From assembly GCF_053078305.1 (NCBI RefSeq), contig NZ_CP166879.1: a DNA stretch of 64,000 nt. The stretch is one strand, 5' to 3'. The stretch's first letter is position 1. Every line of letters begins with the position of its first letter. The notes under the pieces are model-generated. The model made no database searches, was not told the DNA's origin, and worked only from the letters and a program-made list of their open reading frames with translations. The position numbers were made by a program, and so were the translations under genes. Shown piece after piece: positions 1-64,000 of this stretch.

Positions 1-150
1 ACCCGTGGGGCCAATCAGTTTTACAGCGTCATGGAACGGCTGAAGATGCTCGATTCCCTGCAGGCAACACAGCTTCAGTCGGCCATTGTTAAAGCCATTT
101 ATGTCTATCATCTCCCCGTAGTTGTCCGCATCGTTCGCCAACTCCACTGA
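1..150 (+). CDS. B: phage portal protein (lambda gpB-like), upstream part; 5' partial at window edge and interrupted after codon at nt 96, then 18 foreign codons to a stop
   Basis: Frame 1 reads ...FYSVMERLKMLDSLQATQLQSAIVKA, continuous with MYAATIESELD at 11936; matches remembered lambda portal. Confidence 0.75.
   Translation, partial: TRGANQFYSVMERLKMLDSLQATQLQSAIVKAIYVYHLPVVVRIVRQLH
91..98. other. left junction core repeat AAAGCCAT (putative attL core; extended 12/13 match to nt 103)
   Basis: Identical 8-mer at 11930-11937 exactly where the portal reading frame is broken and resumed. Confidence 0.6.
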
Positions 151-227
151 AACCCTTGCTGCGGCTGGAATGTCGTTTTCCATACTTTTGATGACCGTTC
201 ATCACACTTCCAGGTTTTCGCGGTTTT

Positions 228-280
228 GTGTATTGCAATGTGTATTGCAAATTGGCGATCGGGATGGGTGTGTATTGCAA
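228..280 (+). repeat. three direct copies of GTGTATTGCAA upstream of int (putative arm-type recombinase binding sites)
   Basis: Copies at 228-238, 240-250, 270-280; two more copies at 11835-11857 near the right end. Confidence 0.55.
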
Positions 281-298
281 ATCTCTTGAGGGCTGTTA

Positions 299-1540
299 AT
301 GGCTATTGAAAACAAACTCAGTGACAAACTGTTAAAGAGTCTTGTCGGAAAACGGCAGGACAAACAAAAAACAATAGCGGATGGGCGCGGGTTGTCTGTG
401 CGTGTAAGCATGGTTGGGGGGATCAGCTTTGTTTTTTACTATCGTCTTGGTGGCAGGGAATCCCCTCCGGTATGGCTTACACTTGGGCGCTATCCTGATA
501 TGTCTCTTGCAACAGCCAGGCGCATGCGTGATCAGTGCCGTGAGTGGCTGGCTGAAAATCTGGACCCCCGCAGGCAAATAAAACTTGCCGCCGAAAAAAC
601 CATGCAACCAGTGACCGTAAGGGATGCGCTGTTTTACTGGTACGACAATCACGCCACAACAGCCAGAAAAGAGCATGAATATTTAATAAAACGATTTGAA
701 AAGCATATCTTCCCCTATATCGGTGATATGGCTATAGAACAGTGCAAATTACACACATGGCTTGCCGTCTTTGACAGGATCAAAAAAAATGCGCCTGTTA
801 TGTCTGGTGCAATTTTTCTTGATATCAAACAGGCGTTGCGTTTTTGTCGCGTCAGGCAATACATCGCGTGCGATCCCTTTGGCGATATTAACGTAAGTTA
901 TGTCGGGCGCTCATCCGGTATAAGGGATCGCGTTCTTAATATCAATGAAACAGCGGATGTATGGTCTTATGCTTACGGTAATAATTTGCTGACACTGTCA
1001 TCAATACATAACAGAAGAATAATGGTTATCTGCCTGGTGTTTGGTTGCCGTCAGCAGGAGGCGAGGTTATCCACATGGGACGAATGGGATTTAAAAAACT
1101 GGGTATGGACAGTCCCAAAAGAGCACAGCAAAAACAAGGAGGCCATAGTAAGGCCTGTTCCTGACGGCATAAAACAATGGCTCGTTAATCTTTACGCAGA
1201 AACAAAAAATCGCGGTTATGTTGTCGGTTGTGCTTTGCAAAGGGCGACAATAACAGGGGCTGCAAACAGAATATGCAGGCGTCTTGGTCATGATATTAAT
1301 GGCTTGTGGTGCATACATGATTTCAGGCGCACATTTTCCACTGCGCTTAATGATATGGGGGCGGATCCTTATATTGTCGAACTTCTTTTAGGTCATAAAG
1401 TGAAAGGGGTTGCCGGTGTTTACAATAAAAGCAGGCATATAAAGAAAAAACTTGAGGTGCTTAATATGTGGGTTAATTACCTTAATACGATAGCAGGATT
1501 TAACAACAACGTTATCGAGCTTAATAAAGAGGTGGTGTGA
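299..1540 (+). CDS. int: tyrosine-type site-specific integrase (P4-like family)
   Basis: 413 aa; N-terminal arm-binding-like region, C-terminal HDFRRT...LLGH...GVAGVY catalytic motifs; position at element end. Confidence 0.85.
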   Translation: MAIENKLSDKLLKSLVGKRQDKQKTIADGRGLSVRVSMVGGISFVFYYRLGGRESPPVWLTLGRYPDMSLATARRMRDQCREWLAENLDPRRQIKLAAEKTMQPVTVRDALFYWYDNHATTARKEHEYLIKRFEKHIFPYIGDMAIEQCKLHTWLAVFDRIKKNAPVMSGAIFLDIKQALRFCRVRQYIACDPFGDINVSYVGRSSGIRDRVLNINETADVWSYAYGNNLLTLSSIHNRRIMVICLVFGCRQQEARLSTWDEWDLKNWVWTVPKEHSKNKEAIVRPVPDGIKQWLVNLYAETKNRGYVVGCALQRATITGAANRICRRLGHDINGLWCIHDFRRTFSTALNDMGADPYIVELLLGHKVKGVAGVYNKSRHIKKKLEVLNMWVNYLNTIAGFNNNVIELNKEVV

Positions 1541-1541
1541 T

Positions 1542-1799
1542 ATGGCAATTTATTCTCTTGTTGATGAAAACGATTTGCGCACAATGAAGGACATTGATCG
1601 GTTCATTCGTGAAAAAGAGTGCATAGCACTTACCACGCTGGCAAACTCAACACGCTGGAAAATGGAGCAGGCAGGTAAATTCCCGCGACGTATCAAGATC
1701 GGTGAACGTGCGGCAGGGTATCGACTTTCAGAGGTTCAGGCATGGATCCGTGGTGAGTGGCATCCTGGATGGAAACCTGGAAAAACAAAACAGCAATAA
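1542..1799 (+). CDS. alpA: AlpA-family phage transcriptional regulator / excisionase-like HTH protein
   Basis: 85 aa, overlaps int stop, pattern typical of AlpA (CP4-57 regulatory protein) family. Confidence 0.7.
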   Translation: MAIYSLVDENDLRTMKDIDRFIREKECIALTTLANSTRWKMEQAGKFPRRIKIGERAAGYRLSEVQAWIRGEWHPGWKPGKTKQQ

Positions 1800-1853
1800 C
1801 CAGTAAATAACGCCCCTCATCAAGAGGGGTTTTTGTCTATAGGGTAAAACGCG

Positions 1854-2432
1854 ATGAATAAAAATATTGCCGTGACGGGCAAGGGGTACGCTCGTCCAGT
1901 GAAAAAATTCTGTGATATTCGTGATCTTGTCGTTCTGCGCTTTGATGGTGTGAGCGTTCGCGTGGTGTATGTGAACGGCGATCCGTGGTTTGTTGCCGTT
2001 GACGTGTGCGCTGCGCTGGAAATTGTTGATCACAAGGTTGCGTTACGCCGTCTCGATGATGATGAAAAGGGGGAGTGTTTAATACCCACCCCAGGTGGAA
2101 ATCAAACAATGCGAACGGTATGCGAGTCAGGGTTCTACAAACTAATCGCCAGAAGTCGGAAAGCTGTTACTCCTGGCACGTTCGCCCGTCGTTTCAGTAA
2201 CTGGGTATTCAGAAATGTGATACCAGGTATCAGAAAAACGGGGGCTTATGGTATCCCGTGGGGGGCATTACAGGATTTTTCCCGCCGTAAAGAGCAATAT
2301 CAAATAAGTGCCAGCGAGAAGGGGAGGGAGCTACAGGCATGTAAGCGCAAAAAACGTGAACTGGAGGAAGAAGAAAAAAGGCTGATACGTGAATATCAGC
2401 CTGAGTTTTACTTTGGTGAGCGTATTCAGTAA
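1854..2432 (+). CDS. Bro-N domain protein (phage antirepressor-like)
   Basis: 192 aa; N-terminal FDGVSVRVVYVNGDPWFVAVDVCAALEI resembles Bro-N/antirepressor domain. Confidence 0.55.
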   Translation: MNKNIAVTGKGYARPVKKFCDIRDLVVLRFDGVSVRVVYVNGDPWFVAVDVCAALEIVDHKVALRRLDDDEKGECLIPTPGGNQTMRTVCESGFYKLIARSRKAVTPGTFARRFSNWVFRNVIPGIRKTGAYGIPWGALQDFSRRKEQYQISASEKGRELQACKRKKRELEEEEKRLIREYQPEFYFGERIQ

Positions 2433-2770
2433 CCACACGCGGTGCTGATTATACGGTACATCGTGTTAACCGAGAAGCTACCCACCAGCAAGGCAAAATC
2501 TTCTGCTAAAAAATGACATATGGCCAGTCGTCCGGAAAGCATGAAATTTTACAAAAATGGAAAATGAAGATTTTTATTGTGCTGGTGGGTAAAAACAAAA
2601 AGCGCCCCGTTGCCGGAGCGCCCTTGTGAACAATTAACCTGCTGCGAAAAAATTGGATCAGTGCAGGGAAATTATATCAACTGTGTGAAGAAGCGCCACA
2701 ATTGCCAGTTTAGCTTTGCGGCGAACGCGTCAATAAAGAATATTCTTTCTTTAAATTCTGTTTGTGTATT

Positions 2771-2800
2771 TTTTCGTAGTTTTTCGTAGTTTTTCGTAAG
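2771..2800. repeat. tandem repeat TTTTTCGTAG x3
   Basis: Three perfect 10-bp units in the intergenic gap between convergent genes. Confidence 0.6.
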
Positions 2801-2895
2801 GAGAAAGAGCGGCGCGTATGCACCGCTAAGGAGTTTATTTTCATGACTTATGCAGCTTTCAATCTTAGCACCGCCGTAGCTGGTGGACAAGGCTA

Positions 2896-3123
2896 TCAGC
2901 CAGGCGGTCGGTTTTTAGTGGCTTTTAACCGCCGTGGGTATTTCTCGACAAAATCTTCAAGGGCAAATTTTTCTGGTGGCACTAAGCGCGGCGCTGGTGG
3001 TGGTATTTTTGTTCTGGTTAGTTCTTCCTCAAGTCTGGCGCAGGCTTCTAACTGCCTTTGCCGGATGATTTCATCATCTTGCGTTTGCGTGTCTTGTATT
3101 GGTGATAGTGTGTTGTTGGTCAT
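2896..3123 (-). CDS. hypothetical protein
   Basis: 75-aa ORF co-directional with RHH gene; preferred over overlapping low-complexity + strand ORF. Confidence 0.35.
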   Translation of the reverse strand: MTNNTLSPIQDTQTQDDEIIRQRQLEACARLEEELTRTKIPPPAPRLVPPEKFALEDFVEKYPRRLKATKNRPPG

Positions 3124-3180
3124 GATACTGCCCTGTAAAGCAATGCGCCGGAGTACCTCACGCCACGGCGCTGATAGTGA

Positions 3181-3486
3181 TTATTCTGATTCTTGGGTCT
3201 TGCGACGCTGGAGTTCTTCGCGTGCAACGGTGACAAGTTGCCCGATTTCTTCCGCTGCTTTGATGCCGATTTGTTCGACCTTAGCCAGAGCATCCAGTGA
3301 AGACACAAGGGGATTTTCTCCGCTGCCTTCTGCCTGGCGGCGGGCGATTTCACCGCGCATGGCGGTTACTATGAATCCGGCGTTGCTTTCACCGTCCAGT
3401 TTTACGGATTCCATGCCTTCAATAACATCATGCGGGATCCGAGCTGTCAGTGATTGTGATTTTGCGTTTTTTGAACCTGTAGCCAT
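3181..3486 (-). CDS. ribbon-helix-helix (CopG/Arc-like) DNA-binding protein, putative element repressor
   Basis: SLTARIPHDVIEGMESV beta-strand/helix pattern; ATG at 3486 with GAGAGGA RBS; divergent from rightward operon. Confidence 0.5.
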   Translation of the reverse strand: MATGSKNAKSQSLTARIPHDVIEGMESVKLDGESNAGFIVTAMRGEIARRQAEGSGENPLVSSLDALAKVEQIGIKAAEEIGQLVTVAREELQRRKTQESE

Positions 3487-3700
3487 CTGTAATCCTCTCA
3501 ATGAAAGTGTAAGACAATATACACATAAAAAGTCTTACATAAAAGCATTGACATGTAAGCCACCTATAAATAAAGTTACTTACACCTTGTTAATGCAAGG
3601 TGCAGAAACGACGAAACCCGGCAGTGCGCTAACACTAACCGGGCTTCTAACCACCAACGATAGAAAGCGTATCGAGGTAGCTATGAGAAATCATACCACA
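3487..3700. promoter_or_regulatory. divergent promoter/operator region with repeated TGTAAGACA / GTCTTACAT / ACATGTAAG motifs
   Basis: AT-rich intergenic region between leftward RHH gene and rightward operon, repeated half-sites. Confidence 0.45.
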
Positions 3701-4045
3701 CACCCGCAAGGGCGGGACTCGCACAACCTGAATAAATACATCTGGCGTTTTCTGGCCCGAAAAAACCAGTTGATCGCCAGTGTCGAAAATAGCTATGATT
3801 CCCGCGCACCTCATAAAACGGGTGCCGGGATTGGCGTCCTGGGCAAAACTGAAGCGCATAACACGCGCCCCGCGTGTTTTTTTGTGCCGCATAGTCACAC
3901 CTTATCAATGGTGGGCTGTACGGGGGCGGAGCAATCCGCGCCGGTTTCTTCAGTGTCCGGTTACGCCAACCCTGTACAGTCCGCCACCAGCGAAATTGGC
4001 GTTTCCGGTGGCGGTTATCTTAACCACACTGAGGAGGCTGCCAAC

Positions 4046-4237
4046 ATGGCTACTATCCCTACCCTTGTACATTCTCAAACCGCCTTTCTCTGGCGCTTTA
4101 TCATCTTTGGCGCGTCAGACCATCAAATCATCCACGTCACCGCCTGGACGGAACGCGAAGCGCGTAGCCGTTGCCCGTCCGGTTGTGTTGCTGTATTCGC
4201 CGCCCGTATTCGTCAGGAGGTGTGCCATGTGCAATAA
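4046..4237 (+). CDS. Icd-like small protein (P4 cell-division-inhibitor family), tentative
   Basis: 63 aa, GAGGAGG RBS at 4031-4037; resembles remembered Icd-like proteins of P4-type elements. Confidence 0.4.
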   Translation: MATIPTLVHSQTAFLWRFIIFGASDHQIIHVTAWTEREARSRCPSGCVAVFAARIRQEVCHVQ

Positions 4238-4484
4238 AACCACACCGGACGCAGCCGCCGCGCTCACTACACTGATGCACGCGCTGATTGATATTTCTGT
4301 TATTGCTGACAGGGCGCATAAGCACGCCACCAGTGAAACAGAATATGCCGGGGCTTTCGTTCCTCATTCGCTGGCGGTTATGCAACTTAGTGCTGATATG
4401 GCGCTGAATGAGGCCAAAGCTATCCTGATTTCTGATTGTGAAAATGGGGGGGGGTTATGCGTGATGATCGTTTTAATGCCCTGA
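4227..4484 (+). CDS. hypothetical protein
   Basis: ATG overlapping previous stop, CAGGAGG RBS; operon context. Confidence 0.45.
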   Translation: MCNKTTPDAAAALTTLMHALIDISVIADRAHKHATSETEYAGAFVPHSLAVMQLSADMALNEAKAILISDCENGGGLCVMIVLMP

Positions 4485-4678
4485 AACAGGAGTTTGATGG
4501 TGCGCCTGATGATGCAGGTGATGCGCTTTCGTCAATATCCGAACTGATAAGAGTGGCCTTTTTCTTACTTGGCACGAAAGAATATAAATCAACTGGAATA
4601 GACGTACTGAATATTACTGCTGATTATGCGGAATATATGGCAGAAGTGGATTTAAGAAAGATAACGGACAGGGGGTAA
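4457..4678 (+). CDS. hypothetical protein
   Basis: 73 aa, G-rich RBS upstream, overlaps previous gene end. Confidence 0.45.
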   Translation: MRDDRFNALKQEFDGAPDDAGDALSSISELIRVAFFLLGTKEYKSTGIDVLNITADYAEYMAEVDLRKITDRG

Positions 4679-4679
4679 T

Positions 4680-4913
4680 ATGCGTGATATTTACCACGAA
4701 ACAATAGACCGCGCATTTAGTGCCCTTGCTTACGCTGAAGGTATGTACGAAATATTGCAAATGTGTCTGGAAACATTTGGCGATAATGAGCGTGATGTAA
4801 AGAAGGCGCGGATTATTAAATCACTGATAACTCTCCTTGAACCTGTAATAACAGAGTTGCAGGAAATAGACTTATTGCACGACAGATATAACGAACAGCA
4901 CACCGGAGAATAA
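4680..4913 (+). CDS. hypothetical protein
   Basis: 77 aa, AGGGGG RBS, tightly packed operon. Confidence 0.45.
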   Translation: MRDIYHETIDRAFSALAYAEGMYEILQMCLETFGDNERDVKKARIIKSLITLLEPVITELQEIDLLHDRYNEQHTGE

Positions 4914-4918
4914 AAATA

Positions 4919-5218
4919 ATGAAACTTAAATATCCTGGCTTAACTGCCAGTGGCAACACTCACCCTAAATTTACGCGCGGTGATATTTACCGCGACCAGT
5001 ACGGCGGCACGGTAATGATTAAGGGCGTGGCGGGACGGTGCGTAACTTACCGCCGTGAAGGCTACGAATATGATTGCGTGATGCCTGTTTATCAGTTCCG
5101 GCGTGATTTTTCTCTGGTACAGACCGCGCCGCATAACGTGCCCACCAGCAACGCCAGGGCACGGGCAAACATCCAGAAGCTGAAAACCATGATTAACGGA
5201 TTCAGGGGTAAAAAATGA
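4919..5218 (+). CDS. hypothetical protein
   Basis: 99 aa, GGAG RBS, stop overlaps next start. Confidence 0.45.
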   Translation: MKLKYPGLTASGNTHPKFTRGDIYRDQYGGTVMIKGVAGRCVTYRREGYEYDCVMPVYQFRRDFSLVQTAPHNVPTSNARARANIQKLKTMINGFRGKK

Positions 5219-6624
5219 AACTGGCACCGAACGTAAAACGATTACCGAAAGATAAATACACCGAAGCGGTTATTTTTGCGGGTATTGATGCTCACTCATT
5301 CGCAGAGCATTACATCATTGCACAGGCCAAAAAAGCAGGCGATCCAGTCCCTCCCGTTTATCTGGGGCGTTATCAGTTAAGCGAACTGGATAACCTCCAG
5401 ATTGTTGATGATGGGCGATACAGGGCGACGGTGATACGCGCCGGAAATATTGAAGAGCCGCAGCTGTTAACCATCGCCACGAAACTGGCGAGCGCCGGAG
5501 TCCAGGAGGCGCGGCTACTTTCTGAAAATTTCGAATTGCTGGAGGAATGGAGCGACCAGCTTCCACGGCTTAGGGAGGCATGGGAACGCGGGGAAAGCCT
5601 GGTCATGAAAAAAATTCCCCAGCGAAAAACCACGCTACCGATGAGCGTTGGATCTACCGGATACGACACACAGCTTGATTACGTGGTAAAGGGGATTATT
5701 CCGGCATCGTCGCTTTGCAGCATATACGGGGCGAGCGGTTCCTATAAATCATTCCTTGCCGGATCGTGGGCGTGTCACGTTTCCACGGGCCGCCAGTGGG
5801 GAGGCCGCAGGGTGGCGCATGGCGCTGTTCTCTATGTGGTTGGTGAAGGCGGTATCGGCGTTCCGCGTCGTGTAAAAGCCTGGGAGGTTGTGCACGGTGA
5901 GCAGGTGAAAAATCTGTATCTGGTAAACCGTCCCATCTTTCCGGCTGTCCCGCTTGATGTTGATGAACTGGTTATTGCTGCCAGTCAGGTGGAGAGGGAA
6001 ACGGGTAAACCTGTTCGCATGATTATTCTGGACACGCTGGCGCGTTGCTTTGGCGGCAATGATGAAAATGACTCCCGCGACATGGGGGCATTTATCCGTG
6101 GTTGTGACGAGCTTAAACGGCGCACAGGGGCTACGGTGCTGGTGGTTCACCATTCCGGCAAGGATGAAACAAAGGGGGCGCGTGGTTCCAGTGCATTTCG
6201 TGCATCACTGGACGCTGAATACCGGATACGCAGGGAGGACGCAGGAAGCGAAGCGCTGGTTATCTCATGCACCAAAATGAAGGACGCGGAGGAACTCAAA
6301 GAGGCTGCCTATGATTTGCGGGTGGTGGAGCTTTTTACCGACGCTGACGGGGAGTTAATTACGTCGCTGGTGGTGGTGGATAAGCCGCGCCCTCCCGTTG
6401 AACTGGAGCGCATCGAGGAGGCAGGCAACAAGACGGAAAACCATACCGCGCTATGGGGGTGCATCCGTTCACGCACACAGAACGGCGACAAGTGCACGAT
6501 CCCGCTGTTACGTGACGATATGAAAAAGCTGGGGTATGACACAAAACACCTTAAACGATGGTTAGCCAAACTGGAAAAAGACGACGTGATCTACATTGAC
6601 GGTGATGATGTAGGACCACTGTAA
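5215..6624 (+). CDS. replication initiation protein, RecA-like ATPase (AAA_25/RepA-type) with C-terminal DNA-binding domain
   Basis: 469 aa; Walker A-like GASGSYKS, Walker B MIILD, LVVHHSGKD motif; iterons immediately downstream. Confidence 0.7.
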   Translation: MKLAPNVKRLPKDKYTEAVIFAGIDAHSFAEHYIIAQAKKAGDPVPPVYLGRYQLSELDNLQIVDDGRYRATVIRAGNIEEPQLLTIATKLASAGVQEARLLSENFELLEEWSDQLPRLREAWERGESLVMKKIPQRKTTLPMSVGSTGYDTQLDYVVKGIIPASSLCSIYGASGSYKSFLAGSWACHVSTGRQWGGRRVAHGAVLYVVGEGGIGVPRRVKAWEVVHGEQVKNLYLVNRPIFPAVPLDVDELVIAASQVERETGKPVRMIILDTLARCFGGNDENDSRDMGAFIRGCDELKRRTGATVLVVHHSGKDETKGARGSSAFRASLDAEYRIRREDAGSEALVISCTKMKDAEELKEAAYDLRVVELFTDADGELITSLVVVDKPRPPVELERIEEAGNKTENHTALWGCIRSRTQNGDKCTIPLLRDDMKKLGYDTKHLKRWLAKLEKDDVIYIDGDDVGPL

Positions 6625-6830
6625 AAAGTGGGCATTAAAAGTGGGAAAGGTGGGCGATTTAACGTAATTTTAACAAAATCACCCACTTTCCCACGTGTAT
6701 ATATCCCAAAAAGTGGGCACTAAAAAAATACCTATGAAACAAGATGATATAAATCCCAAACTTCCCACGTTGGACGAAGTGGGAAAACGTAAAAAGTGGG
6801 CGAAAAAAGTGGGTAGAGGTGGGCGAATGA
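6625..6830. repeat. iteron array, putative replication origin of the satellite
   Basis: About ten copies of AAGTGGG(C/A) / GGTGGGCGA in both orientations directly downstream of the rep gene. Confidence 0.7.
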
Positions 6831-7078
6831 CTCAAAAACACAGAGACAGAACAGAGCCAAAATATAAAGCGTTAGACATGACAGAGCACGCTTTAAAGGT
6901 GGCAATCAGGGTAATAGACCGCCACACGCGGGAAGGATACGCGAAGGAACATCCCGACCTGATAAGCGCATTCATGACCACAGCGGCGGCAAACTTTGCC
7001 ACGCTGACAGAACGGGAGATAGCCGAAGCGGAACAGGTAACAACCATCAACGTTAAAACCGGAGAGGTGGAATCATGA
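6827..7078 (+). CDS. hypothetical protein
   Basis: 83 aa from ATG at 6827 (upstream part of track ORF lies in the iterons). Confidence 0.45.
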   Translation: MTQKHRDRTEPKYKALDMTEHALKVAIRVIDRHTREGYAKEHPDLISAFMTTAAANFATLTEREIAEAEQVTTINVKTGEVES

Positions 7079-7485
7079 CAGCACAGATAGCCGCTTACGG
7101 GCGGCTGGTGGACGACCCGCAGGTAAAACAAACCAGCAAGGGCACACCGATGACGCTGGCGCGTATGGCGGTATCTCTGCCATGCAGCCAGGCACAGGAC
7201 GGGCAGGCTACGTTATGGCTATCAGTGATGGCATTTGGTAAGCAGGCCGACTTCCTGGCTAAACATCAAAAAGGCGATGTTGCCAGCGTATCCGGCACGA
7301 TGCAGGTAAGCCAGTGGACCAGACAGAACGGGGAAACGCGGCAGGGTTATCAGGTTATTGCAGACAGTGTAATCAGTGCCCGTGCTGCCCGTCCTGGCGG
7401 GAGCAGACGTACAACCACAGGCACACAGGGTAATCAGCCACCAGCGGGAGGCGATGACCCTTACGGTGACGGTATTCCGTTCTGA
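7075..7485 (+). CDS. ssb: single-stranded DNA-binding protein
   Basis: OB-fold pattern and acidic C-terminal tail DDPYGDGIPF typical of SSB. Confidence 0.75.
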   Translation: MTAQIAAYGRLVDDPQVKQTSKGTPMTLARMAVSLPCSQAQDGQATLWLSVMAFGKQADFLAKHQKGDVASVSGTMQVSQWTRQNGETRQGYQVIADSVISARAARPGGSRRTTTGTQGNQPPAGGDDPYGDGIPF

Positions 7486-7495
7486 GGGGGTGACG

Positions 7496-7768
7496 ATGGT
7501 ACATGACCGCATAGCGGAGGAACTCGAGGCAAAAGGCTTTTACCGGAGGGCGGCGGCGCGATGGGGTGAAGTTATGCAGCTGGTGGAGACAGACAAGGAA
7601 CGGCATCAGGTTACGATGCGACGGCTGGAATGTTCCAGGAAGGCACAGAGGCCACCGGAGCCGCCGGATAACTTCGGAGACCTGAAAAAAGCAGTAGATC
7701 GCACTTATGCCGAAATGGGTATGGATGGTGTAAGCGATGAAATATGGCGTAATTACCCAGACAGCTAA
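7496..7768 (+). CDS. PerC-family transcriptional regulator
   Basis: 90 aa; IAEELEAKGFYRRAAARW motif resembles PerC family. Confidence 0.5.
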   Translation: MVHDRIAEELEAKGFYRRAAARWGEVMQLVETDKERHQVTMRRLECSRKAQRPPEPPDNFGDLKKAVDRTYAEMGMDGVSDEIWRNYPDS

Positions 7769-7774
7769 TCAACA

Positions 7775-7796
7775 GCCGGAGAAATCCGGCTTTTTT
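7775..7796 (+). terminator. rho-independent terminator (GCCGGAGAAATCCGGC + T-run)
   Basis: Perfect hairpin then TTTTTT; identical hairpin recurs at 10049-10071. Confidence 0.65.
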
Positions 7797-8007
7797 GTAC
7801 CCAAAAAAAGCCCGATAAGTACAGGAGGCATCTTATCGGGCTTTTGCATATGAGGTTTTTTTGGTGCACTGACACACATGATCGGGGTAATCATTTCATA
7901 ATTTGCAACACAACTCAACATCATTGCACAAAATGCAATCCTGATTATAATCAGAGCTGGATGAACATCCAGTTCTGATTTTTTAAGTCAAAGAGGAATT
8001 TCTTACT

Positions 8008-8214
8008 ATGGCTGAAGAGAAAAAAGGCGGTGTTTCGGTGTACATAAGCCCCGAAATCGTGGAGGTGCTCAAGCAGCGCCACAAAAAAAACTATGAGGCT
8101 GGCGTAGCGGCTGGACTGGATCCGCTGATGACGCCGGAGCCGTCGATAGGTTCACTTGTGCGCTCTTATTTACTTGCGGCGCTTGGGATGCATAAAAATT
8201 ATGGTGGTGAATAA
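8008..8214 (+). CDS. hypothetical protein
   Basis: 68 aa, AAGAGG RBS, first gene of capsid operon. Confidence 0.45.
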   Translation: MAEEKKGGVSVYISPEIVEVLKQRHKKNYEAGVAAGLDPLMTPEPSIGSLVRSYLLAALGMHKNYGGE

Positions 8215-9269
8215 TGACAGTAAAAGCAATGGCACTTACAACTAACCAGCTTTTCGCGTACCTGAATCGCGGGGATATTGCAGAATTTAAATTCAGTCCG
8301 CTGTTTACCACGCTGTTTTTCCCGAACGTGGCGACCTTCAACACCCAGAACATCATGCTGGACACCCTGGACATTGAAGAGGTTACGATGTCAGCGTTCT
8401 GTTCGCCTATGGTGGGTAGTCAGGTCCAGCGCGATAAAGGGTACGAAACCAGCACGATTAAACCAGGCTACATGAAACCCAAACACGAAATCGATCCAAC
8501 AAAAACCATCATGCGCATGGCTGGAGAAGATCCGGCACAGCTTAACGACCCTACCTACCGCCGTATGCGCCTGATTACTGGCAACATGCGCCGCCAGATA
8601 AACGCCATTAAAGCGCGCGTGGAATGGCTGGCGGTGAATGCGATAACGACCGGAAAAAACATCATTGAGGGCGAAGGCATAGAACGCTATGAAATCGACT
8701 GGAAAATACCGGAAAACTGCATCATAGAGCAGGCCAAGGGTAAAAAATGGTCCGAGCATGATAAAGATATTTACGATCCAATCTATGACATCGAACTATA
8801 CGCAGATCAGGCAGGTTGCCCCGCCAACGTCATGATTATGGGCGCTGAGGTATGGCGCACGTTACGCAGCTTTAAAAAATTCCGCGAACTGTACGATCTT
8901 TCCCGTGGTTCAGAATCCGCCGCAGAACTGGCCTGTAAAAACCTGGGTGAAGTAGTGAGCTTTAAAGGCTATCTGGGCGATATTGCCCTTATCGTCTATT
9001 CCGGCAAATACACTGACAGCGACGGTACCGAAAAATATTTCCTTGAGCCTGATTTGCTGGTCCTGGGTAACACCAACAATAAAGGGCTGGTGGCCTATGG
9101 TGCGATTATGGATCAGGAAGCGGTAAGAACGGGCGCAACGCAAAACATGTTCTACCCGAAAAACTGGATTGAAGACGGCGATCCGGCGATTGAGTACGTT
9201 CAGACGCACAGCGCACCGCAGCCGGTACCGGCAGATATTCGCAAATTTGTTACCGTCAAAATTGCTTAA
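8214..9269 (+). CDS. major capsid protein, lambda gpE-like paralog encoded by the satellite
   Basis: 351 aa; clear similarity to helper E at 14646-15674 (PGYVKPKHE, EDPAQLNDP, VVSFKGY, VLGNT motifs). Confidence 0.85.
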   Translation: MTVKAMALTTNQLFAYLNRGDIAEFKFSPLFTTLFFPNVATFNTQNIMLDTLDIEEVTMSAFCSPMVGSQVQRDKGYETSTIKPGYMKPKHEIDPTKTIMRMAGEDPAQLNDPTYRRMRLITGNMRRQINAIKARVEWLAVNAITTGKNIIEGEGIERYEIDWKIPENCIIEQAKGKKWSEHDKDIYDPIYDIELYADQAGCPANVMIMGAEVWRTLRSFKKFRELYDLSRGSESAAELACKNLGEVVSFKGYLGDIALIVYSGKYTDSDGTEKYFLEPDLLVLGNTNNKGLVAYGAIMDQEAVRTGATQNMFYPKNWIEDGDPAIEYVQTHSAPQPVPADIRKFVTVKIA

Positions 9270-9280
9270 CGGGGGATTCT

Positions 9281-9616
9281 ATGGACACTCCATACATTGA
9301 GTTATTTGCAGGCAGTCAGCAGGTATCCACGACGCTGGTACATTTTGCCGCTGATGCTGGCGTTATTCAGGAATTTACCCCGCTGATGCTGGCGGACAAT
9401 GGCGAGTTTAAGCCGTGGGATGGTCAGGAATCTGGCAAGGCTGTTTATCTGACCTCGTACCCCGTGGACACGTCAAAGCAGAAATCAGCACAGTGTTACA
9501 AGACGGGGATATTTAATATCGCCGCCGTAAACTGGCCTGAGAGCGCCGACACTGACGCGAAAAAATGCGCCGCCTTTGCGGGTTCTGGCGTATCCGTTCA
9601 GCCGCTGGCGCGATAA
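9281..9616 (+). CDS. head decoration protein, lambda gpD-like paralog
   Basis: 111 aa; TPLMLA...WDGQ...YKSG/TGIF...WPES...AFAG pattern shared with helper D at 14241-14588. Confidence 0.75.
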   Translation: MDTPYIELFAGSQQVSTTLVHFAADAGVIQEFTPLMLADNGEFKPWDGQESGKAVYLTSYPVDTSKQKSAQCYKTGIFNIAAVNWPESADTDAKKCAAFAGSGVSVQPLAR

Positions 9617-9628
9617 GCAGGGGAAACG

Positions 9629-10042
9629 ATGGCAACGAATGAAAGCATCATGGCGCTACCGCTGGCGAGTAAATTTAAAGCAGAAGCGCGGGCAATGGCT
9701 GACAGAGGTTTATCAACCTACGAGGCCGTATATCAACTCAACAAACTGGAAGAGCAGGACAAGCCGCGCGCTGATGCGATTATGGCGCTTCATGAACATA
9801 ACGACTATCAGCCGCTGTTACGTGCAATGGCAAACGTGCCATGTATTAGCGTCGATAATGCTCGTGAAATCCTGAACATGACCATAGAGCAGGAGCGCCC
9901 AAAGGTTGCGCCGGAGCTTACCGCAGCCTTTGAAAACTTTATGGACATGCACAGCCCGAAAGCCGTATCACCCGGCATGGCATACGACGGCAGAAACCAG
10001 GGCGATGAAGGCGACGTCGATCGCATACTGAAAACCATCTGA
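9629..10042 (+). CDS. scaffold protein, Nu3-like (scaffold domain only, no protease domain)
   Basis: 137 aa; C-terminus AAFENFMDMHSPKAV...DEGDVD parallels helper C/Nu3 C-terminus ALFEHFMANHSPAAV...ADGDAD. Confidence 0.65.
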   Translation: MATNESIMALPLASKFKAEARAMADRGLSTYEAVYQLNKLEEQDKPRADAIMALHEHNDYQPLLRAMANVPCISVDNAREILNMTIEQERPKVAPELTAAFENFMDMHSPKAVSPGMAYDGRNQGDEGDVDRILKTI

Positions 10043-10048
10043 CATAAG

Positions 10049-10071
10049 GCCGGAGAAATCCGGCTTTTTTT
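10049..10071 (+). terminator. rho-independent terminator after capsid operon
   Basis: GCCGGAGAAATCCGGC hairpin followed by TTTTTTT. Confidence 0.65.
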
Positions 10072-10130
10072 ACGGGTCCTTTCCGGCATATGGACCCGTT
10101 ACGGGGCGGCGACCTCGCGGTTTTTCGCTA
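10072..10130 (+). other. cos site 1 (cosN GGGCGGCGACCT at 10104-10115 with cosQ-like and cosB-like flanks), rightward orientation
   Basis: Exact lambda 12-nt cohesive-end sequence and lambda-like flanks ACGGGTCCTTTCCGG...CGCGGTTTTTCGCTATTTATGA. Confidence 0.8.
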
Positions 10131-10248
10131 TTTATGAGCTTTTTTCGGGTGCTGGTGGTGGTTTTGTTGTTCGCTCTATCTCTATGAATAAAAAGGGAAA
10201 GATAAAACCAATACACCAACCTGAAACATTACTTAAGTGGGGATATTG

Positions 10249-10791
10249 ATGAAATCGCACCTGATGAACAAAAAAAACATGGCGCAAAGCTGCCGTGTAA
10301 GTGCGACAGCGTTCGACAAGTGGGGAGTGACTCCCGTTGAACGTAAAGGACGCGAGGCTTTTTACGATGTTGCCAGCGTGATAGACAATCGGGTAAGCAA
10401 TGCAATTAACCAGGTTACAAACGACAAAGGCGAGATTGATGATGATGAACTCTTACGAGTCAGGATCAGATTACTGACCGCCCAGGCTGAGGCGCAGGAA
10501 CTTAAAAACGAGCGCGATCGCGGTGACGTAATTGATACTGAGTTTTGCCTGTACGCGCTTTCAAAGCTGGCGAGTCAGATTTCTTCAATCATGGACAGTT
10601 TGCCGCTTACCATGCAAAGGCGCTTCCCGCAGATTACTCCCGCTATGCTGGATGGGCTTAAAAGGGAAGTGGTTAAAGCCTGTAATGCCAGTGCCACAGT
10701 TGCCGACAACCTCCCGAAGATACTGGCTGATTACCTGATGGAAACTACCGGAGACGTACCGGAGAAGTTGCTACAGAAGAAAGGCGAGTAA
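10249..10791 (+). CDS. terminase small subunit, lambda Nu1-like
   Basis: LTAQAEAQELKNERDRGDVIDTEFCLYALSKLASQISSIMDSLPLTMQRRFP parallels remembered lambda Nu1; start uncertain (10237/10249/10264). Confidence 0.75.
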   Translation: MKSHLMNKKNMAQSCRVSATAFDKWGVTPVERKGREAFYDVASVIDNRVSNAINQVTNDKGEIDDDELLRVRIRLLTAQAEAQELKNERDRGDVIDTEFCLYALSKLASQISSIMDSLPLTMQRRFPQITPAMLDGLKREVVKACNASATVADNLPKILADYLMETTGDVPEKLLQKKGE

Positions 10792-10962
10792 CAGACGCGC
10801 AATTATTGAACAAAAGTAAGGCCCGACATGAAATCACCCAAAAATGCCTTTTTCATGCGTTTGTATGTCTGACCTTTTACGGTTTCGATATTATAAAAAA
10901 CAAATAGTTACGCTCGAGAGGTACCGACACGCATTTTTCAGGAAAATTTTCATAAACAGATA

Positions 10963-11015
10963 AAAACCGCGAGGTCGCCGCCCCGTAACGGGCCATAATT
11001 CCAGGAAGGACCCGA
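10963..11015 (-). other. cos site 2 (cosN reverse complement at 10972-10983), inverted relative to cos site 1
   Basis: AGGTCGCCGCCC plus lambda-like flanks on the minus strand. Confidence 0.75.
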
Positions 11016-11047
11016 CGACACCAGGCTATCAGAACGATGAGGGCACA

Positions 11048-11329
11048 ATGACAGAAGCCGAACTACTGGGATTAATCCGCTACGTTACCGGAATCAGCCA
11101 GCAGCATGACGAACAGGCCACGCAGCCGGACAGCGTGACCGCTGAAAATTATGCGCGTGTTGTTGCTGAGGTGATGCGCCGTGATGGTATCCAGCTTAAT
11201 GATGCAGATATGCGCGACATACGGATCCGCGTTCTTGAAATGCTGGCCTACCGTCGCCGCGTGCAGACGTACAGGGAAAAAGCAAAAATAACGTACCAGT
11301 GGAAGAAGCCGGAGCGATTACGGCGGTAA
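11048..11329 (+). CDS. hypothetical protein
   Basis: 93-aa ORF, last gene before the right junction. Confidence 0.4.
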   Translation: MTEAELLGLIRYVTGISQQHDEQATQPDSVTAENYARVVAEVMRRDGIQLNDADMRDIRIRVLEMLAYRRRVQTYREKAKITYQWKKPERLRR

Positions 11330-11834
11330 CTTGCTGATATTCCCGATAACGCAAAATTGCGCTCTGTCCTAACCCGTTGATATTTTCGGGAACAGCCAAC
11401 GGCTGAGGCCGGAACAACGATTATCTTTCAGATAGTCAGAGCTACGAAATTTTCGTAGTTTAATTACTCGCCAGTTTATCGTTAACTCGTTGATATTTTC
11501 GGTAACCTCAATTTGAGGAGATCGGAAACATAACCCTTCACATTCTGAATGGTTATAATGACCACTCAGACCATCAAGGCAACCATAACGAACATCGTTA
11601 CGGTTGGAGCTTTTACCCCACTGGGGGGAAGGTGCACATCTGGATCATCATTACCGTGATCAAGGGTATGTAAAACCCACCAGCCTGATTAACTGTTAAC
11701 CGGAAAAAAGCCAGGTAGCCAATCTCGATATGGGGATCCCCATATCGACATTAACGCCCCCTAGAACTGCGCATATCTGCATATAAAAACATCCACCAGC
11801 TTTATGACGGATGCCGCTCATCTGATAAATAATC

Positions 11835-11857
11835 GTGTATTGCAATGTGTATTGCGA
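11835..11857 (+). repeat. two direct copies of GTGTATTGCAA/GTGTATTGCGA near right end (arm-type sites)
   Basis: Same motif as the triplet at 228-280. Confidence 0.55.
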
Positions 11858-11929
11858 CTCCTTTAAACGATAGGTTTGAGCATTCGTAATGTACTGTTTT
11901 TAAATTTTATTTTTTCCTGTCTTTTCATA

Positions 11930-11937
11930 AAAGCCAT
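11930..11937. other. right junction core repeat AAAGCCAT (putative attR core)
   Basis: Identical to 91-98; portal frame resumes here. Confidence 0.6.
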
Positions 11938-12709
11938 GTATGCAGCGACGATTGAAAGTGAACTTGATACCGAAAAGGCCTTTGAATATATCGCCGGTGC
12001 GCCGCAGGGGCAGAAGGATAATCCGCTTATTAATATTCTGGATAAGTTCTCCACCTGGTATGACACGAATATCGTGACGCTGGGCGGTGTCAAAATTCCG
12101 CACCTTTTCCCCGGTGATGATCTGAAACTTCAGACCGCGCAGGATTCAGACAATGGATTTTCGGCGCTTGAACAGGCGCTGCTGCGGTATATCGCCGCCG
12201 GTCTTGGCGTTTCCTACGAACAGTTGTCCCGTGATTACTCGAAGGTCAGTTATTCAAGTGCCCGCGCCTCCGCCAATGAGTCGTGGCGCTATTTTATGGG
12301 ACGACGAAAATTTATTGCAGCCCGGCTGGCCACGCAGATGTTTTCCTGCTGGCTGGAAGAGGCACTTCTTCGGGGGATTATCCGTCCGCCACGGGCACGT
12401 TTTGATTTTTATCAGGCGCGTTCAGCCTGGTCGCGGGCAGAGTGGATTGGCGCAGGAAGAATGGCCATTGACGGGCTCAAGGAGGTCCAGGAATCAGTGA
12501 TGCGCATTGAGGCCGGACTGAGCACGTATGAGAAAGAGCTGGCGCTGATGGGTGAGGATTATCAGGACATTTTCCGCCAGCAGGTCAGGGAATCCGCAGA
12601 GCGGGAAAAAGCCGGACTCTCACGTCCGGTGTGGATAGCGCAGGCGTATCAGCAGCAGATAGCAGAGAGCCGCAGGCCGGAAGAGGAGACAACACCACGT
12701 GAGACGTAA
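11930..12709 (+). CDS. B: phage portal protein (lambda gpB-like), downstream part resuming after the insertion
   Basis: KAMYAATIESELD...YIAAGLGVSYEQLSR...MAIDGLKEVQE resembles remembered lambda portal C-terminal half. Confidence 0.8.
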   Translation, partial: KAMYAATIESELDTEKAFEYIAGAPQGQKDNPLINILDKFSTWYDTNIVTLGGVKIPHLFPGDDLKLQTAQDSDNGFSALEQALLRYIAAGLGVSYEQLSRDYSKVSYSSARASANESWRYFMGRRKFIAARLATQMFSCWLEEALLRGIIRPPRARFDFYQARSAWSRAEWIGAGRMAIDGLKEVQESVMRIEAGLSTYEKELALMGEDYQDIFRQQVRESAEREKAGLSRPVWIAQAYQQQIAESRRPEEETTPRET

Positions 12710-14204
12710 TCTTTCACACATTATTGCCGCAGCATTCAATGAACCGCTGCTTCTGGAGCCCGCCTATGCGCGGGTTTTCTTTTGCGCGCTCGGGCGCGAG
12801 ATGGGGGCAGCAAGTCTTTCGTTACCACAACAGCAGGTACAGCTTGATGCTCCCGGGATGCTGGCTGAAACGGACGAGTACATGGCCGGAGGTAAACGAC
12901 CGGCCCGTGTTTACCGGGTGGTGAACGGTATTGCGGTACTGCCGGTGACCGGCACGCTGGTGCACCGGCTGGGTGGTATGCGGCCATTTTCCGGAATGAC
13001 AGGCTATGACGGCATTGTTGCCTGTCTTCAGCAGGCAATGGCGGACACCTCTGTCCGGGGCGTACTGCTGGATATTGACAGTCCGGGCGGGCAGGCCGCC
13101 GGTGCGTTTGACTGCGCTGACATGATTTACCGCCTCCGGCAGCAGAAGCCGGTCTGGGCACTGTGTAATGACACGGCCTGTTCTGCGGCCATGCTGCTGG
13201 CGTCGGCCTGCTCCCGACGGCTGGTTACCCAGACATCCCGTATCGGCTCCATTGGCGTGATGATGGGCCATGTCAGCTATGCCGGTCATCTGGCGCAGGC
13301 CGGAGTGGATATCACGCTGATTTATGCCGGGGCGCATAAGGTGGATGGCAATCAGTTTGAAGCGTTGCCGTCAGAGGTTCGCCAGGACATGCAGCAGCGG
13401 ATTGATGCGGCGCGCCGGATGTTTGCCGAAAAAGTGGCGATGTATACGGGGCTGTCTGTGGAAGCTGTCACGGGGACAGAGGCTGCCGTTTTTGAAGGTC
13501 AGTCCGGTATTGAAGCCGGGCTGGCGGATGAATTAATCAATGCGTCGGATGCCATCAGTGTGATGGCTGCGGCGTTGAACACACATGATACAGGAGGCAC
13601 TATGCCGCAATTAACTGCAACGGAAGCCGCCGCGCAGGAGAACCAGCGAGTGATGGGGATCCTGACGTGTCAGGAAGCGAAAGGACGTGAACAGCTTGCC
13701 ACGATGCTGGCAGGACAACAGGGCATGAGCGTTGAACAGGCCCGGGCGATTCTGGCCGCGGCGGCACCACAGCAGCCGGTGGCATCCGCGCAGAGTGAAG
13801 CCGATCGCATTATGGCGTGTGAAGAAGCTAAAGGTCGTGAACAACTGGCGGCAACGCTGGCGGCGATGCCGGATATGACGGTGGAAAAAGCCCGCCCGAT
13901 CCTGGCGGCTTCACCGCAGGTGGATGCCGGCCCCTCACTCCGTGATCAGATTATGGCTCTGGATGAGGCAAAAGGGGCTGAGGCGCAGGCTGAACAGCTG
14001 GCTGCCTGCCCGGGAATGACAGTGGAGAGCGCCCGGGCTGTGCTGGCTGCGGGATCAGGTAAGGCAGAACCGGTTTCTGCATCAACAACCGCCCTGTTTG
14101 AACATTTCATGGCGAACCATTCACCGGCAGCCGTGCAGGGTGGCGTGTCACAGACGTCGGCAGACGGTGATGCGGACGTGAAAATGCTCATGGCCATGCC
14201 ATGA
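12699..14204 (+). CDS. C: prohead protease (S49/ClpP-like, lambda gpC) with nested in-frame scaffold (Nu3) region
   Basis: 501 aa; peptidase region then three ~40-aa scaffold-like repeats and a C-terminus similar to the satellite Nu3-like protein. Confidence 0.8.
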   Translation: MRRNLSHIIAAAFNEPLLLEPAYARVFFCALGREMGAASLSLPQQQVQLDAPGMLAETDEYMAGGKRPARVYRVVNGIAVLPVTGTLVHRLGGMRPFSGMTGYDGIVACLQQAMADTSVRGVLLDIDSPGGQAAGAFDCADMIYRLRQQKPVWALCNDTACSAAMLLASACSRRLVTQTSRIGSIGVMMGHVSYAGHLAQAGVDITLIYAGAHKVDGNQFEALPSEVRQDMQQRIDAARRMFAEKVAMYTGLSVEAVTGTEAAVFEGQSGIEAGLADELINASDAISVMAAALNTHDTGGTMPQLTATEAAAQENQRVMGILTCQEAKGREQLATMLAGQQGMSVEQARAILAAAAPQQPVASAQSEADRIMACEEAKGREQLAATLAAMPDMTVEKARPILAASPQVDAGPSLRDQIMALDEAKGAEAQAEQLAACPGMTVESARAVLAAGSGKAEPVSASTTALFEHFMANHSPAAVQGGVSQTSADGDADVKMLMAMP

Positions 14205-14240
14205 AGTCAGTGCTGACCATCAATATGAGGTTTTTACAAT

Positions 14241-14588
14241 ATGGTAACGAAAACCATCACTGAACAACGTGCGGAAGTACGTATTTTTGCCGGTAATGAT
14301 CCGGCTCATACCGCCACAGGCAGCAGCGGGATTTCTCAGGCAACACCGGCACTGACGCCCCTGATGCTGGATGAAGCCAGCGGGAAACTGGTGGTCTGGG
14401 ACGGACAGAAAGCCGGTAATGCGGCTGGCATACTGGTACTGCCGCTTGAAGGCACAGAGACGGTGCTGACGTATTACAAGTCGGGGACCTTTGCGACGGA
14501 GGCAATCCGCTGGCCTGAAAGTGTGGATGAACACAAAAAGGCCAACGCCTTTGTCGGCACAGCCCTGAGTCACGCGGCGCTGCCGTAA
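14241..14588 (+). CDS. D: head decoration protein gpD
   Basis: 115 aa; close to remembered lambda D (DPAHTATG, TPLMLD, YKSGTF, WPE). Confidence 0.85.
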   Translation: MVTKTITEQRAEVRIFAGNDPAHTATGSSGISQATPALTPLMLDEASGKLVVWDGQKAGNAAGILVLPLEGTETVLTYYKSGTFATEAIRWPESVDEHKKANAFVGTALSHAALP

Positions 14589-14645
14589 CACGTTATCAGG
14601 CCACCGCGTTGGCCTGACTGATTTCTGAATGAAAGGAACTGATTT

Positions 14646-15674
14646 ATGGGATTGTTTACGACCCGCCAGTTACTCGGTTATACCGAACAAAAAGTGAAAT
14701 TTCGTGCGCTGTTTCTGGAGCTGTTTTTCCGCCGTACGGTGAATTTCCACACCGAAGAGGTGATGCTGGATAAAATTACCGGAAAAACGCCGGTGGCAGC
14801 CTATGTCTCCCCGGTTGTTGAAGGAAAAGTGCTGCGTCATCGTGGTGGTGAAACCCGCGTGTTGCGTCCGGGCTACGTCAAGCCGAAACACGAATTTAAT
14901 TACCAGCAGGCGGTGGAGCGCCTTCCCGGTGAAGATCCGGCGCAACTGAACGACCCGGCCTACCGTCGTCTGCGTATCATCACTGATAACCTCAAACAGG
15001 AAGAGCATGCCATTGTCCAGGTGGAGGAAATGCAGGCGGTGAATGCCGTGCTGTATGGCAAATACACCATGGAAGGGGAGCAGTTTGATACTGTCGAGGT
15101 GGATTTCGGGCGCTCTGAAGGAAATAACATTGAGCAGGCTGACGGTAAAAAATGGTCTGAGCAGGACCGTGATACGTTTGATCCGACGCATGATATTGAC
15201 CTCTACTGCGATCAGGCCAGCGGTCTTGTGAATATCGCCATTATGGACGGTACGGTCTGGCGTCTGCTGAATGGCTTTAAGTTGTTCCGCGAAAAACTGG
15301 ATGCCCGTCGCGGCTCAAATTCACAACTCGAAACAGCAGTGAAAGACCTGGGGTCGGTGGTGTCCTTCAAGGGGTATTACGGCGATCTGGCCATTGTGGT
15401 GGCGAAAACGTCTTATGTGGCAGAGGACGGTACCGAAAAACGTTATCTGCCGGAGGGCACGCTGGTCCTGGGAAATACGTCAGCGGAGGGCATCCGTTGC
15501 TATGGTGCCATTCAGGATGCGCAGGCGTTGTCCGAAGGTGTGGTGGCCTCTTCCCGTTATCCGAAACACTGGATGACCGTGGGCGATCCGGCCCGTGAAT
15601 TCACCATGACGCAGTCCGCGCCGCTGATGGTGCTGCCGGATCCGGATGAGTTTGTGGTGGTACAGGTGAAATAA
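14646..15674 (+). CDS. E: major capsid protein gpE
   Basis: 342 aa; high similarity to remembered lambda E. Confidence 0.9.
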   Translation: MGLFTTRQLLGYTEQKVKFRALFLELFFRRTVNFHTEEVMLDKITGKTPVAAYVSPVVEGKVLRHRGGETRVLRPGYVKPKHEFNYQQAVERLPGEDPAQLNDPAYRRLRIITDNLKQEEHAIVQVEEMQAVNAVLYGKYTMEGEQFDTVEVDFGRSEGNNIEQADGKKWSEQDRDTFDPTHDIDLYCDQASGLVNIAIMDGTVWRLLNGFKLFREKLDARRGSNSQLETAVKDLGSVVSFKGYYGDLAIVVAKTSYVAEDGTEKRYLPEGTLVLGNTSAEGIRCYGAIQDAQALSEGVVASSRYPKHWMTVGDPAREFTMTQSAPLMVLPDPDEFVVVQVK

Positions 15675-15725
15675 TCCGGGAGCGGGGGCGAAATGCCCCC
15701 GTGTCTTTTTTCACAGGGGGCTGAG

Positions 15726-16109
15726 ATGGCAACAAAAGAAGAAAATCTGAATCGTCTTCGTCAACTGGCTGGTCTGCTGGGGCGCGAGGCGGATATGTCG
15801 GGGAGTGCTGCGGATATTGCTCTGCGTGTGTCTGAGTGGGAAGAGGAGCTTGCAGCTTCCCGGGAGGGCATTATGCACTCTGATGAGAGCGGGTCTGATC
15901 AAAATGACACAGACGATGGTGAGCAGTTGAACAACACGGATTCTCCGGATGATGTTAAAGCCGTCCGGGTACGGAAGTGCCTGCAAGTGATGGGGTATTG
16001 CCCGGAGACAGGTCGTCCCGTTGAGCTGGCGTTACGGGGTATGCGTGTTCTGGTGCCATCATCACTGGCAACGGCCATGATACAGCACGGAACGGCTGAA
16101 TATGCGTGA
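15726..16109 (+). CDS. FI: DNA packaging protein FI
   Basis: Position and architecture match lambda FI; ATG at 15726 with AGGGGG RBS. Confidence 0.7.
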   Translation: MATKEENLNRLRQLAGLLGREADMSGSAADIALRVSEWEEELAASREGIMHSDESGSDQNDTDDGEQLNNTDSPDDVKAVRVRKCLQVMGYCPETGRPVELALRGMRVLVPSSLATAMIQHGTAEYA

Positions 16110-16455
16110 TTTTCAGAATGCCTTTGATGCTGCCCTCGCCGGGGTGGACAGTACGATCGTTGAAGTGATGGGGATCCGTGCGCAGTTCACCTCCGGTGCA
16201 CAGCGTGGCGGCGAAGTTCAGGGGGTTTTTGACGATCCGGAGTCGCTGGGTTTTGCCGGTGGCGGGGTCCGTATTGAAGGAAGCAGCCCGTCATTATTTG
16301 TGCGGACGGATACGGTGCGTGCTGTGCGGCGTGGTGACACGCTGACCATTAACGGCGAGATGTTCTGGGTGGATCGTGTTTCTCCGGATGACGGGGGCAG
16401 CTGTTATCTCTGGCTCAACCGTGGGCAACCACCCGCTGTTAACCGGCGACGATAA
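16102..16455 (+). CDS. FII: head-tail joining protein FII
   Basis: 117 aa; near-identical motifs to remembered lambda FII (GDTLTI...FWVDRVSPDDGGSC). Confidence 0.9.
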   Translation: MRDFQNAFDAALAGVDSTIVEVMGIRAQFTSGAQRGGEVQGVFDDPESLGFAGGGVRIEGSSPSLFVRTDTVRAVRRGDTLTINGEMFWVDRVSPDDGGSCYLWLNRGQPPAVNRRR

Positions 16456-16470
16456 ACGCAGGGTGAAATT

Positions 16471-16953
16471 ATGGCGATAAAAGGGCTTGATCAGGCGATT
16501 GATAATCTGAGCCGGGTTCGTAAAAACGCCATTCCTGCTGCTTCAGCAATGGCCATTAACCGCGTGGCCACAACGGCAATAAATCAGTCTGCGTCACAGG
16601 TTGCCCGTGAGACAAAGGTACGCCGGAAACTGGTAAAGGAAAGGGCCAGGCTGAAAAGGGCCACGGTAAAAAATCCGCAGGCCAGAATCAAAGTTAACCG
16701 GGGGGATTTGCCTGTAATCAGGCTGGGTAATGCGCGGGTTGTCCTGTCCCGACGCAGGCGACGTAAAAAGGGGCAGCGTTCATCCCTGAAAGGTGGCGGC
16801 AGTGTGCTTGTGGTGGGTAACCGTCGCATTCCCGGCGCGTTTATTCAGCAACTGAAAAATGGGCGGTGGCATGTCATGCAGCGTGTGGCCGGGAAAAACC
16901 GTTACCCCATTGATGTGGTAAAAATCCCGATGGCGGTGCCTGTAACCAGGTAA
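16471..16953 (+). pseudogene. Z: tail protein Z, upstream part truncated by Mu-like insertion (ends with 3 foreign codons)
   Basis: Matches remembered lambda Z to ...IPMAVP, then VTR-stop from inserted DNA; remainder found at 56278-56391. Confidence 0.8.
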
Positions 16954-17245
16954 ATCATTTGATACCGACAAGGGTTTTAGTGAAAGGAGGTGAAATCACC
17001 TGTAAGATACTGAAATAAAACAGGTGATCGATGATTCTGGAGGTTGTTTAGTTTTGATACTGATTAAATAAAATCCGGTATAAAATTAAGGTATCGGCAA
17101 CAAATTTGATACTGCACATACTGCTTATGGACGTTTTTAAAAGTACTTAAAATGTCTTTTATGCTAAAAAGTTTATATCAATATCGATCTGGTCACAAAT
17201 CAAGTTGAAAGTGCTCGCTAAGTGCATAGCCTGGGCTTCATGGGG

Positions 17246-17764
17246 TTACGCTTTGGCTTCTTTATGGGTTAAATTGAAATGATGCTCCTTGGTTTCATCT
17301 CCCTCGAAAATCTCTCTAACCTTTTGATCTGATAAATTATTAAGGCTCAATGCTGCCAGGCGTCGAATACCTGTTAAAGCGATCAACTCTTGATTCTCTT
17401 GATTGCAGAATTCCAGCAATTTTTCTACCCCTTTCCTTCTCAAGGTGTAAATAACTAATTCTTGCTCTTCTTGGCTCAAAGTGTCGATGAGTTCGAGCAA
17501 CTCGCTATTGCCACCGTTCTTTTGAGGGGGCTGGTGTTTTATTTCTGCACTACCTGTAATGATGGAAACAACATGTGCAGGTAAGTCGCTTAAACGGTAG
17601 GCAAATGCTCTCCCTCTGATACCAGGTGTAGTTACCGAACGTTTTTCCCATCCTTCATTTTTTGCTCGTTTATGAAGCCCAGCCAGAGATGAAGGAAGAC
17701 CTCCAACCCCCAACAAGTCACTGGCAAGGATCCATTCTTGGTCAAGGATCATATCAAACTCCAT
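17246..17764 (-). CDS. c: Mu-type repressor c
   Basis: 172 aa leftward gene at left end; N-terminal DNA-binding domain shared with transposase N-terminus (LPSSLAGLHK). Confidence 0.7.
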   Translation of the reverse strand: MEFDMILDQEWILASDLLGVGGLPSSLAGLHKRAKNEGWEKRSVTTPGIRGRAFAYRLSDLPAHVVSIITGSAEIKHQPPQKNGGNSELLELIDTLSQEEQELVIYTLRRKGVEKLLEFCNQENQELIALTGIRRLAALSLNNLSDQKVREIFEGDETKEHHFNLTHKEAKA

Positions 17765-17981
17765 TTGATATTAACTTTTGTTTATATCTTTTATGCGGTT
17801 TATTTCAAAAATAACTCAATAAAAAACAAATAGATACAGAGCAAATTTAAAAATTTGAAATTAACCAGTTGATATTTACTAAGTTAATATCTAACATATC
17901 AAACATACACTAGTGAGTAACTCAATAGAGTAGCACACATGAGTAATAAAGTTTGCCATAGAAAGTACACAGGGGGCCATT

Positions 17982-18227
17982 GTGAGTCTTATTGAAGATT
18001 GGTCTTCCGCCGATATAAAGGCAGCCTTAGAAAAACGCGATACCAATTTGTCACGTTTATCAAGGGAAAATAATTTGCAGCCTAGGACTTTGGGTAATGC
18101 TTTGCGAGTTCCCTACCCTAAAGGTGAAAAGATAATTGCTAGGGCTATAGGTGTAGAGCCACAGGTTATTTGGCCTACTAGATATGAACGACGTGCGCGG
18201 AGGAAATATGTGGGTTGCAATGACTGA
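17982..18227 (+). CDS. ner: Ner-like DNA-binding protein
   Basis: 81 aa; GTG start with AGGGGG RBS; resembles Ner/Nlp family. Confidence 0.7.
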   Translation: MSLIEDWSSADIKAALEKRDTNLSRLSRENNLQPRTLGNALRVPYPKGEKIIARAIGVEPQVIWPTRYERRARRKYVGCND

Positions 18228-20292
18228 ATTGATTTCATTCAGTGACCTACCTAGTTCTTTGGCAGGTCTGCACAAAAAAGCAAAGAGGGAAGCGTGGAAA
18301 ACGCGGCTAAAACCAGGGGTAAAAGGGAAAGTTTTAGAGTGTGAAATAGGAGCTTTGCCTTTAACTGTTCAGCAGGCAGTACGCGAACGCCATGCCCTGC
18401 AACTGATGACGCAAAAAGCCGATGAATCACCGGCTCCGGTGGTGACAAAGGCCAGACGCTCACCTGCCGTGGTTGATGCGGTGGAGGCATATCGCGGATC
18501 ACCCCAACTGATGGTCGAACGCCTCAATGCCCTGACTGAAAATCAGCGCCAGGTGGCTGATGCACGAATCGCGATCGTCAGCGAAGTTCTGAAAGTCGCG
18601 CAACAACCTGGTTTCAGCTGTGCGAAGGCTATCCGGTTTATCGTTGACAACCTGGCACGTTCGCAGTTGGACGAGCGCATTGTGGCAATGGTTGAGACGG
18701 CGAACGCCAAAAAGGGAAACAGCCGCGCGTTAAGTGAAATCACGCTGAAACGCTGGATTGCGGCCTTTAACAAGGCGCAGAACGCCGCTGAACGCCTGCT
18801 TTTACTGGCACCGGGTAAGCGCCAGGAAATAAAAGCCGAAGATATTAACTGGCTGCCCGAATTTCTGGCGCAGTATCGCCAGTCAAACGGCCGACCAATG
18901 ACCGAGGCTTACGAGGATTTTGTCGCTGAATGGCAGCACCGGCACGCCGATGAGCCTTATATGCTCGATATCATGCCGTCTTATGACACCATTCGCCGCG
19001 CAATGAAGAAACTGCCGGAAGTGGTGAAACAAAAAGGCCGGGTGACCGGCAGTGAATACCGCCAGCTTGAGGGATTCACGCGCCGCGACTGGTCAAAAAT
19101 GCCGGTGAATTATGTCTGGATTGGTGACGGTCACGGCATGAAGCTGAAATGCGCACACCCGGTTCACGGTCGGCCATTTGCACCGGAAGTGACCTTTGTT
19201 ATCGACGGTGGCACGCGCTTTGTGGTGGGCTGGAGCCTTGACCTGGCTGAAAATGTTTTCGCCGTAGCCGGTGCCATACAGCACGGCATTCGCCATCACG
19301 GCAAACCGTTTCTGTATTACTCGGATAACGGCTCCGGGGAAACCGCCGACATCCTGGATAAGGAGGTTGTGGGGATACTGCCGCGACTGGGGATTAATCA
19401 CCCGACCGGGATTGCCGGTAATCCGCAGGGACGAGGCATTATCGAACGGCTTAACCGCACATTACCGATGCGCATAGCCCGTAAATACCGCACCTATTTC
19501 GGGAAAGGTGCAGATCGCGAGACGTTACGCAAAACCAACCGCGATTTACGCTCGGCATTTACTGCCCTGCAACAGGGCAAACGGCTGAACGCCCGGCAGC
19601 AGTCAGCGATGCGTGATTTACCGTCCTGGTCTGAACTGATTGATGCCATTCGTGACGGTGTTGAGTGGTACAACAACCGGCCGCACGATGAATTACCGGT
19701 GAAGCCGAACGGCAAGCATTACAGCCCGGCGGAGTTCAGAAAAAAACGCCTGGCGGAAGAGGACACGGAAATTGAATGGCTGTCCGATGTTGAGCTGCGG
19801 GATATGTTCCGGCCGATGGTGGAACGCCCTGTAAGACGCTGTGAAATACGCTGGCTGAATAATATTTACTACGCGCCCGAGCTGCGTGACGAGCATGGTC
19901 GTAAGGTGCTTATCAGCTATGACATTCATGATGCCGAACGAATTACCGTACGTCGCCTGGATGGCAGCGTGATTTGCGAGGCGGTATGGGACGGTAATAA
20001 ACGCGAAGCCTTCCCGGTTAGCGCGGAATACTACAAACAGCAGCAACGCCTTAAAGGCATGCGTAAACGCGCAGAGGAAAAAATCCGTGATGCCGAGGAT
20101 GAGGTTGTCAACGTGCTGGAGCACAAGCCGCAGGAGCCCTGGCTGGAAAACATATACCGCCCTGTGGGTAATACGGTGACCGTTCAGCAACCGGTCGCTG
20201 ACGATGAACCTGATGAAGAATACGAGCGTAATTTCCAGCGGGGATTGCAGTTGCTGGAAGCGAAATTAAAAGAAAATGACCCGCTGGCCTGA
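18208..20292 (+). CDS. A: Mu-type DDE transposase A
   Basis: ~694 aa; position after ner, repressor-like N-terminal domain, large catalytic core. Confidence 0.8.
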   Translation: MWVAMTELISFSDLPSSLAGLHKKAKREAWKTRLKPGVKGKVLECEIGALPLTVQQAVRERHALQLMTQKADESPAPVVTKARRSPAVVDAVEAYRGSPQLMVERLNALTENQRQVADARIAIVSEVLKVAQQPGFSCAKAIRFIVDNLARSQLDERIVAMVETANAKKGNSRALSEITLKRWIAAFNKAQNAAERLLLLAPGKRQEIKAEDINWLPEFLAQYRQSNGRPMTEAYEDFVAEWQHRHADEPYMLDIMPSYDTIRRAMKKLPEVVKQKGRVTGSEYRQLEGFTRRDWSKMPVNYVWIGDGHGMKLKCAHPVHGRPFAPEVTFVIDGGTRFVVGWSLDLAENVFAVAGAIQHGIRHHGKPFLYYSDNGSGETADILDKEVVGILPRLGINHPTGIAGNPQGRGIIERLNRTLPMRIARKYRTYFGKGADRETLRKTNRDLRSAFTALQQGKRLNARQQSAMRDLPSWSELIDAIRDGVEWYNNRPHDELPVKPNGKHYSPAEFRKKRLAEEDTEIEWLSDVELRDMFRPMVERPVRRCEIRWLNNIYYAPELRDEHGRKVLISYDIHDAERITVRRLDGSVICEAVWDGNKREAFPVSAEYYKQQQRLKGMRKRAEEKIRDAEDEVVNVLEHKPQEPWLENIYRPVGNTVTVQQPVADDEPDEEYERNFQRGLQLLEAKLKENDPLA

Positions 20293-20363
20293 AATAAAAA
20301 AATAACCCGAGCGGCGACTCAGGTTATTTGATTAAACAAGGTATCAAATGAAAGGTTAATAAT

Positions 20364-21296
20364 ATGACTGATATTAACGATGTAATCAAGACCATTGATG
20401 AACTTATTGATGGCGGCGTACTGACGCAGTATGCCATCGCCAGAGAGGCGGGAATTTCCGACGGCACATTATCGGCTTTCCGTAAGGGAAAATATAAAGG
20501 CGATAACGCTGCTGTGGCTGCTTCCCTGCGTTCCTGGTATGAGAACTGGAATAAACAAAGCGCACTGCCGGAACCGCCGCAGTTTGTGGAAACGCAGACA
20601 GTCCAGGAGCTGCGCACACTGTTTCAGGCGGTTCGTCTGATGGGCTGTATTAACGTTATTGTGGGCGTACCGGGTGTGGGTAAAACGGCCACTGCCCGTA
20701 ATTACTGCCAGGAGCAACCAAACACCTGGATGATCACCCTGTCACCCGCGCACTCCAGCGTCACGGAGTGTCTGCTGGAGCTGGCCGATGCGCTGGGGAT
20801 TGATTACACCCGCGCGAACAAAGGGGCATTATCCCGCGCCATCCGCCGTCGCCTGATGGGAACGCGTGGACTGGTGATTGTGGATGAGGCGGATCATCTT
20901 GGTATTGACGGTCTGGAGCAACTCCGGGCAATTCAGGACGCCACGGGGATCGGGATGGTGCTTATTGGTAACCCGCGCGGATTGTTTAAAGGTGGACGCC
21001 GCGCCTTTGATGATTTATCGCGCCTGTTCAGCCGTCTTGCCCGTACAAAACAACTTCGCAAGGCCAAAAAGGCGGATGTGCTGGCCATTGCCAGTGCGTG
21101 GGGGATCAGTGGTGAGGCCGAGCTGGCCGTCATGCAGGCTATCGCTGAAAAGCCGGGAGCGTTACGCGTTCTGACACATACGCTTAACCAGGCGTGGCTC
21201 ACCGCCAGCGGTGAAGGCGCGGCGCTGACAGAAAAACATATTAATGCGGCCTTTAAAGAGGTTTATACCAACCCTGAATTACTCTCACAGGTGTGA
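20364..21296 (+). CDS. B: transposition ATPase B (AAA+)
   Basis: 310 aa; Walker A GVPGVGKT, Walker B VIVDEADHL. Confidence 0.8.
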   Translation: MTDINDVIKTIDELIDGGVLTQYAIAREAGISDGTLSAFRKGKYKGDNAAVAASLRSWYENWNKQSALPEPPQFVETQTVQELRTLFQAVRLMGCINVIVGVPGVGKTATARNYCQEQPNTWMITLSPAHSSVTECLLELADALGIDYTRANKGALSRAIRRRLMGTRGLVIVDEADHLGIDGLEQLRAIQDATGIGMVLIGNPRGLFKGGRRAFDDLSRLFSRLARTKQLRKAKKADVLAIASAWGISGEAELAVMQAIAEKPGALRVLTHTLNQAWLTASGEGAALTEKHINAAFKEVYTNPELLSQV

Positions 21297-21520
21297 TTAT
21301 GGCGGTATTTAATATTCCTGATATTTACGGACGCTTTTACCTGGTTAATTTCGATAACGTGAAGGTGATTTCACTGGCCGAAAATAAAGAATGTGGCGAT
21401 TTACTTTTTGAATTTAATGACCGCACACGAATGGTGATATCTGCCGGACTTGATCGCGAAGGTGCGACAGACGTTTACAGCGGAATATGCCGTTCTGTTG
21501 GTGCGAAACAAGTCAGCTAA
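21293..21520 (+). CDS. hypothetical protein (Mu-like early region)
   Basis: 75-aa ORF overlapping B stop. Confidence 0.4.
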   Translation: MIMAVFNIPDIYGRFYLVNFDNVKVISLAENKECGDLLFEFNDRTRMVISAGLDREGATDVYSGICRSVGAKQVS

Positions 21521-21787
21521 ATGAGGTGTTATATGAATATGCAATCCTGCGGTAACAAAATGAATTTATTCGACTCCCTGAACAGCGCGCGCCGTCTGAC
21601 CGAACTTGCCGGTGCGGTACTGGAACGCAGTAAGCGCTATCCGCAACGTTTTGCACTGAAAACCACGCCGCCGGTAGGCAACGTGCAGGGAACCGGTGAA
21701 ATTGAAATCACCATACAGACCAACGGCCTGCGCCGCCGTGTGAAGGCCACCCGCATCAGCGGCTGCACGGTTTACTGGGAGGTGTGA
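21521..21787 (+). CDS. hypothetical protein (Mu-like early region)
   Basis: 88-aa ORF. Confidence 0.4.
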   Translation: MRCYMNMQSCGNKMNLFDSLNSARRLTELAGAVLERSKRYPQRFALKTTPPVGNVQGTGEIEITIQTNGLRRRVKATRISGCTVYWEV

Positions 21788-21864
21788 GGTGAAAAAAAAA
21801 TCTCATTGCATGGGCGTGGTCGAGTGGTCTTATTGAGTTTGGTTACGTCCTGCCGGAAGGTGCA

Positions 21865-22071
21865 TTGCCGATAGTTGCCGGAAAGCCTGCCACGGTACGG
21901 CATGTGATTGAGGTTATGGCGCGTCATGGACGTGATGAACAGGAGCAGTTACTGGTTCCGGGGATACCGGAAGCGGTGACGGAGGAAGAAGCCTTTAATG
22001 CCATGATTCGGTTCTGCCGTGAGGTCAGACGCCGGGTCAGTTATCCAAACAGAACGAGGACCAGAGGATGA
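21865..22071 (+). CDS. hypothetical protein
   Basis: 68-aa ORF. Confidence 0.35.
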   Translation: MPIVAGKPATVRHVIEVMARHGRDEQEQLLVPGIPEAVTEEEAFNAMIRFCREVRRRVSYPNRTRTRG

Positions 22072-22340
22072 GTAAAGTCGTACGCATTATTTTCGAATAC
22101 AAGGAGCACGTTATCCATAAAAACGCGGATGGAACAGTGCGCATGGGGATAAGTCTGGACATACGTTCAACCGGGATAAAGCAGAAAGGTGATGGACCTG
22201 CCATGATTTTTGGGGTGGTTATGCTCGCGGAAAGCAGAGACTTTGCTGAACTTGTGGCAATGAAAGCCAGTGCGCTCATGAAAGATATGAGCATGCGTTC
22301 CGGGGTTATTAAAGGTAATGAATTTAATCAGCAGGGGTAA
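22068..22340 (+). CDS. hypothetical protein, paralog pair member 1
   Basis: 90 aa; MSKVVRIIFEYK similar to next gene MSKVRVIFEFK. Confidence 0.45.
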   Translation: MSKVVRIIFEYKEHVIHKNADGTVRMGISLDIRSTGIKQKGDGPAMIFGVVMLAESRDFAELVAMKASALMKDMSMRSGVIKGNEFNQQG

Positions 22341-22344
22341 TTCC

Positions 22345-22638
22345 ATGAGCAAAGTACGCGTTATTTTTGAATTTAAGCATGTTTCGCATGACGAAAAACC
22401 GGCAGGCAATGACTGTGTTGAAGTGCATGAAAAGATTGGTGTGGATGTAAAAACAGAACGTGATACGAATAACAGGCCGACGTCACTCTGTGACGTTTAT
22501 GTAAGTATTCTCCAGTATCACAGTCCTGAAATTATTCAGTTTCTCTCAGCGGAATTTCAGGCATCTGTACAGGCTTTTGGGGCGGATGCCATCATTAAAC
22601 GCCACCGCGTGCATAAAGCATCAGGCACACTGCAATAA
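22345..22638 (+). CDS. hypothetical protein, paralog pair member 2
   Basis: ATG at 22345 with GGGG RBS; similar N-terminus to previous gene. Confidence 0.45.
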   Translation: MSKVRVIFEFKHVSHDEKPAGNDCVEVHEKIGVDVKTERDTNNRPTSLCDVYVSILQYHSPEIIQFLSAEFQASVQAFGADAIIKRHRVHKASGTLQ

Positions 22639-22649
22639 GGAAAAACAAA

Positions 22650-23180
22650 ATGGCAAAACGCGTTACAAAATTAAAGGCCGCAGCAGAGGCGGCACCGCAG
22701 ACCCGTGAAGAGGTCAGCCGCGATATCCGCACCCTGGGCGATATTCAGCGAGAGGCGCTGCGCCTGGAAACAGCGATGAATGATGAAGTGGCAGAAATCA
22801 CCGCCCGTTATACGCCGCAGATTGAAAACCTTAAAAAAGAAATCAAAGTGCTTTTTAAGGGGATTCAGGACTGGTGCAAAACCAACCGTGATGAGCTGAC
22901 GAACGGCGGCAAAACCAAAACTGCCAATCTGACCACCGGAACAGTGTCATGGCGGCTGGGAAATCCATCATGCAGCGTCAGCCGTGATGTGGAAGGTGTG
23001 ATTGAAATGCTGCGCCGTATGGGGCTTGAGCGATTCATCCGCACGAAAGAGGAAGTGAACAAGGAAGCGGTCCTGGCGGAGCCGGATGCAGTGAAAGGCA
23101 TTGCCGGTATTAAGGTGAATAAAGGCGCTGAAAGTTTTTATGTCGAGCCTTTTGAACAGGACGCCGGACTGAATAAATAA
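22650..23180 (+). CDS. gam: host-nuclease inhibitor Gam (Mu-type)
   Basis: 176 aa; DIQREALRLETAMNDEVAEIT...ANLTTGTVSWR...RFIRTKEEVNKEA matches remembered Mu Gam. Confidence 0.8.
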   Translation: MAKRVTKLKAAAEAAPQTREEVSRDIRTLGDIQREALRLETAMNDEVAEITARYTPQIENLKKEIKVLFKGIQDWCKTNRDELTNGGKTKTANLTTGTVSWRLGNPSCSVSRDVEGVIEMLRRMGLERFIRTKEEVNKEAVLAEPDAVKGIAGIKVNKGAESFYVEPFEQDAGLNK

Positions 23181-23277
23181 CACCGCATTAAATCTTTAAA
23201 TATCACATCGTTTTAAGTATGGCGCTCGCGTCAGGGGACTGTCTGCGCCTGTAAACTGAAAATAAGGAACAGGATAT

Positions 23278-23820
23278 ATGGCATATTTTTATTTCAAATT
23301 AGACCGTGTGCAGACAAATAAATATTTCACCAAATATCAACAGACTGTTTTACCGCTACGCAACAGTATTCTTCGGGCATTACTGAAAAATACAGGCGCT
23401 GCCGGATTGCGCTTAAAGCCGTTTGCCATGGACGTAATCAGTGAGTTTTATTTTTCTGGTACTCTGCCTGCGGGCTGGCGTAAGCGCGATGATGTGGCTT
23501 TTATCGGGGACGGACCGTGCTTTATTGCCAGACCTGATGAGTCATGCCCTGAAGGACCGGCGATTGCCGCAATGATTGAAGCCGCTGAACGCGAGTTAAG
23601 AAAGCGTCCTGATTTCCTTGTCTGGCTCTGTGAAAAGCTGGGGGTAATGAGAATCCCCTCCATGTTTAACATGGACTCCTGGTGGACCCCGTCGCTCTCC
23701 CGTGATGCCCTGTGCGTGGTGTTTAAAGTAGGCGCTTATGGCAGGGAAATAAAAGGGGGTATTCCTGAAGAATGCCAGGAGATTAAACATTCTGAATATG
23801 TGGCGCTGACGGAGGAATAA
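23278..23820 (+). CDS. hypothetical protein
   Basis: 180-aa ORF. Confidence 0.45.
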   Translation: MAYFYFKLDRVQTNKYFTKYQQTVLPLRNSILRALLKNTGAAGLRLKPFAMDVISEFYFSGTLPAGWRKRDDVAFIGDGPCFIARPDESCPEGPAIAAMIEAAERELRKRPDFLVWLCEKLGVMRIPSMFNMDSWWTPSLSRDALCVVFKVGAYGREIKGGIPEECQEIKHSEYVALTEE

Positions 23821-23823
23821 TTC

Positions 23824-24357
23824 ATGATTGATGCAAAAGTGCTTGAAGGGGTTAAAAACTGGCTGAGTATTTACGGGCGTCTGACCTGCGGAGTTCTGGC
23901 TGAAAAAATGAATATGCCGCCATCCTCGATGGTTTATTTTCTGCGTGATGCGGTTGATGCCGGGGTGCTGACGGAATGTAACGGTTTTTATGATATTCCG
24001 CGTCCCCGCCCGGTGCAGCCGGTTCGTCGCAAATGCAGCCAGGAGTCTGCGGCTGATGATGTTCAGTGGTGCAGCTTCAGAAAATCCCTGCCGTGGATTG
24101 AGGGGCATGATATTCCGTCGATGGCGTGGGAATTTGCTCAGGGCATACTGACCTGTGAAACCGTTTATGTGGTGGCTGAAGTTGATGAGCAGGCCATGAA
24201 AGAAGGCGTGCCCCAGTTTGTGATGGCGTATATCGACATACGCCTGGGTGTCATTATCTGCGGTTTAAGCGGCTGGAATATCACCTCGCGCGTTCTGCGT
24301 TACCTGATTGTTGACCGGACGGCCGCGCCTGCCGGGATATCTGCGGAGGTGGCGTAA
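23824..24357 (+). CDS. hypothetical protein
   Basis: 177-aa ORF. Confidence 0.45.
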   Translation: MIDAKVLEGVKNWLSIYGRLTCGVLAEKMNMPPSSMVYFLRDAVDAGVLTECNGFYDIPRPRPVQPVRRKCSQESAADDVQWCSFRKSLPWIEGHDIPSMAWEFAQGILTCETVYVVAEVDEQAMKEGVPQFVMAYIDIRLGVIICGLSGWNITSRVLRYLIVDRTAAPAGISAEVA

Positions 24358-24872
24358 TGTTCTTTAAAACATCAAACCCTTCCGCGCTGGCCGCGTGGCA
24401 AAAATATCAGCAGGACTGCCAGAAAGTTAAGGATGAGGCAAAACGCCTTGAGGCCGTGCTGAATGTTGCGTGCCGGTCGGTATTTGTATCCGGTATCAGT
24501 GGCTTTTGTTTTAAAGGGCTGCGCTTTATGGATGACAAATATCCTTTTCATCGCGACTTATGGCGAAAACCGACTGCGTCGAATGGCTGGAGCTGCACAC
24601 CGCGCACATCACGTATTCCCAAAGCCCTGCGCGTTGCCTCTGACGAACTTAACAGTCTGTGGCGTGAATATTCGCCCGTCACGTATGCCAGAACCGATGC
24701 ACTGTTGTTCTGGCTGGGTATTGATTTCTCGGCAATCATGTTTGGCCCTGTGAAGTGGTTCTGCGTTGACGATGTGATTTACCTTGAGTGCGGCGTAAAA
24801 CCCGCAAATCAGAAAATGACCGAAATTCTGTCTGATGAGTTTTATGCTGCTGAAAAGCGAGTCAGGGGGTGA
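24357..24872 (+). CDS. hypothetical protein
   Basis: 171-aa ORF. Confidence 0.45.
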   Translation: MFFKTSNPSALAAWQKYQQDCQKVKDEAKRLEAVLNVACRSVFVSGISGFCFKGLRFMDDKYPFHRDLWRKPTASNGWSCTPRTSRIPKALRVASDELNSLWREYSPVTYARTDALLFWLGIDFSAIMFGPVKWFCVDDVIYLECGVKPANQKMTEILSDEFYAAEKRVRG

Positions 24873-24875
24873 TGT

Positions 24876-25427
24876 ATGATGATTTTACAACCCATGGGGC
24901 GAAAAGGTCAGGCACCTGCTCATGTCCGTGCGTGGACACCTGAAGAAGATGCGCTGCTGATTGCGCTTTATCCATCCACCCCGGTTAAGGATATTGCTGT
25001 CAGGGTAAAAAGAAGTTTCTGGGGTGTACATAACCGGATTGTTTTATTACGCGGTACTTACCCGGAGTTGCTCAAATGCAAACGTCCAAGATTTAAACAT
25101 GATGAAGATAAATTTATCCGAAAAAATGCCAGAACGATGACCGGTAAGCAAATAGGAGAATATCTGGGGCGAGACCGGGATTCTGTCCACAATCGGGCGC
25201 GATATATTGGCGTAAGCATGAAAAAATACGGAGAATTGCTGCCCTTCACCCGTATACCTGACGATGATGTTCATCTTATTCGTGAATTACGGGATGCTGA
25301 ATCACCACGACGTCTTACCTTCCGGGAAATAGGCGAGAAATTTGAATTATCCGAGAGTACGGTGAATTTTATTTATCACCATCGCCGGACTGCCGAGGAC
25401 GCTGTATTACGGGAGTTAACGCCATGA
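24876..25427 (+). CDS. hypothetical DNA-binding protein (HTH-like segments)
   Basis: 183 aa with two HTH-like stretches. Confidence 0.4.
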   Translation: MMILQPMGRKGQAPAHVRAWTPEEDALLIALYPSTPVKDIAVRVKRSFWGVHNRIVLLRGTYPELLKCKRPRFKHDEDKFIRKNARTMTGKQIGEYLGRDRDSVHNRARYIGVSMKKYGELLPFTRIPDDDVHLIRELRDAESPRRLTFREIGEKFELSESTVNFIYHHRRTAEDAVLRELTP

Positions 25428-25609
25428 TAAAGAGACTTGTATTTTTCGCAATTTTCGTTCCGGTGTTGGGGGTTGGTTTTATATTTGCGATTACAGGAAA
25501 CCTGTCCATGATGCCAGATATTTGGTTCTTTATCAGGATGTCGCTCTTCCTGTTTATTATGAATCTTCTTATCGACATATATATCCGTATTACTGGAAAA
25601 CATAAATGA
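25424..25609 (+). CDS. small hydrophobic membrane protein
   Basis: 61 aa, strongly hydrophobic. Confidence 0.35.
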   Translation: MIKRLVFFAIFVPVLGVGFIFAITGNLSMMPDIWFFIRMSLFLFIMNLLIDIYIRITGKHK

Positions 25610-25980
25610 GAAAAATCACGTCCTTGTCAGAGTTACAGGAGATGAATATGAGTATTGAATTAAGATCGTCTTATGAGTATCGCAAATTTCTTATCGCCGG
25701 AGGCATGAAACCGGAAGATGTGGAAAAAATCGTTTCTTTTATGGATAAGGAATGTGACAAGCGGGATGTGTCAGAAATTATTATGGATGACATGATTCTG
25801 GATTCAGTCGTGGCGTTAAGTCCGTTATGGATTGTGCATTCTCTTGCGGAAATTGCCAAAGGCACCGATAAACAGGCAGCTGTTGCTGCCCTTCAGACGC
25901 TTAATGAAATGCGTATATCTCCACGCCCGACATTAATACAGATGATTTTGTCCAGTATGGAGGATAAAGCAAATGAATAG
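25606..25980 (+). CDS. hypothetical protein
   Basis: 124-aa ORF. Confidence 0.4.
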   Translation: MRKITSLSELQEMNMSIELRSSYEYRKFLIAGGMKPEDVEKIVSFMDKECDKRDVSEIIMDDMILDSVVALSPLWIVHSLAEIAKGTDKQAAVAALQTLNEMRISPRPTLIQMILSSMEDKANE

Positions 25981-26170
25981 TCTACCCGCTGGATGGGCGC
26001 GCCCTCTGATGGCTAAGAAGCATCATTTTTTTAAAACTGGCGATAATATCAGTATATGTAGGCGGTGGTTATATCTGGCTCATAATCGCGAGCCGGATAC
26101 ATTTGAAAGCCCTGATGACTGTGCCGAATGTCGCAGAAGACTGAATAAGGAGAAAGATAATGGACAGTAG
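25973..26170 (+). CDS. hypothetical Cys-rich small protein
   Basis: 65 aa with CxxC-like pairs. Confidence 0.35.
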   Translation: MNSLPAGWARPLMAKKHHFFKTGDNISICRRWLYLAHNREPDTFESPDDCAECRRRLNKEKDNGQ

Positions 26171-26456
26171 TTCGCAGTTGTTCTGGTGTTTATATATCAC
26201 ATCGTTTTTCGGTGCATTCGTCATTACACGATGGCTGTGCCGGAAAGTTATCAGTATTTTTCATAAAAAATACCTGATTGGGCTGGCGGCGACTTCTCTG
26301 ATTAATGCACTTGCCAGATATCATAAGGGGGAATACTACTCAAGAATAAAAACTGATGATGGTTTTAATATTTTTGTGATTCCTCCGGAGTATCGGGTTC
26401 AGCTCGATCGGGAAAGTAATATCTATCATATCAGCAGGAGTGTTGATACAGCATGA
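26160..26456 (+). CDS. hypothetical membrane protein
   Basis: 98 aa, N-terminal hydrophobic segment. Confidence 0.4.
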   Translation: MDSSSQLFWCLYITSFFGAFVITRWLCRKVISIFHKKYLIGLAATSLINALARYHKGEYYSRIKTDDGFNIFVIPPEYRVQLDRESNIYHISRSVDTA

Positions 26457-26962
26457 GAGGGAAACTGATATCCGCTATTCATGTGGCAAAGCGCGAGCTT
26501 GCCCTGGATGATGAGACCTACACATTCGTACTACTGGCAGCCACCGGCAAAACCAGTTGCCGGGATATGTCACCGGATGAGTTATCCCGCGTGCTGGATG
26601 TTTTCAAAAAACGCGGTTTTAAAGTGCGTCAGAAACCGGTTAACCGGGCCTTAAAACCGGGTACGGTGACCGCCAAAATTCGCGCCATCTGGAAAGTGAT
26701 GCACTGGCAGGGCTTTATCTCTGATGGTGCGGAAACCGCTCTTAACCGCTGGGTGAAATCGCAGACGGCCGCGCAGAACGGCGGCGAAGGTGTGGCAAAC
26801 TGGCAGTGGCTGGAGCAACACCCCGCCCTGGCCTCAGATGTGCTGGAGCGTCTCAAGCGATGGCACCGCCGCAAAATGCTGGCCGCGATGGGAATGCCCG
26901 AACGCACGCTGATGGGGTATGACGCCGTTTGCAGGCAGTATGAAAAATCACTTCCCCGTTAA
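26453..26962 (+). CDS. gemA: GemA / gp16-family regulatory protein
   Basis: 169 aa; position before mor and pattern typical of Mu gp16. Confidence 0.6.
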   Translation: MRGKLISAIHVAKRELALDDETYTFVLLAATGKTSCRDMSPDELSRVLDVFKKRGFKVRQKPVNRALKPGTVTAKIRAIWKVMHWQGFISDGAETALNRWVKSQTAAQNGGEGVANWQWLEQHPALASDVLERLKRWHRRKMLAAMGMPERTLMGYDAVCRQYEKSLPR

Positions 26963-27031
26963 CCCCAAATCCCGCCACAACGCGGGATTTTTATTTTAAA
27001 CTTACCGGGAACGCGAGAACCGGAGGCTGAT

Positions 27032-27457
27032 ATGGCAGAAACTCAGATGAGCATGTTTGGTGGTGACAGTGAGCAACTGCACGCCCTTATCGACCGCCTT
27101 GATGACATCCCTGATGATGTTCTCAAAAAGAACTGGCCGCGTACCCTGTCTGAACTGGTTGAAGTCACCGGCGCAGAACTTCAGCGTCAGGGGATTGAGC
27201 CGGTACTGGCCGGTAAACTGGCACGCAAGGTGGCTGCGGCTCAGGCCGCCTATATGGGCGGACGGGGTTATTACCTGCCGGTCGGGGAATCTCTCTTTGC
27301 CGAGCTGCGAAACAATGAGATATTTTCGCGCTGGGACCGGGGCGAGAAAATTGAATCCCTTCGCCGCCATTACCGGATGTCAGAAACCCAGATTTATACC
27401 GTCATACGTGAACAGCGCCGTCTGCATCTGGCAAGAACACAACCGCCACTTTTCTGA
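27032..27457 (+). CDS. mor: Mor/C-family transcriptional activator
   Basis: 141 aa; C-terminal HTH and placement before lysis genes. Confidence 0.65.
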   Translation: MAETQMSMFGGDSEQLHALIDRLDDIPDDVLKKNWPRTLSELVEVTGAELQRQGIEPVLAGKLARKVAAAQAAYMGGRGYYLPVGESLFAELRNNEIFSRWDRGEKIESLRRHYRMSETQIYTVIREQRRLHLARTQPPLF

Positions 27458-27528
27458 TATTCCGCAAAGCCTGCCGCCTTTCCTTCACCGTTACGCTGAC
27501 TCAGAGAACATCATGAGACAGCGTAACA

Positions 27529-28029
27529 ATGCCAAAACTCCCCGCACCACTGCGTAAAAAGCTGATTGCCCTTGTTCTGGCCGGTGCCGGGACGTTCACG
27601 ATTGCCACGCATTACACCGGTTACTGGGAAGGGAAAGAAAACTCCACGTATATCGATCCCACCGGTACACCCACCATCTGTTACGGCCATACCGGCCCGG
27701 ATGTGAAACCGGGTATGACCCTGACGGATGAAGAATGCCTGGAACTACTGGAAAAGGACATGAAATGGGCCTTTGCGGCCATTGATCGGCGTGTTCAGGT
27801 GCCGCTTACCCGTGGTCAGACGGTGGCGCTGGCTTCGTGGATCTTCTGGGCCGGTGAAACGAACTTTCGCAACTCCACGCTTCTGCGCCTGATCAATGCC
27901 GGGCAGATGCCCGCGTCCTGTAAGCAGTATATCCGCTGGATTTATTCAAAGGGGGTGAAGCTCCCCGGCCTTGAGGCCCGCCGTTCGGCGGATGAATGGT
28001 TATGTCGCTACGATTTGCCGAAAGTCTGA
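27529..28029 (+). CDS. lys: endolysin, lysozyme family with N-terminal signal-anchor (SAR-type)
   Basis: EGKENSTYIDPTGTPTICYGHT catalytic E...D...T motif; hydrophobic N-terminus. Confidence 0.75.
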   Translation: MPKLPAPLRKKLIALVLAGAGTFTIATHYTGYWEGKENSTYIDPTGTPTICYGHTGPDVKPGMTLTDEECLELLEKDMKWAFAAIDRRVQVPLTRGQTVALASWIFWAGETNFRNSTLLRLINAGQMPASCKQYIRWIYSKGVKLPGLEARRSADEWLCRYDLPKV

Positions 28030-28102
28030 ACCGCTTCTGGCGACCGATCATGATAGCGCTGCTGTGTGCGGTACTGCTGTTACGGGGTGTCCTGTGGCTG
28101 CG

Positions 28103-28492
28103 GTGAATAATGCCTTACCGGCCCTGATTGCCGGGGCGTGCATGGCGGCGCTGGGGATTATCGCTGTACTGGTTGCCGCGATATGGGGAATGCACCAGAA
28201 GACGCAGCGCCTTGAAGACAATAATCAGGTGCTTGTGCGTGAGCGGGATGAGGCGCGTCAGGTGCTGGCAAATCAGCAGCACACCCTGCAACTCATTTCA
28301 CAAATCAGTGAGGCGGCCACGAATGAAAAACAACAGAACATTCAGCACAGCGAGGGGCAGCAGAGCGTTGTCCGCCGGTCGCTGGCAGCAGTGCCTGCGG
28401 CCTCTGCCCCTGTTCCTGATGATGTGGCTGATCGGGTGCGCCGGGCCGTCTGTGAAATACGTGCCTGTGAAGCCGGTGCCGATCCCCGCTGA
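28103..28492 (+). CDS. i-spanin (Rz-like)
   Basis: N-terminal TM helix then coiled-coil region; start uncertain (GTG 28103 chosen). Confidence 0.5.
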   Translation: MNNALPALIAGACMAALGIIAVLVAAIWGMHQKTQRLEDNNQVLVRERDEARQVLANQQHTLQLISQISEAATNEKQQNIQHSEGQQSVVRRSLAAVPAASAPVPDDVADRVRRAVCEIRACEAGADPR

Positions 28493-28694
28493 ATGGCTGG
28501 CTGACTGCCTGGTCCCTCCTGCGCCGGAGCCGTTCACGTTTGGGGCATCGGTCACTTACAACCTGCAACTGCTGGCGGTGATCAAGAACTGCAACGTGGA
28601 CAAGGCCAGTATTCGTCGTCTGGAGGCGCGGCGACAACATGAATTTACTGATATGGCCGGAACGCCTGCTGTTCCGGCAGGAAAGACGAAGTAA
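28323..28694 (+). CDS. o-spanin lipoprotein (Rz1-like), overlapping i-spanin in another frame
   Basis: Lipobox LIGCAG after signal peptide, Pro-rich, ATG at 28323. Confidence 0.55.
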   Translation: MKNNRTFSTARGSRALSAGRWQQCLRPLPLFLMMWLIGCAGPSVKYVPVKPVPIPAEWLADCLVPPAPEPFTFGASVTYNLQLLAVIKNCNVDKASIRRLEARRQHEFTDMAGTPAVPAGKTK

Positions 28695-28704
28695 GGAAAA
28701 AGGT

Positions 28705-28932
28705 ATGGATGATTCAGATCGTGCTCAGGCTGTGATGGAGCGGGGATCAGAACGCGCCCTTTGTAACCGGCTGACACGTAAGCGCCGGGCAGTGGATGCT
28801 CCGGGCAGACGTGTCTGCGCAGACTGTGGCGGAGAGATCCCCGCCGCACGTCTTGTTGCTGTGCCGGATGCCATCCGTTGTGTGAACTGCCAGAACATCA
28901 TGGAGGCCCGTCATGTGGGTCAGCATCGTTAA
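28705..28932 (+). CDS. TraR/DksA-family C4 zinc-finger protein
   Basis: CADCGGEIPAARL...CVNCQ motif. Confidence 0.6.
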   Translation: MDDSDRAQAVMERGSERALCNRLTRKRRAVDAPGRRVCADCGGEIPAARLVAVPDAIRCVNCQNIMEARHVGQHR

Positions 28933-29221
28933 AGATTATGTTGTGCCGATCCTTTCGGCGACGGCAACCGCTGGCGGGATATTCATGGCGCTGATGCGCA
29001 AAACGTTTGTCCCCCGCGAGGCCTTTGAAAAACTCTCCGACCGCGTTGAGAAGGTGGAAACCCGCCTGTCGTCACTGCCGACAGAAGCCGAGGTCAACCG
29101 TCTGAATGTGGAAATCGTGACCCTGCGGGGTGAACTGAAAACCACGAACGCCACGCTCCGCTCTGTCTCCTATCAGAACGAACTGCTGCTGGAGCAGGCT
29201 GTAAGGAAAAAAACGCAATGA
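28913..29221 (+). CDS. hypothetical protein with TM segment and coiled coil
   Basis: 102 aa; Mu gp25-like position. Confidence 0.4.
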   Translation: MWVSIVKDYVVPILSATATAGGIFMALMRKTFVPREAFEKLSDRVEKVETRLSSLPTEAEVNRLNVEIVTLRGELKTTNATLRSVSYQNELLLEQAVRKKTQ

Positions 29222-29508
29222 GTGATTTCATTACTGAAGATCAGCGTCTGGTCATTCTGCGGTCGCTGGCAGATTACAACGGTGAACTGGGTGAATCCGT
29301 GCTCCAGGACTGTCTGGATGATTACGGCCACCGCGTGTCCCGCGACACCGTTCACACCCACATAGCCTGGCTTGCCGAGCAGGGACTGGTGCGCAAACGC
29401 GTTCTGATTAACGGTTATTTCATCGCGGAACTGACCGGTCGTGGGCAGGATGTGGCGGAAGGCCGGGCCTGCGTTCCGGGTGTGAAGAAACCACGCGCAA
29501 GGGGGTAA
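29218..29508 (+). CDS. hypothetical protein
   Basis: 96-aa ORF, operon context. Confidence 0.4.
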   Translation: MSDFITEDQRLVILRSLADYNGELGESVLQDCLDDYGHRVSRDTVHTHIAWLAEQGLVRKRVLINGYFIAELTGRGQDVAEGRACVPGVKKPRARG

Positions 29509-29510
29509 CG

Positions 29511-30092
29511 ATGGACAAGCCGACGCGTGGTCGTGTACGCAAGGTGGATTTGCTCCCCGACAGCATCCGTAAGCCGCTGCTGGAAATGCTGCGTGAAAAA
29601 CGTCTGACGCAGGTCCAGATCCGCGAGGAAATCAACCGTCTGATCCGTGAGGCGGGCCTGCCGGAAGAGCAGCAGCTTTCACCGGCGGCCATCAGCCGGG
29701 AAGCCTCCCGTAATGAGCTGATTGCCCGTAACCTGCGTGATTTACGCGAGCAGACAAAAGCCATGATGGCCGAACTGGGGGACAAGCCAACCGGTGAAAC
29801 CACAGCGCTGATTCTGGAAATGTCCCGCGCCCTGATGTACCGCCGCCTGCGTGCCGCGACCGAATCTCTGAACAGCGACAGCGACGTGGATATGCGCCTC
29901 ATCAAAGACATCCTCCTGTCAGCACAGCGTGCGGAAAGTGCCGCCGAGCGCAGCATTAAGCGTGAAAAAGAAATCCGGGCCGCATTTGCTGAAGAGATGG
30001 CAAACGCGGTCACCGACGAGCTGCGCGGCGTGGATGGCATGAGCGAGCAGATAGAATTTCGTATCAGGCAGATGCTGCTGGGTAAAGCGTAG
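29511..30092 (+). CDS. Mu gp27-like protein (putative small terminase subunit)
   Basis: 193 aa immediately upstream of large terminase. Confidence 0.55.
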   Translation: MDKPTRGRVRKVDLLPDSIRKPLLEMLREKRLTQVQIREEINRLIREAGLPEEQQLSPAAISREASRNELIARNLRDLREQTKAMMAELGDKPTGETTALILEMSRALMYRRLRAATESLNSDSDVDMRLIKDILLSAQRAESAAERSIKREKEIRAAFAEEMANAVTDELRGVDGMSEQIEFRIRQMLLGKA

Positions 30093-30102
30093 GAGGTGAA
30101 TC

Positions 30103-30351
30103 ATGGCAACAGATAACCGCTCACTGATGATCTGTGCCCATCAGAAGGCATTCAGTCTTGCAACACAGTTACCTCCTGAAACCATAAAAGTGTGTCGTGA
30201 GTTGACTGAACTCTGCATTGCCGGGGAAATCTCCCTGAAACAACTGCATTCGCTGCTGGCAGAGGCTGTCACTGATGAATTGAGCAGCGTGGACGTGATG
30301 ACTGAAGAGCTTGAGTCCCGAATCAGGGGCATTCTGACAGGTAAAGCATGA
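30103..30351 (+). CDS. hypothetical protein, paralog of gp27 C-terminal region
   Basis: AVTDELSSVDVMTEELESRIRGILTGKA parallels gp27 end AVTDELRGVDGMSEQIEFRIRQMLLGKA. Confidence 0.4.
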   Translation: MATDNRSLMICAHQKAFSLATQLPPETIKVCRELTELCIAGEISLKQLHSLLAEAVTDELSSVDVMTEELESRIRGILTGKA

Positions 30352-32015
30352 TGAGCAAAGCCAAAGAAACGTCTCCTTCACTGATGCAAATGACGCCTCC
30401 CCGCAAAATTGATCTGGCCGGTGAAAAAGCCCTGCTGGGCGTGGATGTGCCGGACAGCCTTGATTTACCCGGTGATATGCCGGTGTTTCTGGATTATCAG
30501 GCCCGCTGGTTTGAGGATGAAAGTCAGGTCTGCATCGCGGAAAAATCCCGACGCACCGGGCTGACCTGGGCGGAAGCCGGGCGTAACGTCATTACCGCCG
30601 CAAAGCCTAAGCGTCGTGGTGGCCGTAATGTGTTTTATGTGGGGTCAAAGCAGGAGATGGCGCTGGAATATATTTCTGCCTGCGCCCTGTTCTCCCGTGC
30701 CTTTAACCAGCTGGCAGATGCTGATGTGTATGAGCAGACCTTCTGGGATCGGAATAAAAAAGAAGAAATTCTGACCTACATGATCCGCTTTCCGAACAGT
30801 GGATTCAAAATTCAGGCACTGTCTTCCCGTCCGTCAAACCTGCGCGGCCTTCAGGGGGATGTGGTGATTGATGAAGCCGCGTTCCACGAGTCACTGGATG
30901 AGCTTCTCAAGGCGGCAATGGCGCTCACCATGTGGGGCGCGCGCGTGCGTATTATCTCCACGCATAACGGCGTCGATAATCTGTTTAATCAGTACATTCA
31001 GGAAGCCCGCGAGGGGCGCAAGGATTACAGCGTCCACCGCATAACCCTGGATGATGCCATTGCGGACGGGCTGTACCGTCGTATCTGTTATGTCACCGGC
31101 CGCGAATGGTCACCGGAAAGCGAGCAGAAGTGGCGTGATGATCTCTACAAAAACGCCCCGACCCGTGAGGATGCCGACGAGGAATACGGCTGTATCCCGA
31201 AAAAATCCGGCGGTGCCTATATTCCTCACGCGCTTATTGAAATGGCGATGCTCCGCGACATCCCGATTCTGACGTTTGAAGCCCCGGACGACTTCATCAG
31301 CCGTGCCGCATGGCTGCGTGAATCGGAGGTTTTAACCTGGTGTGAAGAACATTTAAAACCGCTTTTAGAGGCGTTAAATCCCCGTTCCCGCTTCAGCTTC
31401 GGGGAAGACTTTGCCCGCACCGGTGACCTCTCCTGCTTTGTGCTGCTGGAAATCACTGAATCCCTGGCAAAACGCGAGGTGTTTCGCGTGGAGCTGCGCA
31501 ACCTGCCGTATGCCCAGCAGGAGCAGGTGATGATGTACATCCTGACCCGCGTTCCGGCGCTGGTCGGTGCGGCGTTCGACGCCACCGGTAACGGCGGCTA
31601 TCTGGCCGAAGCCGCGCTGCTGGCCTTTGGCCCGGACATCATCGACTGCGTGATGTTATCGCCGAAGTGGTACGGCGAGTGGATGCCAAAACTGAAGGCC
31701 GAGTTTGAGGATCAGAATATCCTCGTCGCCCGCCATCAGACCACGCTTGATGATTTGCGCCATGTGAAGGTGGTGAACGGTATCCCGCAAATCGACAAGG
31801 GGCGTACGAAGGACCAGAACGCAACGGCTGTGAACGCCCGCCGCCATGGCGATTTTGCCGTGGCGCTCTGTATGGCAAACCGGGCGTCGTACATGGAGGG
31901 CTTCATCCTGGATGAATCAGCCTGTCAGGCGCTGCCGGAGCGGTCGCGGGCCATGGAGGGCGGTTATCGTGATGACGATGAGGCATATCATGAATTTGAT
32001 CGGGGGTGCTGGTAG
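30348..32015 (+). CDS. terminase large subunit (Mu gp28-like)
   Basis: 555 aa; ATPase region then nuclease region, position before portal. Confidence 0.8.
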   Translation: MMSKAKETSPSLMQMTPPRKIDLAGEKALLGVDVPDSLDLPGDMPVFLDYQARWFEDESQVCIAEKSRRTGLTWAEAGRNVITAAKPKRRGGRNVFYVGSKQEMALEYISACALFSRAFNQLADADVYEQTFWDRNKKEEILTYMIRFPNSGFKIQALSSRPSNLRGLQGDVVIDEAAFHESLDELLKAAMALTMWGARVRIISTHNGVDNLFNQYIQEAREGRKDYSVHRITLDDAIADGLYRRICYVTGREWSPESEQKWRDDLYKNAPTREDADEEYGCIPKKSGGAYIPHALIEMAMLRDIPILTFEAPDDFISRAAWLRESEVLTWCEEHLKPLLEALNPRSRFSFGEDFARTGDLSCFVLLEITESLAKREVFRVELRNLPYAQQEQVMMYILTRVPALVGAAFDATGNGGYLAEAALLAFGPDIIDCVMLSPKWYGEWMPKLKAEFEDQNILVARHQTTLDDLRHVKVVNGIPQIDKGRTKDQNATAVNARRHGDFAVALCMANRASYMEGFILDESACQALPERSRAMEGGYRDDDEAYHEFDRGCW

Positions 32016-33604
32016 TGGGACGTATAATTGATCTTGACGGAAAACCTTTCTCCTTTGACCCGGAGATGCAGAGTGCCGCGCTGGATATTCCGCAGATTGC
32101 CAGCCGTTATATTGAACATCCGGCCTCGGGTATCACCCCGAACCGGGCGGCGCAGTGCCTTCGCGGGGCTGAACGTGGCGATCTGATTGCCCAGTCCGAT
32201 CTGGCCGCTGACATTGAAGAAAAGGATACCCACCTTTTTGCAGAGCTGGGCAAGCGACGTCTTGCCATTCAGGGGGTGCCATGGAGTATTGAGCCGCCAC
32301 CGAACGCCAGCGCGAATGAGAAAAAGGACGCGGAAATGCTCGACGAATATCTGCATTCCGCCGACTGGTTTGATGCCATGCTGTTTGATGCCACCGATGC
32401 CATCCTGAAGGGCTATTCCTGCATGGAGATTGAGCACGGGATGCTCGGTAAAATGCACATCATCCGCGCCATCCGCTGGCGTGACAGCGGGCATTTCTGC
32501 CTTAACCCGGATGATTTGAGCGAACTGCGGCTGCGTGACGGCAGCCATGCCGGGGTGGCGTTTCAGCCCTTTGGCTGGATAGTGCATCAGTCGCGTTCAC
32601 GCACTGGCTACGGTGGTGCGACGGGGCTTGTCAGAACGCTTATCTGGCCGTTCATTTTCAAAAACTATTCCGTGCGCGATCTGGCTGAATTTCTGGAGGT
32701 GTACGGCCTGCCGATGAAGGTCGGGAAATACCCGTCCGGGGCAACACCGGAGCAGAAAAGCGCCCTGATGCGGGCGGTGATGGATATCGGGCGACGTACA
32801 GGCGGGATCATCCCTGCCGGGATGTCGCTGGAGTTTCAGGCAGCCGCGAACGGTCAGGCCGATCCGTTTGAAACCATGATTTCGTGGGGGGAGCGTTCCA
32901 TCTCCAAAGCTATCCTCGGCGGCACGCTGACCACGGAAGCCGGAGACAAGGGCGCGCGTTCGCTGGGTGAAGTGCATAACGAGGTGCGCCGGGAAATCAG
33001 GGATTCTGATTTACGTCAGCTGGCCGCCACGCTGAACCGCGATCTGGTGTATCCGCTGTATGCCCTGAACACCGCCCACGCCATTGATATCCGTCGCCTG
33101 CCGCGTATCTGTTTCCAGACCAAAGAGCCGGGGGATATCACCAAAATCACCAGTGCGGTGATGCAGCTCAGTACGGGGATGGATATTCCAGATCCCTGGG
33201 TACGGGAGCAGACCGGTATTCCACAGCCAGCCCCCGGTGAAGCCATCTTCCGTGTCCGGCAGAGCAGTAATGAACCCGCGCAGATCAACAGGGAAACACC
33301 GCCGGAAAAACAGGAAAAGACAGAGCAGACGGCGCTGTCAGCCCGAGTGCCGGAAGCGAAAAGCAGCCCCCGTGATGAACTGGACGACATGGGGGATGCG
33401 GTGCCTGCCCGCCGGTTACAGGAGGCCATCGACCCGCTACTGGAGCCGGTCATTGATGCCATCAGAACGCGGGGGCTGGCGGATGCGCTGGCAGACCTGC
33501 CTGCCCTTTACCGTGAAATGGATGATTCCCGCCTGATGACGCTGCTCAGTGATGCCATGTTTGCTGCGGAAATGAAGGGGATGCTGGATGGCTCAGGGGA
33601 TTGA
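32006..33604 (+). CDS. portal protein (Mu gp29-like)
   Basis: 532 aa after TerL. Confidence 0.75.
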   Translation: MLVVGRIIDLDGKPFSFDPEMQSAALDIPQIASRYIEHPASGITPNRAAQCLRGAERGDLIAQSDLAADIEEKDTHLFAELGKRRLAIQGVPWSIEPPPNASANEKKDAEMLDEYLHSADWFDAMLFDATDAILKGYSCMEIEHGMLGKMHIIRAIRWRDSGHFCLNPDDLSELRLRDGSHAGVAFQPFGWIVHQSRSRTGYGGATGLVRTLIWPFIFKNYSVRDLAEFLEVYGLPMKVGKYPSGATPEQKSALMRAVMDIGRRTGGIIPAGMSLEFQAAANGQADPFETMISWGERSISKAILGGTLTTEAGDKGARSLGEVHNEVRREIRDSDLRQLAATLNRDLVYPLYALNTAHAIDIRRLPRICFQTKEPGDITKITSAVMQLSTGMDIPDPWVREQTGIPQPAPGEAIFRVRQSSNEPAQINRETPPEKQEKTEQTALSARVPEAKSSPRDELDDMGDAVPARRLQEAIDPLLEPVIDAIRTRGLADALADLPALYREMDDSRLMTLLSDAMFAAEMKGMLDGSGD

Positions 33605-34913
33605 TTTAGGTTATGCCGCCACGCTTCCCTCAAAAGAGGCGGTGGCATACTTCCGCGCCAAAGGGGCGCATATCAGCTGGAACTGGTTCGAAACAGACGC
33701 GGATGTTCATGCCCGTTCATTCACGGCGGCAAAAGTGGCACGCCTGGACGTACTGACCACACTACAGGCGGAAGTGCAGCGTGCTGTTGATGAGGGGATT
33801 TCACAGAAAGCATTTATCCGCACACTGACACCCCGCCTGCAAAAGCTGGGATGGTGGGGAAAGCAGATTGTGGTGGACAGTGCCGGTAACGCGGAAGAAG
33901 TGCAGCTGGGCAGCCCCCGCCGTCTGGCGCTGATTTACAACGTGAACACCCGCGTGGCTTACAATGCCGGGCGTTACACGCAGATGATGAACAACACGGA
34001 CACGCATCCGTTCTGGCAGTATGTAGCGGTGATGGACAGCCGCACCCGCCCGGCGCATTCCGCCCTTAACGGGCTGGTATTCCGCTATGACGATCCGTTC
34101 TGGAATACACACTACCCACCCAATGGCTGGAACTGCCGCTGCCGTGTCCGGCCATTGTCTCAGGCCCGTCTGGATGCAATGGGGTTATCCGTTTCATCCG
34201 GTCAGGATCATCTTTCCACCCGCAATGTTGAGGCTGGCGTGGATAAGCAGACCGGAGAAGTCAGAGAAATGCCGGTGACCACATATTCAGATGGCACCAG
34301 AACCATGACACCGGATGTGGGCTGGTCATATAACCCCGGTTCGGCGGCGTTCGGCACAGACCAGGCGCTGATCCGCAAGCTGATCGAAGTGAAAAGCCCG
34401 GCGTTACGGGAAATGGTGGTTCAGGAGATGAACAACAGCCCGGAGCGGCAGCTGGCGTTCCGCATCTGGGCAAAAAACATCATGAAAACCCGGCGAGGCG
34501 GTAACGATATCCGCACGCTGGGCTTTATGACCGAAAGTATTGCGCAGGCGGTGGAAAGCCGGACGGGAACGCCACCGGCCCGCCTGCTGGCGATGAGCGG
34601 TAAAAATGTGCTCCATGCGGACAGCGTGAAACATCAGAATGACGGTATCGCCCTGACGCCGGAGGATTTCGCGCAGCTTCCCGCCATGCTGGCTTCCCCC
34701 GATGCCGTGCTGTGGGATCATGTCCATCAGAACCTGCTTTACATCACTGAAACCCGTGACGGAACGGCAAAGATTGCCGTCAATGCGCCTTATGGTGTGA
34801 AGCGCCAGCCGGATAAGCTGGATGTGGTAATTAATGCTTACCGGGTAAATAAATTTGATATTGAAAAAGCAATAGAGGGCGGAAAGCTGGAACTACTGGA
34901 AGGTAAATTGTAA
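33588..34913 (+). CDS. head morphogenesis protein, Mu F-like
   Basis: 441 aa; NGWNCRCRV motif typical of F-like minor head proteins. Confidence 0.7.
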   Translation: MAQGIDLGYAATLPSKEAVAYFRAKGAHISWNWFETDADVHARSFTAAKVARLDVLTTLQAEVQRAVDEGISQKAFIRTLTPRLQKLGWWGKQIVVDSAGNAEEVQLGSPRRLALIYNVNTRVAYNAGRYTQMMNNTDTHPFWQYVAVMDSRTRPAHSALNGLVFRYDDPFWNTHYPPNGWNCRCRVRPLSQARLDAMGLSVSSGQDHLSTRNVEAGVDKQTGEVREMPVTTYSDGTRTMTPDVGWSYNPGSAAFGTDQALIRKLIEVKSPALREMVVQEMNNSPERQLAFRIWAKNIMKTRRGGNDIRTLGFMTESIAQAVESRTGTPPARLLAMSGKNVLHADSVKHQNDGIALTPEDFAQLPAMLASPDAVLWDHVHQNLLYITETRDGTAKIAVNAPYGVKRQPDKLDVVINAYRVNKFDIEKAIEGGKLELLEGKL

Positions 34914-35031
34914 GCCGGTGACGGGGGTCGAACCCGCATAAACATATGACCCCTGAGGGTTTATGCCGCTTTACCAGTTAAGAGTACACCGGCCTGTATT
35001 TATTTTAATCAGATAGTTTTAAGGAGGCAAC

Positions 35032-35505
35032 ATGTCATCCATCGATGCAGCCGTGGTGGTGGACGTTGCGCGTCTCCAGCGGGTCTTTGCCCGGCTTCAG
35101 TTTGTGGGTGGTGGAAAAGACCTGGCCCGCAGTGTGGCGGCGAGTCTTCTGTCATCGTCAGAAATGGCGTTTGAACAGGAAAAAGAGCCGGACGGCGAAC
35201 GCTGGCATGACTGGTCAGATCCTTACCGCAAGTGGCGTACCCGTAAGGGATACATGCCCGGCAAAATCCTGACGCTGAACGGCGATCTGGCCCGACGCCT
35301 GACCACGGATTATGGCGACACCTGGGCGCTGATTGGATCAAATGAGCCTTATGCGGCCATTCATCAGTGGGGTGGCCTGCCCGGTATGCCACCGGGACCG
35401 GCGGCCATTGGTGCACGTCCGTATATGGGCTTTGATCAGGTGGCAGAGCAGGAGATCATGGACGAAATCAGAAAACGCTTTAAAAAGGCCACAGAAACGC
35501 CTTAA
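35032..35505 (+). CDS. virion morphogenesis protein (Mu G-like)
   Basis: 157 aa, position between F and protease. Confidence 0.6.
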   Translation: MSSIDAAVVVDVARLQRVFARLQFVGGGKDLARSVAASLLSSSEMAFEQEKEPDGERWHDWSDPYRKWRTRKGYMPGKILTLNGDLARRLTTDYGDTWALIGSNEPYAAIHQWGGLPGMPPGPAAIGARPYMGFDQVAEQEIMDEIRKRFKKATETP

Positions 35506-35681
35506 TTGTTTAAGGTATGCAAATGCATTACCTTACCCCCTTCAGGCGCGTGTCGTGATTTTCTAACCTGTATTTAACGGGCTTTAAAATCTGCGTGAAG
35601 CGCCTTTGTATTTTTCCCCTGGAAGCACTTCCTGAAATCCCGCAAAACCCGCCCTGAAAATTCCCGGCTTATGCTGCCGGA

Positions 35682-36806
35682 ATGAAGACGAAAAACACGC
35701 CCAAACTTGCTTATGCCATTCTGAATGCCATCAGCCTGTCCGCAGACGGGGACGGTGACTGGTGTCAGATCATGCCAGCCGGTCGGGTAAAGGCCCGTGA
35801 CGGTCGCCCGGAAAAACCGGCTGAAGGCTGGCTGATTAACCGTGCGACCGTTGAGCGCATGGTATCCCGGGTTGTGGCGCTCAATCAGCCGGTAAAAATT
35901 GACTACAACCACCAGACCCTGATTAAGGGGCATCAGGCACCGGCTGCCGGTTTTGTGATGGCCTCACCGGAGAATTTTCGCTTCAGTGAAGAGCGTGGCT
36001 TCGAGGTGCGCCCGAAGTGGAATCCTCCGGCCCTTGAACATCTGCGTAATAACGAATTCCCCTGGTTTTCACCGGTGATTGGCTATGACGAGAGCACCGG
36101 CGAACCTGTCGAACTTCGGATGCTGGCTATTACCGGTGACCCCGGTCTGACCGGCATGAATCCTGTCGCCGCGCTGTCGGCGGATGACCTTTATAACGCC
36201 TTAAACCCTCCTTTAAAGGATACCTCCATGAATGAGCAATTACGCCAGTTGCTGACGGCGCTCGGTCTGACCGTGGCTGACGGTGACGAATTTACGCCGG
36301 AGCTGGGCACGGCAGCGCTGTCTGCCCTCACCGGGATCAAAACCCGTGCGGATGCACACGACAACCTGAAAACACAGGTTGCCAGCCTGTCGGCAGAGCT
36401 GGAAACCGCAAAAGGCACACCGGCTGGCGGCAGTATTGATCTGACGAAATACGTGCCTGTTGAAACGTATAACGCCCTGCGTACCGAATACGTTGCGCTG
36501 TCGGCGCAGCACGGCAGCACCACGCTGGAGCAGGTGCTGGACAAGGCTGAATCCGAAGGGCGCATCTTCAAAAGCGAACGCGGCTATCTGGAACAACTGG
36601 GCGGGCAGATTGGCGTGGCGGCACTTTCTGCACAGCTTGACGCCCGCCAGCCGGTTGCGGCCCTGACCGGCCTTCAGACCGACACCGTGACCGTGCCGGA
36701 TAAAAAGACTGCCACCGCTGTGCTGTCGGCTGAAGATATCGCGGCCGCCAAACTGCTGGGTAAAACCGAAGCCGAGTTCCTGAAAATGAAAGAGGAAATG
36801 CAATAA
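35682..36806 (+). CDS. head protease/scaffold (Mu I/Z-like)
   Basis: 374 aa directly upstream of major head gene. Confidence 0.7.
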   Translation: MKTKNTPKLAYAILNAISLSADGDGDWCQIMPAGRVKARDGRPEKPAEGWLINRATVERMVSRVVALNQPVKIDYNHQTLIKGHQAPAAGFVMASPENFRFSEERGFEVRPKWNPPALEHLRNNEFPWFSPVIGYDESTGEPVELRMLAITGDPGLTGMNPVAALSADDLYNALNPPLKDTSMNEQLRQLLTALGLTVADGDEFTPELGTAALSALTGIKTRADAHDNLKTQVASLSAELETAKGTPAGGSIDLTKYVPVETYNALRTEYVALSAQHGSTTLEQVLDKAESEGRIFKSERGYLEQLGGQIGVAALSAQLDARQPVAALTGLQTDTVTVPDKKTATAVLSAEDIAAAKLLGKTEAEFLKMKEEMQ

Positions 36807-37753
36807 TGCCTACCCCGATTACACCGGCGATGATCACCGCCCTGATGACGGGCTACCGTTCTGATTTTCAGGCCGGGATGTCCATGGCCCCGTCGCAGTA
36901 CAAAAAAATTGCGATGACCGTGCCCTCCACATCGAAATCCAACACCTACGGCTGGCTGGGGCATGCGCCTCATTTTCGTGAGTGGATTGGTTCTCGTGTG
37001 ATCCAGAAAATGAAAGCGCACGGTTATTCCATTGTAAACAAGACCTGGGAAGATACCGTCCCTGTTAATCGTGATGATTTTGAGGACGATAATCTCGGTA
37101 TTTACTCGCCTTTATTTCAGGAGCTTGGTCGTGCCGCTGCTGTTCAGCCGGATGAGCTTGTATTTGCTGCTCTGCGTGATGGTCTGAAAAGTGCGTGTTA
37201 CGACGGTCAGAACTTCTTTGATACCGAACACCCCGTCTACCCAAATGTGGATGGTACCGGTGATGTGGCGCTGGTCAGCAACATGTTTGTGGCAAAAACC
37301 GGCTCTGTCGGTGCACAGGCAGATTACAGCGGACCGGCCTGGTATCTGCTCGACTGCTCCCGTGCAATAAAACCCATCATCTATCAGAGCCGCCGCAAGG
37401 TTGAACTGGTTGCACAGACAAAAATTGATGAAGGTCGCGCATTCACTGATAACGAGTTTGTGTTCGGTGCATCCGTTCGTCACAACGTGGGCTACGGCTT
37501 CTGGCAGATGGCCTACATGATGCAGTCACCGCTGACGCTGGATGCGCTGTGGCATGGCTGGTCCGCCATGCGTGAGTTTACCGCTGACGGTGGCCGCAAA
37601 CTCGGCATCAAACCCACCCATATTGTTGTCCCCACCTCGCTGGAAAAACAGGCGGTGCAGCTGCTGGAGCGTGAACTGTTCGCAGACGGAAACGCAACCG
37701 TCTCTAACGAGATGAAGGGCAAGCTGGAGCTGGTTGTCGCGGATTATCTGTAA
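36806..37753 (+). CDS. major head subunit (Mu T-like)
   Basis: 315 aa; position and pattern. Confidence 0.75.
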   Translation: MPTPITPAMITALMTGYRSDFQAGMSMAPSQYKKIAMTVPSTSKSNTYGWLGHAPHFREWIGSRVIQKMKAHGYSIVNKTWEDTVPVNRDDFEDDNLGIYSPLFQELGRAAAVQPDELVFAALRDGLKSACYDGQNFFDTEHPVYPNVDGTGDVALVSNMFVAKTGSVGAQADYSGPAWYLLDCSRAIKPIIYQSRRKVELVAQTKIDEGRAFTDNEFVFGASVRHNVGYGFWQMAYMMQSPLTLDALWHGWSAMREFTADGGRKLGIKPTHIVVPTSLEKQAVQLLERELFADGNATVSNEMKGKLELVVADYL

Positions 37754-37796
37754 ATGGTGAGCCGGGCTTACGGCCCGGCCCCTGCGGAGGGCAAAT

Positions 37797-38228
37797 ATGA
37801 ATGAACATCACACTGTGGCAGCAACAGATGATTCAGGTCTTCAGATCAGTGGTGACAATTCTGTCACGGTGCTGGCAGAAGTGCGTTGCAGTCGTTCGGC
37901 GTTTCGTCGTGCGGGGTTCCTGTTCACGCGTGGACGTCAGCAGGTTGAGGTCACCCCGGAGCAGCTTGCCCGACTGGAGGCGGAGCCATGCCTCACTGTG
38001 CGAATACTACAGACGTCTGCTGATGATGCGGGGAGCGTGGCGGGTGTGGTTCATGCAGTGGCCTGTACAGATTTAGCCGAAGCCGAAGCCGAAGCCGAAG
38101 CCGAAGCCGAAGCCGAAGCCGAAGCCGAAGCCGAAGCCGAAGCCGAAGCCGAAGCCGAAGCCGGACAGGATGCTCCCCGGAAAAAGACCGGTAACAAAGC
38201 GAAACAGGCGAAAAAGGCCCGCGCATGA
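37797..38228 (+). CDS. hypothetical protein with (Ala-Glu)14 repeat and basic C-terminus
   Basis: 143 aa; in-frame hexanucleotide repeat. Confidence 0.5.
   Translation: MNEHHTVAATDDSGLQISGDNSVTVLAEVRCSRSAFRRAGFLFTRGRQQVEVTPEQLARLEAEPCLTVRILQTSADDAGSVAGVVHAVACTDLAEAEAEAEAEAEAEAEAEAEAEAEAEAEAGQDAPRKKTGNKAKQAKKARA
38076..38159. repeat. perfect tandem hexanucleotide repeat (GCCGAA)14
   Basis: 14 uninterrupted units plus one imperfect unit, in frame within ORF 37797-38228. Confidence 0.9.
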
Positions 38229-38644
38229 ATTACGCCACTGAAACCGATATGCGGGCGCGTTACCGCGAGGATTTGCTCAGGCCGTTACTGGCTGTGCCCC
38301 GTTCGGATGAGCCGGACACGCGCAAGCTGAACCGGGCGCTGACAGATGCGTCAGCCCTTATCGACAGCTATCTGTCCGCCCGTTACACGCTGCCGCTGGA
38401 GGTTATTCCGGCCGTTCTTGTTCAGCACTGTTGCGCGATTGCCTTTTATTACCTGTGCGATCAGCGAGCCTCCGATCAGGCGCGTGACCGTTACCGTGAA
38501 GCGCTGGCCTGGCTGAAAGATGTCATGAACGGCAATGTGCCGGTCGGTGTGGATACGAACGGTGCGGCCCCTGAATCCGGGGATTTACCACAGGTTCTGT
38601 CTGATGCAGCGGTATTCGGGCGCAACCAGAAGGGCTTCATATGA
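38225..38644 (+). CDS. Mu gp36-like head completion protein
   Basis: 139 aa, synteny. Confidence 0.55.
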   Translation: MNYATETDMRARYREDLLRPLLAVPRSDEPDTRKLNRALTDASALIDSYLSARYTLPLEVIPAVLVQHCCAIAFYYLCDQRASDQARDRYREALAWLKDVMNGNVPVGVDTNGAAPESGDLPQVLSDAAVFGRNQKGFI

Positions 38645-39201
38645 TTACGGAAACCGAACAGGCATACATCGCCCGTATCCGTGAGTATTTCGGGAATGAA
38701 CTGGTGTCTGTTGACACGCATCCCGGCGACTGGAGCGACAGCGTACTGCGCACCATGCTGATTAACGCCCCGGCGATCTACGTTGCCTGGCTGGGTGCCG
38801 GTGAAGGCCGTACCCGTGGTCGTCTGGTCAGTCACTGGGTGTTCTACGTCATCGGCGACATGCTCAACGGGCGTGAGGCCAGCCGTCCCGGACTGTATCA
38901 GATTGTGGCCCGGCTGATTGCCGTGCTTAACGGCTTCAGAACAGAAAAAACCTCACCGCTTTACTTTGAAAAGGCGGTCAACGGTTACACCGAAACCCAG
39001 GCGGACAGTGGTGCGGTGATGTATGCGCTTTATTTCTCCTGCGAGGAAATGATCGCGCCACTGACGGATATCAGCTCGCTGGACGACTTCCTGCGTCATT
39101 ACGAAACCTTTGTGGAGCCGCCCGGTACGCCGCCGTTTGAGGCACATATTGATTTGCCGGGGAACACGACAACGGCGGTCGAACCGCCGGAGGAACTGTA
39201 A
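38641..39201 (+). CDS. Mu gp37-like protein
   Basis: 186 aa, synteny. Confidence 0.55.
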   Translation: MITETEQAYIARIREYFGNELVSVDTHPGDWSDSVLRTMLINAPAIYVAWLGAGEGRTRGRLVSHWVFYVIGDMLNGREASRPGLYQIVARLIAVLNGFRTEKTSPLYFEKAVNGYTETQADSGAVMYALYFSCEEMIAPLTDISSLDDFLRHYETFVEPPGTPPFEAHIDLPGNTTTAVEPPEEL

Positions 39202-39447
39202 ATGAAAACCATCTTTATCAAACCCGCGCCGGGACGCCTGATTCGTGATCCCGACACAATGCGCCCGCTGGCACAGGAGGGGGAGGAAAAGCCCTTCACG
39301 CCGTTCTGGTGTCGGCGTCTTGATGACGGCGATGTCATTCAGGCTGAAAAAGCCGCTGAAGAGGCTCCGGCTGTATCTGCGGATGCAACGACTGCGACAG
39401 AAAAACCGGTCGCCCAACCGGCATCCGATAAGGAGAAACCGCAATGA
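39202..39447 (+). CDS. hypothetical protein
   Basis: 81-aa ORF upstream of sheath. Confidence 0.4.
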   Translation: MKTIFIKPAPGRLIRDPDTMRPLAQEGEEKPFTPFWCRRLDDGDVIQAEKAAEEAPAVSADATTATEKPVAQPASDKEKPQ

Positions 39448-40946
39448 TTAATTTTGACGGGATCGGTAATGACCGCCGTATACCGCTGATTGAGGTTGAG
39501 TTTAATAACTCCATGGCTGTCACCGGCACCCCGGCACAGCGTCAGTGTGTACTGCTGTTTGGTCAGGCGAGAATGAAAGAGAATGCCGTGGACGGTACCG
39601 GTGTTCTGGATGTTCCGGTCAGGATCACCCGTGCGTCTCAGGCAACAGAACTCTGGGGGCGCGGCTCCATGATTGCCCTGATGGTGGCGGAATTTATCGC
39701 CATCAATCCTGATGCTGAACTGTATGCCATTGCTCAGGGGAATGGCACCGGACAGGCAACGGCTGCGGCCATGAATCTGACCGGAACGGTCACCCGTGAC
39801 GGGATTGTTTATGCCTGCGTGGGGGGGCGGCGTTATACACTCCCGGCACCAAAAGGTAAGAAAGGCAAAGAACTGACCGACGAGCTGGCCGCGCTGATCA
39901 ATGCCGATCCTGACGCGCCCTTCACGGCCTCCTCTGGTGCAGGAAGTGGTGATAATGGCGCAGGTCTGAAAGGGTCTCTGGGGATCACCGCCCGCTTTAC
40001 CGGTGAATGCTCCGTGCATGATGTGCGCCTGAACTATCACGACGGGGAAGCAACCCCGGAAGGAATACAGGTCGCTATAGCCTATCCGAAACAAAAAGCG
40101 GCTAACCCGGATATCACCCGAAGCGTGGCGGGTATGGGCGATCGCCAGTACAACTATGTCGTCATGCCCTATAAGGATGATGCAAACCTGAAAATCATCA
40201 GTGATGAGCTTCTGAAACGCTGGGGACCGGCCAAAATGTCTGACGGCGTGCTGTGGCTGGCACATACCGGCACGTTTGGTGAGGTGCAGGCATTCGGGGC
40301 AAAACGCAATGATTTTCTGGCGACCTGCACATCCATTCCCAAAGCCCCTGAACCGGATTACCTCTGGGCCGCGGCGGTCTGCGCCACCTGTGCACCCTCT
40401 CTGGGAGCAGATCCTGCGCGTCCGCTTCAGACGCTGGCGCTTCCGTCACGCATGGCCCCGGCTCCGGCCGATCGTCTGACGCGTGAAGAGCGTAACAGTC
40501 TGCTGTGGGGAGGGATTGCCTCGGTCAGTGTGGCTGCCGGTGATGTGGTTCAGATCGAACGTCAGGTGACCATGTATCGCCAGAACGTGTACGGCGAAAG
40601 TGATCCCAGCTATCTGGATGTGGAAACCATCTACACCCTCTCCTGGCTGCGTTATTCCCTGCGTACTTTTATCACACAACGTTTTCCGCGCCATAAACTG
40701 GCTGATGACGGGACGCCCGTTCGTGCCGGTCAGAATATCGTGACGCCGGAGATCATGAAGCTTCAGTTAATTTCGCTGGGTGAAGAGTGGGTGGAACTCG
40801 GGCTGGTCGAAAATCTGGACACCTTTAAAAAGAATCTGCTTGTGGAGCGTAATGCGTCAGATCGAAACCGTCTTGACGTGTTATGCACGCCGGATCTGGT
40901 TAACCAGTTCCGCTTCCTGGCAGCACAGATCCGTTTCATTTTGTGA
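39444..40946 (+). CDS. contractile tail sheath protein (Mu L-like)
   Basis: 500 aa, followed by tube gene. Confidence 0.8.
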   Translation: MINFDGIGNDRRIPLIEVEFNNSMAVTGTPAQRQCVLLFGQARMKENAVDGTGVLDVPVRITRASQATELWGRGSMIALMVAEFIAINPDAELYAIAQGNGTGQATAAAMNLTGTVTRDGIVYACVGGRRYTLPAPKGKKGKELTDELAALINADPDAPFTASSGAGSGDNGAGLKGSLGITARFTGECSVHDVRLNYHDGEATPEGIQVAIAYPKQKAANPDITRSVAGMGDRQYNYVVMPYKDDANLKIISDELLKRWGPAKMSDGVLWLAHTGTFGEVQAFGAKRNDFLATCTSIPKAPEPDYLWAAAVCATCAPSLGADPARPLQTLALPSRMAPAPADRLTREERNSLLWGGIASVSVAAGDVVQIERQVTMYRQNVYGESDPSYLDVETIYTLSWLRYSLRTFITQRFPRHKLADDGTPVRAGQNIVTPEIMKLQLISLGEEWVELGLVENLDTFKKNLLVERNASDRNRLDVLCTPDLVNQFRFLAAQIRFIL

Positions 40947-40954
40947 GGTAACGC

Positions 40955-41320
40955 ATGAGCGGAAAACAGTATCAGGGCACGGCCACTATCCGTGTGAACG
41001 GTCAGGAATACGAGACGCTTGAGGGGGCTACATTTTCTCCGTCAGGTTTTGAACGTGAAGTGGTGAAAGGCGCGAAAGTCTATGGTTACCGCCAGAAACC
41101 ACGTGAAGCGACGCTGGACTGCAAATTTCCGGCAGGCGGAGAAGGCTCACCAGCCGCTGATGAAATCAACAACTGGACTGCGGTCACCATCGAGTTTGTG
41201 GCGGATACCGGCGAAGTCCACATGATGACGAAGGCCTGGAGCAGTGAACCGGCCTCGCTTGACGGTGGCGGGGAGATCTCCGTGAAGTTCGCCAGCGCCT
41301 CCAGTACCCGTGTTCAGTGA
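40955..41320 (+). CDS. tail tube protein (Mu M-like)
   Basis: 121 aa. Confidence 0.75.
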   Translation: MSGKQYQGTATIRVNGQEYETLEGATFSPSGFEREVVKGAKVYGYRQKPREATLDCKFPAGGEGSPAADEINNWTAVTIEFVADTGEVHMMTKAWSSEPASLDGGGEISVKFASASSTRVQ

Positions 41321-41811
41321 TCAGGAAAAATAAAATGACCACACGTAAGAAAAAAACGGCAGTTTCCGATGCCGCCGTGATGGAGGCAATCCGGGAAGCA
41401 CTTGAGGGGGCTGATCCACGCACTGCCGGGCTGACAGAGCAACTGGCAAAGGGATATGTGGATCTGCTTGATGGTCTGCCGTTTGGTGAGACCCGTGAAT
41501 ATCGTGTCACGTTCCGGGAACTGACTGCGAAAGACAGTATTGACGCAGAAGCAGAAGCCGAGCGCGTGGTGGAGACAAACAATGGCCCGATGCTGATAGC
41601 GTCTCCGTCGTTACGCGGTGTTGCACTGCTGCGCCGTCAGATTGCCGCAGTGGGAGACATTGAGGGTCCGTTGTCACCCCGTCAGATTGGGCGGTTAAGC
41701 GAGCGCGATCTCTCCCGCCTGATGGCAGCGGTCAGCCTGCTGGATACCGCGCTTGCCGGAAAGCTGGCTGCTGACCGGGGGCGATCAGGCGCAGTGTCGG
41801 GATCAGATTGA
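41317..41811 (+). CDS. tail assembly chaperone
   Basis: 164 aa before tape measure; overlapping alternative-frame ORF 41753-41935. Confidence 0.55.
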   Translation: MIRKNKMTTRKKKTAVSDAAVMEAIREALEGADPRTAGLTEQLAKGYVDLLDGLPFGETREYRVTFRELTAKDSIDAEAEAERVVETNNGPMLIASPSLRGVALLRRQIAAVGDIEGPLSPRQIGRLSERDLSRLMAAVSLLDTALAGKLAADRGRSGAVSGSD

Positions 41812-41937
41812 AGAAGCGGCAATTATCCTGGGGATGGTGACAAAAAGCGGCCCGGAATGGGCGCTTAACCTCCCCCTGTCGCAACTTTACCGGCACTGCC
41901 GACAGACAGAAAAAATCATCAGAACGAAGCAGTAAGT

Positions 41938-44013
41938 ATGGCCCGAAATCTCAGAGCATCTCTGATAGTTGATTTGCTCGGCAATATCTCAGCCAAATCC
42001 CGCCAGTGGTCTCAGGAGCTGGGGGCATTCTCACGCTCCGGCCAGGCGGGGCTGGGTGGTCTGGGAAATGCTGCCCGCCGTGCCGGGCAGGAAACAGATG
42101 TACTCGGAAGCAGGATGCAGCGCACGCTGGCCGGGGTGCGGGGCAGTATCCGCCATGTCACTTCTGATTTTGACCGTCTTCAGGGCAGTATTACCGGCAC
42201 CATCGGGCGGATCAGCAATCTTTACGGAATGCTGGCCGGTGGTGCTGCTGTATATGGCTTTAACCGGGGATTTATTCGCCCGGCAGCGGAGATGGAAACC
42301 TATATGATTCGCCTGAACTCCCTTTACAAAGGGGATCGGGCGAAAACGGATGATGTCCGCAGGTGGGCAATACAGAATGCGAAGGAAACCACCTGGGGGC
42401 TGGCTGGCGTCATGCAGGAATATACGTCCAGTCTGGGCTTTGGTATGAGTGACAGGGAGGCCCGAAATTTTGTCACCATGCTTCAGGATCAGGGTGCCGT
42501 GGGCGGCTGGTCACTGTCCGATGCACAGGGGGCATCCCTGCAACTGAAACAGATGTATGCAAGAGGCAGTATTCAGGCGGCGGATGCAAATATTCTTGCC
42601 ACCTACGGCATTAATGCCTACCGCGTGCTGGCTGATCGTCTGGGTGTGGACCAGAAAGTGGTCAGAAAACTTGGTGAAAAAGGGCTGCTTGGGCCGGACA
42701 GTATTCGCCTGTTATTTCAGACGCTGGCGGAACAGGCCAGGGGAGCACAAAAGGACGCAATGAATTCCTGGAGTGGCCTGACGGCCATGATGGGTGACGT
42801 CTGGGACCAGTTTGCCCGGGATGTGATGGACAGTGGGCCATTTGAAAAACTGAAGGGTAATCTCAGGGGATTTCTTTCATGGGTTGACAGTGCCAAATCT
42901 GATGGCAGTTACCATTCCCTGGCGGAAAGCACGGCATCAGCCATGAACCAGGGCTTTGAGTATGCCCGTGATGCAGTGACAGGGTTTTATCAGGCGATCA
43001 GAAAGGTACGCGACACGCTTCAGGCTCTGCGGGATGCGGGCTATGGTGATGCGCTGGATCGCATTGGTCAGGGGGCACAGACTGCCGCGAAATACCTGCT
43101 GTACATGTATCTCGCCACCCGTGCCCTGAAAATGGCGCGGGCTGTCGGAACGGGGATTATACGTCCGGGTGCTGCATTGCTGGGATACGGATTATCAGCG
43201 GCGGCCTTCCTGACTTCACCTTTCCGGCGCTCTCCTCCGGCCGGAACACCACCAGGCACATCTCAGGGACGAGGGCAACGTTTTATGAACTTTCTTACCG
43301 GGGTAAATCCGGCAGCCGTTCAGCCAGTGCTTGTAACAAACTGGCCCGCAGGAGGACTGTCCGGCACCGGCGCGACCGATACATCCTCAGGCGGACGTCA
43401 GGGACGGGGCCGCAGGAAACGCGGACCGGGGCGCGGAAGACCGGTCACGCCTCCCCTGCCACCGTCCCCTGTACCACCGTCGCCCTCTTCTGGTGGGTCA
43501 GGGTTCTGGGGGCGCATGATGGGGCGCGCCGGTGGGTTGCTTTCGTCTGCCGGTAACCGCATGGGACTGGGGCGTTTCTCCGGCTTTTTCCGCAGTGCCG
43601 GTGGACTGGCTGGACGGCTGGGTGGCGGTGCCCTGTGGGCTGGCGCGATGGCAGCCCCGGTTCTGCTGGATGGCAGCGCCAGTATCACAGACAAGGGAGA
43701 AGCGGTCGGCTCTCTTGCAGGCAGTATTGCCGGTGGTGCGCTGGGGGCGGCAGCCGGACCTGTGGGGATTGCCATTGGTTCTACGGTGGGCAGCTATCTC
43801 GGTAACTATCTGGGGGGGTGGCTGACTGAAGCCTGGCAGAAATTACGGGGCAGTGATAATGAAAGCAGTGGACAGGCGGTACAAAAAGCCTCTGCCCGTG
43901 TGGAGCTGGTTGCCCCGGAAGGGTGGCAGGCTCGCAGTATTGATATTGATGACACGTCCGGTCACGGACTGGATGTGAATGTCTGGAACGGAGGGAATTA
44001 TGGCCTCTGGTGA
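41938..44013 (+). CDS. tail tape measure protein
   Basis: 691 aa, Gly-rich C-terminal segments. Confidence 0.75.
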   Translation: MARNLRASLIVDLLGNISAKSRQWSQELGAFSRSGQAGLGGLGNAARRAGQETDVLGSRMQRTLAGVRGSIRHVTSDFDRLQGSITGTIGRISNLYGMLAGGAAVYGFNRGFIRPAAEMETYMIRLNSLYKGDRAKTDDVRRWAIQNAKETTWGLAGVMQEYTSSLGFGMSDREARNFVTMLQDQGAVGGWSLSDAQGASLQLKQMYARGSIQAADANILATYGINAYRVLADRLGVDQKVVRKLGEKGLLGPDSIRLLFQTLAEQARGAQKDAMNSWSGLTAMMGDVWDQFARDVMDSGPFEKLKGNLRGFLSWVDSAKSDGSYHSLAESTASAMNQGFEYARDAVTGFYQAIRKVRDTLQALRDAGYGDALDRIGQGAQTAAKYLLYMYLATRALKMARAVGTGIIRPGAALLGYGLSAAAFLTSPFRRSPPAGTPPGTSQGRGQRFMNFLTGVNPAAVQPVLVTNWPAGGLSGTGATDTSSGGRQGRGRRKRGPGRGRPVTPPLPPSPVPPSPSSGGSGFWGRMMGRAGGLLSSAGNRMGLGRFSGFFRSAGGLAGRLGGGALWAGAMAAPVLLDGSASITDKGEAVGSLAGSIAGGALGAAAGPVGIAIGSTVGSYLGNYLGGWLTEAWQKLRGSDNESSGQAVQKASARVELVAPEGWQARSIDIDDTSGHGLDVNVWNGGNYGLW

Positions 44014-45349
44014 CGGTCGTGGTGCGTTCCGTGGTGTGCCGTTCCTCGTCTGGCGTGAGCAGCGCGAACGTGGCGGGCGAAACATTGTCCGTCGGGAATA
44101 TCCGTTACGGGAAACCGGTGGAGCAGACGATCTGGGACCTAAACTGGCTGAATTTACGTTCAGTGTACTTGTGATGGGGGATGATGTTCAGACGCAGCGA
44201 AATCGTCTGCGTGATGCCCTTCGTGCTCCCGGTGCCGGGGAGCTGCTTCACCCGGATTACGGCACGTTAAATGTGCTGATAAACAGCTTTGAAAGTCGTT
44301 ATAACGCCGCTGAACAGGGCGTGGTTGAGTTCACCATTAATGTCACGCCGGTAAGTGATGATACCGCACCTGCTGTCACACAGGACACGGCCGCCATTCT
44401 GGAGCAGAAGAGTACCACCGCGCTCGGGCAGGTTTTTGAAACCCTGGAAGCGGGCTGGACGGTGATTTCTGACGGAATGCACGATGTCCAGGCAATGACC
44501 GAAACCATCAGCGATAAGGTGTCCGCCCTGGAAAATGCCGTTTCCGGCATGGGGATTGTGCAGGATATCAGTGCCTTTACTGCCACGTTCACGGCGCTGA
44601 AAGGGAATGCCACGGCATTACTGACAGCACCTTCCCGCATGGCCTCATCTTTTGCGGGGCTTTTCAGTGCCCTGATCACCCTGCCATCGCTGCCGTCACT
44701 GTCTTCAGGAGGCCTGAATACCCGGCCCGGTGGCAGTATCGGCCGGACGACATCCGCCGTCTATCAGGGAATGCCGCAACTGTACAGGACATTATCTTCC
44801 CTGCGTTACGTGCTGGATGAGCAGGATAATCCGCAGACTCTCATCGGTCTGACACCGGCAGCACAAAAGAATATTCGTCTGATACGGGCGGTAATGCAGA
44901 GTGCTGCCGTGGTGGCCCAGGCACAGACCGTGGGAAAACTGCTGGATCAGGTTCTCAGTCAGGAAACCCTGCCGGATAGTGACGCAGCCCACCGTACCTG
45001 GCCTGTCTGGCTGGAAAGTTCAGTCGATCTTCAGCGCATTAACCGTGACTTAAGCGAAGCGCTCGAACGGCAGGTGATGACACTGTCCGGGCAGGGGTAT
45101 ACCGCCACGGCGCTGACGCTTCGTGATGCCAGACTGGCACTGACAGAGGATCTGAATACACGGGGAGTTCAGCTACCCGGTGCAACAGTAGTGACTGTAC
45201 GTACCACCGAGCCTGCACTGGTGACCCTGTACCGTGCCACCGGGAACAGTACCGGCTGGCAACGTTTTGTGCGCCGTAACGGTATTGTTGATCCGCTGTT
45301 CATTCCCGGAGGCCATTCAGTGGAGGTGATTAGTGAGCAGCAGGGTTGA
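43979..45349 (+). CDS. DNA circularization protein N-like
   Basis: 456 aa, synteny after tape measure. Confidence 0.65.
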   Translation: MSGTEGIMASGDGRGAFRGVPFLVWREQRERGGRNIVRREYPLRETGGADDLGPKLAEFTFSVLVMGDDVQTQRNRLRDALRAPGAGELLHPDYGTLNVLINSFESRYNAAEQGVVEFTINVTPVSDDTAPAVTQDTAAILEQKSTTALGQVFETLEAGWTVISDGMHDVQAMTETISDKVSALENAVSGMGIVQDISAFTATFTALKGNATALLTAPSRMASSFAGLFSALITLPSLPSLSSGGLNTRPGGSIGRTTSAVYQGMPQLYRTLSSLRYVLDEQDNPQTLIGLTPAAQKNIRLIRAVMQSAAVVAQAQTVGKLLDQVLSQETLPDSDAAHRTWPVWLESSVDLQRINRDLSEALERQVMTLSGQGYTATALTLRDARLALTEDLNTRGVQLPGATVVTVRTTEPALVTLYRATGNSTGWQRFVRRNGIVDPLFIPGGHSVEVISEQQG

Positions 45350-46466
45350 ACTGTATCTGGGCGGTGAGATTTTTTCCGGCTGGCTGACGGTGAGTGTTCG
45401 TCGCTCTCTTGAACATCTGGCGGGCTCCTTTGAACTGGGGGTAATGATGCCCGGTGTACGCCTTCCGTCATCCGTCCGTGCCGGTCAGTCTCTGGAATTG
45501 CGCATTGACGGTCAGCCTGTGATCACCGGCTGGCTGGATCAGGTCCGGCAGCGCATCAGCGCCACGCGTTTTCAGATCACGCTCAGCGGACGGGATAAAA
45601 CCGGTGACCTGGTGGACTGTTCAGCCATTCATCCGGGCAGCCAGTGGAGGAACCGTACGCTGGAGCACATTGCTTCAGATTTGTGTGCTCCGTTCGGGGT
45701 CACGGTGCGCTGGCAGGTAAATGATGCAACGGCAGCCCGGCCCTTTTCCACCTTCACACTGGAAAACTCAGAAACCGTGGCAGATGCGCTGACACGGGCC
45801 GCGAGACACAGAGGCGTCCTGGTAACCAGTAATGCCGCCGGTGAACTGGTTTTCACTCAGGCCGGCAGTCAGCGTGGCGACACGCTGACGCTGGGCGAAA
45901 ATCTGCTGGATTTGGATCACAACGTGGATCACCGTCTGCGCCACAGTGAATACCGTGTACGGGGGCACGGGCGTGGTGGTGGTCATGCCGGGGATGCACT
46001 GACAGCCGGAACGCTGGCCGCACCCGTTGGTACGGTGACAGACAGTGCCATCCACCGTTACAGACCGAAAATTGTGCTGGCGGATCATGCTGTTGATGCA
46101 GACGGTGCACGCCAGAGGGCTGTCCGGGAAATGCGCCGGGCGGTTGCCCGCTCTGTGCGCCTGACAGCCACCGTGCGGCACTGGTTTCGGGAGAACGGCC
46201 AGTTGTGGGATATCAACCTGCTGACGGCTGTCACGGCTCCCCGCACCGGAGTGGAAGAGCGTGATCTTCTTGTCTGTCAGGTGGAGTTTTCGCTGGATGC
46301 AAATCACGGCGAAACCACCCGTCTGATTCTGGCACCCCGTGACGGCTTTATTGTTCCGGCAGAGCCGGACAGCCGGGGAAACAGCGGAAGCGGAAATGCG
46401 GGTGATGTGGACGCCTTCGTGCGGGCACAGATGAAAAAACAGGGGATTAAATTCAATGATGAATGA
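45333..46466 (+). CDS. baseplate protein (Mu P-like)
   Basis: 377 aa. Confidence 0.65.
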   Translation: MSSRVELYLGGEIFSGWLTVSVRRSLEHLAGSFELGVMMPGVRLPSSVRAGQSLELRIDGQPVITGWLDQVRQRISATRFQITLSGRDKTGDLVDCSAIHPGSQWRNRTLEHIASDLCAPFGVTVRWQVNDATAARPFSTFTLENSETVADALTRAARHRGVLVTSNAAGELVFTQAGSQRGDTLTLGENLLDLDHNVDHRLRHSEYRVRGHGRGGGHAGDALTAGTLAAPVGTVTDSAIHRYRPKIVLADHAVDADGARQRAVREMRRAVARSVRLTATVRHWFRENGQLWDINLLTAVTAPRTGVEERDLLVCQVEFSLDANHGETTRLILAPRDGFIVPAEPDSRGNSGSGNAGDVDAFVRAQMKKQGIKFNDE

Positions 46467-47070
46467 CGAAGTCATCAGCCGCCTTCTGGCCCCCGTGATG
46501 CGGGGTGTTCGTCTGCTGTTCGGGCGTGGTGTACTGACCGGCACAACGGACACGCTGAAAATCCAGAATGTGCAAATCACCGGTATGGATGGTGAAACCT
46601 TTGATGACGTTGAGCGCCCCCAGCAGTACGGGCAAATCAGCGTCCCCCTGCCTGGTGCGGAAGTTTTTCTGGCCTGTGCTGGTGGACAACGGGATCAGGC
46701 CGTGGTGCTTGTGGTGGAAGACCGCCGCAGTCGCCCGACCGGACTTACCGCCGGAGATACCGGCGTGTATCACCATGAGGGGCACCGTATACGTCTGACA
46801 AAGAACGGCCGGATCATTGTGACCTGTAAGACGCTGGAGATTTACGCCGATGAAGGAGTTCAGGTGGATACACCGGAGGCTCACTTTACCGGTAATGTCA
46901 CAGTGGATAAGAACCTGCATGTCAAAGGCAATGTGTCCATTGACGGCACCGGAAGATCACAGGGGACGTTCACGATGTCCGAAGCGGTTATTGCCGGGAT
47001 CACCTATTCAGGTCATGTGCATCACGATAACGGTGAAGGCAGCAAAACGGGAGGACCAGAGAATGGCTGA
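46456..47070 (+). CDS. baseplate assembly protein V / spike (Mu gp45-like)
   Basis: 204 aa. Confidence 0.65.
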   Translation: MMNDEVISRLLAPVMRGVRLLFGRGVLTGTTDTLKIQNVQITGMDGETFDDVERPQQYGQISVPLPGAEVFLACAGGQRDQAVVLVVEDRRSRPTGLTAGDTGVYHHEGHRIRLTKNGRIIVTCKTLEIYADEGVQVDTPEAHFTGNVTVDKNLHVKGNVSIDGTGRSQGTFTMSEAVIAGITYSGHVHHDNGEGSKTGGPENG

Positions 47071-47500
47071 TATTGCTGTCGTCTGGGATCAGGGTTGTGG
47101 TTCCCTGCAACTGAACGGCGCAGATCTTCTGACGGATAACAGCCTGCTGACTGCGGTCATTATTTCACTGTTTACGGACAGGCGGGCGCTGGATTCCGAT
47201 GAAATCCCTGACGGCACCCGTGACCGTCGGGGATGGTGGGGAGACAGTTTCCGGGAGCGCCCCATTGGCTCCCGTCTCTGGCTGTTAAGCCGTGAAAAGA
47301 CGCTGTCCTCCGTGGTCAGCCGTGCACAGGCCTATGCTGATGAAGCGCTGGCGTGGCTGCATAAAAGCGGTGCTGCCACATCCGTGGTATGTCATGCCAT
47401 GCGTGTGGGGCATGATCGCCTTTCGCTTTCCGTGAAAATCACCCTGCCGGACGGAAGCAGACATCCGATGATTTTTTATGCTGATATGAAGGGGGAATGA
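47063..47500 (+). CDS. Mu gp46-like baseplate protein
   Basis: ATG at 47063 overlapping previous stop. Confidence 0.55.
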   Translation: MADIAVVWDQGCGSLQLNGADLLTDNSLLTAVIISLFTDRRALDSDEIPDGTRDRRGWWGDSFRERPIGSRLWLLSREKTLSSVVSRAQAYADEALAWLHKSGAATSVVCHAMRVGHDRLSLSVKITLPDGSRHPMIFYADMKGE

Positions 47501-48582
47501 TGCCTTATCAGCCCTTACCACTGGCGCAACTGATCACACAGACACAACAGGATATCAGCCAGCGCCTGCCCGGTTCGCAGCCGGGCGTGAATGAAACCAC
47601 CCTGAATGCCATTGCGTATGCACTGGCGGGTCTGTCAGCACAGGAGCATGAACATCTGGCCTGGATCTCCCGGCAGATAATTCCGACAGAAGCTGATGAA
47701 GCCGAACTCCTGAAACACTGCGCATTCTGGGGTGTCATCCGTAAACCGGCTTCCCGCGCTGACGGACCGGTACAACTGATGCTGACCACGGATGCAGGGA
47801 TCACGGAAGGCGTACTCCTTCAGCGAAGCGATGGTGTTGTGTACCGCATCACCGGCTCTGCGACCGGAAAAGCCGGAACACTGAATGTTAATGTGGAGGC
47901 GGAAAGTGCGGGGCGCGCTGGAAATACCCCGACCGGAACCCGCCTGTCCTTTATCACGCCACAGGCGGGCATCAACCAGACAGCCACGGTCACCGGCACG
48001 GGACTCACCGGTGGTGCGGATGTGGAAACGGTGCCGGAGTTGCTGTCCAGGCTGGTATTCCGGGTACAGAACCCGCCATCAGGGGGAACACAGTATGATT
48101 TTGAACGCTGGGCACGGGAAGTACCGGGCGTGACGCGGGCATGGTGTAAGCCTGAATGGCCTGAGGCGGGTAGTGTTGGTGTGACTTTTGTTCAGGATAA
48201 TAACCCTGACATTTTCCCCGGAGAAGGTGATGTGAAGCGGGTGGCGGATTATATCCGCAGTCATGATGATCCGGCGACGGGCCAGCCCGTTGGTCAGCCA
48301 CTTGGGCCGACAATCAGCGTGTTTAAGCTGACCAATAAGTCGGTGGCGTTTGAGATCAGGATTGTACCCAAAACGCCGGAAAATCAGGCTGCCGTAAAAC
48401 AGGCATTAACGGACCTGCTTTATAACGAATCGCGGCCGGGTGGACTTGTATTGCCTTCATCATTCTGGCGGGCTGTTGCAGGGGTGAAAGGACTGGAGGA
48501 TTTTGAAGTTCGCAGTCCGCTGAAGTCCGTGATGGCCGGAGATACAGAGTTGCTGACCGTGGGGGAAATCACATGGCTGTAA
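47497..48582 (+). CDS. baseplate J-like protein (Mu gp47-like)
   Basis: 361 aa. Confidence 0.65.
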   Translation: MMPYQPLPLAQLITQTQQDISQRLPGSQPGVNETTLNAIAYALAGLSAQEHEHLAWISRQIIPTEADEAELLKHCAFWGVIRKPASRADGPVQLMLTTDAGITEGVLLQRSDGVVYRITGSATGKAGTLNVNVEAESAGRAGNTPTGTRLSFITPQAGINQTATVTGTGLTGGADVETVPELLSRLVFRVQNPPSGGTQYDFERWAREVPGVTRAWCKPEWPEAGSVGVTFVQDNNPDIFPGEGDVKRVADYIRSHDDPATGQPVGQPLGPTISVFKLTNKSVAFEIRIVPKTPENQAAVKQALTDLLYNESRPGGLVLPSSFWRAVAGVKGLEDFEVRSPLKSVMAGDTELLTVGEITWL

Positions 48583-49130
48583 CCCTGACCCCGCATCAGC
48601 GCGCCCTGTTGCAGTTGCTGCCTGACGGGCTGGCATGGGATAAGCGGCCGTCATCCGTTCTTGCAGCTTTGTGCCTGGGCCTCAGTCATTCCACGGAGCG
48701 TGTTTCCTGGACCGGTAACCAGATGCTGGCAGAACGTTTTCCTGATTCATCCCGTCTGCTGCTGGAAGACTGGGAGCGTTATCTGGGGTTGCCGGAATGT
48801 GATATGACCGGCGCAACCATTCAGGAACGTCAGCGTTATGCCGGGAATAAATACCGGATGAAACCCTCTCTTAACCGTGAATTTTATATCCGGTTTGCGG
48901 CTGAGTTTGGTTATGAAATAGATATCCAGCCATCACCGGAATCACAATGGATCAGTATTGTGACAGTGAAGACGGCGGTGGGATACCGTCACATGAATGT
49001 ACTGGACGATATTCTTACACCACTGCGAATTTATGATGCAAGTGCGCTGGAGTGCATTTTAAACCGTTATAAGCCAGCCTGGCAGACGTTTTTATATCTG
49101 TACGAAAACAGTCATGAGGAGACGGAGTAA
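48573..49130 (+). CDS. tail protein (Mu gp48-like)
   Basis: 185 aa. Confidence 0.55.
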   Translation: MAVTLTPHQRALLQLLPDGLAWDKRPSSVLAALCLGLSHSTERVSWTGNQMLAERFPDSSRLLLEDWERYLGLPECDMTGATIQERQRYAGNKYRMKPSLNREFYIRFAAEFGYEIDIQPSPESQWISIVTVKTAVGYRHMNVLDDILTPLRIYDASALECILNRYKPAWQTFLYLYENSHEETE

Positions 49131-50017
49131 TGTATTTTGTCGACAACAATTCAGGTGTGACCGATATGCCACCACTGGCCCCCTCTCAGGGTACGCAGGT
49201 TAAATGGTTTACTGAAGGTGACGGACGCAAAGGGATCAGCCATATCGGTCAGGACTGGCTGAACATCGTGCAGGCAGAGCTGCTTGCCATTCTGACAGAA
49301 GGAAAGGTTCAGCCGGATAAGGCAAAACTGAACCAGCTGGTGACAGCCATTAAGGCAATCATTGCAGCAAACGCATACAGCCGGAAAAACAACCTTAAGG
49401 AGATTGCGGATGCAGGTGCAGAAGCACAGGCTGCTGCCCGCCGTCATCTGGGGCTGGGAGGATTATCAGGAAAAGACAGTCTGGCTGCTGCTGATGTGGG
49501 AGCACTGGAGAAATCCCGGAATTTTGACGATGTACCGGATAAACCGACGGCCCGCCTGAATCTTGATGTTTACAGTAAGGGAGAAGGCGATGAGCGTTAT
49601 CTGCGCAGGGACCAGAATGGCGCGGATATCCCGGACAAAGGAACCTTTATCGATAACCTCGGTTTACGGGAAACGGTAAATAAGGCTGCTGATGCCCTGC
49701 CATCGGGTGGAACCGCCGTGGCAGCGAATAAACTCGCCACCCCAGTAAATATTAATGGCGTTCCTTTCGACGGAACGCAGGATATCAATATTACATCGGG
49801 GATGACGCAGTCTGTGGCTGACTCACGTTATGTTCAAAGCATTCGAAGAGGTTCAAGGTCAACGATTGGAATGCAATATAATATTTTTGAAGTTCCTGAC
49901 GGATGCGTACTTACAGGGCTTGATGTCGCTGGTGATGGTAATGCAACGGTAACCGCATATTATCGCCCTGTTCAGTTTCTGATAAATGGTTCGTGGAAAA
50001 CAGCTTCCAGCGCATAA
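49130..50017 (+). CDS. tail fibre protein S (constant part plus variable part Sv in current orientation)
   Basis: 295 aa; C-terminal third lies inside the invertible segment. Confidence 0.75.
   Translation: MYFVDNNSGVTDMPPLAPSQGTQVKWFTEGDGRKGISHIGQDWLNIVQAELLAILTEGKVQPDKAKLNQLVTAIKAIIAANAYSRKNNLKEIADAGAEAQAAARRHLGLGGLSGKDSLAAADVGALEKSRNFDDVPDKPTARLNLDVYSKGEGDERYLRRDQNGADIPDKGTFIDNLGLRETVNKAADALPSGGTAVAANKLATPVNINGVPFDGTQDINITSGMTQSVADSRYVQSIRRGSRSTIGMQYNIFEVPDGCVLTGLDVAGDGNATVTAYYRPVQFLINGSWKTASSA
49655..49788. repeat. left inverted repeat of invertible tail-fibre segment (134 bp)
   Basis: Reverse-complement identical to 50906-51039 by manual comparison. Confidence 0.8.
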
Positions 50018-50096
50018 AAGTGCAGTAGTTCAAAAAACAGATTATCTGAATAAATATATGATGATTTTGTCTTTTCAACAAAAACAAGGTGAAATA

Positions 50097-50618
50097 ATGG
50101 AGCTTATTAACGTAAAACGATATTACCCGGAACACAAACCCTATGGTGAGGATGTTCAGTATTTCCAGAGTGAGGACGGAAGGGATTTTTATGAATCTCT
50201 CCCGCTTTTCACAAAGAAATACAAACTCTGTATTTCGCCTGTAACGGGTATTATCTGCTCTGTTGCTGAAGATGTCTCTGCTTTATATCCGGCAGGTTTT
50301 ACTGTTGTTGAAGTGGACGAACTGCCGGAAGGTGTGGATATTGACGGTAACTGGCAGTTTTCTGATGGCCTGATATCAAAGGTGCCGGTAAACTGGAAGA
50401 CGGTTGCTGAAAAGCGCCGCTCATCGCTGCTCCAGGAAGCCAACGAAACTGTGGATGACTGGAAAACGGAATTAAAACTGGACATGATTAGCGATGAAAA
50501 TAAATTACAGCTGACGCGCTGGATGGCGTATATCCGACAGCTTAAAGAAATGCACTTTAATGATATTGCCAGTGAGGGGCATTACCAGGCGATTCCCTGG
50601 CCGGAAAAACCGGAATAA
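50097..50618 (+). CDS. tail fibre assembly protein (U-like)
   Basis: 174 aa from ATG at 50097; inside invertible segment. Confidence 0.7.
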   Translation: MELINVKRYYPEHKPYGEDVQYFQSEDGRDFYESLPLFTKKYKLCISPVTGIICSVAEDVSALYPAGFTVVEVDELPEGVDIDGNWQFSDGLISKVPVNWKTVAEKRRSSLLQEANETVDDWKTELKLDMISDENKLQLTRWMAYIRQLKEMHFNDIASEGHYQAIPWPEKPE

Positions 50619-50652
50619 TTCAGAGGGTGCATTCAGCACCCTTTTCTGTGGT

Positions 50653-50976
50653 TTACACTGAACTTACCGTTCTCCAGGCATTATTAATATAAATCTGAAC
50701 CGGGCGATAATAGACCCCACCGATATTGTCCGCAGACCGGGAGCCGGTTTCCTGCACGTTAATACCGGAAAGCATACAACCGGAAGGTGCGCTGTAATTC
50801 CATGACATTTCATTGCCTCCGGGTGAATGATAGCTCTGTGCTCCAAGCTGAACATTCTGTACATACCGGCCATCTGCGGTTGACTGCGTCATTCCTGACG
50901 TGATGTTGATATCCTGCGTTCCGTCGAAAGGAACGCCATTAATATTTACTGGGGTGGCGAGTTTATTCGCTGCCAC
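50653..50976 (-). CDS. alternative tail-fibre C-terminal cassette (Sv'), promoterless in current orientation
   Basis: Minus-strand ORF homologous to S C-terminus (ANKLATPVNINGVPFDGTQDINITSGMTQS...). Confidence 0.7.
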   Translation of the reverse strand: MAANKLATPVNINGVPFDGTQDINITSGMTQSTADGRYVQNVQLGAQSYHSPGGNEMSWNYSAPSGCMLSGINVQETGSRSADNIGGVYYRPVQIYINNAWRTVSSV

Positions 50977-51039
50977 GGCGGTTCCACCCGATGGCAGGGC
51001 ATCAGCAGCCTTATTTACCGTTTCCCGTAAACCGAGGTT
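50906..51039. repeat. right inverted repeat of invertible segment (134 bp)
   Basis: Partner of 49655-49788. Confidence 0.8.
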
Positions 51040-51101
51040 TCAGGGATGTCGTATATCTGCTTTAAAAGGCATTTTCACCTCTTTTTAAGGAAGGTAAATA
51101 C

Positions 51102-51662
51102 ATGCTGATTGGCTATATACGCGTATCAACAAATGACCAGAACACAGGTTTACAAAGAAATGCGCTGGAATGTGCAGGATGTAAGCTGATTTTTGAAGAT
51201 AAAATGAGCGGAAAAACAACGCAGCGGCCGGGACTGAAGCGGGCACTGAAGAAACTAAAACCCGGTGACACGCTGATGGTCTGGAAACTGGACAGGCTGG
51301 GGCGCAGTATGCGCCACCTTGTTGCGCTGACAGATGAATTACAGCAACAGGGGATAAATTTTCGTAGTCTTACTGACAACATTGATACGTCAACCCCCAT
51401 GGGGCGCTTCTTTTTTCACATAATGGGTGCGCTGGCAGAAATGGAGCGTGAATTGATTGTCGAACGGACACGGGCTGGTCTTGCAGCTGCCCGTGAAAGG
51501 GGACGAACCGGTGGCAGACCCCGTCGTCTCACGCAGGAACAATACGAGCAGGTCGGGCGTTTACTGGCCGGGGGTGTCAGCCGAAGACAGGTGGCACTTA
51601 TTTTTGATATCGGCCTTTCAACCCTTTATCGTTATTATCCTGCAAGCATTTCGGAAAAATAA
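51102..51662 (+). CDS. gin: serine recombinase, Gin/Hin/Pin-family DNA invertase
   Basis: MLIGYIRVSTNDQ catalytic N-terminus, C-terminal HTH; adjacent to inverted repeats. Confidence 0.9.
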   Translation: MLIGYIRVSTNDQNTGLQRNALECAGCKLIFEDKMSGKTTQRPGLKRALKKLKPGDTLMVWKLDRLGRSMRHLVALTDELQQQGINFRSLTDNIDTSTPMGRFFFHIMGALAEMERELIVERTRAGLAAARERGRTGGRPRRLTQEQYEQVGRLLAGGVSRRQVALIFDIGLSTLYRYYPASISEK

Positions 51663-51752
51663 GACGCTCCCTTTGTTGGGCCTTTACTGAATTAACGCAA
51701 AATGGCGTTTATCGGTCTGTGGATATGATAATTCTGTTTATTCAGGAACAGG

Positions 51753-53810
51753 ATGAATATTATGACGTCCAAATGGGTTCAACTATCATCAATGCCCGGA
51801 AACTTTACCGTTAAAGTTTCCGGTGGTACAGCGGCATTTCTTGAGGCTCCTTTTCCTCCGGCTGAAACGAAAGGAGGAATGACATTTGCTGACTGTCTCA
51901 TCAGTTTTAATACACAGGATTGCCTGTGGGTAAGGCCAGTATCCGGTGATCCGAACGTGGAAATTACCGGAGCGGGTATTGGTGCTGTCATTCCGTTAAG
52001 TGCTGATGTTGCCGGTACTACTGAACCGTCAGACTGGGATAATGCTGAAACACATACCCGTCCGGCAGGAAATGAAACGGCTTCCAGCTCCCCTTCCTGG
52101 TATTACGTGATTGTTATAGCCGGTCAGTCCAATGCTTCATCTTATGGTGAAGGGTTGCCCCTGCCGGATTCTTATGATCGTCCTGATCCACGTATTATGC
52201 AGCTGGCACGCAGGAATACACAAACCCCCGGAGGTATTCCCTGCAAATACAATGAAATCATTCCAGCAGATCACTGCCTTCATGATGTTCAGAATATGAG
52301 TCTGCTGAACCATCCAAAAGCAGACCTGAAAAAAGGGCAGTATGGTTGTGTGGGTCAGGGACTTCATATTGCGAAAAAAGTATTACCGGTGATTCCTGCT
52401 GATGCCGGGATTTTACTGGTTCCCTGTGCCCGTGGCGGCTCTGCTTTTACAACCGGCGCAGTTGGCTCATTCGATCCGGCAAGTGGTGCAGCCGAGGCGT
52501 CACTACGCTGGGGAGTGGATACCCCACTGTATCAGGATCTTGTCAGTCGAACGAAAGCGGCACTTGAGGCGAATCCAAAGAATGTGCTGTTATCTGTCGT
52601 ATGGATTCAGGGGGAAGGAGACCTTAAAGCGACCCCGGCCCAGCATGGTGCCCAGTTTACTGCGATGGTGAAAAAATTCCGTGCGGATCTTGGTGCTTTC
52701 TCCGGTCAGTGTATTGGTGGTTCATCAGACAGTGTGCCGTGGTTATGTGGTGACACAACCTATGACTGGAAAGAGAAGAACCCGGCGGCATATGAAACCA
52801 TTTATAGCGGATATAAAAACCGGGCTTCCGAGAACATTCACTTTGTTCCACTGATGCACGATGAGTTCGGTAATAAAACCGCGACCAACCTGCCGGAGCA
52901 CGACCCGGATATCGCTTCTGCCGGGTATTATGGTGCGGAATCACGGGGAGATGGCAACTGGACAACAGCATCCAGGGCAACCCATTTTAGCTCCTGGGCG
53001 CGCCGTTTTCTGGTCTCAGATCGTTTTGCATCAGCAATTCTTAAATATGCAGGTCTGACCTCTGCATTTATTGCCGGTGTGGCCCCTGATGGTGAAGCCC
53101 TGCCTCAGCCCGCGCCGGGTGGAAAACCGGAAGCTCCGACAGGTAGTCAGCCAGGAAGCAGTGAGTCCCCCCAGCCGACATCCCCGTCACTCCGTACGCT
53201 GCTTTCACTTAAAGCATCAGCAGGGGAAGCCCCGGCTCAGGGATGGAAAATTACAGATGGTACAATCCAGCTGACGGACGAAGGTAAAGCGCTGACCGTA
53301 TCCAAACAAAGCGGAAAAACCTGGTCACTTACCCATGCGACCAGTGCTGCCGGAGAGCTGTTGCAGCATGGTGGTCAGTTGACCTGTAAATTCCGTCTGT
53401 CAGGTGAAGTAAAAGAAGGCCAGTTTGCTCTGGGTATTTACCTCCACACCGATACGGTCCCGGAAGGTGTAACCATGAGTGGTACAGGCACACCGTTCCT
53501 GATGGCGTATTATCTCCAGACAACAGGCGGCCAGTTAAATCTGATGCACCATAAAACAGGGGGGAATACGAAACTGGGATCATTTGGAGCCTACAATAAC
53601 CAGTGGCATACACTTGTCCTGAAGTTTACGGCGGGAAGTGCCCAGGTAACGCCTGTGCTGGATGGCACTCCGGGCCAGGCATTCCAGATGGTGAAAGATG
53701 CACTTTCCCCTGCCAAAGATACGCTGACACTGACAGATGTCACCAAAGGGGCAACTTATGGCGTGTCTTTTGAGAGCGTTGTCCTTGAGGTTAATACCCC
53801 TGCGGCATAA
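51753..53810 (+). CDS. NanS-p-like sialate O-acetylesterase (SASA-type esterase with lectin-like C-terminal domain), tentative
   Basis: 685 aa; GQSNASSYGEG esterase motif; cargo position between gin and com/mom. Confidence 0.5.
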   Translation: MNIMTSKWVQLSSMPGNFTVKVSGGTAAFLEAPFPPAETKGGMTFADCLISFNTQDCLWVRPVSGDPNVEITGAGIGAVIPLSADVAGTTEPSDWDNAETHTRPAGNETASSSPSWYYVIVIAGQSNASSYGEGLPLPDSYDRPDPRIMQLARRNTQTPGGIPCKYNEIIPADHCLHDVQNMSLLNHPKADLKKGQYGCVGQGLHIAKKVLPVIPADAGILLVPCARGGSAFTTGAVGSFDPASGAAEASLRWGVDTPLYQDLVSRTKAALEANPKNVLLSVVWIQGEGDLKATPAQHGAQFTAMVKKFRADLGAFSGQCIGGSSDSVPWLCGDTTYDWKEKNPAAYETIYSGYKNRASENIHFVPLMHDEFGNKTATNLPEHDPDIASAGYYGAESRGDGNWTTASRATHFSSWARRFLVSDRFASAILKYAGLTSAFIAGVAPDGEALPQPAPGGKPEAPTGSQPGSSESPQPTSPSLRTLLSLKASAGEAPAQGWKITDGTIQLTDEGKALTVSKQSGKTWSLTHATSAAGELLQHGGQLTCKFRLSGEVKEGQFALGIYLHTDTVPEGVTMSGTGTPFLMAYYLQTTGGQLNLMHHKTGGNTKLGSFGAYNNQWHTLVLKFTAGSAQVTPVLDGTPGQAFQMVKDALSPAKDTLTLTDVTKGATYGVSFESVVLEVNTPAA

Positions 53811-54082
53811 TCGTGACGGCCGGGAATTTATCCGGCTGTAACATCAGTTAATAAGAGTGAGGCTTATATGACATATATAAACGTCTGCCTGCTGTATTTC
53901 TGCACGGTGGTTTGTTGTCTGTTGCTTGTCAGCGGTGGTTATAAAATTATTCGCAATTATTTTCGAAATAAAATTGATGCAGCTGCCGAGGAAAAGATAA
54001 AAAGCGGTGCTGTAATGCCGCAGCCGAAAGACTCCGGTCAGATTTAATTTTTTGTGAACCAGAAAAGGAAAGGAGAATATTC

Positions 54083-54328
54083 ATGCCAGAGATTAAAGGC
54101 ACGGTTACTGAAGAGCTTGTCAAACAGGCACTTTATTCTGAAGAAGTGAACCGCGTGCTGAAGGCGCAGGTTCGCAAGGATTTTGAGGCACAAATCGACG
54201 CATATGTTGATGAAGTGCTGGCCCGAATGGTTGGCCATTCTCCGGCTGAAAACAGCACGGAGAATGAGCCTCAGCCCGTAGAGCAACCAGAGCCGGTTCA
54301 GCCCGGAACTGACAGTGCCATGATGTAA
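54083..54328 (+). CDS. hypothetical protein
   Basis: 81 aa, AAGGAG RBS. Confidence 0.4.
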   Translation: MPEIKGTVTEELVKQALYSEEVNRVLKAQVRKDFEAQIDAYVDEVLARMVGHSPAENSTENEPQPVEQPEPVQPGTDSAMM

Positions 54329-54402
54329 CAATACAAACCGACAGCTTCTCCTGTCGGTTTGATTTTCATGGGCGATGTATATACCAGTCAGAGGAAATAA
54401 TC

Positions 54403-54603
54403 ATGGACAAGAACAAAAAGCAGCCCGATACCAAAGGTCTGGAAATATTAAGCGCAGAAATTATCAATGCGCTACGTTCAGGACTTGATGAAAATACATT
54501 ACAGGATCGAAACTTCACCACTGCAATGTGGATAGCGATGCAGATCCTGTGTACCCCAAGATGCGCTATTTTTGCGGTTCGTGAGGGTCAGTTGACTCGC
54601 TGA
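54403..54603 (+). CDS. hypothetical protein
   Basis: 66-aa ORF; competing antisense ORF 54566-54796. Confidence 0.3.
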   Translation: MDKNKKQPDTKGLEILSAEIINALRSGLDENTLQDRNFTTAMWIAMQILCTPRCAIFAVREGQLTR

Positions 54604-55258
54604 TTGCCCGAATTACATCAGAAAAGCACGCGTTCCATAATTGCATAGCTGATGAATCACCAGCTGTATGAAAAGAGGTAAAGACACAACTGGTGGATGT
54701 CATTGCTGCAATTGTGATATCAGCTGCAATTCGCGCAGCCTGTAACTTTTGGTCGGTGGTCAGTTTATCCATTTTCTCCTGCCTGAACAGATGCATCTCT
54801 GCTTTACAGGAGGCCGGGGAATATCATAGGATACACCACGAGCTCAGAGTGAAGCATTGATGCAGTTTTTTACAGATTGACCCAGAATAGTTCGCGCTAT
54901 CTGAGTCGCCATTTATGTAGTCCCGAAGTAAAGCATTGATGCAAACTTGTCTAAATCGGCCCAGCATAGTTCCAGCTATGCTGGGTTTCCCTTTTATGTA
55001 GTATCCTGTTGATTTGAAACATACTACATATACGCGCGATCCTACCTTCACTGGATAAAAAGTCAATAAAATGATCATTTTATGATCGTTTTCACCACCT
55101 AACTCTTCGTTTTCTTTAAGTAAATAATCACCGCCCTGAATCATTGTTGATGACTTTTCAATCTATTTGTTGTATCAATTAAACAAATCGAATCGATCGT
55201 TTTTGTCGATCGATTGCATGAGAAAGGCATCAACAACAAAGCAGGAGGTTATGCGGCC

Positions 55259-55459
55259 ATGTATCGAAACATACGGTGCCGACACTGCAATAAGCTACTG
55301 GCACGGGCCAGTTTCAGTTATCTGGAAGTAAAATGTCCGCGCTGTAAAACCCTCAATCAAATCACATCTCCGAGCGCCACAGAGCACCCCACATACACAA
55401 GGAAATCCTGTCGTGGGGAACAGAAAGCAAGTCACATCCCGTATCATCAGCACGCCTGA
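55259..55459 (+). CDS. com: Com zinc-finger translational activator of mom
   Basis: CRHCNKLL...CPRCK zinc finger; overlaps start of mom. Confidence 0.75.
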
Positions 55460-56150
55460 ACTTATTCGCTATAACGACAATATCGTTGGTTATGGTTCCC
55501 GTGAGTTGCGGGTTGAGACAATAAGTTGCTGGCTGGCCAGACTGGTTATCGTCAATAAACATTACAGCCACCGTTTCGTAAATAACTCCTACCTTCATCT
55601 GGGCATATTTTCAGAACGGGAACTTGTTGGCGTAATGCAATGGGGTTACGCCCTTAACCCAAACAGTGGTGCACGCGTCGTAACGGGTACGCAGAACCGA
55701 GAATATATGGAGCTGAACCGGCTATGGATGCATGACTGTATGCCGAGAAACTCCGAATCAAGGGCAATCAGTTACGCGCTCAAGCTAATCAGGCAGCTTT
55801 ATCCGCAGGTACAGTGGGTTCAGTCGTTTGCAGATGAGCGTTGTGGCTGTCTTGGTGTCGTGTATCAGGCAAGCAATTTTGATTATGTAGGCAGCCATGA
55901 AACAATATTCTATGAACTTGATGGCGAGTGGTATCACGAGATTTGCAGGAATGCCATTAAACGAGGCGGACAACGAGGTGAACATCTGAGGGCTAATATC
56001 GACAGAGCCAGTGTGCATAAGTTCCGACAGTTTCGTTACATCCGGTTTCTGAACAAGAGGGCCAGAAAACGCCTCAACACAAAGCTATTCAAAGTCCAGC
56101 CTTACCCAAAACCACAAACAGTTAAAACTGGTTTGAAAGAGAGTGAATGA
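55413..56150 (+). CDS. mom: DNA modification protein Mom
   Basis: 245 aa at extreme right end after com, as in Mu. Confidence 0.7.
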
Positions 56151-56277
56151 GCGCTTAAAAACTCATTCTAAAACTCAAAAGAAAAGCGCCGATTTAGTAT
56201 CAAATAAGTTGCGTATCGGCGTTTTTCAGCGGTATCAAATGAAATGCAAATCGGTATCAAAAAAATCGCCGCGCTAT

Positions 56278-56391
56278 ATGCCGCTGACCACAGCATTTAA
56301 ACAGAATATTGAACGTATCCGGCGTGAACGCCTGCCAGAAGAACTGGCATATGCGCTGAAACAACAACTGAGGATTGCGATAAAACGATGA
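56278..56391 (+). pseudogene. Z: tail protein Z, downstream part resuming after Mu-like insertion
   Basis: [36 protein letters not shown] matches remembered lambda Z C-terminus. Confidence 0.8.
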
Positions 56392-56783
56392 AACATACTG
56401 ATATCCGTGCAGCCGTACTGGATGCACTGGAGAAGCATGACACCGGGGCGACGCTGTTTGATGGTCGCCCCGCTGTTTTTGAGGAGGCGGATTTTCCGGC
56501 GGTCGCGGTTTATCTGACGGATGCAGAGTATACCGGTGAAGAGCTGGATGCTGATACCTGGCGGGCCACACTGCATATTGAGGTGTTTTTACCGGCACAG
56601 GTACCGGATTCAGAGCTTGATCAGTGGATGGAAAGCCGGATTTACCCGGCGATGGCGGCGATCCCTGCACTGGCAGGCATGATTACCACGATGGTTACGC
56701 AGGGCTATGAGTATCGTCGTGATGACGATATGGCATTGTGGAGCTCTGCAGATCTGACTTATTCCATTACATACGAGATGTGA
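56388..56783 (+). CDS. U: tail terminator protein U
   Basis: 131 aa; near-identical to remembered lambda U. Confidence 0.9.
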
Positions 56784-56790
56784 GGATGAT

Positions 56791-57540
56791 ATGGCAACAC
56801 CAAATCCCCTGGCGCCGGTAAAAGGTTCCGGCACCACGCTCTGGGTTTACACCGGTAAGGGCGATGCTTATGCAAACCCGCTGTCAGATGATGAGTGGAC
56901 GCGTCTGGCAAAAATAAAGGATCTGACCCCCGGCGAGATGACGGCGGAATCCTACGACGATAACTATCTGGATGATGAGGATGCTGACTGGGTATCCACC
57001 GGGCAGGGGCAGAAATCTGCCGGTGACACCAGTTTTACGCTGGCCTGGAAGCCCGGCGAGAAAGGGCAGCGTGATTTGATTGCCTGGTTTGACAGCAGTG
57101 AGACCCGGGCCTACAAAATCCGCTTCCCGAACGGTACGGTGGATGTGTTCCGTGGCTGGGTGAGCGCCATTGGTAAAGCGGTGACTGCCAAAGAAGTGAT
57201 TACCCGTACGGTAAAAATCACCAATATTGGTCGTCCGTCGCTGGCGGAGGATCGGGGAGAAATCACACCGGTCACCGGTATTACCGTGACGCCACTAACG
57301 GGGAATGTGGCAAAAGGTCAGAGCACCACCCTGACTGTGGCCGTTCAGCCGGAAGGCGCAACGGATAAAACATTCCGCGCAACGTCGGCAAATCAGAATT
57401 TCGCCACCATTACCGTGAAAGGGAACACGATCACCGTGAAAGGTGTTGCGGCAGGTAAAGCGCAGATCCCTGTTGTCACCGGCAACGGTGAGTTTGCGGC
57501 GGTGGCGGAGATCACCGTTACGGATGGCGCTGCGGGCTGA
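56791..57540 (+). CDS. V: major tail protein V
   Basis: 249 aa with C-terminal Ig-like domain; matches remembered lambda V. Confidence 0.9.
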
Positions 57541-57556
57541 GGGGAGGAGATCAAGC

Positions 57557-57979
57557 ATGTTCCTGAAAACAGAACAATTTGAATATAACGGTGTGTCCGT
57601 CACGCTGTCGGAACTGTCCGCGCTGCAGCGGTTTGATTATATAAAGTTTGTTTCAGACGCAGCACAACAGGAGACAACGGAGCATGATGCCGTGCACATT
57701 AACCAGCGATATCTGGAAACGGCATCCCTGCTTGTGGCGATGTCGCTATGGCATTCCCATTCCCTCAAAGGCACTCTGGCCTCTCCGGAGACAGAGATGC
57801 AGCAGATCCGCCGTGAAGTGATGCTGGGATGGCCTGCTGATGCACTGAATCAGGCAACGAACCGGGTGCTTTATCTTTCAGGTATGCTGGATAACCGGCA
57901 CGATGCCGATCCTGAACAAACCGGGAAAGCAGAAGCGACTGAGCCGGTAACATCAAAAAAGCATTCGAAGGCGAGCTGA
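57557..57979 (+). CDS. G: tail assembly chaperone G
   Basis: 140 aa; MFLKTEQFEYNGVSVTLSELSALQR matches remembered lambda G. Confidence 0.85.
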   Translation: MFLKTEQFEYNGVSVTLSELSALQRFDYIKFVSDAAQQETTEHDAVHINQRYLETASLLVAMSLWHSHSLKGTLASPETEMQQIRREVMLGWPADALNQATNRVLYLSGMLDNRHDADPEQTGKAEATEPVTSKKHSKAS

Positions 57980-58419
57980 ACTTTGTCCTGAAACTGGCGC
58001 GTGAGATGGGGAGAGCCGACTGGCGCGCCATGCTTGCCGGGATGACATCCACCGAATATGCCGACTGGCGACGTTTTTACTGCACGCATTATTTTCAGGA
58101 TACCCAACTGGACGCTCATTTTTCCGGGCTGATGTACGCCGTACTCAGCCTGTTTTTTGGCGATCCGGATATGCATCCGGCGGATTTCAGTCTGCTTGCT
58201 CCAGCGTGTGAGGAAGAGCAGACGGAGATGCCGGACGAGGAAGAAATGCTGATGCAGAAAGCGACAGGAGTTGCCGGAGGCGTCCGGTTCGGAGGGGACG
58301 GGGGACGCGATATTTCACCTTCTGCGGATGTGGTGGATGTCAGCGAGGATGATGTTGCATTAATGATGGCTTCAGCGGGGATTTCCGGAGGTGTGAGATA
58401 TGTCCCAGCCAGCGGGTGA
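57557..58419 (+). CDS. T: tail assembly protein G-T fusion made by -1 programmed frameshift (slippery A AAA AAG at 57955-57961)
   Basis: -1 frame opens at 57943 and runs to 58419; heptamer near end of G. Confidence 0.65.
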
Positions 58420-61012
58420 TCTGGTTATTGATTTGAGTCTGGATGCGGCCCGGTTTGATGAACAGATGGCCCGGGTACGCCGTCATTTTTCCAGTCTGGA
58501 GGCGGATGCCAGAAAAACCGCCAGTACTGTTGAACAGGGGCTGAGCCGACAGGCGCTGGCTGCACAAAAAGCCGGGATATCAGTCGGACAGTATAAGGCT
58601 GCCATGCGCACACTGCCCGCACAGTTCACGGATATTGTCACTCAGCTTGCCGGTGGTCAGAATCCCTTCCTTATCATGCTGCAGCAGGGGGGGCAGATCA
58701 GCGATTCATTCGGTGGACCGCTCAGCCTGCTTACCCTGCTGAAGGAGGAACTTCTCGGGATCAGGGATGCCTCTGAATCATCAGAGGATTCGCTGTCAGA
58801 TACGGCAAATGCTCTGGCTGAAAATGCCCGGAATGCCGGTGAACTGGGACGATTTATGTCGGTGGCCCGTGTGGCGGCAGGTGGCGGGGTTGCCGTACTG
58901 GCCGCGCTTGCTGCTGCCGCCTGGCAGGCAGAGCAGGCTGACCGGGCCTTATTGCGTTCACTGACCCTGACCGGAGGGGCGGCTGCCACCACAACGGCCG
59001 AATTGTGGAAAATGGCCGGGGTGATCAGCGATGAAGCCGGTGGTGGTATCAGACAGGCGGCAGAAAATCTGGCCCGTCTGGCAGAAAGCGGGAAATATAC
59101 CGCCGGGCAGCTACGGATCATGGGGGAAACCTCTCAGAGATGGCTGCAGACGGTGGGGGACGATGCCGGGAAGGTGGAAAAAGCCTTTGAAGGGATTGCA
59201 GCAGATCCGGTGAAGGCGCTGGCCTCCCTGAATCAGCAGTATAACTTCCTGAGCGTTTCCCAGTTACGCCATATTGATGAGCTTGAGCGCACGAAAGGTA
59301 AACAGGCTGCGGTGACGGAGGCGATGTCCCTGTTTGCGGATGTTATGAATGCACGTCTGGAGCAACTTGATAAAGCGGCCACGCCGGTGGAAAAAATCTG
59401 GGACGATGTTAAAACCTGGACTTCTGACGCATGGGCATGGATAGGTGATCATACACTGGGGGCACTCAGTCTGATCACTGACGTGGTGGCAGGAACCGTT
59501 GAACAGGTGAAGCTGCTGCTTGTGCAGGGGGATCTGGCGCTGGCTGAATTTATTCAGTCAGCCTGGGAAACGACAAAGAATGTGCCCGGCGTTGGTGCGT
59601 TGTTTGGTGAACTGGCAGAAGAGAACCGCGTATTTATTGAGAAAACAAAACGCGATGAACTGGCGCTGAGAAAATCCATTGCGGAACGGGATGCGCGTAT
59701 ACGCCAGGGGGAAATGGGGTACATCAACCGTTCGCGTGCAACAGGCGTCAGCAAAGGTCCGGGGCAGCAGGAAGCCGTCAGCCGTCTGGCTGAAGAGCTG
59801 ACAGGTAAAAAGCATACATCACCGAAAACGCGCTCTGCCGGGGAGAGGGAAGAGGAGCAGGCAAGAGAGGCTCTGCTTGCCCTTGAAGCTGAACTCAGGA
59901 CGCTGGAAAAACACAGCGGTGCGAATGAGAAAATCAGCCGGCAACGCCGTGATTTATGGAAGGCGGAAAGTCAGTATGCGGTCCTGAAAGAGGCTGCCAC
60001 GAAACGACAGTTATCCGGGCAGGAAAAATCCCTGCTGGCCCATGAGAAAGAGACGCTGGAGTACAAACGCCAGCTGGCTGAGCTGGGCGACAAGGTTGAA
60101 TACCAGAAACGCCTGAATGAGCTGGCACAGCAGGCGGCACGGTTTGAAGAGCAGCAGAGCGCGAAGCAGGCCGCCATCAGCGCAAAAGCCCGTGGTCTCA
60201 CTGACCGTCAGGCGCAGCGGGAGTCTGAAGCGCAGCGTCTTCGTGACGTGTATGGCGATAATCCGCAGGCGCTGGCACAGGTCACCGGGGCACTGAAACA
60301 GACATGGGCGGATGAAGACATGCTGCGCGGTGACTGGCTGGCCGGGCTGAAGTCCGGCTGGGGCGAGTGGGCAGAAAGTGCGACGGACAGTTTTTCGCAG
60401 GTTAAAAGTGCTGCCACGCAGACCTTTGACGGTATTGCGCAGAATATGGCGGCGATGCTGACCGGTGCAGAGGCAGACTGGCGGGGATTCACCCGTTCGG
60501 TGCTGTCCATGATGACAGAAATCCTGCTTAAACAGGCCATGGTGGGAATTGTCGGGCGTATCGGCAGTGCCATTGGTGGTGCTTTCGGTGGTGGTGCATC
60601 TGCTTCCTCGGGGACGGCCATTGAGGCTGCGGCGGCGAACTTCCATTTCGCGACCGGAGGATTTACGGGGACGGGCGGCAAATATGAGCCTGCGGGGATA
60701 GTTCACCGCGGGGAGTTTGTTTTCACGAAAGAGGCAACCAGCCGGATAGGTGTGGGGAATCTTTACCGTCTGATGCGCGGGTATGCGGAAGGTGGTTATG
60801 TGGGTGCTGCCGGAAGTCCGGCGCAGATGCGGCGGGCGGAAGGTATTAATTTTAATCAGAACAATCACGTGGTGATTCAGAACGACGGTATCAACGGACA
60901 GGCGGGGCCGCAGCTGATGAAGGCGGTGTATGACATGGCCCGTAAGGGGGCGCAGGATGAACTCCGGCTGCAGTTACGTGATGGCGGTATGTTATCAGGG
61001 AGCGGGCGATGA
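58400..61012 (+). CDS. H: tail tape measure protein H
   Basis: 870 aa; extensive similarity to remembered lambda H. Confidence 0.9.
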   Translation: MSQPAGDLVIDLSLDAARFDEQMARVRRHFSSLEADARKTASTVEQGLSRQALAAQKAGISVGQYKAAMRTLPAQFTDIVTQLAGGQNPFLIMLQQGGQISDSFGGPLSLLTLLKEELLGIRDASESSEDSLSDTANALAENARNAGELGRFMSVARVAAGGGVAVLAALAAAAWQAEQADRALLRSLTLTGGAAATTTAELWKMAGVISDEAGGGIRQAAENLARLAESGKYTAGQLRIMGETSQRWLQTVGDDAGKVEKAFEGIAADPVKALASLNQQYNFLSVSQLRHIDELERTKGKQAAVTEAMSLFADVMNARLEQLDKAATPVEKIWDDVKTWTSDAWAWIGDHTLGALSLITDVVAGTVEQVKLLLVQGDLALAEFIQSAWETTKNVPGVGALFGELAEENRVFIEKTKRDELALRKSIAERDARIRQGEMGYINRSRATGVSKGPGQQEAVSRLAEELTGKKHTSPKTRSAGEREEEQAREALLALEAELRTLEKHSGANEKISRQRRDLWKAESQYAVLKEAATKRQLSGQEKSLLAHEKETLEYKRQLAELGDKVEYQKRLNELAQQAARFEEQQSAKQAAISAKARGLTDRQAQRESEAQRLRDVYGDNPQALAQVTGALKQTWADEDMLRGDWLAGLKSGWGEWAESATDSFSQVKSAATQTFDGIAQNMAAMLTGAEADWRGFTRSVLSMMTEILLKQAMVGIVGRIGSAIGGAFGGGASASSGTAIEAAAANFHFATGGFTGTGGKYEPAGIVHRGEFVFTKEATSRIGVGNLYRLMRGYAEGGYVGAAGSPAQMRRAEGINFNQNNHVVIQNDGINGQAGPQLMKAVYDMARKGAQDELRLQLRDGGMLSGSGR

Positions 61013-61338
61013 AAACCTTTCGCTGGAAAGTGAAGCCGGATATGGAGGTGAACTCGCAGCCGTCGGTGCGTGAAGTGCGTTTTGGTGACGGGTACTCACA
61101 GCGTATGGCGGCAGGGCTGAATGCTGACCTGAAAACATACCGGGTGATGCTTTCCGTGACCCGGGAGGAGGCCCGGCATCTGGAAGCGTTCCTGGCAGAG
61201 CACGGGGGCTGGAAGGCATTTTTGTGGAAGCCACCCTATGCATACCGGCAGATAAAGGTGACCTGTGCCGGGTGGTCTGCGCGGGTCGGGATGCTGCGCG
61301 TTGAGTTCAGCGCGGAGTTTAAGCAGGTGGTGAACTGA
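61009..61338 (+). CDS. M: minor tail protein M
   Basis: 109 aa, lambda M-like. Confidence 0.9.
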   Translation: MKTFRWKVKPDMEVNSQPSVREVRFGDGYSQRMAAGLNADLKTYRVMLSVTREEARHLEAFLAEHGGWKAFLWKPPYAYRQIKVTCAGWSARVGMLRVEFSAEFKQVVN

Positions 61339-62036
61339 TGCAGGATATTCACGAAGAAACTCTTAACGAGTCGGTTAAGTCAGAGCAGTCACCGCGGGTG
61401 GTGCTCTGGGAAATCGACCTGACGGCGCAGGGCGGTGAGCGGTATTTTTTCTGCAATGAGCTGAATGAAAAAGGGGAGCCGGTGACCTGGCAGGGGCGTG
61501 AATATCAGGCGTACCCGATTGAGGGCAGCGGCTTTGAGATGAACGGAAAGGGCAGCAGTGCCCGCCCGTCGCTGACAGTGTCCAATCTTTTTGGGCTGGT
61601 CACCGGGATGGCGGAGGATTTGCAGAGCCTGGTGGGTGCCACGGTGGTCCGCCGCCGGGTGTATGCGCGTTTTCTGGATGCGGTGAATTTTGTGGCAGGC
61701 AATCCGGAGGCAGACCCTGAGCAGGAGCTGATGGACCGGTGGGTGGTGGAGCAGATGTCAGCGCTGACGGCCATGACGGCCTCGTTTGTGCTGGCGACAC
61801 CGACGGAGACGGACGGTGCGCTGTTTCCCGGTCGCATCATGCTGGCGAACACCTGTATGTGGGATTACCGGGGCGATGAATGCGGGTATAACGGTCCGGC
61901 AGTGGCGGATGAGTTCGACAACCCCACCACGGATATCCGGAAGGACAGATGCAGTAAATGCATGCGCGGGTGTGAGATGCGCGGCATGGTGGCTAATTTC
62001 GGCGGTTTCCTTTCCATTAATAAACTTTCGCAGTAA
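61338..62036 (+). CDS. L: minor tail protein L
   Basis: 232 aa, lambda L-like. Confidence 0.9.
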   Translation: MQDIHEETLNESVKSEQSPRVVLWEIDLTAQGGERYFFCNELNEKGEPVTWQGREYQAYPIEGSGFEMNGKGSSARPSLTVSNLFGLVTGMAEDLQSLVGATVVRRRVYARFLDAVNFVAGNPEADPEQELMDRWVVEQMSALTAMTASFVLATPTETDGALFPGRIMLANTCMWDYRGDECGYNGPAVADEFDNPTTDIRKDRCSKCMRGCEMRGMVANFGGFLSINKLSQ

Positions 62037-62044
62037 ATCCCGTT

Positions 62045-62790
62045 TTATGACACAGACTGAATCAGCGATTCTGGCGCATGCCCGGCGGTGTGCGCCAGCG
62101 GAGTCGTGCGGCTTCGTGATAAGCACCCCGGAGGGCGAACGGTACCAGCCCTGCGTGAATATCTCCGCAGAGCCGGAGGCGTATTTTCGTATTGCACCGG
62201 AAGACTGGCTGCGGGCAGATATGCAGGGGGAGATTGTGGCGCTGGTCCACAGTCATCCCGGTGGTCTGCCCTGGCTGAGCGAGGCGGACCGGCGGCTGCA
62301 GATAAAGAGTGCCCTGCCCTGGTGGCTGGTCTGCCGGGGCGACATTCACCGGTTCCGCTGTGTGCCGCACCTGACCGGACGGCGCTTTGAACACGGTGTG
62401 ACGGACTGTTACAGCCTGTTCCGGGATGCATACCATCTGGCGGGGATAACGCTGCCGGATTTTGTGCGTGAGGATGACTGGTGGCGCAACGGCCAGAACC
62501 TGTACCTGGACAACCTGGCGGACAACGGCTTTTACCGGGTGTCTCCGTCCTGTGCACAGGCGGGCGATATCCTGCTGTGCTGCTTTGGTTCATCGGTGCC
62601 GAATCATGCCGCCATTTACTGTGGCAACGGTGAACTGCTTCACCATATACCTGAACAACTGAGTAAACGGGAGAGGTATTCTGAAAAATGGCAACGACGA
62701 ACGCATTCTGTCTGGCGTCACCGCCACTGGTCCGTATCTGCCTTCACGGGGATTTACAACGATTTGGTCGCCGCATCAGCCTGTATGTGA
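62045..62790 (+). CDS. K: tail assembly protein K
   Basis: 248 aa; ATG at 62045; synteny between L and I. Confidence 0.8.
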
Positions 62791-63368
62791 ACACGGCAGC
62801 GGAGGCCATACGTGCCCTGTCACTGCAGGTGCCGGGATTCCGCGGTCAGATGAACGAAGGCTGGTACCGGATACGTATTGCCGGTGAGGATACCGCGCCG
62901 GAGGCGGTGTATGCCCGTCTTCACGAACAACTGGGTGAGGGAGCGGTCATCCACATTGTACCGCGACTGGCCGGAGCCGGGGGAAATGGTGTTTTTCAGG
63001 TGGTGCTGGGGGCAGCAGCCATCGTGGGCTCTTTCTTCACAGCCGGTGCAACGATGGCGTTGTGGGGCGCAGCCCTGAGTGCCGGAGGGCTGACTGCCAC
63101 CACGATGCTGTTCTCACTGGGTGCCAGCATGATACTGGGTGGTGTGGCTCAGATGCTGGCCCCGAAGGCAAAGACGCCGGAGTACAAAAGTACGGATAAC
63201 GGTAAACAGAACACGTATTTTTCGTCACTGGACAACATGATTGCCCAGGGTAACCCGATGCCGGTACCTTACGGTGAAATGCTGGTTGGTTCACGACGGA
63301 TATCCCAGGACATTAGCACCCGTGATGAGGGCGGAGACGGGAAAGTGGTGGTTATCGGACGGGGATAA
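62688..63368 (+). CDS. I: tail assembly protein I
   Basis: 226 aa; ICLHGDLQRFGRRI...GNGVFQVVLGAAAI matches remembered lambda I; overlaps K. Confidence 0.85.
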   Translation: MATTNAFCLASPPLVRICLHGDLQRFGRRISLYVNTAAEAIRALSLQVPGFRGQMNEGWYRIRIAGEDTAPEAVYARLHEQLGEGAVIHIVPRLAGAGGNGVFQVVLGAAAIVGSFFTAGATMALWGAALSAGGLTATTMLFSLGASMILGGVAQMLAPKAKTPEYKSTDNGKQNTYFSSLDNMIAQGNPMPVPYGEMLVGSRRISQDISTRDEGGDGKVVVIGRG

Positions 63369-63608
63369 AAATAAAAAAATCCCGCAGAGTTAGTGGAGCT
63401 GCGGGAAATAACGATGAAGATTAATGTTATGGAGTTATTTTTTTGGGCAGAAAAACAGTAACGCAGCGTCATTATAGCGGCTACAGGCAATTGCCGGAAA
63501 TGTGAAGAATTTCAGAAATTTTATTCCGTCATGACACAGGCACCCTCCGGGGTGCCTGTTGTTTTTGGGCATAAACAGATTCAGACATCAGACAGGAGAG
63601 GGGGACAG

Positions 63609-64000
63609 AGTGGGTAAAGGGGGCGGCAAGGGGCACACACCGCGTGAGGCGAAGGACAATCTCAAATCCACGCAGATGATGAGCGTGATTGATGCCATTG
63701 GTGAGGGACCGGTGGAAGGTCCGGTGAAGGGACTGCAGAGTATTCTGGTGAACAAAACCCCGCTGACGGACACGGACGGTAATCCCGTGATACACGGTGT
63801 GACCGCCGTCTGGCGCGCCGGGGAGCAGGAGCAGACACCGCCGGAAGGCTTTGAGTCCTCCGGGGCAGAAACCGCACTGGGCGTGGAGGTGACGAAGGCA
63901 AAGCCGGTGACGCGCACCATCACGTCAGCGAACATTGACCGTCTGCGGGTCACCTTCGGGGTGCAGTCACTGGTGGAGACCACCTCAAAGGGTGACCGTA
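63609..64000 (+). CDS. J: tail tip/host specificity protein J, 5' part (runs off window)
   Basis: GTG start; KGHTPREAKDNLKSTQ...GEQEQTPPEGFESSG matches remembered lambda J N-terminus. Confidence 0.85.

Follow-up and report, generated by a model that had tools for sequence, protein, structure and literature searches.

A putative invertible tail-fibre segment with two alternative tips and one chaperone gene in a Mu-like Escherichia coli prophage

The 64,000-nucleotide stretch of DNA that was analysed (the window) carries what is almost certainly a DNA inversion switch, functional in appearance, for the tip of a phage tail fibre. Sequence comparisons place the element as the invertible host-specificity region of an Sp18-type Mu-like E. 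coli prophage. Directly supported are the anatomy of the segment, the intact alternative reading frames, the homology with the gix sites and Gin invertase of Mu, and the existence in nature of both orientations, whose junctions fall in the crossover core, as also are selection on the silent tip (tip C) and the pairing of one Tfa allele with different tips. This kind of host-range switch already is known and the sequence family is present in hundreds of public genomes; the departure from the textbook versions is that one fibre-folding helper gene accompanies two alternative tips. The best explanation as a whole, held with slightly better than even confidence, is a Gin-type tip switch with one generalist Tfa chaperone for both tips.

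Invertible fibre segments are a textbook case of host-range bet-hedging by phages, and the accepted view gives every tip a chaperone of its own to travel with. The prophages analysed here form a widespread family of pathogenic E. coli and Citrobacter rodentium that keeps two functional tips and one chaperone, which implies either a generalist chaperone that is expressed in both orientations or a normally chaperone-dependent type of tip that folds alone. Either answer bears on the engineering of phage and tailocin host range by tip swaps, namely on the matching of helpers to the tips that need them. The invertible host-specificity region of Sp18 was noted for O157:H7 Sakai in 2009, and no discussion of the one-chaperone layout was found in the searchable papers.

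Anatomy of the segment and its recombination sites

The segment measures 1,385 bp from outer end to outer end and contains tip A and a single tfa gene on the plus strand, with tip C on the minus strand (Table 1). Its arms are exact reverse complements, and the perfection of the inverted repeat over 134 nt is such that it is not attributable to chance. The identity does not extend outward at all, but continues inward at lower levels (158 nt at 96.8% and 182 nt at 91%). The earlier note had described inverted repeats around a segment of ~1.4 kb with Sv and a fibre assembly gene on one strand and Sv′ on the other, a description with which both the arms and the open reading frames agree; the range that it gave, 49655-51662, holds a genuine segment but also takes in the invertase gene which is outside the invertible DNA. 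The note also correctly placed a Gin-type invertase immediately downstream.

Table 1. Features of the invertible segment and its flanks (positions in the window)
Feature	Position	Strand	Details
Fibre gene S, present orientation (constant part Sc plus tip cassette A)	49130..50017	+	295 aa; ORF; phrog_1833 tail fibre, E=5e-121
Left crossover site, gixL-like	49647..49672	.	26 bp, TTATCGATAACC-TC-GGTTTACGGGAA; central dinucleotide 49659-49660; aligned with Mu gix
Left arm, perfect 134-bp inverted repeat	49655..49788	.	encodes shared fibre stretch NLGLRETVNKAADALPSGGTAVAANKLATPVNINGVPFDGTQDIN
Diverged part of cassette A	49789..50017	+	receptor-binding tip A and stop codon
Spacer, Sv stop to tfa start	50018..50096	+	79 nt, AT-rich, non-coding; Shine-Dalgarno AAGGTG before ATG
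tfa, sole tail-fibre assembly (chaperone) gene	50097..50618	+	173 aa; PF02413 Caudo_TAP, E=1.4e-18; phrog_136
GC-rich hairpin	50622..50644	.	GGGTGC-loop-GCACCC with flanking A/T runs; between convergent tfa and Sv′ stops
Silent cassette Sv′ (tip C)	50653..51039	-	no start of its own; joins Sc in frame after inversion to give a 303-aa fibre
Right arm, perfect 134-bp inverted repeat	50906..51039	.	exact reverse complement of left arm
Right crossover site, gixR-like	51022..51047	.	minus strand ATCCCTGAAACC-TC-GGTTTACGGGAA; central dinucleotide 51034-51035
Gin/Pin-type serine DNA invertase	51102..51662	+	186 aa; catalytic Ser9 in YIRVSTNDQ; phrog_125

The invertase shares 134 identical residues with Mu Gin (~70%) and matched the Gin structures PDB 3UJ3/4M6F at E=8e-90, and the PF00239 and PF02796 domains are present on its near-identical relatives. 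Mutation of the catalytic serine, which the earlier note had raised as a potential objection, was not seen: the Gin catalytic core is intact throughout, Ser9 included. The crossover sites were aligned with the Mu gix sequence TTATCCAAAACC-TC-GGTTTACAGGAA. Both have a central TC, lie at the outer edges of the repeats and are in inverted orientation; as in Mu, their inner half-sites are identical and their outer half-sites differ. The match to the 34-bp repeat of Mu comprises the inner half-site and the following ACGGTAAA, and the gix-like core is kept in all relatives. In Mu, the Fis-dependent recombinational enhancer is situated within the 5′ part of the invertase gene. Fis-consensus matches occur at identical offsets (+70 and +93) in the present invertase gene and in Mu gin, although consensus matches are weak evidence.

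From their sequences, the arms correspond to homologous 5′ parts of the two tip cassettes. In eight relatives the arms are 75-90% identical and only a core of ~17-26 bp is common to both, and because of this the 134-bp perfection is read from the sequence comparison as a product of local gene conversion that is peculiar to this genome. The earlier statement that the repeats far exceed a minimal crossover site holds (134 bp compared with 26-bp sites), but their length is not a property of the recombination system.

Fibre tips and orientations in related prophages

The N-terminal 198 residues of S align with residues 1-191 of Mu S, and its tip (residues 230-295) with the Mu S tip (436-504) in PDB 5YVQ, a structure in which that tip is complexed with the Mu chaperone U. 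Outside the segment lies the constant 5′ part of S, and the two alternative 3′ parts lie inside on opposite strands; both are in frame after inversion, such that flipping the segment in silico produced an intact alternative fibre of 303 residues compared to 295 in the present orientation. In one of the two orientations the full-length fibre escapes automatic annotation. When the 82-aa tip C was used in a word-based protein search, only fragments from the same family matched, and relatives of tip C were sought instead by tblastn against phages. Tip C aligns with the Mu S tip and with the short fibre tip of phiTE, and all of the tips belong to the Mu S tip family. Tips A and B are 42% identical to each other, a similarity no greater than that of either one to tip C. 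The dN/dS ratio for tip C is 0.06-0.14 at dS values of 0.75-1.9, alike to that for tfa (0.12). Tip C therefore is under purifying selection and is not a remnant.

Among complete E. coli genomes in which the element was detected as a single colinear match, 20 possess the orientation of the window and 160 the flipped one. Two loci, L002 and L013, represent one O157 prophage in its two orientations: their flanks are 98.6% identical, their WP accessions for baseplate V, GP46, baseplate J, YmfQ, Tfa and the invertase are identical, and their outer and inner sequences are re-joined within the gix core. Inversion with exchange inside the core thereby is observed for the prophage family. The earlier note had held that lack of the inverted orientation would count against switching; instead, both orientations occur naturally in near-identical prophages.

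Diverged prophages of E. coli and C. rodentium, among which at least six types of tip occur, retain the three-ORF layout with a single tfa gene. The tfa gene always is co-directional with a cassette of the A/B/D/F type and never with one of the C/E type. The surroundings display Sp18-type synteny, with Mu-type transposase/B genes and gp44-48 baseplate genes followed by S, tfa, the invertase and a SASA/DUF6645 gene. In Mu-like prophages of the Salmonella type, one-chaperone layouts recur with an unrelated family of chaperone, and one of these relatives (L018) combines a single chaperone with three tips and three gix-like sites. The one-chaperone layout also occurs in L019, a more distant Mu-like prophage, but with no spacer, the chaperone gene starting 4 nt after the fibre stop codon.

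A single chaperone gene for two tips

Tfa matched chain B of PDB 5YVQ (Mu U; E=1.9e-15) and is 28-30% identical to Mu U and U′. When the window was searched by tblastn with this protein, Mu U, Mu U′ and the Tfa of a Hafnia phage, the only tfa gene recovered in the entire 64 kb was that at 50097-50615, which rules out a second chaperone elsewhere in the window and confirms the previous claim that the second chaperone of the Mu G segment has no counterpart. An assembly gene of its own behind each fibre end, as in the Mu G, P1 C and e14 P segments, accordingly was not found in these 64 kb. An antisense gene overlapping tfa was considered as a candidate U′, but was rejected as the open frame of 130 codons shrinks to 67 in diverged alleles. 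The further claim that the Sv′ orientation has no chaperone gene downstream holds for the gene order, but the arrangement is a design conserved throughout the prophage family and no accident of one genome.

The spacer between Sv and tfa varies from 51 to 121 nt across the Sp18-type family, whereas the equivalent gap is 2 nt in Mu and 8 nt in Hafnia phage yong1, and the genes abut in Fels-2. Tfa alleles that are at least 97% identical are found behind tip A or tip B. Among alleles, the N-terminal, fibre-binding half of the protein is 74-78% identical and the C-terminal half 47-60%. The closest Tfa outside the family, in Rac-SA53 (53% identical), is encoded ~10-20 nt downstream of the gene for a fibre that shares 64% identity with tip C in its own tip. 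Tfa peptide patterns were also scanned against GTDB representative genomes, which yielded no confirmed locus.

These observations can be combined in a model. The Gin-like invertase would pair the two gix-like sites (26 bp each), and strand exchange at the central TC dinucleotides would invert ~1.38 kb, so that either tip A, as in the window, or tip C would become fused to the constant 5′ part of S. By analogy with Gin, inversion may depend on Fis and an enhancer. The hairpin between the convergent tfa and Sv′ genes, the stop codons of which are separated by 34 nt with the hairpin included, is likely to be a terminator for both orientations at which the late transcript would end; its stem is kept in relatives and its loop is variable. 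The region 49500-51800 was searched for known RNA elements and none was found.

The single Tfa would serve both tips as a generalist chaperone, including the folding of tip C. As one Tfa for both tips demands that tfa be made in either orientation, the most plausible source is a promoter of its own, probably activator-dependent, that would travel with the segment, the unusual non-coding stretch ahead of tfa being its candidate site. A shared chaperone that is independent of orientation is judged an even prospect. Full uncoupling of Tfa from the tip cassettes, that is, a generalist that resides within invertible DNA, is expressed from its own promoter in either orientation and folds every incoming tip, is advanced more tentatively, at a little below even confidence. 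If true, it would explain both the independent exchange of Sv-plus-spacer modules, tfa and Sv′ between prophages, and the related prophages with two or three tips but one chaperone.

No sigma-70 promoter was predicted in the sense orientation upstream of tfa in three spacer types and loci, counts being not above those in shuffled sequences; candidates in the spacer, arms and invertase leader were rejected as nothing was correctly placed or exceeded shuffles at the three loci. The Mu-type C box (TTAT-N6-ATAA) is absent from the entire 64-kb window, and comparison by eye of spacers of types A, B, D and F with the candidate late-promoter gaps of the window disclosed no convincing common motif. 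The missing promoter, C box and common motif, together with the spacerless chaperone of L019, were counted against the model.

An alternative, considered unlikely, is that tip C is independent of the chaperone of this prophage, either folding unaided or borrowing a Tfa from among the other prophages carried by such E. coli strains, and that the resident gene is needed only by the tfa-linked tips (A, B, D and F). The strict association of tfa with cassettes of the A/B/D/F type, the lack of a promoter for orientation-independent expression, and the Salmonella-type one-chaperone layouts, one with three tips, are in keeping with this proposal. Tfa proteins of different phages can replace one another, which also is in its favor. 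However, C-like tips directly precede a tfa in all other phages that were examined (in Rac-SA53 and CR8 as observed, and in P2-like phages as deduced from gene order), tip C is a member of the family of the Mu S tip, the structure of which was solved with its chaperone bound, and the window contains no other tfa.

It is improbable, though conceivable, that Tfa itself helps to determine host range by capping tips A and B or serving on them as an adhesin, with the switch toggling between a Tfa-capped tip and a bare tip C. Mu Tfa is reported to stay bound to the fibre tip in such a role, and the conserved asymmetric layout, the greater divergence of the C-terminal half of Tfa compared to its fibre-binding half, and the domain roles of Tfa that are summarised in PMC9608196 would suit a cap. 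But tip C still would need folding, and the nearest Tfa outside the family partners a C-like tip.

Decay of a former four-gene segment that lost its second chaperone, so that the Sv′ orientation would yield fibre-defective particles and an on/off switch, is already disfavoured and very improbable. The classical relatives Mu, Fels-2 and e14 all have two chaperones, and so has P1, one per tip. Nevertheless, purifying selection on tip C is strong, the same layout is kept in two genera and by alleles whose synonymous sites have diverged to saturation, and most complete E. coli genomes that carry the element have the tip C orientation (160 versus 20). Moreover, tfa is on the opposite strand from Sv′, and simple deletion of U′ does not give this arrangement. 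Just as remote is inversion in this genome by RecA-mediated homologous recombination instead of by the invertase. For RecA, 134 bp of perfect identity would suffice, and the perfection itself reveals that the arms have recombined (gene conversion), but the invertase and both sites are intact here, and relatives invert with arms that are 75-90% identical and with junctions inside the gix core.

Comparison with other inversion systems

The segment is in effect a smaller, compact form of the Mu G segment, which it resembles in the constant 5′ part of S outside, the alternative 3′ ends inside on opposite strands and the adjoining invertase, in the conserved gix core and the sequence that follows it, in a crossover at the homologous point in the fibre (..NLGL..), and in homologous fibre N-terminal and tip domains. 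Whereas the Mu segment comprises 3 kb and four genes (S-U / U′-S′) with 34-bp repeats, the present one has 1.4 kb and three ORFs, with a single tfa behind its 79-nt spacer and arms of 134 bp (182 nt if imperfect). In addition, the fibre is ~200 aa shorter than that of Mu, the shaft being missing, and the SASA/DUF6645 gene takes the place of com-mom. The P1 C segment (Cin), the e14 P segment (Pin) and the Fels-2 H/G inversion belong to the same class of serine-invertase fibre switches, and in P1 long repeats of shared coding sequence have the crossover sites at their outer ends. In contrast to the window, e14 (tfaP/tfaE) and Fels-2 (G/G′) carry a chaperone for each tip. Multi-cassette systems (Min of p15B and shufflons) likewise place alternative 3′ ends behind one constant part, but the window has two sites and two cassettes only.

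The closest counterpart is Sp18 itself. Its copies in genomes of O157 and other Shiga-toxin-producing E. coli share 93-97% identity with the segment, and the gene order is the same from the baseplate genes to the SASA/DUF6645 gene. The O157-type copies differ in that their arms are 82-87% identical whereas those in the window are perfectly homogenised, and gixL in the window does not have the C-to-G change beside the crossover dinucleotide that is present in O157.

Architecture of the segment and its prophage

The segment closes the late operon of a Mu-like prophage whose Mu-type transposase and B genes lie at about 18-21 kb of the window and whose gp44-48 baseplate genes lie immediately 5' of the tail fibre gene S. 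Prophage and flanking DNA match Shiga-toxin-producing E. coli genomes at 98-99% identity, which identifies the host as E. coli; the prophage belongs to the Sp18 type described for O157:H7 Sakai. The segment recurs in many E. coli genomes at 93-97% identity with unchanged gene order. Fibre residues 1-198 correspond to Mu S 1-191 and the final ~66 residues to the Mu S tip (436-504), whereas the ~240-residue Mu shaft is missing; on these alignments the window fibre is a shortened Mu S. The Mu-like prophage (about 17200-54600) seems adjacent to or inside a lambdoid prophage (55000-64000), judging from tape-measure and tail assembly T genes at 58400-61000, and both Stx-phage records likewise contain an inserted Mu-like phage.

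The anatomy proposed in the earlier note was borne out. A long perfect inverted repeat brackets 1,385 bp (~1.4 kb had been claimed) in which the variable 3' cassette of S, Sv, and the tail-fibre assembly gene tfa occupy one strand and the alternative cassette Sv' the other, with a Gin-type invertase downstream. The invertase shares 134 identical residues with Mu Gin, among them YIRVSTNDQ with Ser9, the catalytic residue whose mutation would have spoken against the switch. Arm identity ends exactly at the outer edges of the repeat; inward, imperfect matches follow (182 nt at 91%; 158 nt at 96.8%). Only 34 nt, containing a GC-rich hairpin, separate the stops of tfa and Sv'. The absence of a second chaperone gene also held, as tblastn with this Tfa, Mu U, Mu U' and a Hafnia phage Tfa located one tfa only in the whole 64 kb.

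Features of the invertible segment and of other loci in the window
Feature	Coordinates	Strand	Remarks
Inverted-repeat arms	49655-49788 and 50906-51039		134 nt, perfect
Left 26-bp crossover site	49647-49672		TTATCGATAACC-TC-GGTTTACGGGAA; outer edge of left arm
Right 26-bp crossover site	51022-51047		other strand: ATCCCTGAAACC-TC-GGTTTACGGGAA; outer edge of right arm
S	49130-50017	+	295 aa; phrog_1833 tail fibre, E=5e-121
tfa	50097-50618	+	173 aa; AAGGTG upstream; phrog_136; Pfam PF02413 E=1.4e-18; match to Mu U in PDB 5YVQ
Sv' open frame	50653-51039	-	without own start
DNA invertase	51102-51662	+	186 aa; phrog_125; Gin structures 3UJ3/4M6F E=8e-90
SASA/DUF6645 gene	51753-53810	+	685 aa; next gene after invertase; sialate O-acetylesterase-like SASA domain (GQSN motif) + DUF6645; phrog_143, function unassigned
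tRNA-like sequence	34913-34993	-	intergenic gap of prophage late region; Rfam tRNA 31.4 bits (gathering score 29), E=2e-4; ARAGORN: zero tRNAs in window

The SASA/DUF6645 gene has the same position in all relatives and stands where Mu has com-mom; a dyad, AACGC-N6-GCGTT, and a GATAAT hexamer lie 5' of it.

Inversion and the crossover sites

The Mu gix site is TTATCCAAAACC-TC-GGTTTACAGGAA, and the inner half-site plus the next eight bases (ACGGTAAA) of the 34-bp Mu repeat are common to the window sites. The crossover point is also homologous in the fibre proteins (..IDNLGLRETVN.. in the window, ..IQNLGLQETVN.. in Mu), and when 49655-51039 was inverted in silico the fibre frame stayed open for 303 aa and ended in tip C, the Sv' tip, instead of tip A, the tip in the window orientation.

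Natural inversion was assessed across complete E. coli genomes, taken as natural replicates, with a 2,101-bp query and a colinear match over at least 80% of its length. The window-orientation query matched in 20 genomes and the flipped query in 160, an eight-fold excess of the tip C orientation that is inflated by clonal O157 genomes and cannot be taken for an equilibrium ratio. The excess could reflect clonal descent of O157, or most lysogens could have been founded by tip C particles, in which case the orientation lacking a co-directional chaperone would be infectious. In the B/C-type prophage, the tfa-linked form itself is very common.

Two O157:H7 strains carry the same prophage with opposite segment orientations and an intact fibre frame in each. 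Their WP accessions for baseplate V, GP46, baseplate J, YmfQ, Tfa and the invertase are identical and their flanks are 98.6% identical. A private G in the left outer sequence (AACG-TC) is joined to the tip A arm in one strain and to the tip C arm in the other, and therefore exchange occurred within the gix core. The segment is flipped, too, in a Mu-like phage inserted in the Stx2c phage of one record, and protein clusters of both fused forms (303-aa tip C, 298-aa tip B) are abundant. In O157 copies (relative loci L002, 3450, and L013, 3096) the left site reads AACG-TC and the right AACC-TC, a mismatch beside the crossover dinucleotide. A similar change was proposed in the SfMu paper as a block to inversion, yet O157 strains show both orientations despite the mismatch. 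The RefSeq annotation of L002 omits the intact 295-aa fibre gene of the window orientation (2926-3813) and has nothing but a 67-aa 'tail fiber protein' fragment there; in the flipped form the fibre is annotated in full. Enzyme, sites and natural inversions in the family mark the mechanism as a Gin-type inversion switch with the same working principle as the Mu G segment. In the invertase gene, matches to the Fis consensus stand at +70 and +93, as they do in Mu gin, which marks at most a candidate recombinational enhancer. The element is already known from hundreds of public genomes and its invertibility was noted before.

The repeats had been described as far longer than a minimal site. This stands for their length in the window. 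Across the first 134 nt, however, the two arms of eight relatives match at only 75-90%, and perfect identity is limited to a core of about 17-26 bp; the recombinase thus does not require the length. The arms, which encode the conserved stretch NLGLRETVN...NINGVPFDGTQDIN, are evidently the homologous 5' parts of the two tip cassettes. Both window arms are 93-96% identical to the tip C arm of L002, L005, L013 and L014, versus 72-87% to the tip A arm of these loci; most likely, then, the tip C arm overwrote the tip A arm by gene conversion. The perfect repeat would permit RecA to invert this copy too; inversion by RecA alone is very improbable.

One chaperone across the prophage family

Paired chaperones, one of the defining architectural features of the G/C/P segments, are missing here. 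As the earlier note had said of the classical Mu G segment, each tip of Mu, Fels-2 and e14 has a chaperone of its own, encoded 0-2 nt past the fibre stop, in contrast to one in total in the window family. P1 likewise has one chaperone per tip. The three-ORF layout, in which a tip, a spacer and tfa share a strand and a hairpin divides them from a second tip read the opposite way, is family-wide: diverged E. coli prophages, Citrobacter rodentium and a metagenome contig all show it. The family comprises Tfa alleles with identity down to 62%, at least six tip types (A, B, D and F tfa-linked; C and E unlinked) and both orientations. The hairpin stem is kept and the loop is variable; C. rodentium has a different hairpin in the same place. 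On this comparison the single chaperone is a trait of the whole family. Furthermore, a shortfall of chaperones relative to tips is recurrent in this group, because L018 and L019, more distant Mu-like prophages of Salmonella type, also have one chaperone, from a different family (DUF4376). L018 (4500-7800 of a Logan contig, public run SRR11004916) has three gix-like sites at about 5318, 7339 and 7708, three tips, and a chaperone with a Tfa-like N-terminus plus DUF4376, and resembles a multi-cassette form of this design. L019 is similar, but there the chaperone gene begins 4 nt beyond the fibre stop. Neither the one-chaperone design nor the question it poses appears to have been treated in the literature searched.

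Possible provision of Tfa to tip C

Once the segment is flipped, tfa runs antisense to the late operon. A shared Tfa may nevertheless be produced in both orientations, a reading given roughly even chances. The sole physical pointer to independent expression is a hint from the long AT-rich non-coding spacer 5' of tfa (79 nt in the window, 51-121 nt in relatives), which has its own Shine-Dalgarno sequence in each relative; elsewhere the fibre-chaperone gap is at most 8 nt (Mu 2 nt, Fels-2 none, yong1 8 nt). Consensus scans of three spacer types gave no suitably placed sigma-70 promoter, the Mu-type C box is absent from the window and no motif shared among tfa spacers was seen. L019, with its single chaperone, lacks a spacer altogether. 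A promoter that depends on an activator and has no -35 element, the type used for Mu late transcription, would evade sigma-70 scans.

Alternatively, tip C may be independent of this Tfa or be supplied with the Tfa of another prophage, which is rather unlikely. That this Tfa is compatible with tip C is well supported by comparison, although not proven, because Tfa alleles and tips mix and outside relatives pair Tfa with C-like tips. Tips A, B and C have 42-45% mutual identity (47% for the Mu S and S' tips), and tip C can be aligned with the Mu S tip, and better still with that of the phiTE short fibre. Tfa alleles at least 97% identical stand behind tip A (window, L001, L002) and tip B (L005), and L007 combines tip A with a Tfa only 69% identical. 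In a sliding comparison, Sv with its spacer, tfa with its hairpin, and Sv' behave as three modules exchanged independently. Outside the family, phage Rac-SA53 has the nearest Tfa (53% identity), encoded about 10-20 nt 3' of a fibre gene; the tip of that fibre matches tip C at 64% identity. CR8-type phages have tfa directly after C-like tips, and P2-like phages have C-like tips on H fibres. That Tfa acts as an orientation-specific cap is improbable. Decay, with a second chaperone lost from a former four-gene segment, is very improbable, because dN/dS of the variable part of tip C is 0.06-0.14 at dS 0.75-1.9 (between diverged alleles), equal to that of tfa (0.12), which marks tip C as a maintained protein and no relic.

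Follow-up and report, generated by a model that had tools for sequence, protein, structure and literature searches.

An operon at the right-hand end of a Mu-like prophage of the Sp18/Phi804-3 type is very probably com-mom, with the mechanism of control proposed below. As judged from homology, it is the already-known anti-restriction DNA-modification module of the Mu type, here in E. coli, and the GATC palindrome in front of it aligns as the counterpart of the Dam/OxyR control site of phage Mu. The current understanding of com-mom is unchanged by this, and the value of the analysis lies in annotation and interpretation. The features discussed are the following.

55164..55258, + strand: conserved com-mom regulatory region of 95 nt; its left limit is that of the module shared with relatives whose cargo upstream is different
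55165..55188, no strand assigned: second dyad, ATTTGTT-N10-AACAAAT; unique exact match in the window
55191..55215, no strand assigned: palindrome AATCGATCG-N7-CGATCGATT with two Dam sites, homologous to Mu GATC II and III
55216..55232, + strand: hypervariable patch separating the palindrome from the com Shine-Dalgarno sequence, from the alignment of relatives
55243..55248, + strand: com Shine-Dalgarno sequence AGGAGG
55259..55459, + strand: com, 66 aa zinc-ribbon translational activator, from Pfam, homology to Mu Com and RefSeq names
55372..55388, + strand: Com RNA target motif GAGCGCCACAGAGCACC, fitting GAGNNCC-N3-GAGNNCC, with its core CC-ACA-GAG at 55377-55384
55387..55418, + strand: predicted translation-inhibition hairpin, from RNA folding
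55413..56150, + strand: mom, encoding a 245 aa GNAT-fold enzyme (predicted by homology) for N6-carbamoylmethyl-adenine in DNA
56197..56278, + strand: prophage right end with three GTATCAAA repeats

The Prophage and Its Relatives

The prophage occupies 39.3 kb (16941-56278) of the window, i.e., of the whole 64,000-nucleotide stretch that was analysed, and has transposed into the tail gene Z of a lambdoid prophage. Uninterrupted, this gene has the sequence GGCGGTGCCGCTGACC, whereas here it is split into ...GGCGGTGCC / prophage / TGCCGCTGACC, and a target duplication, TGCC, at the prophage ends amounts to four of the 5 bp expected for Mu. The GTATCAAA repeats of the right end, at 56197, 56232 and 56254, are probable transposase-binding sites, and the left end at 16941 bears the mirrored TTTGATACCGA. 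The mom gene stops 128 bp from the right end. The description of the module as lying at the “extreme right end”, given in an earlier note on this DNA, is therefore correct for the prophage but not for the window, in which 56278 is the point where matches to over 200 E. coli genomes end and the lambdoid gene Z resumes directly afterwards.

Mu-type early and middle gene domains (Gam, Gp11 (Gp11_C), GemA and Mor) are found in the prophage. Among the early and middle genes checked there is one Mor-family activator only, encoded at 27032-27457, whereas Mu has both Mor and C. Mu com-mom (Mup54/Mup55, NC_000929 35768-36602) likewise follows the gin invertase region at a transposable phage's right end, but Mu lacks the 3.6-kb cargo (a SASA/DUF6645 esterase, DUF1378, DUF826 and repeats) that is inserted here between gin and com. 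A strong + strand terminator (54958-54996) precedes com, and a tRNA scan of the window found none.

Of 5426 complete E. coli genomes, 232 contain the same module, 95-99.6% identical; its genes are annotated there as Com and Mom, and the copies have different flanking genes and varied insertion sites. The right end of Phi804-3 (FRIK804, H27) is 98.5% identical to positions 54900-56278. Phi804-3 is itself 96.5% identical to Sp18 (PMC7430833), the prophage of E. coli O157:H7 Sakai, and the likeness to Sp18 is drawn through Phi804-3. These prophages are of nearly the same length (38.8-39.2 kb) and, like the one in the window, occupy varied insertion sites; minor variants separate them from the window in 55216-55232. 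Sp18 encodes Mom and its regulators (PMC3299994) and was judged to be intact (PMC2669165).

The com and mom Genes

The com ORF runs from an ATG at 55259 to a stop at 55459, with the Shine-Dalgarno sequence, kept in all aligned relatives, 10 nt before the ATG. Its product matches the Pfam family PF10122 (Zn_ribbon_Com; 46.8 bits against a cut-off of 22.9, 2e-12), is 47% identical to Mu Com, and has near its N-terminus the zinc ribbon CxxC-N15-CxxC (Cys7, Cys10, Cys26 and Cys29). Com is a zinc-ribbon protein that binds the mom mRNA. The mom gene, taken as the maximal ORF, begins with a GTG at 55413 and ends at 56150, and its overlap with com measures 47 nt, compared with 50 nt from the GUG in Mu. 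The earlier note had described a Com-type zinc finger ORF overlapping the start of a Mom-like gene and had read the pair in the manner of Mu; both genes and the overlap were confirmed, and the alignment to Mu that it proposed as a check gave strong homology for both proteins.

Mu Mom moves glycine from Gly-tRNA(Gly) onto the N6 of adenine in double-stranded DNA, and the glycyl adduct is then converted by rearrangement into N6-carbamoylmethyl-dA, a modification that blocks many restriction enzymes. The Mom of the window is 79% identical to the Mu protein, spans the Pfam family Mom (PF25680) from position 1 to 202 of 202 with 259.2 bits against a cut-off of 27.1 (3e-77), and matches the solved Mom structure PDB 8BV8 with an E-value of 2e-123. 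The residues described as essential or important in Mu Mom are R111, S124, D149, R151, W48, H58, Y59, Y159 and W181 (PMC13219725). Ten functionally important Mu residues were compared and all ten are kept: Y20, W40, H50, Y51 and R103 of the window correspond to Mu Y28, W48, H58, Y59 and R111, and S116, D141, R143, Y151 and W173 to Mu S124, D149, R151, Y159 and W181. In the HTH-like insertion (Mu Mom 175-209), 28 of 35 residues are identical. Homology thus shows the gene product to be Mom, a GNAT-fold, tRNA-dependent DNA adenine glycyl/carbamoylmethyl transferase. If the prophage were induced, its DNA should carry N6-carbamoylmethyl-adenine and would for that reason be resistant to many restriction enzymes; atypical SMRT or nanopore signals would also be expected.

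A com homologue also stands in front of a DNA-modification gene at the right-hand terminus of prophages resembling Mu, namely FluMu, Pnm1 and B3 (PMC3299994), but there an unrelated non-specific adenine methyltransferase replaces mom, whereas the window has a true Mom. The RefSeq records of the Sp18/Phi804-3-type relatives name the genes as “Com family...” and as “protein mom” or “Mom family adenine methylcarbamoylation protein”, although the NCBIfam release searched contained no model matching Com or Mom.

Proposed Translational Control of mom

The cis elements for translational activation of the Mu type, which the earlier note had invoked, are present. The RNA motif selected by Com in SELEX experiments is NGAGNNCC(N)2-3GAGNNCCNN, with the core CC(N)2-3GAG (PMC6483171), and the motif at 55372-55388 is a full match to the consensus GAGNNCC(N)2-3GAGNNCC and is kept across Com lineages. 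Directly downstream, RNA folding predicts a 6-bp stem in which CCCCAC (55387-55392) pairs with GUGGGG (55413-55418), so that the GUG start codon of mom lies inside the second arm and its Shine-Dalgarno sequence AGGA (55400-55403) in the loop. Folding of the Mu sequence gives the same start-codon stem, i.e., the mom GUG paired in CCCAC/GUGGG with a CC-N3-GAG Com target just 5′ of it. According to the proposed mechanism, the GUG at 55413 would be locked in this stem until Com, itself a product of this mRNA, binds the neighbouring CC-ACA-GAG and the stem opens; the production of Mom would then wait on the accumulation of Com.

Loops differ among Com lineages, but the CCCAC...GUGGG stem is the same in most of them, and it is identical in every lineage that has it, which leaves no compensatory change to count; covariation therefore cannot support the start-codon hairpin. 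Part of the conservation of the stem may be owed to the two overlapping reading frames, and the hairpin folds with an energy no more favourable than shuffled sequences do (z = -0.5). In Mu, the Com motif is presented by a small hairpin (AUGC/GCAU), which here is just 2-3 bp.

The GATC Palindrome as a Putative Dam/OxyR Site

Transcription from the Mu promoter Pmom is under the control of two host proteins, Dam and OxyR (PMC3378877 and papers cited there). The palindrome with two GATC sites described in the earlier note exists exactly as a sequence, but its range of 55175-55215 was slightly too wide, the true one being 55191-55215: a perfect 9-nt inverted repeat with arms at 55191-55199 and 55207-55215, a spacer of 7 nt, and GATC at 55195-55198 and 55208-55211. 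The window contains the exact pattern once (0.2 matches would be expected when up to 3 mismatches are allowed), its GATC pair is the sole adjacent one at exactly 13 bp in the 64 kb, and it closes the sole run of five GATC within 180 nt. Since the window holds about ten independent perfect inverted repeats with 9-nt arms, mostly terminators, the palindrome alone is not statistically remarkable, and its meaning comes, through the alignment, from its homology to Mu. It can be aligned base for base with GATC sites II and III, located upstream of mom in Mu, and shares with them the spacing of 13 bp and the flanking AATCGATC...GATCGATT. This homology points to methylation-sensitive control of com-mom.

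Mu has three GATC sites, with site I located 18 bp upstream of site II, whereas the conserved module of the window lineage has two only. The centre of the second dyad, ATCAATTAAA, matches the spacer between Mu GATC I and II, and a TATC (55173-55176; 22 bp before the first GATC) occupies the place of GATCAATTA in the relatives L031 and L032; from this alignment it looks like a lost GATC site I. An upstream cluster of GATC at 55038, 55073 and 55084 was rejected as part of the control region: these sites lie in variable cargo that is absent from the relatives L008 and L015, which have the same com-mom module.

The putative OxyR dimer half-site is ATCGTTTTTGTCGAT at 55196-55210. When the OxyR consensus ATAGnTnnnAnCTAT-N7-ATAGnTnnnAnCTAT was scored along the region, the match at 55174 was weak (13/20, reached by 3.2% of composition-matched shuffles), and the best register in Mu, 2157, also scored 13/20 and is the homologous one; the half-site scored 7/10, as 43% of shuffles do. 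The resemblance to the OxyR consensus is thus only suggestive. The positions taken for the OxyR footprint in Mu come in part from secondary citations.

A GATC pair at 13 bp is found upstream of com in nine of 14 Com lineages, and a pair at 18 bp in three more. Across lineages with different activators, it is the GATC and the 13-bp spacing that are conserved, and not the flanking bases. That the pair is kept with fixed spacing in most Com lineages, while the remainder of the promoter has been rebuilt, suggests that it is Dam sensing, rather than the C-activator box of Mu, that the transcriptional control of mom has conserved as its core. Dam would accordingly gate com-mom transcription in the proposed mechanism, with the 13-bp GATC pair forming one OxyR-type dimer half-site: the unmethylated site would bind OxyR, leading to repression, and the methylated site would not.

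The same arrangement of a 13-bp GATC pair in one OxyR-type half-site occurs in the Dam/OxyR switches of P22 and Salmonella gtr and of E. coli agn43. In P22 gtr, the GATC pairs at -110/-97 and -46/-33 each lie in an OxyR half-site, and methylation abolishes OxyR binding (PMC2909390). The placement in the window appears to resemble that of gtr GATC3/GATC4, which overlap the promoter at -46/-33. However, gtr has three half-sites, two GATC pairs and ON/OFF phase variation, while the conserved module here shows only one evident GATC pair, and the regulated genes differ in function. A BLAST search of 50,697 phage records with the palindrome region (35 nt) as query found no P22 gtr or agn43-like site; what it returned was, in two Stx phages, again this Mu-like insert and, in phage Chuche, a partial match immediately upstream of com, and the remaining hits, in mycobacteriophage helicase genes, were due to chance.

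A Shorter Upstream Region and Competing Explanations

Upstream of about 55163, the relatives L008 and L015 show no relation to the window, whereas downstream they are near-identical to it. With the module boundary at about 55164, the cis elements are confined to 95 nt. A sigma-70 scan of 54300-56400 gave no + strand candidate between the terminator at 54958-54996 and com, and com and mom would be co-transcribed from a weak promoter without consensus hexamers within 55164-55258. The distance from the palindrome to the com ATG is 43 nt, compared with 70 nt in Mu, i.e., 27 nt shorter. By comparison with the Mu late-promoter sequences (PMC4461284), the Mu C-box (TTAT-N6-ATAA / ATAACC), the T6 run and the TAAGAT -10 are all absent from these 43 nt; the equivalent GATC site in Mu lies upstream of a separate C-activator box. 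With only 43 nt available, the Dam site would overlap the promoter's -35 and spacer part, and probably overlaps the core promoter. Six sequence versions of 55216-55232 exist among relatives whose Mom is 97-100% identical, and GAGAAA at 55220-55225 aligns with TATACT/TATAGT in L028-L030 and GATAAA in L015; by its position, this patch is likely the -10 and start-site region.

A fuller proposal combines these points: a compacted Mu mom promoter with a single Dam/OxyR half-site on the core promoter, no C-box, and a mom that is phase-variable or timed by hemimethylation. Taken jointly, these elements are unlikely to hold. If they did, mom could be heritably ON or OFF in lysogens, or alternatively timed to replication-coupled hemimethylation without a dedicated late activator, and the hypervariable patch would tune promoter strength. 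The proposal covers the Sp18-type lineage and three related Com lineages, and its geometry is likened to that of P22 gtr.

The shortness of the region also bears on what the palindrome itself does. The genes could be com and mom and the palindrome an operator for a phage protein, such as the Mor-family product of 27032-27457, rather than a Dam/OxyR site, with its GATC content incidental or tuning the binding of that protein. A perfect dyad centred some 30-40 bp upstream of any plausible start is what dimeric activators typically have, a separate C-box of the Mu type would not fit, the Mor-family gene is single among the early and middle genes checked, and the OxyR consensus is matched weakly. 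Against this, pattern searches for both dyads found no similar dyad or half-site upstream of other candidate late operons of the prophage, local alignment of 55160-55240 with eight other prophage intergenic regions gave only chance 6-10-mers, and what is conserved among lineages with differing activators is the GATC with its 13-bp spacing and not the flanks. Such an operator is considered unlikely. That the palindrome acts as RNA, either as a 5′-UTR hairpin of a transcript started upstream or as a - strand intrinsic terminator, is highly improbable. A terminator scan did flag a - strand 9-bp stem followed by CGATTTGTTT; TTTGTTGT (55166-55173) could pair with ACAACAAA (55233-55240) around the palindrome, and a longer imperfect inverted repeat (55135-55157 with 55223-55245) flanks it. 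But the stem has four G-C pairs only and a poor T-tract, no - strand gene downstream of com-mom needs termination there, the upstream arm of the longer repeat falls outside the conserved module and is missing in L008 and L015, and the + strand terminator at 54958-54996 makes read-through into com-mom unlikely. With Rfam, both 53800-56400 and three com-less relatives gave only scores far below the gathering thresholds.

The shortening of about 27 nt relative to Mu might, on the other hand, have removed the promoter and left the module a silent relic with mom unexpressed, as the lack of a recognisable -10/-35 and the hypervariability between the palindrome and the Shine-Dalgarno sequence would allow. 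This is very unlikely: both ORFs are intact and all catalytic residues are kept; Mom relatives from viral contigs are 97-100% identical over many loci, and the DNA is, as noted above, 95-99.6% identical among the 232 E. coli genomes with their many insertion sites, a near-identity which indicates recent transposition of an active phage; and Sp18, as mentioned, was judged intact. The short architecture is, moreover, common to L028-L030, which have good TATACT/TATAGT boxes at the equivalent place.

The com and mom genes

The earlier note had described a Com-type reading frame overlapping the start of a Mom-like gene, and this arrangement is confirmed. Both products match their Pfam families, and the two genes overlap by 47 nt. 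The features of the module are as follows.

55191-55199 and 55207-55215: palindrome AATCGATCG-TTTTTGT-CGATCGATT, a perfect inverted repeat with 9-nt arms
55243-55248, + strand: AGGAGG, Shine-Dalgarno sequence preceding the com ATG
55259-55459, + strand: com, ATG start, 66 aa (ORF listing and sequence reading of 54800-56600)
55413-56150, + strand: mom, GTG start (the earliest possible in frame), 245 aa

The com product matches Zn_ribbon_Com at 2e-12 (46.8 bits, cut-off 22.9), and the mom product matches Mom at 3.2e-77 (259 bits) over the whole profile length. Alignment to Com and Mom of phage Mu (NC_000929), the check proposed in that note, gave 47% identity for Com and 79% across 229 residues for Mom, and the solved Mu Mom structure 8BV8 is matched by the window Mom with E = 2e-123. 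RefSeq names the Com homologue a "Com family DNA-binding transcriptional regulator", whereas the experimental literature has Com as an RNA-binding translational activator; the Mom homologue is a "hypothetical protein" in several RefSeq genomes.

Mu Mom uses Gly-tRNA(Gly) as the donor of a glycine that it attaches to adenine N6 in dsDNA, and the adduct rearranges on the base to 6-NcmdA; R111, S124, D149 and R151 are essential, W48, H58, Y59, Y159 and W181 are important, and an HTH-like insertion (175-209) is required (2026 Nature Communications; PMC13219725). In a global alignment, W40, H50, Y51, R103, S116, D141, R143, Y151 and W173 of the window Mom are identical to all the named Mu residues, and the HTH-like insertion is identical at 28 of its 35 positions. 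Judged by this homology, the window Mom is almost certainly a working enzyme that yields this same modification.

The prophage and its insertion site

When 54900-56300 was compared by megablast with 5426 complete E. coli genomes, 232 carried the region (90-99.6% identity), with varying flanking genes, and nearly all matches end at window position 56278. The placement of the module at the extreme right end therefore holds for the prophage and not for the window, where lambdoid genes lie beyond that point. These are the C-terminal third of the tail gene Z, followed by U and V; the N-terminal part of Z stops at 16940, where the Mu-like sequence opens with TGTAACC, and lambdoid head genes lie upstream of the insert. 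Uninterrupted gene Z reads GGCGGTGCCGCTGACC; in the window it reads ...GGCGGTGCC, the 39,338-bp insert and then TGCCGCTGACC. TGCC is duplicated at the junctions (16940/16941 and 56278/56279), which accounts for 4 bp of the 5-bp duplication expected from Mu-type transposition. Gam, Gp11, GemA and Mor domains are present among the products of the insert. The insertion presumably inactivates tail assembly of the host lambdoid phage. A Mu-like phage insertion is also annotated in two Stx-converting phage records, LC727881 and LC727895.

At the right end (56197-56269), the motif GTATCAAA occurs three times, and its mirror image TTTGATAC is found in several copies at the left end (16955-17115); these repeats are probably transposase-binding sites of the prophage. 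The terminal dinucleotides are TG...TA, compared with TG...CA in Mu.

One of the E. coli matches, in strain FRIK804, falls at the right-hand end of Phi804-3, a 39.2-kb Mu-like prophage that shares 96.5% identity with Sp18 of O157 Sakai (PMC7430833), and Sp18 encodes Mom plus regulators at the Mu positions (PMC3299994). RefSeq labels in relatives read "Com family..." and "Mom family adenine methylcarbamoylation protein" or "protein mom". Given this literature and annotation, the module was already known: it is a textbook system in a prophage type already described, and hundreds of genomes carry annotated copies of it.

Cargo absent from Mu (51753-54328) separates com from the gin-like invertase (51102-51662). 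It encodes a SASA/DUF6645 sialate-O-acetylesterase-like protein of 685 aa, together with a DUF1378 and a DUF826 protein; two loci encoding relatives of the window Mom, L008 and L015, carry other DNA in its place. This SASA/DUF6645, DUF1378 and DUF826 trio is typical of Stx and lambdoid phage late regions. Two tandem repeat units, spaced 79-81 bp apart and 75% identical, occupy 54848-55002 (AGT(G/A)AAGCATTGATGCA...CCCAG(A/C)ATAGTT...GCTAT, each ending CC(A/T)TTTATGTAGT); the second copy has a strong terminator-like hairpin (54958-54987), and no Rfam match was found for the units.

The GATC pair and probable Dam/OxyR control

In Mu, OxyR binds the unmethylated GATC cluster and Pmom is repressed, and Dam methylation lifts the repression. 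Control of Pmom transcription by host Dam and OxyR is stated in the passage of PMC3378877 that cites Bolker & Kahmann (1989) and Hattman & Sun (1997).

The palindrome upstream of com has GATC starts at 55195 and 55208. Its pattern occurs once in the window (pattern search), and its sites are the only adjacent GATC pair with exact 13-bp spacing in the 64 kb. Statistically the palindrome does not stand out, the window having about ten independent perfect inverted repeats with 9-nt arms, this one included, and its meaning therefore comes from the comparison with Mu. Against the Mu sequence upstream of com (GACGATCGAATCAATTAAATCGATCGGTAATACAGATCGATTATGCCCC), it aligns with GATC sites II and III, sharing the flanks AATCGATC...GATCGATT and the 13-bp spacing. 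The earlier note, which had reported a palindrome with two GATC sites consistent with methylation-sensitive control, was right in both observation and interpretation.

The comparison was extended to 80 loci with Mom 68-100% identical to the window Mom, com being located in 71 of them. A 13-bp GATC pair stands upstream of com in 9 of 14 Com lineages, only an 18-bp pair in three, and none in two. Since the surrounding promoter sequence varies greatly from one lineage to another, it is the GATC geometry that is the conserved feature. The 13-bp geometry is common to P22 gtr, where the GATC pairs (-110/-97 and -46/-33) are each contained in a single OxyR half-site and abolition of OxyR binding by methylation is experimentally documented (PMC2909390). 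A putative OxyR site at 55174 scores 13/20 against the consensus, in the register homologous to Mu's best (also 13/20). Just six positions of the 64-kb window score that high, but when the 95-nt module is shuffled with its composition kept, 3.2% of the shuffles do so too, which makes the match only suggestive.

A compact promoter region

The distance from palindrome to com ATG is 43 nt in the window and 70 nt in Mu, and the Mu C-box TTATGCCCCAATAACC (for comparison, ATAACCCC in the Mu lys, I and P promoters; PMC4461284), T6 run and TAAGAT -10 are absent from the window. Mu GATC site I is TATC at 55173; the relatives L031 and L032 have GATCAATTA there. In alignments, L008 and L015 share the window sequence only downstream of ~55163, DNA upstream of it being unrelated, and all cis elements must therefore lie within 55164-55258. 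The GATCs at 55038, 55073 and 55084 were rejected as part of the module, as they belong to variable cargo that is absent from L008 and L015. They sit in an imperfect palindrome with 23-nt arms (55052-55097, centred on AATGATCATT), the 9-mer GATCGTTTT occurs at 55084 and again at 55195, and a doubtful - strand ORF, marked frameshifted by RefSeq, overlaps this 55038-55097 group.

A promoter scan of the com upstream region found no consensus sigma-70 promoter on the + strand, which fits an activator-dependent promoter. In L028-L030, which also have the short architecture, the proximal GATC is followed 11-13 nt later by TATACT or TATAGT; the equivalent hexamer is GAGAAA in the window (55220-55225) and GATAAA in L015. 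If 55220-55225 were the -10 element, the GATC pair would lie at about -37 and -24, within the core promoter, and OxyR bound there would directly occlude RNA polymerase. Between the palindrome and the com Shine-Dalgarno, a 17-nt patch (55216-55232) exists in six versions, one with a 6-nt insertion, among loci with Mom 97-100% identical and nearly invariant flanks; this variability may reflect tuning of the promoter or a scar left by recombination.

The early and middle genes that were profiled include a single Mor-family member (27032-27457; Pfam Mor, 2.8e-32), which sits immediately between gemA and the gene for the endolysin; in Mu, Mor and C are encoded separately. No motif shared by the com upstream region and other prophage intergenic regions was found. 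The only mildly new points, both of them comparative, are the conserved 13-bp Dam pair and a compact promoter class without the Mu C-box.

Predicted translational control of mom

Com recognizes CC(N)2-3GAG in a small hairpin adjoining the translation-inhibition structure that holds the mom GUG, with the SELEX consensus NGAGNNCC(N)2-3GAGNNCCNN (PMC6483171). The window sequence GAGCGCCACAGAGCACC at 55372-55388 fits this consensus completely. Directly after it, CCCCAC (55387-55392) pairs in RNAfold with GUGGGG (55413-55418), which contains the mom start codon, and the loop of this hairpin has the AGGA Shine-Dalgarno of mom; Mu has the same start-codon fold. The small presenting hairpin differs, with AUGC/GCAU in Mu and only 2-3 bp in the window. 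The lineages preserve GA(A/G)(T/C)GCC-N3-GAGCA(C/T)CCCAC together with the CCCAC...GUGGG stem, and the loop varies in length and sequence; because the stem is invariant, covariation is uninformative for it.

Mom relatives without com

The most interesting side observation concerns loci (L073-L082) whose Mom is 68-71% identical to the window Mom and in which both a com ORF and the GATC cluster are absent. They have in common a leader of ~110 nt, 3' of a terminator-like hairpin (~1385-1500 of each locus), for which no Rfam match was found. RNAalifold predicts a nested hairpin at its 5' end (GGGTG-GCCCGG...CCGGGC...CACCC) and a 3' helix (GYACACC/GGAGTRC plus GUC/GAC) that buries the mom Shine-Dalgarno, with compensatory changes in 9 of the 26 predicted pairs among seven sequences of only 3-4 types. 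As modelled, the leader may switch mom translation independently of Com.

Follow-up and report, generated by a model that had tools for sequence, protein, structure and literature searches.

Two diverged direct repeats of approximately 80 bp in the cargo region of a Sp18-type Mu-like prophage represent a genuine tandem duplication of a module of approximately 79 bp that contains a hairpin, and this repeat is a copy-number polymorphism. The units lie in a segment (approximately 54790-55035 of the 64,000-nucleotide stretch of DNA that was analysed, referred to here as the window) which is conserved, non-coding, and strongly structured, and which is most likely an mRNA leader or an antisense RNA locus. 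On the best reading, this segment belongs to a leftward cargo cassette (a "moron") of the prophage, and the cassette sits between the invertase-side cargo genes and com-mom. The features on which the argument draws are listed here by position in the window, SL denoting a stem-loop and SL-B being the hairpin of each unit.

54334-54361, both strands: terminator-like hairpin after the DUF826 gene, likely the 3' limit of the leftward transcript
54566-54772, minus strand: small cargo ORF of 68 aa (MDKLTTDQK...), starting with the ATG at 54772, which AGGAG precedes at a distance of a few bases
54792-54807: left arm of SL-A, TGCATCTCTGCTTTAC, an inverted third copy of the 16-mer, adjoining the ribosome-binding region of the leftward ORF
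54803-54832, plus strand: rightward promoter-like site, TTTACA-18-TAGGAT, overlapping the SL-A arm and the apical palindrome
54822-54833: apical palindrome of SL-A, TATC-ATAG-GATA
54824-55144, minus strand: spurious ORF of 106 aa overlying the units, an ECs_4996 / phrog_26524 type of gene call
54845-54923: unit 1, ORF-proximal, with the 16-mer GTGAAGCATTGATGCA at 54849-54864, a variable linker, a weakened hairpin, and a tail
54881-54905: unit 1 hairpin, CCCAGAATAG/CTATCTGAG, a weaker version of the unit 2 hairpin
54909-54921: unit 1 tail, CCATTTATGTAGT
54924-55004: unit 2, with the 16-mer GTAAAGCATTGATGCA at 54928-54943, a variable linker, a perfect hairpin, and a tail
54960-54969 / 54976-54985: unit 2 hairpin, a perfect 10-bp inverted repeat, CCCAGCATAG/CTATGCTGGG, followed by TTTCCCTTTT
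54990-55002: unit 2 tail, CCTTTTATGTAGT
54995-55004 / 55021-55030: SL-C, TATGTAGTAT ... ATACTACATA, its left arm being the unit 2 tail (inverted repeat I4)
55039-55066, minus strand: leftward promoter-like site, TTGACT-16-TAGGAT, with a predicted start at approximately 55032, at the base of SL-C
55068-55081: perfect palindrome AAAATGATCATTTT, centred on GATC and immediately upstream of the leftward -35 (inverted repeat I2)

The first-pass annotation had proposed two diverged direct repeats that each contain a hairpin, and the repeat search, the alignment, the polymorphism, and a covariance model agree that these are real. What the units have in common is the 16-mer, the GC-rich hairpin, and the tail CCwTTTATGTAGT. 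The repeat search recovered a direct repeat of 53 nt (54848-54900 / 54927-54979, 75% identity, spacing 79) together with a second kept block formed by the tail (54909-54921 / 54990-55002, 92%, spacing 81), and a pairwise alignment of 54841-54923 with 54920-55004 had 56 of its 85 columns identical. The pair was not called by Tandem Repeats Finder, given that the copies are too diverged. A covariance model (R1), built from related single units, scored 55.3 bits at 54847-54920 (unit 1) and 125.5 bits at 54926-55033 (unit 2), with nothing else significant in the 64-kb window. The motif ATAG-N6-CTAT occurs in the window solely in the two units, and the prophage has no further copy of the 16-mer besides the units and the inverted copy at 54792-54807, an arm that was recovered both as part of inverted repeat I3 and in the 16-mer search, and that entered the pair counts given below.

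When other copies of this cargo region were compared, approximately 207 of the 215 E. coli records of the Sp18-type Mu-like prophage were found to have one unit and 8 to have two, and near-identical prophages have their one or two units at exactly the same place as the pair in the window. Among the strains concerned, O157:H7 Sakai has one unit (NC_002695.2, 5078300-5078700) and STEC2018-607 has two (NZ_CP075697.1, around 2934600-2935250). A two-unit arrangement is also found in two distant relatives, where the junction differs from that of the window. One unit is thus the common state among the relatives, and the two-part design of the earlier description is not intrinsic to the locus. The alleles are mosaic, with 5' and 3' halves that reassort, and the copy number varies, which indicates frequent recombination at the locus.

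The element is confined to one phage lineage, the Sp18-type Mu-like prophages, which are present in approximately 4% of the complete E. coli genomes, many of them from Shiga-toxin producers. The median is one unit locus per genome, always in a Mu-like prophage, and a dispersed intergenic repeat of the REP, ERIC, or MITE type was ruled out by this single place per genome. Neither BLAST nor the covariance model found a unit at 54 other Mom-encoding loci (260 kb), and two relatives with other cargo (L013 and L020) have com-mom and no such unit. A metagenome scan returned E. coli-type copies only, and no DNA match to phage Mu was found in the phage collection, with the distant mode included. Pattern scans over the genome contigs gave 0 matches, one of these patterns having a fixed 30-nt gap that would miss the E. 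coli type, and a loose pattern over viral contigs gave mostly chance matches. The left end of the Mu-like prophage was not located by a simple inverted-repeat search.

The conservation of structure in the segment is most evident in the SL-B hairpin, which forms in 12 of 12 unit instances (stems of 8-13 bp, loops of 4-6 nt, -14 to -25 kcal/mol) from at least five stem sequences in which both arms have changed and the pairing has been kept. The stems are CCCAGCATAG/CTATGCTGGG, CCCAGAATAG/CTAT-CTGGG, GGTCCAGATAG/CTATCTGGACC, CCCGGTAG/CTACCGGG, and CCCCCCATAG/CTATGCGGGGG; in all three two-unit types it is the ORF-proximal unit that has the weakened hairpin. For SL-A, 83-85% of the cells are paired, versus 26-50% with slid partners, and five pairs are altered on both sides, a count matched by 5-6 of 500 shuffles. 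The 16-mer is nearly invariant among the E. coli alleles, whereas its neighbours vary, and in the distant lineage L034 both 16-mer arms have changed together (GCATCACTG / CAGTGATGC) with improved pairing, the apical stem of SL-A being a perfect 11 bp there, versus 7/11 in the E. coli types. The arms of SL-C are kept in L033, L034, and L135, with different loops. RNAalifold reported 2 compensatory pairs in SL-B and SL-C, a figure that comes from only four lineages and from pairs that form equally on either strand. Between L002 and L033, the identity of the leader is 75%, in comparison with 61% for the downstream zinc-ribbon ORF and 72% for com. In the RNA-folding check that had been proposed, the region folded well (z = -3.3 to -5.5) on both strands, because every stem is an inverted repeat.

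The minus-strand ORF that covers the units had been described as dubious, which proved to be correct. Its relatives range from 65 to 154 aa, with differing frames and C-termini, and it is broken in the distant lineages L033, L034, and L135. The unit alleles have 68, 69, 75, or 77 nt and are, therefore, not related by multiples of 3. A search of 5.8 billion proteins returned 32 matches, all of them E. coli or phage calls that are 63-100% identical over the invariant N-terminal stretch; the ORF has no Pfam family and no homologue beyond near-identical DNA. The versions of 135-154 aa run into the real zinc-ribbon gene, either in the wrong frame (as in the 135-aa form) or as a fusion with it, and PGAP marks the ORF as frameshifted or incomplete in many genomes. 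A conserved protein gene, the finding that might have left the repeats a coincidence, was ruled out by the unstable length, frame, and C-terminus, given that neither the reading frame nor the length is kept.

The same pair of convergent sigma-70-like sites flanks the units in all four lineages (L002, L033, L034, and L135). Of these sites, the leftward one reads TTGACT-16-TAGGAT or TTGACT-16-TAAGAT in L002 and L033, with the same spacing and distance to SL-C, and TTGACG-16-TATAAT in L034 and L135, where it matches 11/12 of the consensus within unrelated surrounding sequence. As a consensus match, it has a constant 16-nt spacer and a distance of 30-32 nt from TTGAC to SL-C in all four lineages, and the predicted leftward RNA would begin with SL-C as its 5'-terminal stem-loop. 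The hexamers of the rightward site (a 9/12 match with an 18-nt spacer) are identical in the four lineages and in 15 distinct E. coli-type sequences, with a spacer that varies. The promoter scans are consensus matches, and they give 2-3 sites per region versus 1.1-2.5 expected by chance.

Behind the leader there are three unrelated ORFs, each with AGGAG, AAGGAG, or GAGG ahead of its ATG: the 68-aa ORF of the window is replaced in relatives by an unrelated zinc-ribbon ORF or by a third ORF. To judge by their coding signatures, the 68-aa ORF and the zinc-ribbon ORF both look coding. The substitutions that separate the former from its relatives fall 3/5/13 at codon positions 1/2/3, and it has a weak match to phrog_25148 (E = 1.3e-4), while the zinc-ribbon protein keeps its CxxC pairs even though about half of the residues differ between the two versions compared. 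In the zinc-ribbon-type relatives, DUF826 is likewise followed by an analogous hairpin. The junction of the variable ORFs with the leader is at approximately 54790, relatives with another cargo have sequence in common with the window only from approximately 55162 rightwards, and the units are 260-410 bp upstream of com. The units had been placed at the cargo boundary, but they are inside the leftward cargo module, whose right edge is at approximately 55162, directly 5' of the leftward ORF.

No described RNA family matches the units, which was the negative outcome of the suggested Rfam check. With Rfam 15, nothing above 20 bits was found in 54300-55500 at gathering or permissive thresholds, the best score in four relatives was rpfG at 27.9 bits versus a gathering score of 75.9, and the only matches in the whole window were isrK and C4, at 3.8-4.0 kb. 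A tRNA and tmRNA scan found none. When 54785-55070 was searched against the rest of the window for trans targets, no direct or inverted match of at least 13 nt was found, and the 11-12-mers were at the level of chance. In Sp18, the only RNA listed by the Hfq crosslinking supplement on strain Sakai is EcOnc37, approximately 1 kb to the left of the units, and the literature had no mention of ECs4995-4998, nor was a transcript at the units found in papers or supplements. The structural data on the strand point in both directions. The pairing of SL-A is 85.4% on the minus strand versus 82.9% on the plus strand, and G.U pairs restore the weakened ORF-proximal copies when these are read as minus-strand RNA; for the x-type SL-B alleles, on the other hand, the plus-strand fold is the more stable one, by 5-12 kcal/mol. 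A hand count of G.U versus A.C mismatches gave approximately 6 cases for the minus strand and 2 for the plus strand, a difference that is not significant and that the x-type alleles contradict, and the assignment of the strand by this route was dropped for these reasons. The region can fairly be called a regulatory or small-RNA locus, as had been suggested at the outset, because its non-coding DNA behaves as conserved and structured and has conserved promoter-like sites on either side.

The explanation that we tentatively favour, at somewhat under even chances, is that a leftward cargo transcript, which feeds interchangeable small ORFs, has a structured 5' leader of which the units are modules. 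RNA polymerase would start from the leftward site (TTGACT-16-TAGGAT on the minus strand, 55066-55039) and produce an mRNA with a long 5' leader, of approximately 260 nt in the window and approximately 180 nt in the usual one-unit form. This leader would present, in order, SL-C (55030-54995), one GC-rich SL-B per unit, and the long, imperfect SL-A, whose 5' arm would be the unit 16-mer and whose 3' arm (54807-54792) would end a few bases before the Shine-Dalgarno sequence. The leader may then be a cis-acting determinant of how stable the leftward mRNA is and how well it is translated, with SL-C protecting it against 5'-end-dependent decay and SL-A setting how accessible the start region of the small leftward ORF (ATG at 54772) is. 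Through the duplication, the leader would gain another SL-B and also another copy of the SL-A arm, one that matches better; in the predicted minimum-free-energy fold of the window, it is the distal copy that is paired. The functional strand, the firing of the promoter, and the action of the leader are the parts of this model that we infer.

A rather doubtful reading, which could coexist with the leader model, is a rightward small RNA or cis-antisense RNA that would begin at approximately 54840 from TTTACA-18-TAGGAT (54803-54832), have a 5' end made up of the 16-mer and the variable linker, and stop at the unit hairpin and T-rich tail after approximately 80 nt with one unit or approximately 155 nt in the window. 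Such an RNA would be fully complementary to the leftward leader and would, therefore, control the leftward mRNA, either by antisense pairing or through the collision of convergent polymerases. The invariance of its two hexamers across all the types compared, with a spacer that varies, argues in its favour, as do the rightward orientation of the hairpin and T-rich tail (called terminator-like in unit 2 of the window), the greater plus-strand stability of the x-type SL-B alleles, and the drift of linkers and stems with the pairing kept, which a cis-antisense pair allows. The hexamers lie, however, inside the SL-A arm and the apical palindrome, and their conservation may, therefore, reflect structure and not promoter function. 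The promoter match is also weak, most alleles have a poor T tract after the stem (0.6-1.7) with the terminator call absent or weak, the Sakai Hfq list has no RNA at the units, and complementarity elsewhere in the window is only at the chance level. The same plus-strand hairpins might instead be insulating terminators that block read-through from the invertase and cargo side into com-mom, the duplication placing two in series, a role that we regard as decidedly unlikely. It would be in agreement with the GC-rich stem of 10-13 bp followed by TTTCCCTTTT upstream of com, with compensatory changes that have kept the hairpin (a pattern to be expected if shape alone counts), and with the harm that unregulated Mom causes to the host in phage Mu. 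However, the T tract is interrupted in all of the alleles (by CCC or CGCCC, the tails being TTTCCCTTTT, TCGCCCTTTA, TCTCCCTTTA, and CGTCCCTTTT) and poor in most, scoring 3.0 in the window allele versus 0.6-1.7 in the others; the common x allele (L002), L033, and L034 are not called, and L135 has only a weak call of 5 pairs. The 10-bp inverted repeat with its T-rich run, which had been described as terminator-like, is thus present and called as a terminator in unit 2, but looks specific to the window allele. Rightward cargo transcription, moreover, already meets a good bidirectional terminator after DUF826, with a convergent ORF in between, com-mom does without such a unit in L013 and L020, and the conserved 16-mer, SL-A, SL-C, and the leftward promoter would all be left unexplained.

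There is very little probability, in our estimate, that the 16-mers and palindromes are a control site at the level of the DNA, serving as operators through which a regulator from the phage or the host would control the facing promoters. The 16-mer does occur once inverted and once or twice direct, it is nearly invariant in the E. coli alleles, the arms bracket the rightward promoter-like site, and a GATC-centred perfect palindrome adjoins the leftward -35. The joint change of both arms in L034 toward better pairing, however, fits base pairing over the recognition of a fixed sequence, and the SL-B stems vary freely with compensation. Given that the 16-mer and ATAG-N6-CTAT have no other copies in the prophage, they are not a shared activator site of late promoters, and a late activator site of the Mu type (a C or Mor dyad) was likewise ruled out by the restriction of ATAG-N6-CTAT to the units. 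It is just as improbable that the region is a decaying remnant without function, whether a duplicated piece of a dead ECs_4996-type gene or a scar of cargo-module recombination. The frameshifted or incomplete PGAP calls, the variable copy number and mosaic alleles, and the weakened hairpin of the ORF-proximal unit would all suit a remnant, but the segment has diverged less than the coding DNA next to it, its hairpins are maintained through changes on both arms, the promoter hexamers and their spacings are kept inside unrelated flanks, and no intact longer protein exists outside near-identical DNA.

A further possibility, which we judge to be unlikely, is an allele-specific cis-antisense switch, with facing promoters and fully overlapping RNAs, in which the units would serve as the interaction module. 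If this were true, the hypervariable hairpin and linker alleles (the y, x, z, L033, and L135 types) would define specificity groups, and the switch would set the expression of the cargo gene behind the leader and perhaps the read-through towards com-mom, which would amount to a portable, RNA-controlled expression socket for transposable-phage cargo, not described for Mu-like phages. In hok/sok of plasmid R1 and the par RNA I / RNA II pair of pAD1, cis-antisense control involves facing promoters and RNAs that overlap at direct repeats. The locus resembles these systems in the facing promoter-like sites that bracket the units, such that two RNAs would overlap completely there, and in hairpins of variable sequence and conserved shape, but it differs in the absence of a toxin-like ORF, in the weak antisense promoter, and in having one unit as the common state. 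The leftward ORFs are mutually unrelated and have no hydrophobic segment of the membrane type (maximum 19-aa hydropathy of 0.08-1.23), by which a type I toxin-antitoxin locus was ruled out. The ToxI repeats of type III toxin-antitoxin systems are tandem, non-coding, and approximately 36 nt long, and accompany ToxN-type nucleases; they resemble the present units as tandem non-coding repeats between a promoter-like site and a downstream ORF, but these units are of 79-81 nt and usually single, and the downstream ORFs (53-101 aa) are mutually unrelated, with no Pfam or PHROG match to a ToxN-type nuclease.

For the leader reading, the closest parallel is the moron, reportedly a concept of Hendrix and colleagues, that is, an autonomous promoter-gene-terminator cassette inserted between phage genes. 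The similarity lies in a small ORF that runs opposite to its neighbours, with its own promoter-like site and terminator-like hairpin, and in the presence, absence, or replacement of the window ORF among otherwise near-identical phages. The difference is the unusually long structured leader that is common to three unrelated ORFs, the leader and promoter being conserved here and not the gene. The 5' UTR of ompA is an mRNA stabiliser that has a 5'-terminal stem-loop, and SL-C likewise lies within a few nt of the predicted 5' end, a position kept in four lineages, although there is no relationship in sequence, the 5' end here is a predicted one, and two or three further conserved hairpins follow. 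The likeness to an intrinsic terminator consists of the GC-rich stem and the T-rich tail on the plus strand, with unit 2 of the window passing the consensus scan, and the difference lies in the interrupted T tract, in the other alleles, which are mostly uncalled, and in a position that is not at the 3' end of a plus-strand gene.

If the leader reading is true, the Sp18-type prophages carry a conserved promoter-plus-leader socket in which small genes are swapped, and an unannotated structured RNA would be added to the well-studied pathogen O157:H7 Sakai. A recurrent mis-annotation would also be corrected, in that ECs_4996 and the "frameshifted hypothetical protein" pseudogenes would be calls over non-coding DNA, fused to a real zinc-ribbon gene. 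The locus would, in addition, provide a simple natural series, with 0, 1, or 2 units and with several alleles of the hairpin, in which to study the control by leader structure of a prophage cargo gene adjacent to the toxic mom operon. Given the narrow distribution of the element, the value of these findings is local and not general.

Finally, the mom operon of phage Mu is regulated through Dam/OxyR GATC sites, a C-protein site, and the divergent momP2 promoter. The present region shares the neighbourhood upstream of com-mom, clusters of GATC (55072-55087 and 55193-55212), and a leftward promoter-like site, but the units are outside the stretch common to all com-mom relatives (from approximately 55162), and the TTAT-N6-ATAA dyad is absent from the window. 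The palindrome at 55068-55081 may serve the module as an operator or as a Dam-sensitive site. A second GATC is found at 55084-55087, and Tandem Repeats Finder made a period-11 call at 55071-55092.

The two diverged direct repeats, each with a hairpin, that the first-pass annotation had picked out in the cargo region are real: a repeat search recovered 54848-54900 against 54927-54979 at 75% identity with a spacing of 79, together with a repeated tail, CCwTTTATGTAGT, at 54909-54921 and 54990-55002, and pairwise alignment of the units (unit 1, 54845-54923; unit 2, 54924-55004) gives 56 identical columns of 85. The 10-bp inverted repeat and T-rich run described for the second unit are likewise present, as a perfect 10-bp hairpin followed by TTTCCCTTTT, and unit 1 carries a weakened form of the same hairpin. 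Two features were new to that list: an inverted copy, at 54792-54807, of the conserved 16-mer near the start of each unit (54849-54864, 54928-54943), and a hairpin, 54995-55004 / 55021-55030, in which the unit 2 tail forms the left arm.

The duplication is a copy-number polymorphism. When seven copies, taken from E. coli genomes and one phage record, are aligned, one or two units stand at exactly the same place between near-identical flanks, and among the 215 E. coli records counted as carriers (213 of 5,426 complete genomes) the two-unit span occurs in 8 and the one-unit span (117-119 bp) in about 207, strain Sakai included. The element is also found in three more distant phages, L033 (one unit), L034 (two) and L135 (two); Mom, compared for L033 and L034, is 80-83% identical to that of the window, and the L034 and L135 types were absent from E. 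coli complete genomes. Given that the unit junctions differ, with ...GTAGTACAGCATTGATGCG in L034/L135 versus ...GTAGTCCCGAAGTAAAGC in the window, the duplication arose at least twice and was kept. From phage to phage, the linker types (A, B, C) of the unit's 5' half reassort with the hairpin types (x, y, z) of its 3' half, and in all three two-unit types the weaker hairpin lies in the unit nearer the leftward ORF. In the IMG/VR contig 2703718800_000013 (L010 / L139), 'NN' stands exactly between the CCCAG of unit 1 and that of unit 2; as the repeat appears to cause a scaffolding gap or collapse there, two-unit forms may be under-reported in short-read assemblies.

The region over the units is non-coding. 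The overlying minus-strand ORF (106 aa), queried against 5.8 billion proteins, matched close relatives only, of 65-154 aa, whose common N-terminal ~50 residues are encoded by invariant DNA and whose frames diverge afterwards; the 135-aa version reads the adjacent gene out of frame, and the 154-aa Sakai version (ECs_4996) is an in-frame fusion with it. In these relatives the adjacent gene encodes a small zinc-ribbon protein, in which both CxxC pairs are kept between L002 (LC727895) and L033 despite the difference of about half of the residues. L033, L034 and L135 carry only broken copies of the ORF, unit alleles come in lengths of 68, 69, 75 and 77 nt, and the PHROG match phrog_26524 is the same gene call. 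The ORF was rightly called dubious at first pass, given the differing lengths and frames and these broken copies, and neither the protein search, the relatives nor the unit alleles point to a conserved expressed protein.

Between L002 and L033, identity is 75% in the non-coding stretch, 61% in the zinc-ribbon ORF and 72% in com, and all lineages share three stem-loops, SL-A, SL-B (the hairpin inside each unit) and SL-C. In SL-A the 16-mer is base-paired to 54792-54807, with a palindrome at the apex; 83-85% of cells are paired, against 26-50% for slid partners, and with five pairs changed on both sides, a count reached by only 5-6 of 500 shuffles; L034 has a perfect apical stem of 11 bp, and both internal mismatches seen in the E. 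coli types have become pairs there. SL-C keeps its arms and differs in its loop, and SL-B keeps its apex, TAG-loop-CTA, over at least five different stems, which differ on both arms.

Stems of SL-B
CCCAGCATAG/CTATGCTGGG
CCCAGAATAG/CTAT-CTGGG
GGTCCAGATAG/CTATCTGGACC
CCCGGTAG/CTACCGGG
CCCCCCATAG/CTATGCGGGGG

Both strands of the region give more stable folds than shuffled sequence does (z = -3.3 to -5.5); RNAalifold alone gives only two compensatory pairs, in SL-B/SL-C, so that the formal statistics are moderate.

A consensus promoter scan over the 450-510 bp that surround the element returned the identical two sites, facing each other across the units, and no others in each of L002, L033, L034 and L135, and in the window the same two with one unrelated site at 54612-54641.

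Promoter-like sites of the consensus scan
54803-54832, plus strand, rightward promoter-like site, TTTACA-18-TAGGAT
55066-55039, minus strand, leftward promoter-like site, TTGACT-16-TAGGAT

The leftward site makes the stronger case for a predicted promoter. The DNA right of SL-C in L034 and L135 bears no relation to the E. coli type and nonetheless holds TTGACG-16-TATAAT (11 of 12), with the same 16-nt spacing and at 30 nt from SL-C, versus 32 nt in the E. coli types; transcription from the leftward site is predicted to start at the base of SL-C. The rightward hexamers do not vary, but since they fall within an arm of SL-A and the palindrome at its apex, this conservation is ambiguous.

One and the same leader is followed, left of about 54790, by any of three mutually unrelated leftward ORFs, all of which have a Shine-Dalgarno sequence.

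ORFs behind the leader
54566-54772, minus strand, 68-aa ORF of the window
leftward, zinc-ribbon ORF
leftward, 101-aa ORF of L135

Substitutions show a third-position bias both in the 68-aa ORF (3/5/13 by codon position) and in the plus-strand ORF 54403-54603 (3/1/10); the two are convergent, with 3' ends overlapping by about 38 bp, and PGAP annotates only the latter. Relatives with other leftward cargo match the window only from about 55162 rightward, a short way ahead of the GATC hairpin that precedes com, and a terminator-like hairpin lies on both strands at 54334-54361. Given the promoter-like site, the swapped ORFs, the 55162 edge and this hairpin, the units lie inside a leftward promoter-leader-ORF-terminator cassette, outside the com-mom control region; the cargo boundary, at which the locus was first placed, is to their right, near 55162.

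The element is real, conserved, non-coding, structured and variable in copy number, and we read the units as modules within the leader at the 5' end of the leftward transcript. SL-C would serve as a 5'-terminal stabilising stem-loop, SL-A would be the structure adjoining the ribosome-binding site, and the duplication would supply an SL-B to spare and another arm for SL-A; in the predicted fold of the window it is the distal 16-mer, the better match, that pairs. The same data also fit a cis-antisense RNA that runs rightward from 54803-54832 and ends at SL-B, and it could act together with the leader. SL-A pairing is slightly better on the minus strand, where G.U pairs also repair the weakened ORF-proximal hairpins, and x-type hairpins are favoured by 5-12 kcal/mol on the plus strand; either strand may be the functional RNA. 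The units, the second of which was noted at first pass as terminator-like, are less well explained as plain terminators: unit 2 does have its hairpin and T-rich run, but in most other alleles the T tract is poor and for the most part the scan does not call them, and the rightward cargo genes are already cut off from the region by a good bidirectional terminator. The earlier idea of a regulatory or small RNA locus suits a conserved, non-coding, structured element with facing promoter-like sites. A structured leader and/or cis-antisense RNA of a phage cargo cassette is a kind already known, the family itself not having been described; the element is narrow in distribution, and its function is putative.

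The Rfam search proposed at first pass matched no known family to the element in the window or its relatives, and a search of the phage collection found no DNA relationship with phage Mu's own mom upstream region. A dispersed repeat was rejected by the copy survey of E. coli genomes and a covariance model run in the window and other Mom-encoding loci, a shared late-activator dyad by a dyad search of the window, and a type I toxin locus by the lack of any ORF with a hydrophobic segment. No transcript evidence for the element was found in the literature; the Sakai Hfq-crosslinking tables give one Sp18 RNA, EcOnc37, about 1 kb left of the element (5077340-5077410 (-) in older Sakai record coordinates; L218 about 2476-2674, NC_002695 near 5077340-5077540), at or beyond the 3' end of the DUF6645 gene. 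As the matching intergenic gap (53811-53867) is shorter than in Sakai, EcOnc37 may be absent from the window.

The annotation of the identical stretch in E. coli STEC2018-607 places the element within a Mu-like prophage, whose gene order there begins with baseplate and tail-fibre genes, then a Gin-type recombinase.

Further genes, as annotated in STEC2018-607
51753-53810, plus strand, DUF6645 protein, 685 aa, main rightward cargo gene
3' of the DUF6645 gene, DUF1378, then DUF826 genes
54403-54603, plus strand, small hypothetical protein (PGAP)
between the 54403-54603 gene and Com, minus strand, 'frameshifted' pseudogene
55259-55459, Com
55413-56150, Mom; disrupted host DNA beyond

The same DNA is labelled 'region of the inserted Bacteriophage Mu-like phage' in two Stx-phage records, and the strain Sakai counterpart is prophage Sp18. 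The right end is at 56278/56279 (...ATCGCCGCGCTATA), the divergence point of seven independent insertions; a simple inverted-repeat search did not locate the left end. Since the right end runs into lambda-type tail genes (U, 56388-56783; V, 56791-57540), the Mu-like phage is nested within another prophage, the arrangement also seen in the Stx-phage records LC727881 and LC727895. The DUF6645-DUF1378-DUF826 trio, also found downstream of stx in Stx phages, is placed in the window between the invertase and com-mom of the Mu-like phage.

GATC-rich palindromes lie upstream of com at 55191-55215, a perfect 9-bp-stem hairpin (AATCGATCG-N7-CGATCGATT) about 45 bp before the com ATG, and at 55068-55087, AAAATGATCATTTT with a further GATC, adjoining the leftward promoter-like site. 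The cluster is conserved in L033-L036; the Dam/OxyR sites of phage Mu lie much farther from com. An inverted repeat of 23 nt, 55135-55157 with 55223-55245 (78% complementary), would put the Shine-Dalgarno region of com (AAAGCAGGAGG) in a stem with a segment far upstream and may control translation of com. In L002, a Mu-like phage inserted in an Stx1a phage, a 350-aa protein (6492-7544) follows com in place of Mom; it looks like a DNA cytosine methyltransferase, and its position suggests that the modification gene has been exchanged while com and the upstream region stayed the same. Elsewhere in the window, Rfam matches above the gathering score were obtained for isrK (3806-3882, plus strand, 66 bits) and the adjoining C4 antisense RNA (3904-3991, plus strand, 77.6 bits); both presumably belong to the other prophage's immunity or antirepressor region, that prophage being lambdoid or P22-like.
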